Part shown: positions 1 through 64,000 of the stretch, piece by piece
Layout: every line of letters starts with the position of its first letter
How positions within the stretch are numbered: position 1 is the first letter of the stretch
Assembly (NCBI GenBank): GCA_964019425.1
Contig: OZ025801.1
Span: 62,001-126,000, forward strand
DNA length: 64,000 nucleotides
Reading direction: 5' to 3'
Source of the DNA: Flectonema sp. DT1601
Lineage: Eukaryota
Notes under the pieces: model-generated
Told to the model about the DNA's origin: nothing
Database searches by the model: none
Seen by the model: only the letters and a program-made list of their open reading frames with translations
Translations under genes and position numbers: made by a program

Positions 1-245
1 TATTTCTTGGGAGTTTCATGGGGCAACCCACCAGGAAAAAATTTACAGAAAAGTTTTATTTAGCAGCTGGGGCTGGGTCTTAGCTTTAACGTTAACGCAG
101 GAGCGGCGAAAATTACACCTTTCGGGGAAGAAAGCCAAAAAAAAAAAAAATATATTAAATATTTTTACGTAAAAATAAGAAACACGGTAAGTCTTTGTAC
201 ATTTTCTTCTGCTTGGCAAACAGAGGTGCACGGACAATAAAAAAA

Positions 246-356
246 CCCCAAAGGAAGAAAATTCTTCCTAAGGGGTTAGCTAAATATTCCAAGCAAGCTC
301 GGATGTTGAGACTGTACCAATAAAGTACAGAAACTGTAGCTTTAGAATCGTTGGTT
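246..356 (-). ncRNA. SL RNA: Spliced-leader (mini-exon donor) RNA, first complete copy; exon 356-318, intron 317-~246
   Basis: Reverse strand reads AACCAACGATTCTAAAGCTACAGTTTCTGTACTTTATTG|GTACAG: a 39-nt exon with the euglenozoan CAGTTTCTGTACTTTATTG end and a GT donor. Then stem-loop CCGAGC-TT-GCTTGG, putative Sm site AATATTTAG, a 3' hairpin (CCCC..GGAAG/CTTCC..GGGG) and a T7 tract. Confidence 0.96.
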
Positions 357-463
357 AACCTTAAAAAGTAGTTACCCCAGGTGATTAGAAATTACGTGGC
401 TTTTAGAACTACCAGCCAGTACTAACAGAAATGCTTGCTTGCGGGTAGGGAAGTAAGGGAAAA

Positions 464-583
464 AGCCTGCAAGCACCCGGGGTTCCCACGTGATCACTCA
501 CCGCAGTACTAACCAGGCCTGCTGGTGCTTAACTTCCCAAATCGGGCGGGATGGGGTGCATTCACCAGAGTATGGCCGCAGGC
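464..583 (-). rRNA. 5S rRNA: 5S rRNA, first copy (repeated every ~603 bp)
   Basis: Reverse strand GCCTGCGGCCATACTCTGGTGAATGCACCCCATCCCGCCCGATTTGGGAAGTTAAGC...GGTTAGTACT...GGGAACCCCGGGTGCTTGCAGGCTT: 120 nt, paired ends, conserved 5S motifs, T-run terminator. Confidence 0.97.
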
Positions 584-3500
584 AATAGCAGATTTTTTTA
601 TTTTATTTCTTGGGAGTTTCATGGGGCAACCCACCAGGAAAAAATTTACAGAAAAGTTTTATTTAGCAGCTGGGGCTGGGTCTTAGCTTTAACGTTAACG
701 CAGGAGCGGCGAAAATTACACCTTTCGGGGAAGAAAGCCAAAAAAAAAAAAAATATATTAAATATTTTTACGTAAAAATAAGAAACACGGTAAGTCTTTG
801 TACATTTTCTTCTGCTTGGCAAACAGAGGTGCACGGACAATAAAAAAACCCCAAAGGAAGAAAATTCTTCCTAAGGGGTTAGCTAAATATTCCAAGCAAG
901 CTCGGATGTTGAGACTGTACCAATAAAGTACAGAAACTGTAGCTTTAGAATCGTTGGTTAACCTTAAAAAGTAGTTACCCCAGGTGATTAGAAATTACGT
1001 GGCTTTTAGAACTACCAGCCAGTACTAACAGAAATGCTTGCTTGCGGGTAGGGAAGTAAGGGAAAAAGCCTGCAAGCACCCGGGGTTCCCACGTGATCAC
1101 TCACCGCAGTACTAACCAGGCCTGCTGGTGCTTAACTTCCCAAATCGGGCGGGATGGGGTGCATTCACCAGAGTATGGCCGCAGGCAATAGCAGATTTTT
1201 TTATTTTATTTCTTGGGAGTTTCATGGGGCAACCCACCAGGAAAAAATTTACAGAAAAGTTTTATTTAGCAGCTGGGGCTGGGTCTTAGCTTTAACGTTA
1301 ACGCAGGAGCGGCGAAAATTACACCTTTCGGGGAAGAAAGCCAAAAAAAAAAAAATATATTAAATATTTTTACGTAAAAATAAGAAACACGGTAAGTCTT
1401 TGTACATTTTCTTCTGCTTGGCAAACAGAGGTGCACGGACAATAAAAAAACCCCAAAGGAAGAAAATTCTTCCTAAGGGGTTAGCTAAATATTCCAAGCA
1501 AGCTCGGATGTTGAGACTGTACCAATAAAGTACAGAAACTGTAGCTTTAGAATCGTTGGTTAACCTTAAAAAGTAGTTACCCCAGGTGATTAGAAATTAC
1601 GTGGCTTTTAGAACTACCAGCCAGTACTAACAGAAATGCTTGCTTGCGGGTAGGGAAGTAAGGGAAAAAGCCTGCAAGCACCCGGGGTTCCCACGTGATC
1701 ACTCACCGCAGTACTAACCAGGCCTGCTGGTGCTTAACTTCCCAAATCGGGCGGGATGGGGTGCATTCACCAGAGTATGGCCGCAGGCAATAGCAGATTT
1801 TTTTATTTTATTTCTTGGGAGTTTCATGGGGCAACCCACCAGGAAAAAATTTACAGAAAAGTTTTATTTAGCAGCTGGGCTGGGTCTTAGCTTTAACGTT
1901 AACGCAGGAGCGGCGAAAATTACACCTTTCGGGGAAGAAAGCCAAAAAAAAAAAAAATATATTAAATATTTTTACGTAAAAATAAGAAACACGGTAAGTC
2001 TTTGTACATTTTCTTCTGCTTGGCAAACAGAGGTGCACGGACAATAAAAAAACCCCAAAGGAAGAAAATTCTTCCTAAGGGGTTAGCTAAATATTCCAAG
2101 CAAGCTCGGATGTTGAGACTGTACCAATAAAGTACAGAAACTGTAGCTTTAGAATCGTTGGTTAACCTTAAAAAGTAGTTACCCCAGGTGATTAGAAATT
2201 ACGTGGCTTTTAGAACTACCAGCCAGTACTAACAGAAATGCTTGCTTGCGGGTAGGGAAGTAAGGGAAAAAGCCTGCAAGCACCCGGGGTTCCCACGTGA
2301 TCACTCACCGCAGTACTAACCAGGCCTGCTGGTGCTTAACTTCCCAAATCGGGCGGGATGGGGTGCATTCACCAGAGTATGGCCGCAGGCAATAGCAGAT
2401 TTTTTTATTTTATTTCTTGGGAGTTTCATGGGGCAACCCACCAGGAAAAAATTTACAGAAAAGTTTTATTTAGCAGCTGGGGCTGGGTCTTAGCTTTAAC
2501 GTTAACGCAGGAGCGGCGAAAATTACACCTTTCGGGGAAGAAAGCCAAAAAAAAAAAAAATATATTAAATATTTTTACGTAAAAATAAGAAACACGGTAA
2601 GTCTTTGTACATTTTCTTCTGCTTGGCAAACAGAGGTGCACGGACAATAAAAAAACCCCAAAGGAAGAAAATTCTTCCTAAGGGGTTAGCTAAATATTCC
2701 AAGCAAGCTCGCGGATGTTGAGACTGTACCAATAAAGTACAGAAACTGTAGCTTTAGAATCGTTGGTTAACCTTAAAAAGTAGTTACCCCAGGTGATTAG
2801 AAATTACGTGGCTTTTAGAACTACCAGCCAGTACTAACAGAAATGCTTGCTTGCGGGTAGGGAAGTAAGGGAAAAAGCCTGCAAGCACCCGGGGTTCCCA
2901 CGTGATCACTCACCGCAGTACTAACCAGGCCTGCTGGTGCTTAACTTCCCAAATCGGGCGGGATGGGGTGCATTCACCAGAGTATGGCCGCAGGCAATAG
3001 CAGATTTTTTTATTTTATTTCTTGGGAGTTTCATGGGGCAACCCACCAGGAAAAAATTTACAGAAAAGTTTTATTTAGCAGCTGGGGCTGGGTCTTAGCT
3101 TTAACGTTAACGCAGGAGCGGCGAAAATTACACCTTTCGGGGAAGAAAGCCAAAAAAAAAAAAAATATATTAAATATTTTTACGTAAAAATAAGAAACAC
3201 GGTAAGTCTTTGTACATTTTCTTCTGCTTGGCAAACAGAGGTGCACGGACAATAAAAAAACCCCAAAGGAAGAAAATTCTTCCTAAGGGGTTAGCTAAAT
3301 ATTCCAAGCAAGCTCGGATGTTGAGACTGTACCAATAAAGTACAGAAACTGTAGCTTTAGAATCGTTGGTTAACCTTAAAAAGTAGTTACCCCAGGTGAT
3401 TAGAAATTACGTGGCTTTTAGAACTACCAGCCAGTACTAACAGAAATGCTTGCTTGCGGGTAGGGAAGTAAGGGAAAAAGCCTGCAAGCACCCGGGGTTC

Positions 3501-6500
3501 CCACGTGATCACTCACCGCAGTACTAACCAGGCCTGCTGGTGCTTAACTTCCCAAATCGGGCGGGATGGGGTGCATTCACCAGAGTATGGCCGCAGGCAA
3601 TAGCAGATTTTTTTATTTTATTTCTTGGGAGTTTCATGGGGCAACCCACCAGGAAAAAATTTACAGAAAAGTTTTATTTAGCAGCTGGGGCTGGGTCTTA
3701 GCTTTAACGTTAACGCAGGAGCGGCGAAAATTACACCTTTCGGGGAAGAAAGCCAAAAAAAAAAAAAATATATTAAATATTTTTACGTAAAAATAAGAAA
3801 CACGGTAAGTCTTTGTACATTTTCTTCTGCTTGGCAAACAGAGGTGCACGGACAATAAAAAAACCCCAAAGGAAGAAAATTCTTCCTAAGGGGTTAGCTA
3901 AATATTCCAAGCAAGCTCGGATGTTGAGACTGTACCAATAAAGTACAGAAACTGTAGCTTTAGAATCGTTGGTTAACCTTAAAAAGTAGTTACCCCAGGT
4001 GATTAGAAATTACGTGGCTTTTAGAACTACCAGCCAGTACTAACAGAAATGCTTGCTTGCGGGTAGGGAAGTAAGGGAAAAAGCCTGCAAGCACCCGGGG
4101 TTCCCACGTGATCACTCACCGCAGTACTAACCAGGCCTGCTGGTGCTTAACTTCCCAAATCGGGCGGGATGGGGTGCATTCACCAGAGTATGGCCGCAGG
4201 CAATAGCAGATTTTTTTATTTTATTTCTTGGGAGTTTCATGGGGCAACCCACCAGGAAAAAATTTACAGAAAAGTTTTATTTAGCAGCTGGGGCTGGGTC
4301 TTAGCTTTAACGTTAACGCAGGAGCGGCGAAAATTACACCTTTCGGGGAAGAAAGCCAAAAAAAAAAAAAATATATTAAATATTTTTACGTAAAAATAAG
4401 AAACACGGTAAGTCTTTGTACATTTTCTTCTGCTTGGCAAACAGAGGTGCACGGACAATAAAAAAACCCCAAAGGAAGAAAATTCTTCCTAAGGGGTTAG
4501 CTAAATATTCCAAGCAAGCTCGGATGTTGAGACTGTACCAATAAAGTACAGAAACTGTAGCTTTAGAATCGTTGGTTAACCTTAAAAAGTAGTTACCCCA
4601 GGTGATTAGAAATTACGTGGCTTTTAGAACTACCAGCCAGTACTAACAGAAATGCTTGCTTGCGGGTAGAGGAAGTAAGGGAAAAAGCCTGCAAGCACCC
4701 GGGGTTCCCACGTGATCACTCACCGCAGTACTAACCAGGCCTGCTGGTGCTTAACTTCCCAAATCGGGCGGGATGGGGTGCATTCACCAGAGTATGGCCG
4801 CAGGCAATAGCAGATTTTTTTATTTTATTTCTTGGGAGTTTCATGGGGCAACCCACCAGGAAAAAATTTACAGAAAAGTTTTATTTAGCAGCTGGGGCTG
4901 GGTCTTAGCTTTAACGTTAACGCAGGAGCGGCGAAAATTACACCTTTCGGGGAAGAAAGCCAAAAAAAAAAAAAATATATTAAATATTTTTACGTAAAAA
5001 TAAGAAACACGGTAAGTCTTTGTACATTTTCTTCTGCTTGGCAAACAGAGGTGCACGGACAATAAAAAAACCCCAAAGGAAGAAAATTCTTCCTAAGGGG
5101 TTAGCTAAATATTCCAAGCAAGCTCGGATGTTGAGACTGTACCAATAAAGTACAGAAACTGTAGCTTTAGAATCGTTGGTTAACCTTAAAAAGTAGTTAC
5201 CCCAGGTGATTAGAAATTACGTGGCTTTTAGAACTACCAGCCAGTACTAACAGAAATGCTTGCTTGCGGGTAGGGAAGTAAGGGAAAAAGCCTGCAAGCA
5301 CCCGGGGTTCCCACGTGATCACTCACCGCAGTACTAACCAGGCCTGCTGGTGCTTAACTTCCCAAATCGGGCGGGATGGGGTGCATTCACCAGAGTATGG
5401 CCGCAGGCAATAGCAGATTTTTTTATTTTATTTCTTGGGAGTTTCATGGGGCAACCCACCAGGAAAAAATTTACAGAAAAGTTTTATTTAGCAGCTGGGG
5501 CTGGGTCTTAGCTTTAACGTTAACGCAGGAGCGGCGAAAATTACACCTTTCGGGGAAGAAAGCCAAAAAAAAAAAAAATATATTAAATATTTTTACGTAA
5601 AAATAAGAAACACGGTAAGTCTTTGTACATTTTCTTCTGCTTGGCAAACAGAGGTGCACGGACAATAAAAAAACCCCAAAGGAAGAAAATTCTTCCTAAG
5701 GGGTTAGCTAAATATTCCAAGCAAGCTCGGATGTTGAGACTGTACCAATAAAGTACAGAAACTGTAGCTTTAGAATCGTTGGTTAACCTTAAAAAGTAGT
5801 TACCCCAGGTGATTAGAAATTACGTGGCTTTTAGAACTACCAGCCAGTACTAACAGAAATGCTTGCTTGCGGGTAGGGAAGTAAGGGAAAAAGCCTGCAA
5901 GCACCCGGGGTTCCCACGTGATCACTCACCGCAGTACTAACCAGGCCTGCTGGTGCTTAACTTCCCAAATCGGGCGGGATGGGGTGCATTCACCAGAGTA
6001 TGGCCGCAGGCAATAGCAGATTTTTTTATTTTATTTCTTGGGAGTTTCATGGGGCAACCCACCAGGAAAAAATTTACAGAAAAGTTTTATTTAGCAGCTG
6101 GGGCTGGGTCTTAGCTTTAACGTTAACGCAGGAGCGGCGAAAATTACACCTTTCGGGGAAGAAAGCCAAAAAAAAAAAAAATATATTAAATATTTTTACG
6201 TAAAAATAAGAAACACGGTAAGTCTTTGTACATTTTCTTCTGCTTGGCAAACAGAGGTGCACGGACAATAAAAAAACCCCAAAGGAAGAAAATTCTTCCT
6301 AAGGGGTTAGCTAAATATTCCAAGCAAGCTCGGATGTTGAGACTGTACCAATAAAGTACAGAAACTGTAGCTTTAGAATCGTTGGTTAACCTTAAAAAGT
6401 AGTTACCCCAGGTGATTAGAAATTACGTGGCTTTTAGAACTACCAGCCAGTACTAACAGAAATGCTTGCTTGCGGGTAGGGAAGTAAGGGAAAAAGCCTG

Positions 6501-9500
6501 CAAGCACCCGGGGTTCCCACGTGATCACTCACCGCAGTACTAACCAGGCCTGCTGGTGCTTAACTTCCCAAATCGGGCGGGATGGGGTGCATTCACCAGA
6601 GTATGGCCGCAGGCAATAGCAGATTTTTTTATTTTATTTCTTGGGAGTTTCATGGGGCAACCCACCAGGAAAAAATTTACAGAAAAGTTTTATTTAGCAG
6701 CTGGGGCTGGGTCTTAGCTTTAACGTTAACGCAGGAGCGGCGAAAATTACACCTTTCGGGGAAGAAAGCCAAAAAAAAAAAAAATATATTAAATATTTTT
6801 ACGTAAAAATAAGAAACACGGTAAGTCTTTGTACATTTTCTTCTGCTTGGCAAACAGAGGTGCACGGACAATAAAAAAACCCCAAAGGAAGAAAATTCTT
6901 CCTAAGGGGTTAGCTAAATATTCCAAGCAAGCTCGGATGTTGAGACTGTACCAATAAAGTACAGAAACTGTAGCTTTAGAATCGTTGGTTAACCTTAAAA
7001 AGTAGTTACCCCAGGTGATTAGAAATTACGTGGCTTTTAGAACTACCAGCCAGTACTAACAGAAATGCTTGCTTGCGGGTAGGGAAGTAAGGGAAAAAGC
7101 CTGCAAGCACCCGGGGTTCCCACGTGATCACTCACCGCAGTACTAACCAGGCCTGCTGGTGCTTAACTTCCCAAATCGGGCGGGATGGGGTGCATTCACC
7201 AGAGTATGGCCGCAGGCAATAGCAGATTTTTTTATTTTATTTCTTGGGAGTTTCATGGGGCAACCCACCAGGAAAAAATTTACAGAAAAGTTTTATTTAG
7301 CAGCTGGGGCTGGGTCTGCTTTAACGTTAACGCAGGAGCGGCGAAAATTACACCTTTCGGGGAAGAAAGCCAAAAAAAAAAAAAATATATTAAATATTTT
7401 TACGTAAAAATAAGAAACACGGTAAGTCTTTGTACATTTTCTTCTGCTTGGCAAACAGAGGTGCACGGACAATAAAAAAACCCCAAAGGAAGAAAATTCT
7501 TCCTAAGGGGTTAGCTAAATATTCCAAGCAAGCTCGGATGTTGAGACTGTACCAATAAAGTACAGAAACTGTAGCTTTAGAATCGTTGGTTAACCTTAAA
7601 AAGTAGTTACCCCAGGTGATTAGAAATTACGTGGCTTTTAGAACTACCAGCCAGTACTAACAGAAATGCTTGCTTGCGGGTAGGGAAGTAAGGGAAAAAG
7701 CCTGCAAGCACCCGGGGTTCCCACGTGATCACTCACCGCAGTACTAACCAGGCCTGCTGGTGCTTAACTTCCCAAATCGGGCGGGATGGGGTGCATTCAC
7801 CAGAGTATGGCCGCAGGCAATAGCAGATTTTTTTATTTTATTTCTTGGGAGTTTCATGGGGCAACCCACCAGGAAAAAATTTACAGAAAAGTTTTATTTA
7901 GCAGCTGGGGCTGGGTCTTAGCTTTAACGTTAACGCAGGAGCGGCGAAAATTACACCTTTCGGGGAAGAAAGCCAAAAAAAAAAAAATATATATTAAATA
8001 TTTTTACGTAAAAATAAGAAACACGGTAAGTCTTTGTACATTTTCTTCTGCTTGGCAAACAGAGGTGCACGGACAATAAAAAAACCCCAAAGGAAGAAAA
8101 TTCTTCCTAAGGGGTTAGCTAAATATTCCAAGCAAGCTCGGATGTTGAGACTGTACCAATAAAGTACAGAAACTGTAGCTTTAGAATCGTTGGTTAACCT
8201 TAAAAAGTAGTTACCCCAGGTGATTAGAAATTACGTGGCTTTTAGAACTACCAGCCAGTACTAACAGAAATGCTTGCTTGCGGGTAGGGAAGTAAGGGAA
8301 AAAGCCTGCAAGCACCCGGGGTTCCCACGTGATCACTCACCGCAGTACTAACCAGGCCTGCTGGTGCTTAACTTCCCAAATCGGGCGGGATGGGGTGCAT
8401 TCACCAGAGTATGGCCGCAGGCAATAGCAGATTTTTTTATTTTATTTCTTGGGAGTTTCATGGGGCAACCCACCAGGAAAAAATTTACAGAAAAGTTTTA
8501 TTTAGCAGCTGGGGCTGGGTCTTAGCTTTAACGTTAACGCAGGAGCGGCGAAAATTACACCTTTCGGGGAAGAAAGCCAAAAAAAAAAAAAATATATTAA
8601 ATATTTTTACGTAAAAATAAGAAACACGGTAAGTCTTTGTACATTTTCTTCTGCTTGGCAAACAGAGGTGCACGGACAATAAAAAAACCCCAAAGGAAGA
8701 AAATTCTTCCTAAGGGGTTAGCTAAATATTCCAAGCAAGCTCGGATGTTGAGACTGTACCAATAAAGTACAGAAACTGTAGCTTTAGAATCGTTGGTTAA
8801 CCTTAAAAAGTAGTTACCCCAGGTGATTAGAAATTACGTGGCTTTTAGAACTACCAGCCAGTACTAACAGAAATGCTTGCTTGCGGGTAGGGAAGTAAGG
8901 GAAAAAGCCTGCAAGCACCCGGGGTTCCCACGTGATCACTCACCGCAGTACTAACCAGGCCTGCTGGTGCTTAACTTCCCAAATCGGGCGGGATGGGGTG
9001 CATTCACCAGAGTATGGCCGCAGGCAATAGCAGATTTTTTTATTTTATTTCTTGGGAGTTTCATGGGGCAACCCACCAGGAAAAAATTTACAGAAAAGTT
9101 TTATTTAGCAGCTGGGGCTGGGTCTTAGCTTTAACGTTAACGCAGGAGCGGCGAAAATTACACCTTTCGGGGAAGAAAGCCAAAAAAAAAAAAAATATAT
9201 TAAATATTTTTACGTAAAAATAAGAAACACGGTAAGTCTTTGTACATTTTCTTCTGCTTGGCAAACAGAGGTGCACGGACAATAAAAAAACCCCAAAGGA
9301 AGAAAATTCTTCCTAAGGGGTTAGCTAAATATTCCAAGCAAGCTCGGATGTTGAGACTGTACCAATAAAGTACAGAAACTGTAGCTTTAGAATCGTTGGT
9401 TAACCTTAAAAAGTAGTTACCCCAGGTGATTAGAAATTACGTGGCTTTTAGAACTACCAGCCAGTACTAACAGAAATGCTTGCTTGCGGGTAGGGAAGTA

Positions 9501-12500
9501 AGGGAAAAAGCCTGCAAGCACCCGGGGTTCCCACGTGATCACTCACCGCAGTACTAACCAGGCCTGCTGGTGCTTAACTTCCCAAATCGGGCGGGATGGG
9601 GTGCATTCACCAGAGTATGGCCGCAGGCAATAGCAGATTTTTTTATTTTATTTCTTGGGAGTTTCATGGGGCAACCCACCAGGAAAAAATTTACAGAAAA
9701 GTTTTATTTAGCAGCTGGGGCTGGGTCTTAGCTTTAACGTTAACGCAGGAGCGGCGAAAATTACACCTTTCGGGGAAGAAAGCCAAAAAAAAAAAAAATA
9801 TATTAAATATTTTTACGTAAAAATAAGAAACACGGTAAGTCTTTGTACATTTTCTTCTGCTTGGCAAACAGAGGTGCACGGACAATAAAAAAACCCCAAA
9901 GGAAGAAAATTCTTCCTAAGGGGTTAGCTAAATATTCCAAGCAAGCTCGGATGTTGAGACTGTACCAATAAAGTACAGAAACTGTAGCTTTAGAATCGTT
10001 GGTTAACCTTAAAAAGTAGTTACCCCAGGTGATTAGAAATTACGTGGCTTTTAGAACTACCAGCCAGTACTAACAGAAATGCTTGCTTGCGGGTAGGGAA
10101 GTAAGGGAAAAAGCCTGCAAGCACCCGGGGTTCCCACGTGATCACTCACCGCAGTACTAACCAGGCCTGCTGGTGCTTAACTTCCCAAATCGGGCGGGAT
10201 GGGGTGCATTCACCAGAGTATGGCCGCAGGCAATAGCAGATTTTTTTATTTTATTTCTTGGGAGTTTCATGGGGCAACCCACCAGGAAAAAATTTACAGA
10301 AAAGTTTTATTTAGCAGCTGGGGCTGGGTCTTAGCTTTAACGTTAACGCAGGAGCGGCGAAAATTACACCTTTCGGGGAAGAAAGCCAAAAAAAAAAAAA
10401 ATATATTAAATATTTTTACGTAAAAATAAGAAACACGGTAAGTCTTTGTACATTTTCTTCTGCTTGGCAAACAGAGGTGCACGGACAATAAAAAAACCCC
10501 AAAGGAAGAAAATTCTTCCTAAGGGGTTAGCTAAATATTCCAAGCAAGCTCGGATGTTGAGACTGTACCAATAAAGTACAGAAACTGTAGCTTTAGAATC
10601 GTTGGTTAACCTTAAAAAGTAGTTACCCCAGGTGATTAGAAATTACGTGGCTTTTAGAACTACCAGCCAGTACTAACAGAAATGCTTGCTTGCGGGTAGG
10701 GAAGTAAGGGAAAAAGCCTGCAAGCACCCGGGGTTCCCACGTGATCACTCACCGCAGTACTAACCAGGCCTGCTGGTGCTTAACTTCCCAAATCGGGCGG
10801 GATGGGGTGCATTCACCAGAGTATGGCCGCAGGCAATAGCAGATTTTTTTATTTTATTTCTTGGGAGTTTCATGGGGCAACCCACCAGGAAAAAATTTAC
10901 AGAAAAGTTTTATTTAGCAGCTGGGGCTGGGTCTTAGCTTTAACGTTAACGCAGGAGCGGCGAAAATTACACCTTTCGGGGAAGAAAGCCAAAAAAAAAA
11001 AAAATATATTAAATATTTTTACGTAAAAATAAGAAACACGGTAAGTCTTTGTACATTTTCTTCTGCTTGGCAAACAGAGGTGCACGGACAATAAAAAAAC
11101 CCCAAAGGAAGAAAATTCTTCCTAAGGGGTTAGCTAAATATTCCAAGCAAGCTCGGATGTTGAGACTGTACCAATAAAGTACAGAAACTGTAGCTTTAGA
11201 ATCGTTGGTTAACCTTAAAAAGTAGTTACCCCAGGTGATTAGAAATTACGTGGCTTTTAGAACTACCAGCCAGTACTAACAGAAATGCTTGCTTGCGGGT
11301 AGGGAAGTAAGGGAAAAAGCCTGCAAGCACCCGGGGTTCCCACGTGATCACTCACCGCAGTACTAACCAGGCCTGCTGGTGCTTAACTTCCCAAATCGGG
11401 CGGGATGGGGTGCATTCACCAGAGTATGGCCGCAGGCAATAGCAGATTTTTTTATTTTATTTCTTGGGAGTTTCATGGGGCAACCCACCAGGAAAAAATT
11501 TACAGAAAAGTTTTATTTAGCAGCTGGGGCTGGGTCTTAGCTTTAACGTTAACGCAGGAGCGGCGAAAATTACACCTTTCGGGGAAGAAAGCCAAAAAAA
11601 AAAAAAATATATTAAATATTTTTACGTAAAAATAAGAAACACGGTAAGTCTTTGTACATTTTCTTCTGCTTGGCAAACAGAGGTGCACGGACAATAAAAA
11701 AACCCCAAAGGAAGAAAATTCTTCCTAAGGGGTTAGCTAAATATTCCAAGCAAGCTCGGATGTTGAGACTGTACCAATAAAGTACAGAAACTGTAGCTTT
11801 AGAATCGTTGGTTAACCTTAAAAAGTAGTTACCCCAGGTGATTAGAAATTACGTGGCTTTTAGAACTACCAGCCAGTACTAACAGAAATGCTTGCTTGCG
11901 GGTAGGGAAGTAAGGGAAAAAGCCTGCAAGCACCCGGGGTTCCCACGTGATCACTCACCGCAGTACTAACCAGGCCTGCTGGTGCTTAACTTCCCAAATC
12001 GGGCGGGATGGGGTGCATTCACCAGAGTATGGCCGCAGGCAATAGCAGATTTTTTTATTTTATTTCTTGGGAGTTTCATGGGGCAACCCACCAGGAAAAA
12101 ATTTACAGAAAAGTTTTATTTAGCAGCTGGGGCTGGGTCTTAGCTTTAACGTTAACGCAGGAGCGGCGAAAATTACACCTTTCGGGGAAGAAAGCCAAAA
12201 AAAAAAAAAATATATTAAATATTTTTACGTAAAAATAAGAAACACGGTAAGTCTTTGTACATTTTCTTCTGCTTGGCAAACAGAGGTGCACGGACAATAA
12301 AAAAACCCCAAAGGAAGAAAATTCTTCCTAAGGGGTTAGCTAAATATTCCAAGCAAGCTCGGATGTTGAGACTGTACCAATAAAGTACAGAAACTGTAGC
12401 TTTAGAATCGTTGGTTAACCTTAAAAAGTAGTTACCCCAGGTGATTAGAAATTACGTGGCTTTTAGAACTACCAGCCAGTACTAACAGAAATGCTTGCTT

Positions 12501-14717
12501 GCGGGTAGGGAAGTAAGGGAAAAAGCCTGCAAGCACCCGGGGTTCCCACGTGATCACTCACCGCAGTACTAACCAGGCCTGCTGGTGCTTAACTTCCCAA
12601 ATCGGGCGGGATGGGGTGCATTCACCAGAGTATGGCCGCAGGCAATAGCAGATTTTTTTATTTTATTTCTTGGGAGTTTCATGGGGCAACCCACCAGGAA
12701 AAAATTTACAGAAAAGTTTTATTTAGCAGCTGGGGCTGGGTCTTAGCTTTAACGTTAACGCAGGAGCGGCGAAAATTACACCTTTCGGGGAAGAAAGCCA
12801 AAAAAAAAAAAAATATATTAAATATTTTTACGTAAAAATAAGAAACACGGTAAGTCTTTGTACATTTTCTTCTGCTTGGCAAACAGAGGTGCACGGACAA
12901 TAAAAAAACCCCAAAGGAAGAAAATTCTTCCTAAGGGGTTAGCTAAATATTCCAAGCAAGCTCGGATGTTGAGACTGTACCAATAAAGTACAGAAACTGT
13001 AGCTTTAGAATCGTTGGTTAACCTTAAAAAGTAGTTACCCCAGGTGATTAGAAATTACGTGGCTTTTAGAACTACCAGCCAGTACTAACAGAAATGCTTG
13101 CTTGCGGGTAGGGAAGTAAGGGAAAAAGCCTGCAAGCACCCGGGGTTCCCACGTGATCACTCACCGCAGTACTAACCAGGCCTGCTGGTGCTTAACTTCC
13201 CAAATCGGGCGGGATGGGGTGCATTCACCAGAGTATGGCCGCAGGCAATAGCAGATTTTTTTATTTTATTTCTTGGGAGTTTCATGGGGCAACCCACCAG
13301 GAAAAAATTTACAGAAAAGTTTTATTTAGCAGCTGGGGCTGGGTCTTAGCTTTAACGTTAACGCAGGAGCGGCGAAAATTACACCTTTCGGGGAAGAAAG
13401 CCAAAAAAAAAAAAAATATATTAAATATTTTTACGTAAAAATAAGAAACACGGTAAGTCTTTGTACATTTTCTTCTGCTTGGCAAACAGAGGTGCACGGA
13501 CAATAAAAAAACCCCAAAGGAAGAAAATTCTTCCTAAGGGGTTAGCTAAATATTCCAAGCAAGCTCGGATGTTGAGACTGTACCAATAAAGTACAGAAAC
13601 TGTAGCTTTAGAATCGTTGGTTAACCTTAAAAAGTAGTTACCCCAGGTGATTAGAAATTACGTGGCTTTTAGAACTACCAGCCAGTACTAACAGAAATGC
13701 TTGCTTGCGGGTAGGGAAGTAAGGGAAAAAGCCTGCAAGCACCCGGGGTTCCCACGTGATCACTCACCGCAGTACTAACCAGGCCTGCTGGTGCTTAACT
13801 TCCCAAATCGGGCGGGATGGGGTGCATTCACCAGAGTATGGCCGCAGGCAATAGCAGATTTTTTTATTTTATTTCTTGGGAGTTTCATGGGGCAACCCAC
13901 CAGGAAAAAATTTACAGAAAAGTTTTATTTAGCAGCTGGGGCTGGGTCTTAGCTTTAACGTTAACGCAGGAGCGGCGAAAATTACACCTTTCGGGGAAGA
14001 AAGCCAAAAAAAAAAAAAATATATTAAATATTTTTACGTAAAAATAAGAAACACGGTAAGTCTTTGTACATTTTCTTCTGCTTGGCAAACAGAGGTGCAC
14101 GGACAATAAAAAAACCCCAAAGGAAGAAAATTCTTCCTAAGGGGTTAGCTAAATATTCCAAGCAAGCTCGGATGTTGAGACTGTACCAATAAAGTACAGA
14201 AACTGTAGCTTTAGAATCGTTGGTTAACCTTAAAAAGTAGTTACCCCAGGTGATTAGAAATTACGTGGCTTTTAGAACTACCAGCCAGTACTAACAGAAA
14301 TGCTTGCTTGCGGGTAGGGAAGTAAGGGAAAAAGCCTGCAAGCACCCGGGGTTCCCACGTGATCACTCACCGCAGTACTAACCAGGCCTGCTGGTGCTTA
14401 ACTTCCCAAATCGGGCGGGATGGGGTGCATTCACCAGAGTATGGCCGCAGGCAATAGCAGATTTTTTTATTTTATTTCTTGGGAGTTTCATGGGGCAACC
14501 CACCAGGAAAAAATTTACAGAAAAGTTTTATTTAGCAGCTGGGGCTGGGTCTTAGCTTTAACGTTAACGCAGGAGCGGCGAAAATTACACCTTTCGGGGA
14601 AGAAAGCCAAAAAAAAAAAAAATATATTAAATATTTTTACGTAAAAATAAGAAACACGGTAAGTCTTTGTACATTTTCTTCTGCTTGGCAAACAGAGGTG
14701 CACGGACAATAAAAAAA

Positions 14718-14828
14718 CCCCAAAGGAAGAAAATTCTTCCTAAGGGGTTAGCTAAATATTCCAAGCAAGCTCGGATGTTGAGACTGTACCAATAAAGTAC
14801 AGAAACTGTAGCTTTAGAATCGTTGGTT
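14718..14828 (-). ncRNA. SL RNA: SL RNA, last copy in array
   Basis: Same sequence as 246-356. Confidence 0.95.
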
Positions 14829-14935
14829 AACCTTAAAAAGTAGTTACCCCAGGTGATTAGAAATTACGTGGCTTTTAGAACTACCAGCCAGTACTAACAG
14901 AAATGCTTGCTTGCGGGTAGGGAAGTAAGGGAAAA

Positions 14936-15055
14936 AGCCTGCAAGCACCCGGGGTTCCCACGTGATCACTCACCGCAGTACTAACCAGGCCTGCTGGTGC
15001 TTAACTTCCCAAATCGGGCGGGATGGGGTGCATTCACCAGAGTATGGCCGCAGGC
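14936..15055 (-). rRNA. 5S rRNA: 5S rRNA, last copy in array
   Basis: Same sequence as 464-583. Confidence 0.96.
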
Positions 15056-15563
15056 AATAGCAGATTTTTTTATTTTATTTCTTGGGAGTTTCATGGGGCA
15101 ACCCACCAGGAAAAAATTTACAGAAAAGTTTTATTTAGCAGCTGGGGCTGGGTCTTAGCTTTAACGTTAACGCAGGAGCGGCGAAAATTACACCTTTCGG
15201 GGGCCTCCGCCCCCGAAAGCTGGAAATTTTCGTAAAGGGTATGGCCTTCCTTCCCACCACCTACGTATTCACCACAACTTGGATGCTGTTCTGCACTTGC
15301 CCGCAAGGTCTGCATTGCTGAATGAGGGAATAGGGACAAAGGAAGGAGAATTTACTTGAAAACCTGCACAAGAACTTGGGAATTGTTCCCAGGTTGACTA
15401 CAGAATTGTTTATCGAAAGGCAGTGAATGTTGAAGATGTGCAGAAGGAAAGAAGTGAGAGCAGAGAAGAAACAAAAGGTAGAACCCTGAATGTCAAAATT
15501 CTATTTACAAAAATTTCGTGTCATTTAGTGTCGTTACTGACACGTTCATTCTCCAATTATTTT

Positions 15564-15809
15564 TCGTCGCTTTACTTATCCAATGATGGGGAACGGTAGC
15601 TGCCTCTTCGGAGGTTAGGGTCCTTTCGGACTCGTGGCTTTTCCGATTCCAGCGACAAACGGGCTTCAGCTCGTGACCCCTCGTTTGGAGACACCAGTCA
15701 GGTGGGGAGTTTGGCTGGGACGGCATGTCTGTTACACATTAACGCAGGTGTCCTAAGGCAAGCTCAGTGAGAACAAAAATCTCACGTAGAGCATAAGGGT
15801 AAAAGCTTG
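15564..15809 (+). pseudogene. Isolated fragment of cytosolic LSU (28S-type) rRNA
   Basis: Conserved LSU motifs GTCAGGTGGGGAGTTTGGCTGGG..GGCA, AACGCAGGTGTCCTAAGG, AATCTC.CGTAGAGCATAAGGGTAAAAGCT; flanks are not rRNA. Confidence 0.88.
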
Positions 15810-16668
15810 TGAGGGAGCCTTTCCACATGTGGTAAGAACTCCTTATTACAAACATAACTAGGATGGCAATTGTACACTCCCTTGCTGTGCTAACAAGGCC
15901 TACATTACTTACTGTGCCCCCTGGAGGAGAACACAATGTAAGAAACGGTACTGCCCTGTAACAACTCACAGGAAGGCACAATCAGAAGCTGGAGCCACCA
16001 ACACATTCTGGGTAAGGGCACCGTTGTTGCCCTTAAACATTTGACAGACTGTTCCTATTTAATATTTTATGATAATTATAATGGATAGGGGTATGTGATT
16101 CTCAGTGATATCCATCACAGCATTGGTGACAGTGCCATTGCTTTCTGATGAGATTTGTTTGAAGTTATTGTGTTTTCTTATCAGTTTCACTCAACAGATG
16201 GATTGATAAGTTAGACAGAATTACTATTCCAATATCCTGAATCCTCCAACACCTCTCTTGGCATGTTTAACTCTTTCCTCTGGTTGTGATTGCAAGCAGC
16301 CCATATTATAATAACTTTGATGAAAGCAATAAATGTAAATGTTCAACACAAAACAACAACAGTTAAAGATTGCGATAAGTATCGACAACAGACCCTACAA
16401 TGTTTAAATTATTAGAAGGTGTTGCCACTATTACAGTTCAAAGATTCATTCAAAGACTTCATTACTTTTCGATAACTATTTTGCTTAATGCGATCGCTTT
16501 GGTCGTCTTACAGAAATCGAGAGGAGGAAAAATTCACGCAATTAATATCGTTATTTCAAATACAAAAGGCTGACGTCCATTGTCCCAAAGGTACAAGAAT
16601 GTACCTTGAGTAGAGAAGCTGCTCTTTGAGGAATCCTTCTGAGACCAGTGAGAGCAGCAGAGGAAGAA

Positions 16669-17610
16669 CTACTGAAGCAGACTTCTCATGAAAGGTTCGA
16701 TGGTTGTGTTAACCAGCCAATTGTAGCCACTTCCAGGACAGTGCGGACAGAAGCAATTTGTTTGGTTAAAACACGAGCTTTGAGGGATTGGTCCGCACTC
16801 CTTACTGATGGGTGTGTGTAAGTCTACTACTTGAATACCTCTCACAGACATAATTGAGGAGGCCTGTTTGTTGAGGTAGCGAACATTGAAGTCAGAGTTT
16901 AGATTGCAAACCATCGGAGTGGTGAGAGCGAATACAATTTTCGTTGCGGACGGCAGGGAAGCTTTCAGGGAGTCTGCAATCTGACTTAGCTGGTTAGGGT
17001 ACACTGAAGTATTTCCCTGCTGGCCAGGGATTGTTGAATTTCCAAGTGGTCCATCATGAAGACCGAAATTAAACATCAAAACATCCGGAGAGATGGGAAC
17101 ACCACTCGAGCTGTGAATGAAATATTTCAAACACTTCAGACCGTAAGCTGTTTCTTCAGCTCCACCGTCACCTCCCCAAGGGGTGTGCTGTACAAACGCA
17201 ATGTCTGAAATCTTTTGAGCTAAGATGGGAGTATATCCAATACTGACACTGTCTCCCAAGACAACAACATTTTTTAAAGTTTTACTTGGAGGGGATTGTG
17301 GTCCTGGTTTACAAACAGAGTCGGCCATGGTGAGGTTCACTCCGTCTTTAAAGCAGTCGCTCACTTGTGAAAATCCACCCCCTCCTCTTGAGACACAACT
17401 ACTCCCCTCTGGGCAACAAACATATTTATTATTTGGACAGCACACTGCATTCTTAAATGGGCAACACCCCATCAAAGACCCCGAGAATGGAGATGAACAG
17501 CAGGTCCCATCAGCATCACAACGAGTACTTCCAAAGGGATCGGAACTGTTGACGCACACGTTTGGCCAATAAGAGGATCCGATCACAGCTGAGCAGACAA
17601 CGGAAAGCAT
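16669..17610 (-). CDS. Granulin-like Cys-rich domain fused to SGNH/GDSL hydrolase, probably secreted
   Basis: C-x5-CC-x-GCCP..AVCC..CCPEG..C granulin pattern; VVVLGDSVS (block I Ser), FNFGLHD (block III), and a C-terminal His in CPHCPGSGY. Confidence 0.85.
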   Translation of the reverse strand: MLSVVCSAVIGSSYWPNVCVNSSDPFGSTRCDADGTCCSSPFSGSLMGCCPFKNAVCCPNNKYVCCPEGSSCVSRGGGGFSQVSDCFKDGVNLTMADSVCKPGPQSPPSKTLKNVVVLGDSVSIGYTPILAQKISDIAFVQHTPWGGDGGAEETAYGLKCLKYFIHSSSGVPISPDVLMFNFGLHDGPLGNSTIPGQQGNTSVYPNQLSQIADSLKASLPSATKIVFALTTPMVCNLNSDFNVRYLNKQASSIMSVRGIQVVDLHTPISKECGPIPQSSCFNQTNCFCPHCPGSGYNWLVNTTIEPFMRSLLQ

Positions 17611-18272
17611 TTTATATTTCTACTTTGCCTGAGATATGAAGAAAGTTAACAACTATTCTACACATTGACTGTGACGACTTTTCTGTTGGAATACAACTTC
17701 TGTTGTAAGTTGGCATCATATTGTATTGATATCTGCAAGACAGAGAAAAACAAAATGACCGCCTTTCAGAACAAGTTAGAATTGCTGTTCAGCAATAAGG
17801 AAGTAAAGTCGCAAAAAGAATGTCGGCAGTTTGCATCTTCCTAATTCCTTTTTTTTCCATCGCCCTCTTCAAATCAATGTCCTCACCTGCTTGCTAACAG
17901 GCAGCTCAGAGTGCTGCTGTGCACGTTGCGGCTCGTCAATAAGCCAAAAAGAAATTAAAGTATGCGATCCCTGTAGGGGGGTACACGAGCGCACTGTAAG
18001 CAAGCAGGAAAAAAAGCGACACACGCTATTGTTTTTTCGTTTTTCGTTTTTTTTTTTTTTTTTTTTCATTCTTCATTCTTCATAGCTGAACACCAAACGA
18101 CAGAACTTTTGATTTCCTAACTGCAACGACACTCCGGGTGACGACACTCTAGTCACCATTTCTCAAACCATTCAATCAAATCATTTCAAAACGAAATGAA
18201 GAAGTCAACCACTTACTGTGATTAGGGCAAGTTTGTATGTCATGGGAGGGGAAGGTCAGCAATGTGTTGTTA

Positions 18273-20400
18273 CTATTCTTTTACTTCAAACTTCACAAGT
18301 GCCTGCTCCCAGGTCATCCTGTCCTGGCAGAGGTCGCAGAGAATAGTTGCGGCATCGTCGACGGAGATGAAGACCTGTTTTATATTTTAAAGTTACAGAA
18401 GTATTCTTCAAGTGTACACTAATAGACTGCTAATAGACTGCTCTGTTTAGAACACGAGTCAGGTGTTCAGAAGATGAATAACTAACTTACCTGTTTTGTG
18501 CTGTCTCTCTCTCTGAGGGTTACCTTGCCAGCGGATTCAGTGGTTTGGTCGATAGTGAGATTGAATGGAATACCAATCTCATCAGATCTCGCGTACTTCT
18601 TACCAATCTTCTGAGAACCGTCGTCAACCTTGTAACTGATTCCCATGCTGGAGAACTGACTTCTCCATTTGGCGATCAGTTCCTGGCAGTACTTCTCCTG
18701 TTTTATTATTTAAGTTAAGTTCATATAGTTGGAGGGGACAAGCAACACTTGTGGAAGATTCGCTGGCACACAGGGGGAGAATAAAAATAATAAATTAGCG
18801 AAATAGAAAAGACTGCAAAGACACATACTCTGAACACTGTTGGAGATAATGGAAGAATGCTGACCTTGTATGGAGCAATTCTGGCAGGGAGGGCAAAACC
18901 AGCACGTTTTTCGTTTTTGCTGTCCTCCTCAGCGGATTTCCTTACAAAGTAAGTCTGCTCCAAAAGAGTGTAAATCAATCGACCGACTCCAAAGGATGGT
19001 TCGATCACATTTGGGATGTAGTTGCGACCTTCAATCTTCTTGTCCTTCATGGCGAACTGAACCATCGCACGTTCAATTGAGTAGCTGACTTCACCAACAG
19101 CAATACTGACAGCACCGTCGTTGAGCTTCTGGTCCAGTGCGAGAGCTTCTGCTTCTGGTAGCTGGTTGAGGAAGGCGAGGACGGCAGGGGCGTCTTTTTT
19201 GAAAGTTTTGTTCACGAGACCCTTTTTAATGTCTCTGTCAAGTTGGTTGACGATCTTTGGCTCTGGGAACTTCTCGTAGGCAACGAAGTCCGTGTTTCTC
19301 GCCTTACCGTGACACTCCAAGTCGTAGCAACTTCTGTCAGCAAGACCAACACACTCGACCCATCCAAAGCTGGAGAGACACTCCGCGTCCCAACAGTCGG
19401 ATGCGTAGTGAGCCATTTCAGTAGAGCGATGCTGTCTGAATCTGAGGTACTTCATTCCAATCATTTGTGTGAACATCATCGTTCTGCCCATAAAGTATCC
19501 AAGAGTCTCGTTATCGATAATTCCCTTCGAGACAGCGTCACCCAAAGTCATTTTAATTGGGTCCTTGCCATCTTCCTGGAGATCCTTTGGCCACAGCCAG
19601 GCCTCAACAGAAGCTACCTGAGCGAATTTAACGCAGTCCTTGTCGTCAGGGTTGACGAAATGTTCGATCTCTGCCAAAGTGAACTCTCTCACTCTGAGGA
19701 GATTGTTTCGCGGAGCGATTTCGTTTCTGAAGGCGCTACCGATGGCTGCACCAGCAAACGGCATGTTGCCGGCGTTGAACTCCAACAGTCTCTTGAAGTT
19801 CAACAGAATTCCCTGCGCGAGTTCTGGTCGGAGGTATCCCAAACGATCACCAGCTGGTCCAATTGGAGTTGGGAACATTAAATTGAAATCTTTCGGTTCA
19901 CCAAATGAATTACCCTGCGGGGACTTCACTTCAAACTTACTCAAAGCAGCTTTGAACTCTGGGATGGACATACCGTCAGCAGTAATTATTAATTTCTTAA
20001 TATCGGCACGCTGCTCATCTGTCAGTTTAGCTTTCTTGTCTGCGAGTTTCTTCTCACCCCACTCCTCGAGGTACTTATCAACTCTGAAGAGGTCACCAGT
20101 TGCGGAGTCCTGGACCATAACATCAGTAAACTTTTGAGTGTGACCTGACACCTTAAATACTTCTTCAGGAGTCATGCAGGTGGTGTCAACTTCTAACATG
20201 TTCTCTTCGATGACGAAGTGTTGTCTCCAAAGGTTAATAAAGTTTGCCTTCACTTGGCACCCAACTGGACCAAAGTCATACAGACCACCGACACCACCGT
20301 AGCAGTCAAATCCAAGACCGTAAAGGAAACGTCTCTTGCAGGTGTCCTCAAAGTCTGCTCTCTTGAAGGCGGGCAGCTTGTCTGGAAGGGTTTCCGTCAT
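18273..20400 (-). CDS. GARS: Glycyl-tRNA synthetase (eukaryotic alpha2 type), 3 exons: 20400-18829, 18697-18491, 18374-18273 (~626 aa)
   Basis: Motifs GLYDFGPVG, YLRPELAQG, FRNEIAPR..LLRVREFTLAEIEHF, IEPSFGVGR. Removing two phase-0 GT..AG introns restores the anticodon-binding domain (IGKKYARSDEIGIPFNLTID..VTLRERDSTKQ). Confidence 0.96.
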
Positions 20401-20789
20401 TTTGTATCTCTCTTGTTGTTGATGGCTGATTAGTAATGTAAAGTGAGATGTTTTGTTTATTCAAAATAATTCTTTAATACGAAACAAAAAAAATAAATAA
20501 CATCAAATAAATCACAACGGAGTCAGGTACAGTATTTCAATTTCTTTAATTATTTTACATTCTTTTATTTTATTGTTCTTCTTCAAAACCCCACATCGGG
20601 AAGAGTGTTACGACAAGGCAGTCTATTCCTCTCTGAGTCTGTCTTCAGGAAGGTTACGATTGAAGAAAGAATTAAATATCATCTGTAGTAAGGCGGTAAT
20701 TATCCCTCCTTACACTTGACAACTGCTGGCTGGTTGCAATTGATGACATCACCTCGTAGTATGATCTGAGTAATGGTAGTGAGGTATTC

Positions 20790-21170
20790 TCACGTACCAG
20801 TTGGACACTCGAGGATCAGTTCTCTGAGTGCGATAATTAAATGAGTTCCCAGCTGTTGAGGAGTTGCTTCTTCCTGACATCTTCGACAGAGCGTGTCAGT
20901 TAACATTCCGACCCACCGCCTACCGATTGCAGCTCCAGTGCTGTTCTCAACGAGGTTTGCGGTCTGCGAATTTGATTTTTTCTGCAGCTGCTCCAAGTGA
21001 GTAACTTTCTCAAGGATTTCTTCCCTCTGACTTTCTAACTCTTGTTTGAGATAAGAAATCTCACGTATTGCTCTCTCTCTTAACGCGTCATCATCTTCTC
21101 TGTCGGGTAGCTCACCAGATGATGCGCCCTGTTCGATGTCTTCGGATTGGTTACTTTGATTTGTACCCAT
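20790..21170 (-). CDS. Small coiled-coil hypothetical protein (MG-x3-S start, possibly N-myristoylated); may splice 20797-20683 to a stop at 20672
   Basis: 126-aa ATG ORF in the co-oriented cluster with heptad-like core; candidate GTACGT...TACAG intron near the end. Confidence 0.55.
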   Translation of the reverse strand: MGTNQSNQSEDIEQGASSGELPDREDDDALRERAIREISYLKQELESQREEILEKVTHLEQLQKKSNSQTANLVENSTGAAIGRRWVGMLTDTLCRRCQEEATPQQLGTHLIIALRELILECPTGT

Positions 21171-22016
21171 CTTTGTGTTTGTGTCTGAAGATAAAAACTA
21201 AATGCAATGAAAGACACAAAAAACTGCTTCTTGAAGTCTTTCTCATCTCCGGCTGCATAGCACTCGCTGCTAAGGAAATAAAATTCTAAACCAGAAATGA
21301 ACTTAATTTGTTGGTTTCCTCCGAGCATTCCAAACCGTCCTCAAGGCTGCCTACAAAATAGGAAAAGGATTGCAGCCAAACGAGTCCAGCGGGTGAATAT
21401 CGAGTACGGGTAACACTTAATTAATAACACAACAAAAACAAAATGAAAGAAGAAAGCCATTCATTGCTCGTGTTCATTCACAGGGTGAGATAATTGTTTG
21501 ATTTTATAAAACACAAACTAAATCATAATAACATAGTAACCCAAACATTCTTCTTATCTCTCATCATCAGTTATGATGTAGGAGTGAGCTGGTCAACTAT
21601 TGACTCCTCTCTTGAGGGTAGGGTGTCAGTATTCATAAGAGGAATTCTTTTTTTTTTTTTTTTGCGTACGACGGAACCGAACTAAATCTGCAAAGAGTGC
21701 AGGAGATTTTATATTCTCTCTCAAGGAAGGAATCGATACGTTTCTCACAAAAATAAATAACTACATAAATCTTTTGCAAAGGCGGTTGTAAGAAGAAGAC
21801 TCCCTCTGTCGGTATTCACAAACGATGAGATTATTAAAATCTCAACCACCACATGCAGTAGTTGACTAATTATCATCATAATCATCATAATAATAATTAA
21901 TATAACAATGCAGACCTGATGTGGATTTCAGTCACTGAGAGGATGCCTCCACTCACAACTCACAAAAAGAGTATTTAAAGATGTTAACTTTGAAGTCACA
22001 ACTAGAGTGGAGTACT

Positions 22017-22568
22017 TTACGAAGATGTCATTTGCATGGCGAGTTGTCTCGTTAGATCTTTTTGTGATTCTATCTCAGCCTTCAGGCTGTCGATTGTATT
22101 TTGTAACATTCCCTTCTCCGTTACAAAGCTGTCAGACTTGGCGGCAGAGAGAGCCTTCTGTTTGCTGTGTTCGAGTTCTCGAATGTGAAGAGCAGCCTCA
22201 ACATCATCGAGGATCTCTTGTTGATATTGTTGAAGTCTTGATTCACGAGAAGCGAGAGGTTCTCTGGTGACGATCGATTTTAATTCATCGAAGTCACTCT
22301 TGTCGAGTACGACGCCAGGGAATTCAGACTCACGTTGAAATTGTTGGATAGCTGATTCCTTGTCGGTGGCGAGCTCTCTTTCGAAATCAAGTTTTTGTTT
22401 TTTGAGTTGGTCCTCCCCTTCTGTTTTATTGATTTCGTTGTCAACCTTTTGATCTTCCACAGACCGCATCGATTCAACAGCTCTGAGGATCTCATCGACA
22501 CTCTGAGAGATATCTTCAGTTGTAGTGAAGACTTCTTCGTCAATAGTTGTATTTGAGGGACGGAACAT
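22017..22568 (-). CDS. Coiled-coil hypothetical protein (5' end uncertain)
   Basis: 183-aa E/Q/K-rich ORF. A candidate 29-nt GTGAGT..CACAG intron just upstream keeps the frame open. Confidence 0.65.
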   Translation of the reverse strand: MFRPSNTTIDEEVFTTTEDISQSVDEILRAVESMRSVEDQKVDNEINKTEGEDQLKKQKLDFERELATDKESAIQQFQRESEFPGVVLDKSDFDELKSIVTREPLASRESRLQQYQQEILDDVEAALHIRELEHSKQKALSAAKSDSFVTEKGMLQNTIDSLKAEIESQKDLTRQLAMQMTSS

Positions 22569-24388
22569 CTTATGAAGAAATGACGTCTGTGAAAGAAGAT
22601 AAACACATCACTCACTTCCTTTAATGTGGTGGAGTCTGACTGTTGTTGAATTGAAGAATATAAATATTTACATCACCCAAGTCAGTCTTAATAATCACGT
22701 CGTACAATATGTTGCAAAGAAGAGAGAAAAAAAACAACAACAAAAGATCTTAACTTTTTTTTTTTCCCCTCTCTAATCTCTTTCTTGCATTTGTCCTTTG
22801 AGCACCCATGACAAAGAAGAAAGAGAAAAAAGGACAACCACAACGCATACTTCTTCTTCTTCTTCTTTTTTTTTTTTTTGTTTGCTTGAAATAAAGCAGG
22901 CAGATATCTACATCTGACAAGCAGAACTAAAGAGAGTGTGAGTAATTCCATACATGTGTTGCCTGATTAGTTAACCTTACATGTGACTGCTGTGATACTC
23001 CAACACAACACCAATCACAGAGAGGGGACTAATAAACAGCTCTTGAGATGTGTTGAAAAAATACTTTTTTTTTTTTTTTTTTGTTGAATTATTGCTACTC
23101 TAGAAGAAAATTCTAAATTACTACTTTTTTTTTTTTTTTTTTTTCTTTCTAATCTAAACAGAGATACAAACATACACAAAAAACTATAAATTATATATCC
23201 GGGAAGGATACTTGCAGGTCTTTGGGAAGGGAAGGGGAAGATGTGTTTTTAACATTTGTCCACATAACGAAACGGAAGAAAATCAACAACCTGGTGATTA
23301 GTTGTGTAGTAATGATCGTACCCTTTGAATATAGCGTAGGATTATTGGTGGCAGTGAATTTCTTTTCACCAGGAAAACCAGTCAGGTAACAATTTCTTTT
23401 TTTTTTTTTTGCTGTCAAAACATCTGCGAGGGCCATTATAACTCAACAAGTGTGCCCACCGTAGAGCTGCAGTGCTTTAAGGAACATTTCTTTTTTATAA
23501 ACCCCCGAAGGTACGCATCTTACACAACACACACACACAATTAGAATTAATTACGACAAAACAATCAGGAAGAAAAGAGTGCTCATTCCACAACAGGATT
23601 GGGATAGGAGAAGAAAACTAAAGTAAACCAACGATGTGATGACATCATCTAAGAGGGTGCTGACAAAAGACAACTTGAAAATACTTGCTTGTGCACTTAA
23701 TCGCTATATATCGGTTTTGCAATAATAAAAGAATGAGAGGTTAACAGGAGGTCAGGTTCACATAATTATTTGATACTTTTTGCTGCTCCTTATTGACCAA
23801 ACTCGGGGAACTTTTAAAAAAAAAAAGCTGAAAATCTTGCCAACAAAGACAACAACCTTACTTAGAGAGAAGTGCGAGAAGTGCAAAAACATCAAAAGAA
23901 AACGGTGGCGGTGGTGGATTAATAATTTGAGAAAAGGGAAATAACTACACTACTGGTCCCTATGAAGAGAAAGCGAATTTGACTCAAATCGATTCAGAAA
24001 CAGGGAGGGGGGTGAAACTTTGACAATGTAAAAACAGTAACAACTTTAGGAATTAAAAACAAACGTTAATATCAAAGTACTTGACTGTAGGAACAGGGGG
24101 GGGAAATCGCCTTTATTCATTCTACGAAAATAAAAAGAAAGAAAGCAGAACCAGTTTGCTCTAAATATTGCTGTCGGGTTAGGACCGTGAAAGAGGACAA
24201 TATGTAGTATTATATAATAACTTCTCCTTACTTTCACATTATCGATTCCTCCATCGGTGTGGGGAATGGTCAGTCAACTTAGACACCAGTCGCAGTTAAA
24301 GAGTTCCTTTTTTTTTGCTTCCGACGTTTTCGATTAATTAAATAATAAATTCCCTCCTTCCGTTGTTGGAATTCCTGAGTGAGAAGAA

Positions 24389-27300
24389 TTATGAAATACT
24401 TCGATTGTTGTTATTCATCATTCTCGACACAGATTGAGTTACAATAGAAACCACGTCTACCGACTGCGATCTCTGTGATTTCACAAATCTCGGAGATGGA
24501 GATGGCTGTGCGGAGTTCCTCTTTCCTGTTGGAGTACTACAACGAGTTGAAGACCTTCCAGCAGGTCCTCCAATAGACGGAGAACCTTTCCTAACTTTTG
24601 ATAATGTTCTAAAAGCAGTAGTTGTAGAATGTTGTAATCTCGGAGTGTGTGTCGCAGGATTCCCGAGATGGACTTCAACAGTTTGAATTCCTTCGCGACG
24701 TTTCTTTGAAGGAATGCCGCAGGCTGACTTCAAATCTTTAACTTCACAAAGAGAATCAACAGAACCAGTAGAGACCTCTCTGGTAGTACTAACGTTATCG
24801 AGGATTGTCTTGTCTTTCATCATCAACTTCTCTCCCAGGCGGTCCATTTCACTTGAGATTCTGGTCGTTGTTTGCGCCACCTCACTCAATGGCGCTCCAA
24901 CAATTGATTGACTTGAGTTTTTCGGTTTTCCTTTTGGTTCCCAAGTTTCAATTAGTTTTTTTGGAGTGCCATAAGCGATATCCAGAGAGGTGTTGAACCT
25001 GTTGGGATGGTTTATTAGGAATACAAAGTCTACTAACAGACTAACAGTTTATTAATATAAATTCCATACCAAGAACAAGGTGTTTCAAGAGGGAGAGGAA
25101 CTGGCGCGCCATCAACTACAGTCGTCTCAATGTCATCAACAGAAGGTATGGAAGGAGGTTGAGGTGGAGGTGCCTCACTCCCGCAGGGTATTTCTATTTC
25201 ATAATCACACATTGGACTCGGACATGCCGGGCCAGACATCTCCATCTCCATGGAAGGTACCTGTTTTATTATTTTATACGGATCCCCAACAATATGATTC
25301 GTGTCACTTACAGAAAAAGATAAACATACCGGAGGTAGAAACGGTGTGTGTGGTTTGTCTACAGCTCCCTCAATAGGAGGATGATAGCTCGTGATGGGAC
25401 CATTAAACCCATTCAGACCGTGAAGGACGTCATATCTCTCAAGATCTCGATGAGTGCTGAGAGGGACAACATCAAATATCGATCCGGTTGGGGACGGAAC
25501 TGCATTTAGTAACGCTGCGTGTTGAGCGAGAGCTTGCATTGGGTCTACAGGAAGCGGGGGAGGTATTGCAGCAATAGGAAGCGGGGGAGGAATTGATGCC
25601 TCGCGTACGTGAAGAACCGACTCTCGAACGTCGAGATCTCTCTGACGTCTATCTAGTTGTTCTTGCATTCCAACAGTTTTCTCGTAAAGTCTCCTCGCAG
25701 CTTCCAATACGAGATCCGTGTCACTTCTCGCTTCAGATAGAATCCGACTTGTCTCTTGAATGGCGGTGTTGGTTTCTAATTTCTGTTGCGCGGCTTTTTT
25801 TGACAGCTCTTCAGCTGCGAGGTCTGCTTTCAGTTGAGTGAGCTCTCGAAGTGTGTCGGACTCACGTTGTTTGACTACTTCACCCCAAGCAATCCATTCC
25901 ATCTCTTGTCCTTTTACTTTCATTGCCAAAGACTCCAACTGTCGTTCCTTTTCCGCGAGAGCGAGACGCTCCCTGTCGAGGTACTCCTGATTCTGGGCTG
26001 CAGCACGTTTGTCTTCACCGTCGCGAGATTGGTGGAGGCGATCTTCAGCCGACTGGAGTGCAGCCTCGCGTTTTGTGAGGGTGGCAATCCATCTCTCGAT
26101 AGCAACCTTCCGTTTTTCGAGTGACTTCTCTCTTTCCTGAAGGTTGTGTTCTATGGCGCCGACACGCTGAAGCTCTGCCTGGAGGAGTGACTCGTGTTGC
26201 TGAAGAACCTTCTCGCGGTCACCTGAGGCCTCACCGGCATCGAGTCTGCGCTGAAGTTCCACGCAGCGGACCTCAGAGTTCGTAGCCCGTGCTATGGCTT
26301 CGTTAAGACGTTGGGCGGAGTCGGCAAGTTGTTGTTGTAAATTATTGTCCTCACCAACACCTCGTTGGTGTACTCTTTGGTCCCACTCTCTAGACATTTT
26401 CTCTCGCTCTTCGATGCGAGCCTGTAGCACCGCTAGTTTCGCATCCCTGTCGTGAAGTTTCGCCTCTTTGTCGTGAAGCTGATCTTTTAGTTGTTGAATC
26501 CTTGATCGCTGATCTTCACCATCACCTAATGCTCTCTTTCTTTTGTTGTCAAGTTCGTCTTCTCGTTGGTGCAGATCGAACTCCAGCTGCTTTAGTTTTC
26601 TGTGCTGCGCTTCTATCTGACTATCTCTATCAGATAATATATCTTCCTGTCGTCTTATTTGCTCTTCTCGCGATCGAACAATGTCTTCTCTATCGCGTAA
26701 ACCCGACTCCCGTTCGCGTAACTTTTCTTCGCGGGAGTTGAGGTCTTCTTCGCGTTTTGAAAGATTCGAGAGGTGCCGGTTCGCATCATTCATTTGGAGC
26801 ATTCGGTTCTGCAGGTCGCGATCACGGGACATGAGATCTTCTTCCCGTGACCCGAGAAGGGCAGCACGGTCGGCTATTTCCTTCTCTCGCGATGCGAAGT
26901 CCTCTTCCCTGGAAGCCAACTGCGCTAACTTGTCGTTGAAATCCCTTTCCTGTTGGGAGGAGTGTCCAAACATCTGTTTCGCTTCTTGCTCAAGAGTAGT
27001 AATTCGAAGCTGATGCTCTGCGAGAGTTCGCTCCCCCTCAGACAGCTTCCGCTCCCTCTCAGAAAGGTTCCGCTCCCTCTCAGAAAGGTTTTTCTGGTCC
27101 TGTTCGAGTTTCTGGTGTTGGGAATCCAAGTGCTTCATATTTTCTTCTTTCATAGAAAGTAGTTTTTCTCGATCGTGGATTTGCTTCGCAAAAAGTTCTC
27201 TCTCTGTCGCCATCTTTGCCTCCGCTGCCGCCAGGTCGGTGATCTTCTGAGCGAGTTCACGTTCTCTGTCGTAAGTTTCGAATTGATACTTCTCAGGGCG

Positions 27301-28623
27301 GGTGAGCTGCTCTCTTCTGAAGTCCTCGCGTTGTAGGTCGAGTTCGCGAAGTGCTGCCGCGAGTTTTCTTTCATTTGACTGAAGAGAGAATTCTCTCTCA
27401 GAAACATCCTCCAGTTTAATTGTTATCTTCCTCCAGTAGCGGAGGATGATATCAGTTCGAGAGTTTACTTCAAGTTCTTGAATGTTAATACGCTGATCTG
27501 ATTCTTGAGATCTGAAAGCGTGTCTGGCGCGAGTATCAGTTGATGCCTGTTCTCTCGCCCCCATCGCAGCTTCCCTGGCCATAAGCTGATCATTTTCATT
27601 ATTAACACTTGAGATGGTACTTTCAACTTCGATGTCCTTTTTATGTTTTATCTTTGTCGTCGTGAGTTCTCGAAGTAGTATCCGACCTTCCCTATCGCGA
27701 GCATCTTCGTCAATTTGACGGCGGAGGTCTGCATCACTTCTGAATTGACGAAGAGATTCCTCCCATCCGCGAAGCTCAGCCTCCTTTCTAATGAGAGACT
27801 CTTCTCTGTCTCTGTGAACGAAATCCATCGACTGCTGTGAAGCTGATCTCGCTGTTGGAAACTGTTGTTGATTATGTAAGGCTGATTCTAGTCTGCGGAG
27901 AGCCAGTTCTCGTCTGTTGAGTTCATCTTCCTTTTCTGATGACTTCTTTGGATCCGAAGCCATTCTTGTCATTCGAGAAAACTCCTGTTCGCGTTCCATG
28001 AGATCCCGTTCGCGTTCTCTCAAACTCTGTAGAGCTCTTTCATCAGGCAGGGATTGTAGAGAATGTTGGAGGTGGTGGAGATGAGCTTCTCTATCAGCAA
28101 GTTGGCGCTCTTTTTCAGAAATTGCAGCTTCGCGATTTTTCGTTTCTCTGACAGTCGTAACGGGCTCGTGAAGTTGATTAGCAACAGAAATGCGAGAAGT
28201 TGATGTTTCGAGGACGGGATCATCGCGTTCATCAGGCAAGTCGAGTGGACTAGAAAATTCCGGGATGACTCTGGCGTGTCTCGGTGGGGAGTAGTGAACT
28301 GCCCGCTGACGATTTCTTCCACTTTGGTGAGGAACTACTTCAATATCATCAAATGTCTCAGTGCTGGCCATACTGGGAGTTGGTGTAGGTCCAGCATTTG
28401 TGATAGATAACATTACTTGACTGTAGGCTGTCCAATCAACAAAGTCTCCTCCACCCATCGCTTTCCAAATACCACTTACAACTTCTTCCTGTCCACTTAA
28501 TCCCAACTCTTTTAATATACTTCGTAATCCACTCAAGTCGAGAACGATATTGTCTGCACTACTCTCGAAACCATACCTCTCAAATGCCCTCCAAAGCAGC
28601 TCTTTGTGACCACCTGGAGTCAT
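24389..28623 (-). CDS. Large coiled-coil protein with degenerate N-terminal EF-hand-like pair; exons 28623-25330, 25260-25070, 24998-24389
   Basis: 1196-aa ORF rich in E/R/Q/L. It contains an in-frame 69-nt intron (GTATGT..AAAACAG). A second intron (GTATGG..CCAACAG) joins it in frame to the 24389-24889 ORF. Confidence 0.85.
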
Positions 28624-30157
28624 GTCATGTGCCGTGGGCGGGCTTGTTGTGTTGTAATACCCTTCCCTGTGTGAATAATATTGTTGATGGTCTCTATTAC
28701 TTGATGGCTGTTTAAGTGAACCTCCCGCGGGACGGATAATTAAATTAAATTCCTGTCGAAACTTAATTAGAATTAATTAGACGCATCTTATCTCAATTAT
28801 ATTTTTTATCGATTTTCGTCAACCTGCACCAACCAAAAAAAAGAACCACCCCAGATTCCTTTTTTTTTTCTTAACAATTCTGTTTATGTAGCTCGCAAAA
28901 CACGACACGGTGCCGTGAGTAAAGGAAAAAAAAAAAGGGAAGGGAAATGAAGGAGAAATTAAAAAAAAAAGAGGGGAAAAAAAAAGGTGGGACTGATATA
29001 CTACGGATGTGAGTGACAAGCCCAACACGTCAATTAACAAGCACTCGCCCAGATTCACAGAGCAGAGGCAATCACGTAAATCGAACAACAGTTCCCGTTG
29101 GGAATTCAACAACTTTCAAGAGGAGGAGGGCGAGGAGGGTGAAAACGATATTTTATATAATTTTTTTTTTAAAAACTTTTTTCGCGGAGAGCATCAAAGA
29201 AAGAAAAAAGACAGCGCAAGGAGGAATAAGTAAAATGGGATTCATTATTTATTTATTTTTATTTGCGTGGGAGGGTATACATTACAAGAGGCGCGCATTG
29301 GCATAGACAGGATCGGAGCTACAAGACTACTGCTCAAAATCTTTTCCTCTGGTAGAAGAAGAGGATTTTTTAGAGTGTTAGTCCTTTTCCGCTTTCCTTT
29401 TTTTAAATTTTATTCTGTTAAGCTCCTTGACGCTGTAAAGAAAACTAAAAAGGGGGGAAGGGCAGGGGAAAATACCCCTCCAAGCGCACAAAAAATATGC
29501 GTCAGACGCAGGGTGCCACCATTCAAGAAAGAACAGTGGATGCCCACAAATAAGAGGTTATTATGACTTCTGCCTAATTTTATTTTTTTTCTTTCTGCAT
29601 TTTTTGTCGCTTGCAAAGGGGTGGAAGCGGGAAAGGATACTGCGAGAAGGGAACCCTGCGCCAGTCAAGTCTGCTTCTGTGTCTTTGTACCGTCCAGACA
29701 GGGAGGGGTACCCCCTTTGCGACATCGAGGACAGATAGACTTAAGAAACTACACTTTGTTTGCCAGCGCAGGGGGGGAACTACAAGGGGAGAGATTTCCT
29801 CTTTTCTTTTTTCTTTTTTTTTTTCTTTTCTTTTTTTTTCCCCCACCCCGATCGCTTGCTCTGCGAAACCGAAATAAAAAAGGAACTTTTCTTTTTGTAC
29901 TTTCGTTTTTTTTTTTTTTTTTTTTGACACTAAGGATTAAAGTGAAAGAACTCAGCAACATAATAACACTAACAATAAAAGGCAGTAATTGCCGCTCCTA
30001 ATGGCATTCGAAGGGTCGCCTGAAGGCTGCAACAGTTAACGCAAACGAAATAAATTAACAAACAGCGTGACGGCTAAGTATTGTTACTCTTTATCTCACT
30101 CTTTTTCTTCTTTTTTCTTTTATTTCCCTTCTTTAGCCTCGATAAACTGAAGTCGAC

Positions 30158-31603
30158 CTACATGTCTGGTGGGTTTTCTGGAACGATGGACGGTGGAGTG
30201 GCTGGCTGGTCGAACAGTTTTTGGATTGGTGTGCCGGTCTTACCGGTAGCACAGCATTCGTCCATCTCGTGCCTGTGTCCACGCTTTGCAGAGCTGAATC
30301 CCGCGTAGGAACTGCATCTTGGAGATACGTGAGCGGAACGTGGAGCAACACTGCTGTATCCCTGACGGTCAAGAGTGGTAACAGTTCCTCCTGACATATC
30401 GTGACGGTGCTTTCTCTTACCTTCGTTTAGTTTTTCAAGAGAAATAGTTCTGTCCGGGTTCTCAGCTGCCTCCGCTGCTGCACGGCGGCTTTCTTTGCAG
30501 CTGTCAGCCTGGTGACGGTGCTTTCTCTTTGACACTTGGTAGTCCTCATTGCTCATGCACTGGTGCTGTCCACTTGGGGAAGACGTAAATGACATGTTCT
30601 TCGAGTGCTTCTTCTTTTCATTAGCCATTGTTCTACAAGACTTGGCCATGTTAGTCTCTGGAGGAGGGGAGTTGTAACCGGCTTCACCTCTACGAGGAGA
30701 CTGCGCTTCCATAGTGTAGTGATGGTTGGCCTTCTTTTTTGAGAACTCAACATTTGAGACTAACTGAGAATCGGTATCACGTGGTGCTGGTGGCTCAGGT
30801 CTGCTGACCCAACCGTCGATGTCTCTGCTGTGGATAGATTTTTGTCTGCTGAAACGCTTTACACTGAGAGGCTGACCATTCTCAGCATCCCTTTCAACGA
30901 TAATTTCAGGTCCCTTTGGGACGCACTCATCCATTTCGTGACGGTGAGCTGCCTTGTCACGTCTAAATGCTTCAGCTGAATGGCACCTTGGAATTGAGTC
31001 CTCACCTCCATTGTAAATGGTGTCAATAGTCTTACCTCCATCAATCTGATGTCTGTGAAGCATCTTATCGTGACGGAATCTTTCAGCACTGCAGTGTACG
31101 GTTGGCTCAGCAGGAGAGCTCGCCAAAGCCTGTCTCTGAGGTGAGCAGCCATCTAATTCAGCCTTGTGCTTACTCTTGTCAACGGAGAACAATTCATTTG
31201 ACTGGTAAGGGTTTGGTCCTCCTGCCTCTCCAGCAGCAGCGTGTGACGCAGGGAACATTGGAGTCAAGTGTTCGACCTTCTCATGAGCGAATTCTCTGCA
31301 TGATTTATGATATGGAGGTCCAGCCATATTAGAGTGGTTGTGACCGTACATGGTCTCCTGAGGAGATGGTTCTTGTGACAGACGCTCTCTTCTTGGGGTG
31401 CTCAAGATATCAGTTGTGTGTCTCTTTTTGTCATGTTCTAATCCGAGGTGAGACACTCGGTCACTCATTGGAGTAACTGATCCAGCAGCTTGTGTCCTTG
31501 CGGCCATTGATGCAGAAGGAGCCGCGTCTCTTGGAGTGTTCATCGTGTAGGTGTGCAATTTCTTCGCACGTGCGAGCTCCTGAGCGCTGGTAAAAGTGGC
31601 CAT
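30158..31603 (-). CDS. Hypothetical protein with about ten repeats of an S.E.F...K..H.H..D motif
   Basis: 481-aa ATG ORF; recurring units such as SAERFRHDKMLHRHQID, SAEAFRRDKAAHRHEMD, SNEDYQVSKRKHRHQAD. Confidence 0.85.
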   Translation of the reverse strand: MATFTSAQELARAKKLHTYTMNTPRDAAPSASMAARTQAAGSVTPMSDRVSHLGLEHDKKRHTTDILSTPRRERLSQEPSPQETMYGHNHSNMAGPPYHKSCREFAHEKVEHLTPMFPASHAAAGEAGGPNPYQSNELFSVDKSKHKAELDGCSPQRQALASSPAEPTVHCSAERFRHDKMLHRHQIDGGKTIDTIYNGGEDSIPRCHSAEAFRRDKAAHRHEMDECVPKGPEIIVERDAENGQPLSVKRFSRQKSIHSRDIDGWVSRPEPPAPRDTDSQLVSNVEFSKKKANHHYTMEAQSPRRGEAGYNSPPPETNMAKSCRTMANEKKKHSKNMSFTSSPSGQHQCMSNEDYQVSKRKHRHQADSCKESRRAAAEAAENPDRTISLEKLNEGKRKHRHDMSGGTVTTLDRQGYSSVAPRSAHVSPRCSSYAGFSSAKRGHRHEMDECCATGKTGTPIQKLFDQPATPPSIVPENPPDM

Positions 31604-32012
31604 ATTGTTGAGAAGAAAATCCTGATTAGTAAATTATTTATTATTACTATTACTCTAACAAACTTATTAAATATTTCAGAGCGGCGCTGAATCTAATTGG
31701 AAAACGGACACATCCTAGAACGAAGAAAAAAGAGAGGGAACAAAAGACCAAATGTCACAGCCAAACAGCCCAAGGACTCACCATGTTAAAAGCAGATGAA
31801 TAATAAAAGAATATGTTAAAGCCCAGAATGTCTTTTTTCGTTGAGAGAAAACGAAAAAAACATATAAATTTAACGAGAGAAACCCCCCACGCAAATCGCA
31901 TGCAAATATAAAGAACAAAAGGAACAGAATTGTGCAGCAATAATGGCGGAAGCTATATGTGTCAAAAGTCTAATGTCACGGATGTTCGACAACTGAGTCA
32001 AAATCATAACCC

Positions 32013-32013
<1 letters not shown>

Positions 32014-32043
<30 letters not shown>
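32014..32043 (+). repeat. (CAG)10 microsatellite
   Basis: Directly visible. Confidence 0.95.
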
Positions 32044-32046
<3 letters not shown>

Positions 32047-32399
32047 TACTTCGAACGAATCCAACTGAAGCAACCACACCACACCAGGAGGTGTGTTCAT
32101 TTTATTACATATTTGTGTGGCAATGAAAAAACAAAGTGAGAACTAAAAACTGAAATGGAGTTAGGAGACTTATTTAGTTGAATTTGCTAAGCTAATAATA
32201 TAGTAGCGGTAAACAATTAATTTGTTAAGTTACTTGCGGGTTGCATTGCGAAAATAAACCGCAGTACCTTCAGGAAGAATTCTGTACAAAGGACGAATCG
32301 TGGATCCATCCATTGATGTGATAATATTTTTCATTTTGCTCCAAGTCGCAGTTGAAGTACTTCGGATGTCCTGGTCCCTTTAAAGTTTGAAAATGTCAT

Positions 32400-33330
32400 A
32401 CAAATTACTATTCCACTTTCCAGCACCTGGGTACTGCTGATCATTGCCATGAGAGGTTGAATAGTCTTAGTAGTTGCTCGAGGAAAGCTTTTGGAAGTTG
32501 TTTTAACATCGAGTTCCAGATGTAGTCAGGTCCAGGTGCCTTCTTTGGTTTTTGAAATTTGTCGTTCCAGTTCAGGCATTCCAAATTCCACCGAGTTATC
32601 ATCAGGTATTCCTTGTAAGGTTGGTTCACCGTCTTCGAATTTGAATTGGTCAGCGTATGTTTTGGTGAAAATCTGTTGCAGGTCGGTTAATTCCTTCTCA
32701 CCGTCGACTATCTTAGTAATTGAATGGTCCATCATTCTACCTTCCAGTTGTTTAACTTTTCTAAAGGCCCATCTGTCTTATCAGAGTCAGTCTCTGCCAT
32801 TAAATCTTCTGAATCCCTCACAGCGAAGGTACTACTTAACTTGTTGTTGTAGCCTGGGATGGCCCTTCTTACTGCTCTCAGAATCTCATTGTTGATCTTG
32901 GAAGCTAGTTTCTGCACATTCTTAATTCTTTCTAATTTGGGCGCTGCCCTTTCCAACAATATTTTATAATAATTCCAATCGGCACATTGTCACTTCCATT
33001 TCCATGTCCCAGAACTCTCATATGAATATTTCTTGATTATAATATCTTCGATTATCAGTTTGAGTGGCAGGTGATCGCTGTCCCATCCCTTCATGAGTTA
33101 GTTAAATTGGATTAGATTGAAGTACTACTGGTAATATCTCAGTTTGGTCATGTGAGATGTCGGGTGTTTTAATATTATCGTATTTAGATCATTTCTGACC
33201 AGATTGGCGGTGTTCTCTCTTCTGTAGATTTAATAGCCATCGATGGTGAAATGGTTTTCTTTAGATAACTACGTTTCCTGCAGTAGTACTACTTCAGGCT
33301 TTTCTTCTTTCAGTGCCCAGTTCAATCGAA
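32400..33330 (-). mobile_element. Degraded non-LTR retrotransposon fragment (APE endonuclease to start of RT)
   Basis: Frame-disrupted motifs LKEEKPEVVLLQET, DSDHLPL and KAPGPDYIWNSMLKQLPKAFLEQLLRLFNLSW. Confidence 0.8.
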
Positions 33331-34556
33331 AGTTTGGTTAAAAGAAGTTTTCTTAATAAAAATTTATTTTTAATTTTCTTTTATTCATAGACTGAAGTGC
33401 CCTACAATTTGGAGGCCCGTAGGGCGCTTTTAATATAAATATTATTTTGGAGGGCGCTTTTTTTACCTTTTTTATTACTATAAGACAGCCGAAATTGACG
33501 GAGACTTACACCGACGCACAAGTATTTTGACACAGAAGCCCAAAAAAAAAACCTTTGTTGACATGCTTGGCAGTCAATAAAGGTATAAAAAAAAAAGGTA
33601 GGGTTGCAACAGCATCCGGGTACAACCGAGAGGGTGTGAGCGTTCGAGCGTGTATGGTGCCGCTACAGGAGCGGGATACAGTGGAACACGAGCAAAGAAT
33701 AATGAATAATGGAGAGGGGACGGGAGAGGTTTGCGATCACTGTTTTAAATGACAGCAGCATATGAGGGTCCTAAAATCACACCAGCATTACCTGTGGGAT
33801 GTGATAGCGGGTTTATGGCTGAATCAATCAATGAGAAATCTCAATTAAACAAAACTCAACCAATCACATGTGAACACTGCGACTCACAACGGTATTGCAG
33901 CTTAGAATGTAAGCAGTCAGCTTGGAACTGTTTTGTGTGGACCGAAATTTCTATCAGACTACGTGGACACAGCTGCTGACGTATCCTCATTGAAGAAAAT
34001 AAAGCAAAGGATACAACGTTAACAGATACAGTTATAAAGATGCTTCTCACATACAAATCATCTGAGTCTACCTTTGCTTCAGCACATATTGATAATTTAG
34101 TATCCGGCGGCATGGTTCGCCTATTTATCAGGACAACTTACGACCCTAAGTTTGCAATAGGATTTCGAAGCCAGCAGAGGACTTCCGGAAAGAAATCAAC
34201 AATGAGCTTCTGGAGCCTGCTGCAATCCCTGAAACTGAAACCCATTTCAGAGAACGATGCATCCCAGATCTACAAGGAGCCGACCCAACTATTTGTTGTG
34301 GCTGGTCTTCACAGTACCTTGTGAGAGAAAAAAAGAAGTTTACTGGTGGCAAGTAAACTGATGTCCCGGAGACACATTTGATCGGACGAACCGGAGAAAA
34401 GGCAGGGGTGTCAAAGCGAGCTCAGCATTATATAAAATTCACCACCAAAAGAGAGTGAAAAAAGAAAGGCAAACAAGAAGTGAAAAACAACAATGAACAA
34501 AGAAGGCGGTTGCACCAGTGTAACCAGAAAAAAAAAGTTCGGGCTGTTCAAGTGGT

Positions 34557-34617
34557 GCTCATTCGGTTACCTATAGCTAGTGGTACTTGACCACTAGCTA
34601 TAGATAACCGAATGAGC
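34557..34617. repeat. 28-bp inverted repeat with 5-nt loop (one mismatch)
   Basis: GCTCATTCGGTTACCTATAGCTAGTGGT-acttg-ACCACTAGCTATAGATAACCGAATGAGC. Confidence 0.95.
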
Positions 34618-35337
34618 TTCGTGTGTCCAATTTCAAGGATGCGTGACCATTATTTCATTTCCATTGCTGCTCTTCTGACGTCCTCAGGCGGAGCCTACCA
34701 AATGTTTCCCGTGTTTTCCAATTGTCAGACTTAAATCAAAAGAAAGTATAAAGAAAGAAGTTTTTTTTTTTTTTTTTTTTGAGGGAGGTGAGAGGCAAGT
34801 ATGGCAGGAGAGCAAACCCTCGGAACCAGCGATCCTTATGTTACATGAGTGTGCGCTAAAAAGATAAACTGCAACACAAGTTTTGGGCCGGTTTTCTAGT
34901 TCCTACCATATCTGTCGCCGAAGCGAAGAAAAGAAAAAAGAAAAAAATATATTTGTGGTTGTGTTTGCGCTGATGGTTGCATTCCCACTTCCAGCGTGCT
35001 TTTTTTTTTTCTTACATTTACATACAGTTTACATACAGCTCTGTCTTCCTTTTCACTCCTCTTTTTTTCATTTTTCTTTTCACATGTTTGCTTCTTTACA
35101 TTTTTTACAAGTTCACTTCTTTACATTTAATTATTTCCGTTCATTCACTTTCCGTTTCATGCTTCTCACATGGCATCGTTTTTCGATCGCGATCCCGTGA
35201 TTTCCTTTTCCTCTTCTCTTTCCCACGCCGCGATCTCTCCAACAATCTGCAGCATTCAGCGTAGTCACACTTCGGGGTCCGTTTTCCCCAGCCATATTAC
35301 ACTAATCACTCTATTCAAAGGGTTGTCTTTTTTCAAC

Positions 35338-35687
35338 CTAAAAAATACCACCCCTTCCTGATACACTCAGGAATGTCCTTTGATGTTCTTCCTTTATTTT
35401 TATCAAGATAGAAAAAAATTTGATTTTGGGGAGACTTCCATTTGTCTCTACTTCAGAAACATCTGGTCGAAACATGCCCAGGATCCTACTGTTATAATCC
35501 AAAGAGGTATAAACTCTATGGAACACTGTTTTTAGTTCACTATTTTCATTCAAAAATTCTTCAGCGCTAACGTTAGCTTCAGCTAGTGCTTTTCCTGTAG
35601 TTTCAGCAATAACAACGATTCCATCGGATACATTCCAGTCAGCCATTTTGTGTTGTGTATGTCAATAAAGTACAGAAAGTAGCTTTA
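35338..35687 (-). pseudogene. Processed (retroposed) mRNA copy with relic spliced leader
   Basis: Minus strand TAAAGCTAC--TTTCTGTACTTTATTG (35687-35663) is followed not by GT but by a 16-nt UTR and the ATG of a 102-codon ORF (MADWNVSDG...). Confidence 0.8.
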
Positions 35688-35689
35688 AT

Positions 35690-36374
35690 TTGATGTATTT
35701 TTCTCTCAAGGTTTCTATACACCAATTCGCATATAAATAATACATGATGTGCTGTCGCCTTTCCAAGTTTACAGAAAAAGCACAGCTCGTTCAGTCCTTT
35801 GATTATCAGAGATCTGCAATGTCCCACTCTAAAGCGTGACATTAGTACTTCCTCTGGTCGTGTTAGAGCTTCTATGTACGGAGGGTGTCTTACCTCTCCT
35901 GGTCCAATCCAGTTCTCCCGTTTTCTCCGCTTGTGGAACGTCATCAATGTTCATGTCAAGTTGAGTGGGCAGTTGTTTAATAATAACATCTTCGTGAGGT
36001 GGATCTTCCTTCAGGCCTGCAGCGAATTTCGCCAGTTGGTCCGCTACTTCGTTGTACCGCACGTTTCTGTGTGCCGGTACATACTGCATGTTGACTTGGA
36101 TTCCCTTCTTCTCCAATTTCATTGCCAACTTCCAGATCTTTTTGTTCATTGGGGACCTTTGTTTATATGGCCCTTGTTCCAATGCCTGCATGACTGACAT
36201 CGAATCAGTCAACAGGTGCGTCGTTGTTGTTAGAGATTCATGTTCATCCTCCGCCACCTGAACTAAATTTTCCAACGCCAGTTTCACTGCAATCTGCTCG
36301 GTCCTATAAGAGGAACCCGCTACTGGTATTTTATATCCAAGTAGACGCATCTTGCTTTCGTTAACCATGACCAC
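35690..36374 (-). mobile_element. Degraded LINE 3' fragment (RNase H + CCHC finger)
   Basis: SSYRTEQIAVKLAL, LLTDSMS, QYVPAHRNVRYNEVADQLAK, then frameshifted RFRVGH..CFFC..HVLFIC; parallels the intact element next to it. Confidence 0.85.
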
Positions 36375-36544
36375 AGCGAGTCTGTCTGTATCGAAAAGAA
36401 CAAAAACAAAGAGTCTGGAAGCACATATGAGTGTAACTCAATTTAAAAAAAAAGTTATAAAAGTTTTATAAAAAAAGTTAAATAAAAAAAGTTTTTTTTA
36501 TTTATTAAATAAAAAAAAAGTTTCTTTTGGCGGGACCACACAAA

Positions 36545-39500
36545 ATGCCTCCACGCGGCGGTCTCGGACGGCAGAGACCGACTAAATTTTGCAACCAGAT
36601 GGGAGGAGAAATACTCTCACGGAAGGAAAGGAACCAGAAAGCACACACAGAGAACGGGAACGGTAAGAAAGACAGGAAGACGAGCGTAGATACGAAGGAA
36701 CGAGACGAGTTGAGGGAGAGACTCGCACGGGATGGCCTAAGAAGGCTGGATCGGGACGAAGACAGGAAGAAGGACGAGAAGGTCCTCAAGAAAAAACAGG
36801 CAGAGCAGGAAGAAGAGAAGAACGAACTGCTGCAACAACAAGAGCTCCTCTGCAAACAACAGAGTGAGCTAGAAGTTAACTTCCAGAAGAAACAGGAAGA
36901 ATTATTCCAAAAGCAACAACAGCTTGAGGAAGTACTGACTAACCATCAACAGCAGCAACTTGTCAACCAGAAACAACTGGACCATCAACAGCAACAAAAC
37001 CAGGAACATCTGCATCAACAACAGAAGGCTCTTACTCAGTACGAAGATGAACTCTGTCTGAAGCAACAACAGCAAGAACAGCAACTTAGCCATCAAGTCA
37101 AAAAGCAGCAGGAAATTCAACAGCAGCAGCAACAGCAACTTGATCAACAAGTCCAACAACAGCAGGATAAGCATATACAACAGCAACAACAACTTGAGCA
37201 TCAAGTCCAACAACAACATCAAAACCAACAACATAGCCAAGAGTTGTTAAACCAACAACAACAAGAACTGCTACAATATAAAGCAGACCTACAACAGAAG
37301 CAGGAACAAATCCTGATCCAACAACAGCAGCTCGAACAGCAGCACAGCAAGGAGAAGGCTGTCGAGGATGAGTCTCTCCGAAGAAGAAGATGCCAACTCG
37401 AAGAAGACCAACGCCAACAACAACAAGAACAGTCCAGGATTCAACAGAATCTGCAACTGCAACAGGTTAGCCTGGAGGAAAAACAGCAGCTGCTTCAACA
37501 TCAACTGAATGTGGAGTTGGAAAAGGGCAAACTGGACCAGCAGCAACAACAACAGAGACGGGAAGAAATCAAAAAGCAGGAAGATGACCTTGAGCATCAA
37601 CGACTCCAACTACAACGCCAGCAGGAGGACGAGATGGAGAAGGGTAGGAAGGAACTCCAGTGTCTCAGGAACAAGCTAGACATGGAGTTCGAACAACAGA
37701 AGCTGCGTAGCCATCAACTCCAACAACAACAAGAAAAGGAGAAGGAACAAGGGAGGAAGGAACTGCTCCAACTTCAACGGGAGCTTGGAAAGGAGTTCGA
37801 ACAACAGCAACAAGAAGACCAGAAGTCAAAGCTAGATCTGGAACTTCAAGAAGGAAAACTGCGACAACAGCAACAGAAGCTCCAACTCCAACAAAGCAGC
37901 CTCCGTCAGCAAACGCATGCAGTAAGCCAACCTCCGGTTTACTACATGCAGCACCAGCCTTATGCACCGATGCATCAAAGGCAACCGTACCCGCCGGTAC
38001 TTCCGCAACAACAGGGAATTGAACAACTCCGACTGGAGCTCCAGAAAGAGAGAGAAGAGAAGGGTGAGCTGAGGAAGTTGCTCATGGAACTCCAGACTCA
38101 GCTGAAAGAACTGAGACAGGAGTTGGCCTCATCGAGAGCGCAGAGAAGCGAAGAAGTGAATGAGGTCGTAGTAGCCCCGAGCCAACCACCACTGGGAATT
38201 GCCAACTTAGTGAACGGTCTGACCTACTCTCGCTCCTACGGCCTCACCACTGATGAGTCAAAGGTTAGATCAGCTGTACAGAGGAACTGCACATCCGAGT
38301 GGGAATCACTGGAAAAGAAAGCGACGCAGTCGATGAAAGCTGTTGAAAAAGCCAGACGTCTCTGGGAGAAAACCAACAAGAAGGAGAGGGAAGTGTTGAA
38401 CTCCTGGAGCCTGAGGGAAGTTGATTGGAACATTCCGGTCACGAAGTTTGAGGAGGTATCGAAAGGGAATCAAGGAGTAGCCCTTGCGACGCCTTCGGAG
38501 GCAAGAGATCTTCTGGGGATGAAGCCGGAGGTTCCTGCATGGAAAACGTGCAGCGTGGTAACGCTGGACCAAGTGAATGGACAAGGAAGAAGGGAGCACG
38601 TGCTATTATCGAGCAAGGATGGAAACAAGGTACATCGCATCTTCATTCATGACCTGGGTGAGGCTGCTCTACCAAAGGGTAAGCGGGGTATTAAATCGGT
38701 GAAGGCAATAGTGACCGCTCCTAAAAGAAGGTGGAAGGATGATAAGTGGCTTGAGTTAGCGAGTAAGCCTGAGCACCTCATCACAAAAGAAATGAAGGAC
38801 ACACCCGGCTTCATGGAAGCGTACAACTTCAGGGTAACGAAGAGTACGGTGTCGGCTGTCATCCGACTGAGGAAATCCGGGGCGGTGGAACTGCTAAGAA
38901 CTTCCGGCAAAGATGGGAGGTTCTTGTGGATCCAAGACGAAGGGGAGGCTCCGAAGGATACAGTTATTTGGCTTCAGGACGAGTGCTCTTTGAAGGAGGC
39001 AGTTGAACACTCTGATTCCTTGGAATCGTTGGGATTAGTCGAAAACCCTAAAGGTTTTGGTATCAGAGTTTCACCGGAGCTGGAAGATGTAACCAGGGAA
39101 AAACTGGGAATCCCTGCAAAGCTCCCTGAATTAGAAATCTCGGGAATTCCGTTAGATGTACTTCCCCGTGAAGCGGTAGCGCTGCTGGCGAAGGATGGGT
39201 GGCATGTGAGAGCAACCGTGGATGGAGTAAGGACTGGATACAGATGGATGAGGGTGCGTGCTGAAGTGCCGGATGACGACACGGTATTAATCGACGGTAG
39301 GGCATGTACGGTTGAGGTAGTTCAAAGACAAGATCGTAAGAAGCGCCAAGCTGCCAGAGAGGTGGATGTGAAGGAGAAAACTCAGCCAACGTCAACTGCG
39401 GAGAGCACACCGGAAAAAGGCCTTACTCCGCCGGAGAAGAGACGTGATCCAACAGAGGGGGAGGCCTCTAATCGTTGCTACTTGCGAGCAGAATTCTTAT

Positions 39501-49260: not shown

Positions 49261-49527
49261 AACCAACGATTCTAAAGCTAGTTTCTGTTAAATATATTTC
49301 AGTAATTTGCAGCATCCCAAAGCACCGTTTCACCAAGCATCGAATTTTTCGATGCGTTCCCATAATGTAAATCCAACATTATGATTATTAGTTTCTTAAT
49401 ACCAATTCTTAATTCACACCCATTTATCAGATTTCGAACCCCGTTTCGCGCATACCTTTTTAACGAATTTTAAATTGATGCCTCGCTCCAAGGGTGGGGC
49501 GGGGTTATTGTTTGGGAATCTGGAGAA

Positions 49528-49977
49528 TTGGAAATCCTGGGAGGGGCATGGCCATATGGTGAGAGTCGCCACATTAACATTCTTGAAGCTGATGCTCTGG
49601 CCAGGACTCTGGATGGAATCAGCCATGCTGACCACCTGGACATCTGGGTAGACAATACCTCGGTATGTGGAGCATTCAGGAAAAGAATGTGTGTAAGATC
49701 GCATGATTTGAACTTTTTTGTTATAAAAGCAGTGGAGAGAATTTTGTTTTTTAAGTGTTCTTTTTCTTTAAAATGGGTGAGTACGAAGTACAACCCAGCA
49801 GATATTCCATCTAGGGAAGCAATATCTTCGGCTACCAGGCAGAAGGTAGAACTTGCGCTGGGGGAATTCTTTAACTCGCGGCGGGGTGGTGGAGCCGGCA
49901 ACCCAACGAACAGAACTGGGACCGGCAGCGGCGTCCAGCCCATCCATGGCGGACCCACCACAACCCCAACGCGGTGA
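49528..49977 (+). pseudogene. RNase H remnant of DIRS/VIPER type
   Basis: GAW...HINILEADAL...IWVDNTSV...LKWVSTKYNPADIPSR. Confidence 0.85.
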
Positions 49978-50420
49978 CCTACTTGCATGGGTAGTCCACC
50001 AAGTTGACCATTGTTTAGTTTATTGATATCACCGAGTGATTTGTTTCTCATGTTTCCTTTCTTCCAAACAGGTGCCCAAAGGATGCAAGATAATTACTGT
50101 TAAATATATTTCAGTAATTTGCAGCATCCCAAAGCACCGTTTCACCAAGCATCGAATTTTTCGATGCGTTCCCATAATGTAAATCCAACATTATGATTAT
50201 TAGTTTCTTAATACCAATTCTTAATTCACAGAATTCGATAGAGTGGGAAGTAACGGACTGGGAGCTTTTGGCTCCTGCCCTATTCCCGATGTAAACTTTC
50301 TTTTTATTTTTTTTTTTTTAACAGGCCCAGAGGGCGACAATGACTGTTGCTGACCAAGGAATAATATTCAAATGAATTTTCGTTTCAAAGAAACGAACAG
50401 AATTAAGAGAGAGGCAGAGA

Positions 50421-50453
<33 letters not shown>

Positions 50454-50689
50454 AAAAAAAAAAAAAAAATATGAAGAGGAAATAATCAAACATGAAAAAA
50501 ATAAAAAAAAAAAAATAAAATATAAATAAAAAACGTTGTATGAAAAAGGAAAAAAAAGAAGAAAAAAAAAAAAAAAGACCAGAAAAGGAAAGAGAAAATG
50601 AAAAGGTATAATATTATTGTGGGGATATGAGGATAGCAGGGAGATGCTCTTTTTTTTTTTTTTTTTTTTATTTATTATTTAAAAAAAAG

Positions 50690-50784
50690 GAAACAATCAG
50701 TTTAGCGTCTCGATCGGGACGGAAAATAGAAATTTAATCGACATAGTCGATCGATAGAAAAAAAAACAATGATAACATTGTTTA

Positions 50785-50819
<35 letters not shown>

Positions 50820-53800
50820 CTTTTAATTATTTTAAAGAAAAAACAATCAGTTTAGCGTCTTGACCAGGACGGAAAATAGAAAGTGATCGACATAGTCGAT
50901 CGATAAAAAAACAATGATAACATTGTTTATTCTTTTTTTTTTTTTTTTAAATTCTTTTTATTTATTTTTTAAAGAAAAAAAAAACGGAAAATAAAAATTA
51001 GTCGACAAAGTCGAACGATAAAAAAAAAACAATGATAACATTGTTTATTCTTTTTTTTTTTTGTTTTTTTTTTGTATTCTTTTTTATTAATTTTGAAAAA
51101 AAACAATCAGTTTAGCGTCTTGACCAGGACGGAAAATAGAAAGTAATCGACATAGTCGATCGATAAAAAAACAATGATAACATTGTTTAATCTTTTTTTT
51201 TTTTTTAAATTCTTTTTATTTATTTTTTAAAGAAAAAAAACGGAAAATAGAAATTAGTCGACAAAGTCGAACGGTAAAAAAACAATGATAACATTGTTTA
51301 TTCTTTTTTTTTATTTTTTTTATATTTTTTTTAATTAATTTTGAAAAAAAAAACAATCAGTTTAGCGTCTTGACCAGGACGGAAAATAGAAAGCGATCGA
51401 CATAGTCGATCGATAAGAAAACAATGATAATATTGTTTATTCTTTTTTTTTTATTTTAAATTCTTTTTATTTATTTTTTAAAGAAAAAAAAAACGGAAAA
51501 TAGAAATTAGTCGACAAAGTCGAACGATAAAAAAAAAACAATGATAACATTGTTTATTCTTTTTTTTGTATTTTTTTTATATTCTTTTTTATTAATTTTG
51601 AAAAAAAAATAAAAAACAATCAGTTTAGCGTCTTGACCAGGACGGAAAATAGAAAGTAATCGACATAGTCGATCGATAAAAAAAACAATGATAACATTGT
51701 TTATTCTTTTTTTTTTTTTTTTTTTTAAATTCTTTTTATTTATTTTTTAAAAAGAAAAAAAAAACGGAAAATAGAAATTAGTCAACAAAGTCGAACGATT
51801 AAAAAAAAAACAATGATAACATTGTTTATTCTTTTTTTTTTATTTTTTTTAAATTCTTTTTTATTAATTTTGAAAAAAAAACAATCAGTTTAGCGTCTTG
51901 ACCAGGACGGAAAATAGAAAGTGATCGACATTGCTCTTCAGGGAGGGCCTTAGCCAAAAGCTAACAGTCCAAATCTCACCTGGAAATTCAACTCAGTCCT
52001 TGTCAGTTTTGGCATCAAACTTGTAATGGTTTAATCATTACAGGTTATTTACTGAAATATTTGTTCTAAAAGTTGCTAAGTATTTCTCACTTAGAAATTT
52101 TTTATTTTTTTATTTTCAGCTTAATTAGCTACAAATTGTTTCTACTAAGTGTTTCTCACTTAGATTTTTTTTTTTGCTTTTCAGCTCCTTAAAAGCTGCT
52201 AAGTGTTTCTGCTAAGTGTTTCTCACTTAGAATTTTATTGTTATGTTCGTTTTCTATCCCTTCTCCTATCCCTTTTGTTCAAAATAAGCGGGAGGAAATT
52301 CTCTCATTCACGCTAAGATGCACTCTGAACTTTGATTTTTTGATCTGAGTGTGAGGGAATGACCTGTTAGTGCATTGGGCATAGGCTGGGCTGCAGTTTA
52401 GATGTCTTAGGTGTTAATAGGGGGTTCCTCTTAGCATTTTTCTTTGTTCCCACCTTATGATTTTCTTGAAGAAAAAAAATAGAAGTCATAATGGTGCTTC
52501 CCTCTGGAAGGGTTGTAAGCCATGGTGTCCAACTAGATTAAAGGACAAGTCTGGGATAATCCCTGCCAGAGGGGCGAGTATTCTACCATGGTTGAAATAC
52601 TCTGGCAACTGATCTTCAATTTTATGTTGTTTGTTAGCTGCTGGTGTAATTAAATCATGTGTTGATACTTGCATTTGTTTATTTGTTATCTTTTACTACA
52701 ATAACGCTTGCCTATATCTTTTCTTTTTATTCCCTATCTGTTCTGATCTGTTACTTCATTTGTCTTGTTTAACTTCAGTTATATGCATTTTACTTTTTAT
52801 TGTTTCCCATCTACTTTTTATTTTCTATTAGTTCTGGTCAGAAACTCCTGGGCAGCAAGAAGGAAAGTAGTTAAGTACTTCTGGGTGTTTGGCATCACCC
52901 CCCATAGTGAGCAAGTACAACAGGTAGCATTGGTAGTCTGTTGATCCTGAGTGATCCCAGCTACAGTTTTGTTTTTCTTTCTTTTTTTTAGAAGAAGATC
53001 AGGACATCCAAGCACTGCTGGATAGTTGCTGAATGCAGGGCCTGCCTGTGGCATTATAATAACAGGCTAAGTCATTTGTAGTTCATAGTTTACCTTTGAT
53101 TTTATAACTTCACACAGGGTACTATGAACGATGAGAGATCCAGTGGGATCACTCAGGGTCTAGTAGAGACCACCAATGTTGTGCGTTGATAGGCAAGGTG
53201 ACCAACCTTGACATTCTTTCTTTTCTCTCCTGTTGTGACAAACACAAAATACACACACAGCTTACAGTGTGTTCTTTGTGTATGTTTTCTTCAGGTGTGA
53301 GTAGTTTTTTTGTTCTTGCTCTTCAGGGAGGGCCTTAGCCAAAAGCTAACAGTCCAAATCTCACCTGGAAATTCAACTCCGTCGATCGATAAAAAAACAA
53401 TGATAACATTGTTTATTCTTTTTTTTTATTTTAAATTCTTTTTATTTATTTTTTAAAGAAAAAAAAAGGAAAATAGAAATTAGTCGACAAAGTCGAACGA
53501 TGAAAAAAAACAATGATAACATTGTTTATTCTTTTTTTTATTTTTTTTTTTTATTCTTTTTTATTAATTTTGAAAAAAAAAAACAATCAGTTTAGCGTCT
53601 TGACCAGGACGGAAAATAGAAAGTAATCGACATAGTCGATCGATAAGAAAACAATGATAACATTGTTTATTCTTTTTTTTTTTATTTTAAATTCTTTTTA
53701 TTTATTTTTTAAAGAAAAAAACTGAAAATAGAAATTAGTCGACAAAGTCGAACGATAAAAAAAACAATGATAACATTGTTTATTCTTTTTTTATTTTTTT

Positions 53801-54018
53801 TTATATTCTTTTTTATTAATTTTGAAAAAAAAAAAACAATCAGTTTAGCGTCTTGACCAGGACGGAGAATAGAAAGTAATCGACATAGTCGATCGATAAA
53901 AAAAACAATGATAACATTGTTTATTCTTTTTTTTTTATTTTAAAATCTTTTTATTTATTTTTTAAAGAAAAAAACTGAAAATAGAAATTAGTCGACAAAG
54001 TCGAACGATAAAAAAAAA
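50690..54018. repeat. AT-rich dimeric satellite (~240-255-bp period) with internal palindromes; interrupted at 51931-53380
   Basis: Recurring ACAATCAGTTTAGCGTCTTGACCAGGACGGAAAATAG, ATCGACATAGTCGAT, AAACAATGATAACATTGTTT; variable homopolymers. Confidence 0.92.
51931..53379. mobile_element. 1385-bp non-coding unit plus 64-bp terminal direct repeat, no TSD
   Basis: Identical 64-mers at 51931-51994 and 53316-53379; interrupts the satellite motif GATCGACA(TA)GTCGATCG. Confidence 0.85.
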
Positions 54019-54111
54019 AGTTTATTGATATCACCGAGTGATTTGTTTCTCATGTTTCCTTTCTTCCAAACAGGTGCCCAAAGGATGCAAGATAATTACT
54101 GTACTTTATTG

Positions 54112-54702
54112 TTTTTTCCCATCCCATTCAGTGGCGTAAATTGCGCGGCTTCGTCAAGAAACCAAGCGGATTTTCACTCCTTTTACAAAAAAAATCGGCG
54201 GCCGCAAGTGTACGCGTCAGTGCGTGACTTGCGCTTCTTGCGTCTTCGCAAGGAAAAAGAGAGATTAAGAGTAGGAGTGTAGGTCGAAGTTGAATTGCAG
54301 TTTAGGCCCTGTTTACTTTCTCCTTTCCCCTCCCCCAGTTTTTTCCCATCCCATTCAGTGGCGTAAATTGCGCGGCTTCGTCAAGAAACCAAGCGGATTT
54401 TCACTCCTTTTACAAAAAAAATCGGCGGCCGCAAGTGTACGCGTCAGTGCGTGACTTGCGCTTCTTGCGTCTTCGCAAGGAAAAAGAGAGATTAAGAGTA
54501 GGAGTGTAGGTCGAAGTTGAATTGCAGTTTAGGCCCTGTTTACTTTCTCCTTTCCCCTCCCCCAGTTTTTTCCCATCCCATTCAGTGGCGTAAATTGCGC
54601 GGCTTCGTCAAGAAACCAAGCGGATTTTCACTCCTTTTACAAAAAAAATCGGCGGCCGCAAGTGTACGCGTCAGTGCGTGACTTGCGCTTCTTGCGTCTT
54701 CG
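54112..54702 (+). repeat. 227-bp tandem repeat (2.6 copies: 54112, 54339, 54566); complete units end in polypyrimidine tract + CAG
   Basis: Exact repeats; unit end TTTACTTTCTCCTTTCCCCTCCCCCAG. Confidence 0.95.
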
Positions 54703-54719
54703 AAGTCTTCGAAGTCTTC

Positions 54720-55735
54720 GAAGTCGCAGAAGTCGCAGAAGTCGCAGAAGTCGCAGAAGTCGCAGAAGTCGCAGAAGTCGCAGAAGTCGCAGAAGTCGCA
54801 GAAGTCGCAGAAGTCGCAGAAGTCGCAGAAGTCGCAGAAGTCGCAGAAGTCGCAGAAGTCGCAGAAGTCGCAGAAGTCGCAGAAGTCGCAGAAGTCGCAG
54901 AAGTCGCAGAAGTCGCAGAAGTCGCAGAAGTCGCAGAAGTCGCAGAAGTCGCAGAAGTCGCAGAAGTCGCAGAAGTCGCAGAAGTCGCAGAAGTCGCAGA
55001 AGTCGCAGAAGTCGCAGAAGTCGCAGAAGTCGCAGAAGTCGCAGAAGTCGCAGAAGTCGCAGAAGTCGCAGAAGTCGCAGAAGTCGCAGAAGTCGCAGAA
55101 GTCGCAGAAGTCGCAGAAGTCGCAGAAGTCGCAGAAGTCGCAGAAGTCGCAGAAGTCGCAGAAGTCGCAGAAGTCGCAGAAGTCGCAGAAGTCGCAGAAG
55201 TCGCAGAAGTCGCAGAAGTCGCAGAAGTCGCAGAAGTCGCAGAAGTCGCAGAAGTCGCAGAAGTCGCAGAAGTCGCAGAAGTCGCAGAAGTCGCAGAAGT
55301 CGCAGAAGTCGCAGAAGTCGCAGAAGTCGCAGAAGTCGCAGAAGTCGCAGAAGTCGCAGAAGTCGCAGAAGTCGCAGAAGTCGCAGAAGTCGCAGAAGTC
55401 GCAGAAGTCGCAGAAGTCGCAGAAGTCGCAGAAGTCGCAGAAGTCGCAGAAGTCGCAGAAGTCGCAGAAGTCGCAGAAGTCGCAGAAGTCGCAGAAGTCG
55501 CAGAAGTCGCAGAAGTCGCAGAAGTCGCAGAAGTCGCAGAAGTCGCAGAAGTCGCAGAAGTCGCAGAAGTCGCAGAAGTCGCAGAAGTCGCAGAAGTCGC
55601 AGAAGTCGCAGAAGTCGCAGAAGTCGCAGAAGTCGCAGAAGTCGCAGAAGTCGCAGAAGTCGCAGAAGTCGCAGAAGTCGCAGAAGTCGCAGAAGTCGCA
55701 GAAGTCGCAGAAGTCGCAGAAGTCGCAGAAGTCGC
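54720..55735. repeat. Perfect 9-bp tandem repeat (GAAGTCGCA)n, ~113 copies
   Basis: Directly visible; preceded by GAAGTCTTC variants. Confidence 0.98.
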
Positions 55736-55857
55736 CCCCAAACCCCCTTACATTTACTTTTTTCCACTCTATTTTGTATCTCGGCTCCATTCCATCGCCG
55801 GAAAAATCAGCCACACCGGGGATTGAACTGGTGCCTGTAAATCACTTTTTAAAAAAG

Positions 55858-55890
<33 letters not shown>

Positions 55891-55903
55891 TTAATTAAAT
55901 AAA

Positions 55904-58679
55904 GGAGAATTCTCCGTTGCCTACATAAAAAAAAGTTTTTTCTCCGTTGCCTGTCACCTTAACTTTTTTTTCTCCGTTGCCTGCACCCAAAAAGTTTTTT
56001 CGCTGTTGTGAACAACTCTTTTTTTTTTTTCTCTGTTGGGTACCAGCACTTTTTTTTTTTCTCTAAAAAAAAATTTTTTTTCTGGAAAAAAAAAAAAAAA
56101 AAAAAAAAAGAAAAAAGAAATAAGAAAAAAAATCAGAGGTAGAATCTTCACATCTTCTCACATTCTTGACAGTGTTTCCTTGTTAGACGAAAAGTTTTAT
56201 AAAGCAAGAATAGAAAACACTATAAATGAATCAGATGATGACCTTGCATCGAAAAATATTAAAGCTCATCAGATGATGAACTTGAATCACACTTCTTTCT
56301 CTTTCCGGATATCCGGTTTCTCCTAGTCGATGTATCGACAGTCTTCTTGGGGGCCGACTTCTTCGCTGATTTCTTGGGGGCCGACTTCTTGGGGGCCGAT
56401 TTCTTAGGGGCTGACTTCTTAGGGGCTGACTTCTTCGGGGCCGACTTCTCGTGTAAGGGGTTTTTACACGTAGTCTTATTGTGGCCCACCTTACCACAAC
56501 GACTACACAAGTTCTTTCCCTCCCCTTTGGAAGGAATCCTCTTCGTGGGGGCACCCTTCGTTGTTGGCGGTAACAGTTCAGTCTTCGCCGACTGAAACTG
56601 ATACAGCCCAACTGGCCGTACTGGGTCGTCATACGCCTTTCGTAAGGCTCCCAAACGAAAGCAGGTCGCTACGCCGTCGCTCGTAGTGCCACTTCTGCAC
56701 AATGCTGACAATGCTGTTAAGCATCCCCAACACATTCTTGTCCCTGGCTGAAGAGATAACATTGTTAAACCCTTCAGCCAGGTTGTTCGTACTTTGATTG
56801 TACGTCCTAGAGCGGATTGCACCGCGAGCCCAAGTCTCAGGCTCCTTTTCATCCAGGTATTCGTGGAGTACTTCAAGCTCGTTCTCCCCCGCAGACTCAC
56901 CAAGAGCATCAAACATGGGTAGGAACCTGTATGAAGGTGCCGTACACAGATGTTTGAACCTACCAAACATCTCCTTGCTGAACTTGGCCTTGATGTTTCG
57001 ACCCATGTGTTGTGTGCATTTGAGGGCAATCACATCGTTGTAATCCCCACGAAGCACCGACAGTAGGCCCTTGTCCTGATCGGCCATAAGGCCAAACCCT
57101 TCGCCCAAAAACTCCGGAACCTTCACCGCCGACTCCAGCTTCCCAAGGAAGTACTTCCACCCTTCGGCGTCTTCATTGCCTATCAAGGCGAAACCCACAG
57201 GGAGTTGACTTCCCAGTGGGTCCATTGCAACAAATGTAAGCAATGTCCCCAAGTAATGTGCTCGTAAGAAGCACCCATCAACAACCCCAAATCCCCCCGG
57301 ACATGCACCTACACCCTCCAGCGATGCCCCCAAAGCAAGGAAAAAGGACTTAAACCTTCCACCCTCTTCTTTTATGTCCCACTGGGTACCGGGGTTTTGT
57401 TCCGCCAGTGAGGTGAACCAGGCCTGTAACCAGGCAAATCCCTCATGGGGGTCACCATTGATCTCTTTATCGGCCTCTCCGAGGGCCCGGTATACAGTAT
57501 CCTTCCCTACTGTTATGCCGCAAGACTTTAAGTCTTGTACAAGGTGGGACTTTTTATATTTTGTACCCAACTCCTTGTATTTTGCCAGGGAAAGGTAGGC
57601 TATTGTGGTCTTGAGCCCGTACACCCTCCCCTCCCCAGGGTTGCAAGCGTCCATATGCCGCAGCTGTGACACCGTCACAGTTCTCTCTTCACAACTCCCT
57701 GTAGCGCACACCCTCCACTCACATGAGTCGGATGTGCAATGGAACGATATCTGGTTCTCACGCTTTTGTCTGCTAAACCTCCTTCCAGTGGAGCAGCAGG
57801 CGAGGGTGACGCTTGCCAGGAGTGCACTCTTGCTAGGGAAGACACGTCCCAGGGTTGGTGTCGGAACATTGAACACCGGCACGTTTATGGTCGGGACAGG
57901 TGTAACAGTATCCTCAGATGCGATCACAGGTGCAGTCTGCGGGGAGTCCATGTTTCCAGGCATTTGGTAGTAGGTAGGTGTTGAGTAGTTATTATCTGGA
58001 AACGTAGAGTAAAAAAACAAACAAACTATCAAGTGGACCTAGGTCCAGAACAGCAAGAAAAAAATGAGAATCCTAAAACCACTACCAAAATTTATTTTCA
58101 GCCACAAAGTTTCCATGAACACCCTCTCACCTTAAGCGCACACGGATGTTGAGATAACGTTTGTACGATGTTCATCTGGCTTGACGAGATTAGCAAAGAC
58201 AAGTACTCACGGAAAGGTTGGGTTGTTCGTCAGGTCTTGATAGTGTTCTCAGCCTCTGGGAGTTTTACTACAAGTGCATGCAAAGAACGGTATGTGTGCA
58301 GGGCTGGGTCACCTTACAGAGAACTGTTGTCCTCTTACACGTCATTCCAACCGAATTTCAAGGCCAAGACACCTGCGAGTTACAGACAGCCTGGTCGCAA
58401 GCGACACTCCTGTTTCTGACCGGGTTATCAGGGTATCTAACTCATGCAAGCATGAGAGCTTTTTTAAGGCTACCTTAAATTATCAAGAGCGCAGTACTGC
58501 CCGAAGGGTTCCCGCGTGTCAAGATGCATTTGCGTGTACTGAGCAGAAGTTCCAGAAGGAAGATTACTTTTATCATTTCCCAAGTCATCACATCCTTAAC
58601 CGTTTGTGTTATTAGCTTTCAATCAATCCATCAGATGAGTGTATGGTATCTAACTAACTAACCAGGTAGACAGGTGCAC

Positions 58680-58710
<31 letters not shown>

Positions 58711-58933
58711 AAAAGGGAAAAAAGGTCAAGTGACACACAACAGAGAAAAATAAATATAGGTGGCACACAACAGCGAAAAATAAATATAGGTGGCACACAA
58801 CAGCGAAAAAAAAGTTTAGGTGGCACACAACAGCGAAAAAAAAAAAGAAAAAAAAACACAACGGAGAAAAATTCTTTTAGGTGGACTACAACGGAGAAAA
58901 ATAAAGTTTTGGGGTAGCAACGGAGAATTTTCC
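55904..58933 (-). mobile_element. Mutator-like (MULE) DNA transposon
   Basis: TIRs GGAGAATTCTCCGTTGC / GCAACGGAGAATTTTCC with subterminal repeats; 9-bp TSD TTAAATAAA (55895-55903, 58934-58942). Confidence 0.95.
56259..57963 (-). pseudogene. MULE transposase, frameshifted at ~56635
   Basis: C-x4-C.WRV, VDGCFL, LPVGFAL, LMADQDKGL, CTQHM, STNNLAEGFN; the CSRCGKVGHNKTTC knuckle and KKSAP repeats lie in another frame. Confidence 0.88.
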
Positions 58934-59070
58934 TTAAATAAATAACCACGAGTTCTCTTAGAATACGTTTCATCTTTTAGAAACCCCATATCTCCTACTG
59001 TTTCATTAGTTTCATTTATTCCCTCCCCAGCCCCACTTAGAAAACTTTGTTACCCATCTGCCTTTGGCTT

Positions 59071-59101
<31 letters not shown>

Positions 59102-60031
59102 GGGTACCTGTCGCGCAAGGGGCACTATAGACTCCGGCGCCATAAACCACTTGTATAGTTTCCTTATCTCTCCCCGTATGTTAATCAACCCCTGTAGAAT
59201 GTTACTGCCAATCAGTTTACTCTCCCTGTCAATACTCCTCTCCCTGCTTTCCTCTCATTGTACACCCACAGATCCACCGCACCACAACTCTTCTAATCAG
59301 CCATCTACATGCTGCATCAACAAACAAGGCCACGGGTTAAATATTATACCGCAACCGTGGATTCTCTCGGCGGAAGGGGTACCGGGCAGTCCTGGTACGT
59401 TCATGGAATTTCGATAAAGTGGGAAGTAACGGACTGGGAGCTTTTGGCTCCTGCCCTATTCCCGATGTAAACTTTCTTTTTATTTTTATTTTTTTTAACA
59501 GGCCCAAAGGGCGACAATGATGGTTGCTGACCAAGGAATGACCATCTTCATCCATTTTGTATTGTTAAACTAATTAAGACAAAATTAAGAATTAAACTAC
59601 TTAGAATAAGTGATTAAACATATGAAACTGACGTCGGGGTGATGTTACATCTTCAAGAGGTCGTTTAGACAAAACTTTGAAACGCACCGAGGCAAGAGCG
59701 GTGCAACAAGCCAAATAAACAAGCAAACAATTCGCGAACCTCAAGAAGAAACACCCAGGGTGGGTTGGGTGGGAAAAAGTTTAAAGTTTTAAGTAAATAA
59801 GCAAAATTTGCTAAGGAAAGGAATATAATGTTAAATGTTTAGCGAATAGATAAACAAACGGCTTCCAGAGCACAGAGCAAATCATCGCAACAGAGCCGTT
59901 CAGTCCAAGCATTGCACAGAACCCGAAGTATTAAGTTCAGAGTGCATTTTAGTTAAGGGAGGGATATTTTTCTTTCCGTTCCGATAGGAGCGGGAAGAGA
60001 GAATGTAATAAAAGATTTTCGACGTACCAGA

Positions 60032-60114
60032 GCAGGCATAGCCGAGTGGTTATGGTCGTCGACTATAAATCGCTTGGGTAGCCGTGGTCACGGGTTCAAT
60101 TCTCGGTCACGGCA
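60032..60114 (+). pseudogene. Degenerate tRNA-like sequence (Ser/Leu-type long variable arm) or SINE head
   Basis: A box TAGCCGAGTGG, B box GGTTCAATTC, T-run after; acceptor and anticodon stems mispaired. Confidence 0.7.
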
Positions 60115-60261
60115 GATTTTTCGCGTTTTTCCTTCAGGAAACTGAAGGACTAAAAAGACACAGAAATGGACTCAGTGATCATTCCCTGAGTAAACTGAGA
60201 GAATAATATTCAAATGAATTTTCGTTTCAAAGAAACGAACAGAATTAAGAGAGAGGCAGAG

Positions 60262-60293
<32 letters not shown>

Positions 60294-60358
60294 GAAAAAA
60301 AAAAAAAAAAATGAAGAGGAAATAATCAAACATGAAAAAAAAAAAAAAATATATATAT

Positions 60359-62168
60359 TAGTCATTCCAAAAATAACCGGCCGCGAAAACCAGTTTTGCT
60401 TCGAGCAGCCGTTGGTCAAAAATGCGTCCATTTTCGAGATTTTTTACGAGGTGGAAAGGTTCGGCCCCAATCTCTCATTTTACGCGGTGGGATTATTTTT
60501 TTTTCACTTTTTTTACTGACCGTTAGAACCCGACAGGTGCGTTATGGGTACTAAGAGAATGTCACTGTCGGCACGGAAAAGTTAATCCTGTTGCTGCATT
60601 TAATTTTTTTCTGGAAAAAAAAGGGAAATGCATCAGAGATTGGCATTTTTTCTCGTAACTACACTTATTATTCCCTTAAGCACCAGCTTAAACTTCTCTC
60701 AATGAAGTGTCACACATGCCACGAGATGCCAGCTGAGTGCTCCTCAGACAACTACAACTGCACCTCGCACGCTAACGCGAAAAGACGGAATCCGAAGTTC
60801 AACAAGCTTCTTGAGCCACCCTGCCGTGACTTCGCGGTAGTCTTGAAATCCCCGGCGTATGCTCCTCTGCAACGCTTGCTACCAGCGAGCAAAAAGGCTG
60901 ACTAGTGATCCGCATTACGCATCCGTCAGTATCCCTGCAGAGCCGATCAATCCGGAACCGCGCTCCGATATTTTTGAACGCGTGAAAGAATCAGTTCCTG
61001 CTGTCCGTTCTCAGTTTTTGAGACTCTGTCTCACGCTAGGCTACACTGATAGCCAGATTAATGCCCATGTCAGGGATTCTTCAATGCGTAAGCAGCTACA
61101 GAGGCTGGAACAGCACGATCCCTCCCAATCAGTAAAGCACGCCCTGAGTCAAACCGCGTGGTCCTCAGCAAAGACTACATAACCGGCGAGACAAGTAAAG
61201 AGACAGTCCTCTATGTAAGAGAACCATACCTTGCCTTGTGGAGTGCCTTCTGCAGAACTCACACAGCTATCTCATATGCTCAGTTTTGTGACAAAAGGCC
61301 TGCTCATGTCAAATCTTGTCCGAATAACCCTCGATGCCGTTGCAGGTGGCACATGCAAATTGCACTTATCCTTCCTGCTTATATGAGACTTGTGGGCCTG
61401 AGAAGATTTCAGCTAACCCGCTTGAGTGACCTACCACTCATACTATGTCGAGACCCGTCTTACAACTGCTTCTTTGGCCACTGCAACCAATGCAGGCCGT
61501 TGAACTTATTCTATCCCAAGGCGTTAAAATCCTGCTGGCTGCTTTGTACCGATTGATGAAGATGATCCAAATGTGGGGGTTGGTGCGAGCCAACTTTCAC
61601 CTGCTACCAACACTGAGAGTGAGTCTATTTCAGAAACAACTGAACTCACCTGTGAGTCTTCTACTGTCTCTTGCTCTGTTAGTGAATCTAGTTCTAGTTC
61701 CAGTTTCAGATCGCTGCGTTCAACTAGTTCTATTATCGGTTCATTGCCGGTAGGAAAACGAAGAAAGCCAGTAAAAGTTGCCAAAAGAGCTAAGCCTAAT
61801 CAAAAATAAAAATAGGTTAAGTGTAGTGTAAGATGTACAAGGTACTGTTTTGCTTCGAGCAGCCTTTGTAACTGTTTCAGAGTAAAACATCCGACCAGGT
61901 ACGGCCGGATATAGAACCATATACCGATCTTTCATTTTAGCACCCGGGGCGGCCGATTAGACATCAACAGTTCCATTATTCAAAATTTTCACCACACAAA
62001 AATGTCGCAATTTTTTTGAATTTTAGCTGCATTTTTTTGAATCGCAGCGGGAATGAAATCAGCGGTGCAAAAGCGATTAAAATAGGTATTCGGTTTTAAG
62101 TTTTACTCCCTATTTTCACCCATGAAATACTGGAACCCTAAAATGGACGGTTATTTTTGGAATGACTA
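60359..62168 (+). mobile_element. TIR DNA transposon derivative with fragmented Cys-rich ORFs (Sola-like, tentative); no catalytic domain seen
   Basis: TIR TAGTCATTCCAAAAATAACCG / CGGTTATTTTTGGAATGACTA flanked by ATAT; remnant ISYAQFCDKRPAHV..CRCRWH..C..CFFGHCNQC. Confidence 0.8.
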
Positions 62169-62174
62169 ATATAT

Positions 62175-62950
62175 CAGTCATTCCTTTTTTTTGCGAACAA
62201 ATTCTGGACACTGAAAAAAAATTTCAAAAAAAAATTGTAAAAATTTCGATCGAAGCGGCATTTTAATGCGCTGCATCGTTGGGTTCATTTCCGTCCGAAA
62301 TCGGGAGGTTGGCATCACATACTTGTCTCCCGAATTGAGAAAAGAGATTTTGCGGTTTACTAAATCAGCTCAGCCGTGGACAAGTACCAAAACTAAAAAT
62401 TAATCGAAGGGTCTAATTTTACACTGCTGGCCCAGCGGGATCCAGAGAAAAAATAATCGAGCAAAAATATATTAAAGAGTACTAAGCATGTGCCGGTGAG
62501 GCAGATTGTTACTACCTGTCTTTTTGGACCTACTTTGATACTTAATGATCATTATCACCACCACAGATGCAACATTTTCCTTACATAATTGCTACTAGGT
62601 TGATTTGTTAGTAAAAAGGTGCATATCTCTTGAGTGCGGGAGAAGGGGGAAAAAATAGTAAAAAAAAAAAAATTAGGGGTGTTTTTTACTCAGATTTTCT
62701 CGATCTTTCCATTCCAGGTCTGGGATTAATATTTATCATTGAGTAGTACCAAGGAAATTTTGCAAAGAGACGTTTATCTCTTTTTAGCAGCACTTACCAT
62801 GTTTAAAAGTATATCCCTATGCCTAATTTTACAGATCGCACCCTCCCCGATTCCAAAAAATAAAAAATCGAGCAAAAGTAACATATCGTGTAACCTTGCT
62901 CAGGCGGTGAGAAAAAGGTGTTTTTTGTTCGCAAAAAAAAGGAATGGCTG
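62175..62950. mobile_element. 776-bp non-autonomous TIR element (MITE-like) with related termini
   Basis: CAGTCATTCCTTTTTTTTGCGAACAAA / TTTGTTCGCAAAAAAAAGGAATGGCTG, flanked by ATAT on both sides. Confidence 0.88.
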
Positions 62951-62969
62951 ATATATATAAATAAAAAAA

Positions 62970-63778
62970 CAAAGAGCGGCGTCCCAACTGACCGCACAGA
63001 CTCGACCACAGAAACCCGAAGGATAAGTAGTTCCCGGTGCCATGGGATGCTCGCGCCATACCCAGCGGTCAATGGACCGTGGACTTCGGTTCAATTGCGC
63101 TCAGCACGCGGATGGATAGATGTTCCGGGCTTTCTGCAGGTAGTCTTGTGGCTGTTGGCCCCTCTTCTCAACTGTGGCGGAAGCTCTGCACCACTACAAT
63201 TCTCGAATAACAGCTCTCACTTGGGACCGGAGACACTCGTACACCATTACAGAACGCTGCCCCCGTACACACATGGCTCAGAACCGCCGACAGGGCATCC
63301 GATACCACCTACAGCGGACACGCCACATGATTGGACGCCGGGCCCACAGTGGCAAACAATCTGGAGAACGACACCGGAAGGAATGATACACCCGTCGGAG
63401 CCACCCCTTCATCACGAGATGAGGGCCTTGACGACCAGACCGAGTCACCGCGTGAACCGGAAACGGGTCAAGAGATGGGAACGATGGCTGCGGAAGCTCT
63501 CGAGGGAACGCCAGACGAGACCCAAGCCGAAGAAACCACGGTATGCGGGCCTCGAGACTTCGCAGGAGGTGCTGACACTCCGGAATGCCCGCCGTGCTGA
63601 CGCTCCGGAGTGTCCGCCGAACCCACTACGAGCCTCACAACTCCACTACACAAAGCCGGAGAGCCGAGAGAGCTCGAACCAGTGCCGGCGCAGGCCCCGT
63701 TACCGACCACGACTTGTTAAAAGAAAACAGGTAACTTTACATGAGCATCGGCTCGAACGGCTCTGGCGAAGCGAGTGA
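62970..63778 (+). other. GC-rich open frame (Pro/Arg-rich), possibly the 5' part of a truncated retroelement
   Basis: Abrupt GC rise and ~270 open codons; no recognisable domain. Confidence 0.3.
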
Positions 63779-63828
63779 ACGAGTCTGATTGCTGAGTATT
63801 GTATTCTGTTTTCTTGTTCTTTTTTTAA

Positions 63829-64000
63829 TTTATTTCAAACAGGGCAACAGGGGGAAAGTTTGGTTTGTATCCCCTGGGTGTTTAGCGTCACCTGTTGAGG
63901 TGTAATGTATTCTGTTTACTTCTATCCCTTTGTTTTTTTTTTTTTTTTTTTTATTTCAAACAGGACAGCAGGGGGAAAGTTTGTTTCGTACCCCCCGGGT
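63829..64000. repeat. Start of a ~122-bp imperfect tandem repeat
   Basis: TTTATTTCAAACAGG.CA.CAGGGGGAAAGTTTG occurs at ~63829 and ~63950. Confidence 0.7.

What the first reader, a model, noticed from the sequence alone, without database searches (positions are those of the whole stretch)
49261..54111. Split-direct-repeat (tyrosine-recombinase-type) retroelement integrated inside a spliced-leader exon at a shared CTGT core
Seen: the SL is split into AACCAACGATTCTAAAGCTAGTTTCTGT (49261-49288) and ACTTTATTG (54103-54111). The insert has A1..B1A2..B2 repeats and a DIRS-type RNase H. Its internal B1/A2 circle junction (ATTA-CTGT-TAAA) carries the same CTGT as the SL target (GTTT-CTGT-ACTT). Known: Ngaro/PAT/VIPER elements have split direct repeats and integrate circles by tyrosine recombinase; the SL-specific elements I know of (CRE/SLACS/CZAR) are non-LTR. 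Inference: possibly an SL-targeting YR retrotransposon family. None of the 25 array units here is interrupted.
Basis: partly seen in the sequence, partly recalled or inferred. Interest (0 to 1): 0.85.

Follow-up and report, generated by a model that had tools for sequence, protein, structure and literature searches.

The report
Recombinase retrotransposon lodged in spliced leader
A broken copy of a VIPER-like retrotransposon, whose close relatives encode a tyrosine recombinase, splits a diplonemid spliced-leader exon, and a related element meets the leader at the same spot in an independent sample, so this lineage likely favours the leader as its landing site, a habit so far described only for unrelated LINE-type elements.

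Summary
The 39-nt spliced leader (SL) of this diplonemid-type genome is split at nt 27-30 (CTGT) by a 4.8-kb insert with A1-RNase H-B1/A2...B2 repeats and no target duplication. The RNase H is 64-73% identical to multicopy RT/RNase H ORFs whose N-termini encode a tyrosine recombinase (YR) in the +1 frame, the VIPER/TATE layout. Two corrections. (1) The target is not an SL RNA gene but a retro-copied trans-spliced RNA: the SL has no promoter or intron, lacks 2 nt, and replaces the pyrimidine-CAG acceptor of a 227-bp repeat. (2) The copy is a deletion derivative, and 3.8 kb of unrelated repeats replace the A2/B2 junction. New evidence: in an unrelated public run (X2), one contig joins SL nt 1-26, probably with 4-5 nt of SL-gene upstream DNA, to the start of a sister element. 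That is a second, independent insertion at the same site. Against strict targeting: 25 of 25 array units are intact, two of three runs show no junction, and no right junction or master copy was found. SL preference is about 68% likely. No such YR element was found in print. New variant of a known kind.

The parts
49261..49288 (+). SL exon nt 1-30 (nt 21-22 missing), ending in the CTGT core; left junction. Joined at nt 1 to the poly-A of repeat C, with no SL-gene upstream DNA
49285..49476 (+). A1 repeat. At least 134 nt are shared with A2. Probably about 190 nt: a contig of run X1 starts exactly at 49285 and matches to 49476
49477..49977 (+). RNase H remnant, beginning at the first catalytic Asp (DAS motif); gag, YR and RT are deleted at 49476/49477 (inferred)
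50017..50100 (+). B1 repeat, minimal extent. Contigs of X1 (49938-50100) and X2/X3 (49894-50098) suggest it may be 160-205 nt and overlap the ORF end
50081..50129 (+). B1/A2 junction, the inferred circle junction (attP-like): inverted arms AATTACTG / CAGTAATT around a 12-nt spacer, CTGT at 50097-50100
   Evidence: sequence directly
50097..50230 (+). A2 repeat, cut off by repeat C
50231..54018 (.). 3.8 kb of local repeats between A2 and B2: repeat C with poly-A, a 253-263-bp satellite, and a copy of the 45.6-48.1 kb segment. No long ORF; it replaces the ends of A2 and B2
54019..54102 (+). B2 repeat (5'-truncated), ending in CTGT; right junction
54103..54111 (+). SL exon nt 31-39
54112..54702 (+). 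227-bp tandem repeat, 2.6 copies. Units 2 and 3 are preceded by a pyrimidine tract plus CAG; in unit 1 the SL 3' end stands in that place, a trans-splice junction fixed in DNA
49045..49262 (+). Repeat C, a dispersed poly-A-tailed repeat upstream of the SL; further copies at 50230-50443, 59406-59539 and 60201-60287
1..15202 (-). SL RNA + 5S rRNA tandem array (603-bp unit, 25 SL exons, all uninterrupted): reference for the SL and the presumed main target

Best explanation
This is a non-autonomous, internally deleted VIPER-like tyrosine-recombinase retrotransposon sitting in a spliced-leader exon at nt 27-30, and its lineage likely prefers that site in the leader. Shown: split direct repeats, shared CTGT core, no target duplication, YR-encoding close relatives, and a second SL junction by a sister element. 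Inferred from the DIRS-order model: the element RNA is reverse transcribed, the A and B repeats regenerate a circle whose B/A junction is the recombination site, and YR supplied in trans recombines that junction with the target. Inferred here: YR binds the inverted arms AATTACTG/CAGTAATT, and SL nt 22-29 (AGTTTCTG, 6 of 8 alike) mimics the left arm. That would make every SL copy, gene or retro-copy, a preferred and largely harmless landing site. In this window the target was a cDNA copy of a trans-spliced RNA of the 227-bp repeat. The internal deletion and the 3.8-kb replacement are decay of the copy; their order relative to the insertion is not known.
For: Structure and core. Family: RNase H 64-73% identical to 6 of 6 hits, five of them 881-1140-aa RT/RNase H ORFs, in clusters of 3-28 members. 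The N-termini of P0001-P0005 score 199-232 against a Diplonema papillatum YR core in the +1 frame, versus 27-36 in the +2 frame and at most 48 in 15 shuffles each. That YR region's nearest named Atlas clusters are phage-integrase types at 0.95-0.96. Metagenome contig L001 shows YR overlapping RT/RNase H, then 103-bp direct repeats 324 bp apart. Independent junction: run X2 has one contig with a loose end of 255 letters or more at 14803, which is SL nt 26 (table 7). Its reverse complement aligns to the A start at 22 of 25 columns; 0 of 20,000 shuffles reach that score and no other place in the window does. Depth arithmetic on table 2 fits a match of 14803 to 14832/14833, i.e. with 4-5 nt of SL-gene upstream DNA, at depth about 3.7 against about 44 for the SL. 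X1 contigs start at 49285 and end at 50100, exactly on the two CTGT copies. The window RNase H groups with P0001 (FastTree support 0.83); 11 of 15 listed members of that cluster share a contig length with another member, against 0 of 12, 2 of 15, 0 of 9 and 5 of 15 in clusters 2-5, as expected for insertion in an array.
Against: 25 of 25 SL genes in the window are uninterrupted, as is a second SL relic at 35663-35690. Only 1 of 3 runs shows an SL junction; X3, the same sample as X2, does not list it (one loose-end row was hidden), and X1 has a contig through the SL without one. No right junction (B joined to SL nt 31-39) was seen in any run. The X2 junction reads TTG where the SL has CTG and is offset by 1 nt, so the 4-nt core is not conserved in the sister element. 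The X2/X3 contig over B ends at 50098, two letters short of the core's end (depth 2, ambiguous). The X2 record was not among the rows printed in table 8, so its extent is my arithmetic. Arm-like CTGT sites are common (38 in the 48.8 kb outside the array), so a mild sequence preference could hit an SL now and then. No master copy sharing A and B was obtained. The clustering of P0001 copies may reflect tandem self-insertion or a different assembly.
Confidence: 0.68

Rival explanations
1. Same element class, but with only a short sequence preference (about AWTTWCTG-T). The SL happens to match, and both SL insertions are occasional hits among many scattered copies.
For: 439 CTGT sites, 38 of them arm-like, in 48.8 kb outside the array. 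Related families are dispersed over many large contigs (clusters 2 and 4). With the 2-nt deletion the window's SL relic matches the B end at 11 of 14 nt, against 8 of 14 for the canonical SL (sequence directly). All 25 array units are free. The window case was selected because it sits in an SL.
Against: The X2 junction was not selected that way and falls within nt 26-30 of a canonical SL. Scaling the window's site density to a 280-Mb genome with 110 SL genes (D. papillatum figures, PMC10161547) gives roughly 1 SL hit per 2,000 insertions for arm-like sites and per 20,000 for plain CTGT (my estimate). A hit in a shallow run then needs hundreds of copies or luck.
Confidence: 0.24
2. The element recombined with SL-capped cDNA before integration, or uses SL-bearing RNA during its replication. 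The SL junctions would then reflect RNA/cDNA-level capture rather than targeting of chromosomal SL copies.
For: The window's target is itself a reverse-transcribed trans-spliced RNA that starts exactly at SL nt 1.
Against: The X2 junction appears to include 4-5 nt upstream of SL nt 1, which no SL RNA or mRNA contains (inferred from depth arithmetic).
Confidence: 0.05
3. Assembly artefact or ectopic recombination joined unrelated repeats and produced the split SL by accident.
For: The region is a mosaic of near-identical repeats, and no public contig spans the locus.
Against: Both SL halves are in register, with no base lost or doubled beyond the core. The element ends coincide with contig ends in X1. 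An independent sample has the same kind of left junction.
Confidence: 0.03

Closest known systems
VIPER and TATE (VIPER-like YR retrotransposons of kinetoplastids; Ribeiro et al. 2019, PMC6681497; PMC12278014)
   Same: A1 at the 5' end, B1-A2-B2 at the 3' end. Gag-like ORF, then overlapping YR and RT/RNase H ORFs (in relatives). No target-site duplication. Repeat sizes of the same order (T. cruzi VIPER A 173, B 219 bp). RT/RNase H 30-35% identical to T. theileri protein P0167, which matches a copy on the paper's VIPER sheet by scaffold and domain offset (my inference). TATE is already site-specific, in the telomeric hexamer.
   Different: Host is diplonemid-type. The target is the SL exon, not telomeric repeats (TATE) or retroelement-rich regions (VIPER, PMC5814959). 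The relatives form a separate clade from P0167 (support 0.98). This copy has lost gag, YR and RT.
CRE clade: SLACS, CZAR, CRE1/2 (non-LTR, SL-specific; PMC5814959, PMC12278014)
   Same: Insertion inside the SL exon of a euglenozoan at a fixed position.
   Different: They are LINEs with RT and a restriction-like endonuclease, a poly-A tail and target-site duplications, inserting between SL nt 11 and 12. Here: split direct repeats, RNase H, YR lineage, nt 26-30, no duplication. Convergence on one target, not kinship.
DIRS1-like, Ngaro and PAT elements (order DIRS; PMC3266345)
   Same: Integration by recombination between a short circle-junction sequence and an identical genomic sequence, without duplication. 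Split direct repeats in Ngaro and PAT.
   Different: DIRS1-like elements have inverted termini, an internal complementary region and a methyltransferase. In Ngaro the YR lies downstream of RT/RNase H (recalled), whereas here RNase H runs straight into B1.
Other target-specific elements: Dada (snRNA, tRNA, 5S genes), CryptonV (microsatellites), R2 (PMC8869645); NeSL of nematodes (recalled)
   Same: Strategy of inserting in a conserved multicopy sequence.
   Different: Different enzymes (DDE transposase, DNA-only YR element, LINE endonuclease). The passages read attribute SL-exon targeting to non-LTR elements only.

Membership tests
VIPER-like YR retrotransposons | Split direct repeats A1 ... 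B1 A2 B2 | tested here: met
   A 130/130 and B 84/84 identical, in this order; A2 and B2 are truncated and separated by 3.8 kb of foreign repeats
VIPER-like YR retrotransposons | YR ORF upstream of and overlapping RT/RNase H, RNase H last before B1 | tested here: met
   Met in the five closest full-length relatives and in L001; RNase H abuts B1 in the window. The copy itself lacks YR
VIPER-like YR retrotransposons | Gag-like first ORF | tested here: inconclusive
   P0098 (cluster of P0003) and D. papillatum gene models share an N-terminal region upstream of YR (E 3e-12); its gag identity was not tested
VIPER-like YR retrotransposons | No target-site duplication; short core shared with the circle junction | tested here: met
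   Removing the insert with one CTGT restores the SL
VIPER-like YR retrotransposons | RT/RNase H in the VIPER-like clade | tested here: inconclusive
   30-35% identity over about 500 aa to P0167, a probable T. theileri VIPER; only Pfam hit of the window RNase H is hepadnaviral DNA_pol_viral_C, E 0.046, below cut-off, in line with PMC6681497. No labelled TATE, Ngaro or PAT sequence was in the tree, so VIPER versus TATE versus a third group is open
VIPER-like YR retrotransposons | An autonomous master sharing this A and B | not testable with these tools
   No genome held; no further A/B copy in the window; best protein relative 73% identical
CRE/SLACS/CZAR | Non-LTR RT with restriction-like endonuclease, poly-A tail | tested here: not met
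   The insert encodes an RNase H of the YR-element type and ends in a direct repeat
CRE/SLACS/CZAR | Insertion between SL nt 11 and 12 with target-site duplication | tested here: not met
   Junction at nt 27-30, no duplication; reference position from PMC5814959
DIRS1-like | Inverted terminal repeats with internal complementary region; methyltransferase | tested here: not met
   Termini are direct repeats with only short sub-terminal inverted arms; no methyltransferase hit in P0001-P0006
Ngaro | YR downstream of RT/RNase H (recalled) | tested here: not met
   RNase H frame ends at 49977, at most 40 nt before B1; YR is upstream in relatives
SL-specific element (claimed property) | Most copies at one SL position | tested here: inconclusive
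   2 of 2 junctions whose flank is known are in the SL at nt 26-30 (window; X2), the first of them selected for that; 25 of 25 array units free

The most novel reading that the evidence does not exclude
Diplonemids carry a clade of tyrosine-recombinase retrotransposons that use the spliced-leader exon as their attachment site. The recombinase reads SL nt 22-30 as one arm plus core, and inserts into SL RNA genes and into retro-copied mRNA 5' ends alike. It would be the first recombinase-based SL specialist, convergent with the CRE/SLACS LINEs, and a compact eukaryotic integrase with defined att sites.
Probability: 0.6. Interest if true: 0.8.

Novelty: new variant of a known kind. Interest (0 to 1): 0.68.

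Why it matters
Target choice by DIRS-order retrotransposons is poorly known; the main Mobile DNA study of VIPER and TATE has no occurrence of 'target' or 'circular' in its main text. This locus gives a left junction, a right junction, an internal circle junction with inverted arms, and the empty target. The circle-integration model and the arm/core rule therefore become directly testable. If SL preference holds, two unrelated retroelement classes converged on one 39-nt exon at different positions. D. papillatum can be transformed (recalled), so an SL-directed recombinase could become a safe-harbour integration tool for diplonemids.

Tried and rejected
No DNA was obtained for the unnamed full-length relatives P0001-P0006, so their flanks are unknown. 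The metagenome scan gave 30 loci at 22-41% identity, none with an SL at an element end. The viral-contig scans gave no relative (0 of 33 candidate stretches) and no exact A-start match. No match in plasmids. SL-pattern scans of viral and prokaryote contigs found intact SLs only, with no RT/RNase H nearby. No RNA holder was listed. Pfam did not recognise the YR at E 0.5 in D. papillatum gene models or at E 0.01 in L001, and the PDB sequence search found nothing; the YR call rests on motifs, the frame test and the Atlas. Peptide motifs were not found in the readable supplements of PMC6681497; its five .fas alignment files could not be read. 'TcC31.12', the NCBI label of relative P0156, is in no paper held. 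Earlier-findings look-ups returned nothing. Rejected: a trans-spliced element transcript (it would carry the whole SL at its 5' end, not two halves around it); a CRE/SLACS insertion; an interrupted SL gene (no promoter, no intron). A head-to-tail dimer of an 812-bp unit was considered; it describes the same junctions, but A1-ORF-B1-A2-B2 is the known single-element layout and L001 shows it.
Full report
Setting. The first 15.2 kb of the window is a tandem array of a 603-bp unit holding a 5S rRNA gene (25 Rfam hits) and a 39-nt SL exon followed by a GT intron. All 25 exons plus 6 intron bases are identical. An SL gene with a 39-bp exon in a tandem unit with 5S rRNA is described for Diplonema papillatum (PMC10161547, passages), and the named relatives of the element are mostly D. 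papillatum proteins. The host is therefore taken to be a diplonemid (inference). No whole genome was held.

Observation. SL nt 1-30 lie at 49261-49288, with nt 21-22 missing, and nt 31-39 at 54103-54111. Between them: A1, an RNase H frame (49474-49977), B1, A2, 3.8 kb of other repeats, and B2. A1 and A2 agree at 130 of 130 nt, B1 and B2 at 84 of 84. CTGT (SL nt 27-30) stands at both outer junctions and at the B1/A2 junction. Nothing else is doubled. The 9-mer behind B2 has a chance of about 7e-6 at that place. The B1/A2 junction is an inverted repeat, AATTACTG / 12 nt / CAGTAATT, with GGATGC/GCATCC outside it. SL nt 22-29 match the left arm at 6 of 8. The window's target has no recognisable right arm.

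The target is a retro-copy. Upstream of SL nt 1 is the poly-A of a dispersed repeat (C), not the SL promoter. Downstream of nt 39 is a 227-bp tandem repeat, not the intron. Units 2 and 3 of that repeat are preceded by a pyrimidine tract ending in CAG; in unit 1 the SL stands exactly there. This is what trans-splicing followed by reverse transcription and integration would leave (inference).

The element. The RNase H has only a sub-threshold Pfam hit, to the hepadnaviral polymerase C-terminus (E 0.046). Ribeiro et al. report that VIPER-like RNase H groups with hepadnaviruses (PMC6681497, passages). All 6 hits of a search among longer proteins (2,460 candidates) are 64-73% identical; five are RT/RNase H ORFs of 881-1140 aa, and their clusters hold 3-28 members. 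Their low-complexity N-termini were tested for an overlapping gene by scoring the residues possible in each other frame against the YR core of D. papillatum gene model P0060. Scores were 199-232 in the +1 frame, 27-36 in +2, 31-39 over the RT region, and at most 48 in 15 shuffles each; the motifs WKxAxRW and SxKRGA are each compatible at one place, 95 residues apart in all five. Residues 290-590 of P0060 have phage-integrase clusters as nearest named neighbours in the ESM Atlas (0.95-0.96; the family is on 27-100% of members). Pfam and the PDB search did not see it. Metagenome contig L001 shows the same order on DNA, with 103-bp direct repeats after RNase H. This is the layout given for VIPER and TATE (PMC12278014, passages; PMC6681497, Background, part 3 of the text and passages). 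In a FastTree of 36 stored proteins chosen by hand from the hits plus the window RNase H, the latter groups with P0001 (0.83) in a clade with P0002, P0004 and P0005 (1.0). That clade lies in a larger one with D. papillatum proteins (0.98), apart from T. theileri P0167. P0167 is probably one of the paper's VIPER copies: scaffold 4, ORF of 837 aa with RT-like domain at 377-489, which fits P0167 at an offset of 89 residues (inference). No labelled TATE was available. The window copy jumps from A1 into the first catalytic Asp of RNase H; a contig of run X1 follows A1 to 49476 and then has three unaligned letters. It is a deletion derivative.

Other copies. Three public runs from two studies hold parts of the element. 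Laid on 49000-50420, X1 gave one contig starting exactly at 49285 and one ending exactly at 50100, the two CTGT copies. X2 and X3 gave a contig ending at 50098. Depths are 2-3, so these ends may also be coverage limits, and no contig bridges a junction. Laid on one array unit, 14 of 15 loose ends were listed. One, in X2, lies at 14803, SL nt 26, with 255 or more unlike letters. Read on the SL strand it gives TTG, then 11 nt matching the A start at 9, then the CAGTAATT arm: 22 of 25 aligned columns, 0 of 20,000 shuffles, and no window match other than A1 and A2. The record was among the hidden rows of table 8. Solving the binned depths gives a match ending at 14832 or 14833 and depth about 3.7, against about 44 for the SL path; X3's bins balance without such a record (and my arithmetic). 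So it likely includes 4-5 nt upstream of the exon and is an insertion in a real SL gene. It differs from the window case in flank, SL allele and element sequence, hence an independent event by a sister family. X1 and X3 list no such end, and no right junction was seen.

How strong is that? Outside the array the window has 439 CTGT sites, 38 of them arm-like. Scaled to D. papillatum's 280 Mb and 110 SL genes, about 1 in 2,000 to 1 in 20,000 untargeted insertions would hit an SL gene (my estimate). With a few hundred YR copies (281 D. papillatum proteins in the orthogroup labelled TATE, supplement row), one hit by chance has a probability of about 0.01-0.15. The clustering of P0001-cluster copies points the same way but is indirect: 11 of 15 listed members share a contig length, median 46 kb, against 0 of 12 and about 396 kb for cluster 2 (15 of 28 members listed). 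Against: 25 of 25 units free, one intact relic at 35.7 kb, the TTG/CTG difference and 1-nt offset in X2, and no master copy. I put SL preference at 0.68 and the element class at about 0.93.

Mechanism. By the DIRS-order model, a circular intermediate recombines through a short junction sequence with an identical genomic sequence and leaves no duplication (PMC3266345, passages). Here the B/A junction would be that site, with the crossover within SL nt 26-30, YR bound to the inverted arms, and SL nt 22-29 acting as the left arm. A 12-nt spacer is longer than the 6-8 nt usual for tyrosine recombinases (recalled), and the target has one arm only, so recognition details are open. The 3.8 kb between A2 and B2 consist of repeats found nearby and replace the ends of both; I read them as later rearrangement but cannot date them.

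Prior art. SL-specific elements in print are non-LTR: SLACS and CZAR insert between nt 11 and 12 (PMC5814959, passages; PMC12278014). Kojima lists SL exons among the targets of non-LTR elements and microsatellites for CryptonV (PMC8869645, passages). TATE inserts in telomeric hexamers. The D. papillatum paper names SLACS- and TATE-like ORFs and defers a rigorous TE analysis. Full-text searches found no report of a YR element in the SL: (1 paper; 10; 2; 11; 21; 7), judged from listings, abstract starts and the passages named. Subscription papers and Repbase were not searched. The D. papillatum supplements searched gave no occurrence of 'SL RNA', so its repeat and structural-RNA sections were probably not among them and may bear on this claim. 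PMC13393146 and PMC8061765 were read as passages only, for the side finding.

Verdict. A real feature: a decayed VIPER-like retrotransposon in an SL exon, with one independent junction supporting SL preference. New variant of a known kind; interest 0.68.

Noticed in passing
L032, L034, L038, L076, L082/L083, L107-L109 (one 237,777-bp IMG/VR contig); L103; L118, L120-L122 (one 45,484-bp contig of a MAG): AT-rich contigs, two of them from the viral collection, carry whole or nearly whole diplonemid SL exons in cis in front of genes. In the two viral contigs 10 of 10 SL copies found lie 18-19 nt behind AAAA(A/T)TGA, the Mimiviridae early-promoter motif (recalled; the motif also appears in papers listed). 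In the MAG contig 3 of 5 do, and the other 2 have a near motif. Neighbouring genes include Bro-N, topoisomerase II, Ulp1 protease and polynucleotide kinase. This suggests giant viruses that transcribe the host leader themselves instead of trans-splicing. Two paper searches and passages of two papers showed no description. Possibly more interesting than the finding itself; virus identity and host were not tested.
   Followed up: partly
window 35663-35690, minus strand: Second SL relic (about nt 14-39, 2 nt missing), followed by a short leader and ATG and preceded by an RNase H ORF (35832-36437, minus; Pfam E 4e-10). Another retro-copied trans-spliced RNA; its CTGT is unoccupied.
   Followed up: partly
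window 36509-43597, plus strand: Apparently intact LINE with a 1066-aa ORF1 and a 1295-aa endonuclease-RT-RNase H ORF2 (ingi/L1Tc-like domain set), a candidate source of RT for the SL retro-copies.
   Followed up: partly
window 43907-43989 and 44124-44206: Two tRNA genes (Rfam 58 bits) about 300 bp behind the LINE; by eye tRNA-Tyr with a short intron. ARAGORN in bacterial mode found none.
   Followed up: no
window 1-15202: The SL/5S unit has no U2 snRNA hit, unlike the SL-5S-U2 unit of D. papillatum. L119, a contig in a bacterial MAG, holds another SL+5S unit with the identical 39-nt exon.
   Followed up: partly
window 54696-55735: A 9-bp unit repeated about 113 times without a mismatch, open in five of six frames, directly after the 227-bp tandem.
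   Followed up: no
window 56629-58038, minus strand: MULE transposase ORF, 469 aa (Pfam E 9e-9).
   Followed up: no
window 15561-15832 and 48356-48720: Scattered 28S rRNA fragments, as reported in large numbers for D. papillatum.
   Followed up: no
window 45652-48076 and 51931-53379: One roughly 1.4-kb segment present several times in both orientations at 92-99% identity. The copy inside the element is bounded by 68-bp direct repeats.
   Followed up: no
proteins P0007-P0285: VIPER-like RT/RNase H proteins are abundant outside trypanosomatids: 287 representatives at E up to 1e-30, with named members from D. papillatum and Papus ankaliazontas, whereas PMC6681497 found few hits outside Kinetoplastida.
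   Followed up: partly

Follow-up and report, generated by a model that had tools for sequence, protein, structure and literature searches.

Layout of the window and of the repeat-RNA copy

The stretch of DNA analysed, referred to below as the window, comprises 64,000 nucleotides of contig OZ025801.1 from Flectonema sp. DT1601, and the features that concern us are collected in Table 1. It opens with an array of linked 5S rRNA and spliced leader (SL) genes. The 25 SL exons of this array are all identical, are free of the 2-base deletion found in the SL copies outside it, and belong to genes none of which carries an insertion (0 of 25). A 39-base SL linked to 5S is described for D. papillatum (PMC10161547). 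The sequence of the leader also resembles those of diplonemids, and we take the host to be a member of this group. In 15185–15832 a short hairpin (15185–15225) marks the end of the array and is followed by a 28S rRNA fragment. Other 28S rRNA pieces were located at 48370–48576 and 48653–48743, and 48356–48514 is 94% similar to 15561–15720.

Several neighbouring features belong to mobile elements or are small genes. On the plus strand, 36509–43800 holds an apparently intact LINE, with a Q/E-rich first frame of 1,066 codons and an APE-RT-RNase H frame of 1,295 codons; a separate RNase H fragment occupies 35829–36437 on the minus strand. Two tRNA genes with a GTA anticodon (43907–43989 and 44124–44206, plus strand) both bear introns, which differ from each other. 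From 44200 to 54018 the window is a patchwork of inverted and direct duplicates with 90–98% identity, including AT-rich arrays with a period of about 260 bp. A MULE DNA transposon with inverted ends spans 55904–58933 (transposase at 56629–58038, minus strand, PF10551), and its 9-base target duplication (55895–55903 and 58934–58942) begins 6 bases behind the poly(A) tail of the copy described next.

Table 1. Positions of the leader copies, the inserted element and the repeat-RNA copy in the window.
Feature	Positions	Strand	Description
SL-5S array	1–15055		25 copies of a 603-bp unit: 5S rRNA and 39-base SL exon, then GT
Second SL-headed copy	35663–35686	minus	24 SL bases, 2 missing at 22–23; then 17 bases and a 102-codon frame
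A20-GA	49239–49260	plus	Real 5' flank of the retrocopy, perhaps its left target duplication
SL exon bases 1–30, less 2 bases (20–21)	49261–49288	plus	Starts exactly at SL base 1, ends CTGT
Repeat A1	49289–49418	plus	Left end of the inserted element of tyrosine-recombinase (YR) type; 130/130 bases identical to A2
RNase H remnant	49474–49977	plus	C-terminal part of the RT/RH frame; rest of the element deleted
Repeat B1	50017–50100	plus	Ends CTGT; 84/84 bases identical to B2
Repeat A2	50101–50230	plus	B1/A2 join is the presumed circle junction
Other repeats between A2 and B2	50231–54018		3.8 kb; presumed later insertions (self-BLAST, tandem repeats)
Repeat B2	54019–54102	plus	Right end of the element; ends CTGT; pyrimidine tract and AG at 54072
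SL exon bases 27–39	54099–54111	plus	Joined to unit 1 at the acceptor position
227-bp unit 1	54112–54338	plus	Closes with 32 bases of pyrimidine tract and CAG acceptor
227-bp unit 2	54339–54565	plus	Identical to unit 1
Unit 3, first 137 bases	54566–54702	plus	Matches units 1 and 2 for 137 bases, diverges at 54703
9-mer array	54703–55735	plus	Two variant 9-mers, 112 perfect GAAGTCGCA (54720–55727), one partial copy
Unique 3' tail	55736–55850	plus	About 115 bases
Poly(A) tail	55851–55890	plus	A6-G-A31 to 55888, then GA; possible right target duplication

The locus represents an RNA that was trans-spliced and polyadenylated before being copied into DNA; an upstream acceptor was used and two inner acceptors were kept. 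The SL exon of this retrocopy lacks the flanks of an SL gene. A first-pass annotation of the DNA had already read the stretch as a genomic copy of an SL-capped, polyadenylated RNA with acceptors in its internal units, and the SL junction, the tail and the acceptors support it. As it had observed, units 2 and 3 are preceded by a polypyrimidine tract and CAG: the 30 bases before the final AG of the unit contain 93% pyrimidines and no other AG, which makes this the best of the 18 AGs of the unit (the runner-up, at unit position 19, has 87% pyrimidines). Unit 1 is preceded, again as observed, by the end of the SL, whose last G occupies the position of the acceptor G. Its estimates of about 113 9-mer repeats and a tail of about 110 nt ahead of an A tail agree with the counts in Table 1. 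The plus strand of this copy is indeed devoid of ATG, but this absence is not significant because only about 2.4 would be expected in the 343 non-redundant bases (P about 0.1).

The 227-bp unit could be assigned to no known class of RNA. The scan of 53900–56000 returned no Rfam family at a meaningful score and no tRNA, the fold of the unit is not significant (z −1.84; 10 of 200 shuffles did equally well), and neither a C/D box nor a hammerhead core was seen in it by eye. The 3' tail has no stable fold either (z −0.63). On its minus strand the tail contains a tRNA-like piece, which was set aside because it had been picked by eye and scored 33 against a best of 32 in 1,000 random sequences. A tRNA-like remnant with a T-loop and a T run was noticed at 60030–60125 (plus strand), where Rfam and ARAGORN call none, and a 34-base stretch of the tail (55800–55835, minus strand) weakly resembles it.

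The 9-mer GAAGTCGCA differs by a single base from the reverse complement of the unit 3 end, and two intermediate 9-mers adjoin it. This likeness, together with the intermediates, suggests that the array was likely born by fold-back and slippage. A reading in which the minus strand is the functional one would draw on a T tract with an acceptor (the A tail as seen on that strand), an ATG at 55790 and a frame of 402 codons, a repeat of Asp-Phe-Cys, which is open; yet the stop-free 9-mer is open in all six frames, the frame has no Pfam match, another ATG upstream, at 55795, is not in its frame, and the SL junction identifies the RNA strand as plus. We regard this reading as extremely unlikely.

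A leader in two pieces around an element with split repeats

The first-pass annotation had set the 5' boundary of the copy at 54099. This is wrong: the copy starts at 49261, and 54019–54102 is the B repeat of an inserted element. The 5' part of the SL that is missing from the stub at 54099 lies 4.8 kb upstream of it; the two halves share CTGT (SL bases 27–30) and, when rejoined, provide 37 of the 39 SL bases. Outside the array, SL bases 1–20 occur a single time, on the strand and side expected for the copy at 54099. The 13-mer of the stub occurs twice in the 97,600 strand positions outside the array, both times at SL-headed copies, for a shuffle expectation of 0.11 with one mismatch allowed. 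Since SL bases 1–30 stand behind A20-GA at 49261 and the halves can be rejoined, we infer that the copy began with a whole SL and that 4.8 kb were inserted later. It is very probable that the 39-base leader of the retrocopy was split in two by this later-inserted element.

Two earlier proposals have to be revised in this light. Tandem acceptors had been thought to offset a loss of 5' sequence in every cycle, but this copy was complete and carried an entire SL; its stub results from the later insertion into the SL, so the premise of 5' loss fails for this copy. The (A)nGA motif, proposed as a target duplication, does flank both true ends (A20-GA and A31-GA), but is weak as a duplication. The motif has low information, the A-rich stretch of the 5' flank recurs at 50398–50480 and 60240–60330 with a different continuation, and the 3' flank continues unlike these other copies of the 5' flank.

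The second SL-headed copy of the window (at 35686, minus strand) is followed by a frame that has no Pfam match. Both SL copies outside the array miss 2 bases near SL positions 20–23, where the exons of the array are intact.

The inserted element has the order A1, RNase H, B1–A2, B2. Its RNase H frame ends 40 bases before B1, and CTGT is found at the left end, at the inner B1–A2 junction and at the right end, with no target duplication beyond these four bases. The resemblance of the circle junction to the SL extends beyond the CTGT core. One feature goes against the layout of a YR element: A2 and B2 are not adjacent but 3.8 kb apart, and the intervening DNA consists of pieces of 59400–60357, two AT-rich arrays and an inverted copy of 46804–48076. 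A 10-base repeat (54089–54098 and 55887–55897) was considered as the target duplication, with the region read as a template-switch patchwork, and dropped, as it corresponds to the end of the B repeat; the match between the end of B2 and the 3' flank, which includes one indel, has a chance rate of 76 in 20,000 and was left as coincidence.

This arrangement recalls two known elements of kinetoplastids. VIPER and TATE carry A1 at the 5' end and B1-A2-B2 at the 3' end, have overlapping YR and RT/RH frames and make no target duplication (PMC6681497, PMC12278014). TATE of L. braziliensis is site-specific for the telomeric repeat (PMC6681497). The window element shares with them the split direct repeats, the position of RT/RH as the last frame before B1 and the lack of a target duplication, its YR frame being presumed. 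It differs from them in its target, SL exon bases 27–30, and in that the copy is deleted down to RNase H, with the gag-like first frame and the presumed YR frame lost. On this layout, the inserted element is likely a deleted VIPER/TATE-like YR retrotransposon.

SIRE acts as a donor of splice acceptors. In Trypanosoma cruzi it corresponds to the A2–B2 part of VIPER (PMC6681497). The B repeat of the window element likewise contains a pyrimidine tract and AG; the 227-bp unit, in contrast, is unrelated to the A and B repeats of the element.

Relatives of the element and a second leader junction

Homologues of the RNase H remnant were found in 11 of 208 candidates, the best with 65–75% identity, and the remnant matches the C-terminus of RT/RH proteins of 881–1,140 aa. 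Among the seven relatives scanned, a weak RT match was obtained in five and a weak RT-RNase H match in two. A wider search returned 58 proteins, many of them from D. papillatum, the species from which the named homologues of the element's proteins come; no named VIPER or TATE protein was among the matches. Distant homologues carry RT and Dam methylase, as in DIRS elements. In a tree built with DIPPA and further rows, which contained no named VIPER or TATE references, the window element falls in a 6-row clade with the family P0001 (97/94). For D. papillatum, TATE-like and SLACS frames are listed without targets in the searched text of PMC10161547. The proteins P0001–P0105 represent numerous RT/RH families of DIRS order from diplonemid assemblies, many of them with near-identical full-length copies that suggest recent activity.

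Pfam matched no recombinase domain in any of the 19 relatives scanned. The +1 frame of the N-terminal halves is compatible with a recombinase-like motif in 22 of 28 relatives (60 of 280 shuffles), and in 21 of these 22 the motif stands 258–305 residues before the RT core. It is absent from six of the 28, including all five D. papillatum gene models tested, and such motifs were not found in the searched portion of the PMC6681497 supplements. The recombinase gene of the family is thus presumed rather than read.

A second junction with the SL was recovered from P0022, a protein of 604 residues in the P0001 cluster that matches every SL gene copy of the window. P0022 follows P0001 for 568 residues (98.6%) and continues with 17 unrelated residues, NY and then CTLLVQSQHPSLLGIFS, which from C on is the end of the SL exon and the SL intron, up to the same stop. 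Before this C, the reading is NY-CTLL at the B2–SL join of the window and NY in P0022, as opposed to SF-CTLL in the SL gene. By its protein sequence, this truncated relative appears to read out of a B repeat of its own and into a genuine SL RNA gene, with the join at the base used in the window. The residues before NY differ between P0022 and the window element, and their RNase H domains are 72% identical, which points to two subfamilies that each inserted at this base, in separate events: in a true SL gene for P0022 and in a retrocopy for the window element. P0022 may stem from the same assembly and would then represent a second event, not a second species.

The contigs of the P0022 cluster were also compared. 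P0022 lies on a contig of 285,401 bases, a size shared by the contig of three full-length members, and 11 of the 15 listed members (28 in all), several of them full length, share a contig size with another member, a pattern that insertions in an array would produce. The members of three sister clusters appear dispersed: of those listed, 12 of 12, 14 of 15 and 12 of 15 are on contigs of distinct size. An SL junction was seen in one of 129 related proteins, among which only read-through truncations can show one. No more SL read-through peptides were present among short proteins, and among representatives only one unrelated repeat match was obtained.

These two insertions, on which the claim rests, suggest that this class of YR element probably targets the spliced leader specifically. 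It could instead have a loose preference for a CTGT core with nearby similarity and have matched the SL twice through the abundance of SL sequences. Such a preference would accord with the spread of the sister clusters over many large contigs, with the uninterrupted SL genes of the window and with the requirement of DIRS-type elements for just a short shared core (PMC3266345). It agrees poorly with two subfamilies that have different B repeats and join at the same SL base, with a circle junction that resembles the SL beyond the core, and with the tiny share of all CTGT sites that SL exons make up. We consider it quite unlikely.

The junctions also bear on the integrity of the sequence. Were the 44–54-kb patchwork a library or assembly chimera, its inverted and shuffled duplicates at 90–98% identity and its rRNA pieces would be understandable. 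However, the junctions agree base for base with a known element layout, and P0022 echoes them; a contig from a public run (X2) covers 54020–54102 and ends exactly where B1 and B2 part; and scattered 28S pieces are common in D. papillatum (PMC10161547). An artefact of this kind is highly improbable.

An insertion that spares the SL exon end and the donor could also yield giant leaders that are spliced onto host RNAs, and the locus would then be the cDNA of a chimera, a prospect that we rate as very doubtful. In such a history, the element would have entered an SL RNA gene first, the long exon would have been trans-spliced onto the repeat RNA, and the chimera would have been reverse-transcribed. 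The insertion leaves SL bases 27–39 and the intron intact, once the later 3.8 kb is discounted the deleted element measures only about 1 kb, and the final sequence would be identical. SL RNAs, however, are short molecules that require a folded small RNP for their use, and insertion into DNA after retroposition is simpler; we hold this order of events to be very unlikely.

Origin of the locus and its meaning

Taken together, the evidence leads us to favour, with a probability of about 0.65 for the whole account, a deleted split-repeat YR element that inserted at the CTGT of an SL-headed RNA copy and that targets the SL. At the parent locus, 227-bp units with an acceptor at the end of each would have followed one another head-to-tail. 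Its transcript would have been trans-spliced at one of these acceptors and have received a poly(A) tail behind the 9-mer array. The whole 1.8-kb RNA, its origin as RNA shown by the SL junction and the tail, would then have been copied into an A-rich site, presumably by a LINE reverse transcriptase, and the window contains an intact APE-RT-RNase H LINE (39710–43597) that could supply one. Integration of DIRS-type elements is thought to be a recombination of the circle junction with an identical short site (PMC3266345). By a presumed reaction of this type, a circle with the junction B-CTGT-A would have recombined with the SL of the copy at bases 27–30, to give SL5'-CTGT-A1 on the left and B2-CTGT-SL3' on the right, the structure present in the window. 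The normal targets would be SL RNA genes, and the SL-headed retrocopy a stray target. Other repeats would later have accumulated between A2 and B2, and the MULE would have landed behind the tail.

The repeat RNA has also been searched for elsewhere. With 54099–54720 as query, two of six listed public runs contained 0.34 of the 29 words; no RNA run was among the holders, which has no bearing on expression. A contig from run X1 bridges the unit-to-unit junction over 151 bases without a difference, and a contig from X2 holds a whole 233-base variant of the unit, with a 6-base insertion and 2 other letters (depth 2–3 in both). Since these contigs come from two studies, head-to-tail units and a variant exist beyond this copy or strain, a result equally compatible with a parent tandem repeat and with a mobile family. 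When 54020–54345 was compared with four runs, X3 and X6 gave no match; the lack of a contig over 54103–54110, and of any loose end, is not informative. A control region (18100–29750) gave in X1, X2, X4 and X5 no piece longer than 36 bases among the best 26 of 63 rows, so the host seems a mere trace in these runs, which had been chosen by the unit. Exact-pattern scans found neither unit nor tail (0 and 0) in metagenome contigs and no match (0) in viral contigs.

The RNA of SL, units, array and tail might represent a promoter-free, non-autonomous retroposon family that is re-capped at its inner acceptors after read-through transcription, and such a family can coexist with the YR insertion. The internal acceptors are intact, the units and 9-mers are perfect, as in a young copy, and the unit exists head-to-tail and as a variant in the two runs. 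Precedents come from Hydra, in which transposon RNAs are trans-spliced (PMC12220107), and from dinoflagellates, in which SL-headed cDNAs are repeatedly recycled (PMC6050394). The 64-kb window, however, holds a single copy, and this copy has a full SL with no 5' loss seen. Each inner re-capping would drop one unit (1,785, 1,558 and 1,331 bases), with no evident way to regain units. The tail has only chance matches of 11–12 bases in the window and none to the one LINE compared, and an ordinary SL-headed copy 14 kb away implies that SL-headed copies need no special mechanism. We find a self-recapping family unlikely. Rather than a proven mobile family, the retrocopy most likely represents a single processing event, in which the transcript of a tandem repeat was copied. 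Pending knowledge of its parent and copy number, this copy is of modest interest.

Dinoflagellates are well known for their SL-tagged retrocopies (PMC6050394, citing Slamovits and Keeling 2008). Like those retrogenes, the window copy is a genomic copy of a trans-spliced RNA with the leader at its 5' end; unlike them, it derives from a non-coding repeat RNA with internal acceptors, belongs to a euglenozoan and has no tandem leader relics.

In the literature searched, a fixed insertion position in SL RNA genes is otherwise described only for non-LTR retrotransposons. Nematodes possess an SL-specific non-LTR element, NeSL. The CRE clade (SLACS, CZAR, CRE1 and CRE2) likewise consists of SL-specific non-LTR retrotransposons (PMC12278014). 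Members of the CRE clade are of LINE type, with a restriction-like endonuclease, a poly(A) tail and a target duplication, whereas the window element has no A tail at its end and instead combines split repeats with an RT/RH of DIRS type and a shared core of 4 bases. The searched text of PMC12278014 and PMC8869645 names only CRE-clade or other non-LTR elements as targeting the SL, and no SL-targeting YR element was found there or in the searched text of PMC8061765, PMC4006747, PMC12220107 and PMC12014239, although an earlier mention, for example in Repbase, is possible. The one site-specific YR element of Euglenozoa in this literature is TATE, at telomeric repeats.

If our account is true, a YR element would have arrived at the same safe target, the SL, independently of the CRE clade and by a different chemistry, and its recombinase would be one whose target site (SL bases 27–30) can be read from the sequence. 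For annotation, the possibility arises that a short SL stub in such a genome is one half of a split leader and not the head of a 5'-truncated cDNA. Every SL-headed retrocopy is predicted to be a stray landing site for the element, which would explain the dispersed copies and could be counted in any diplonemid assembly.
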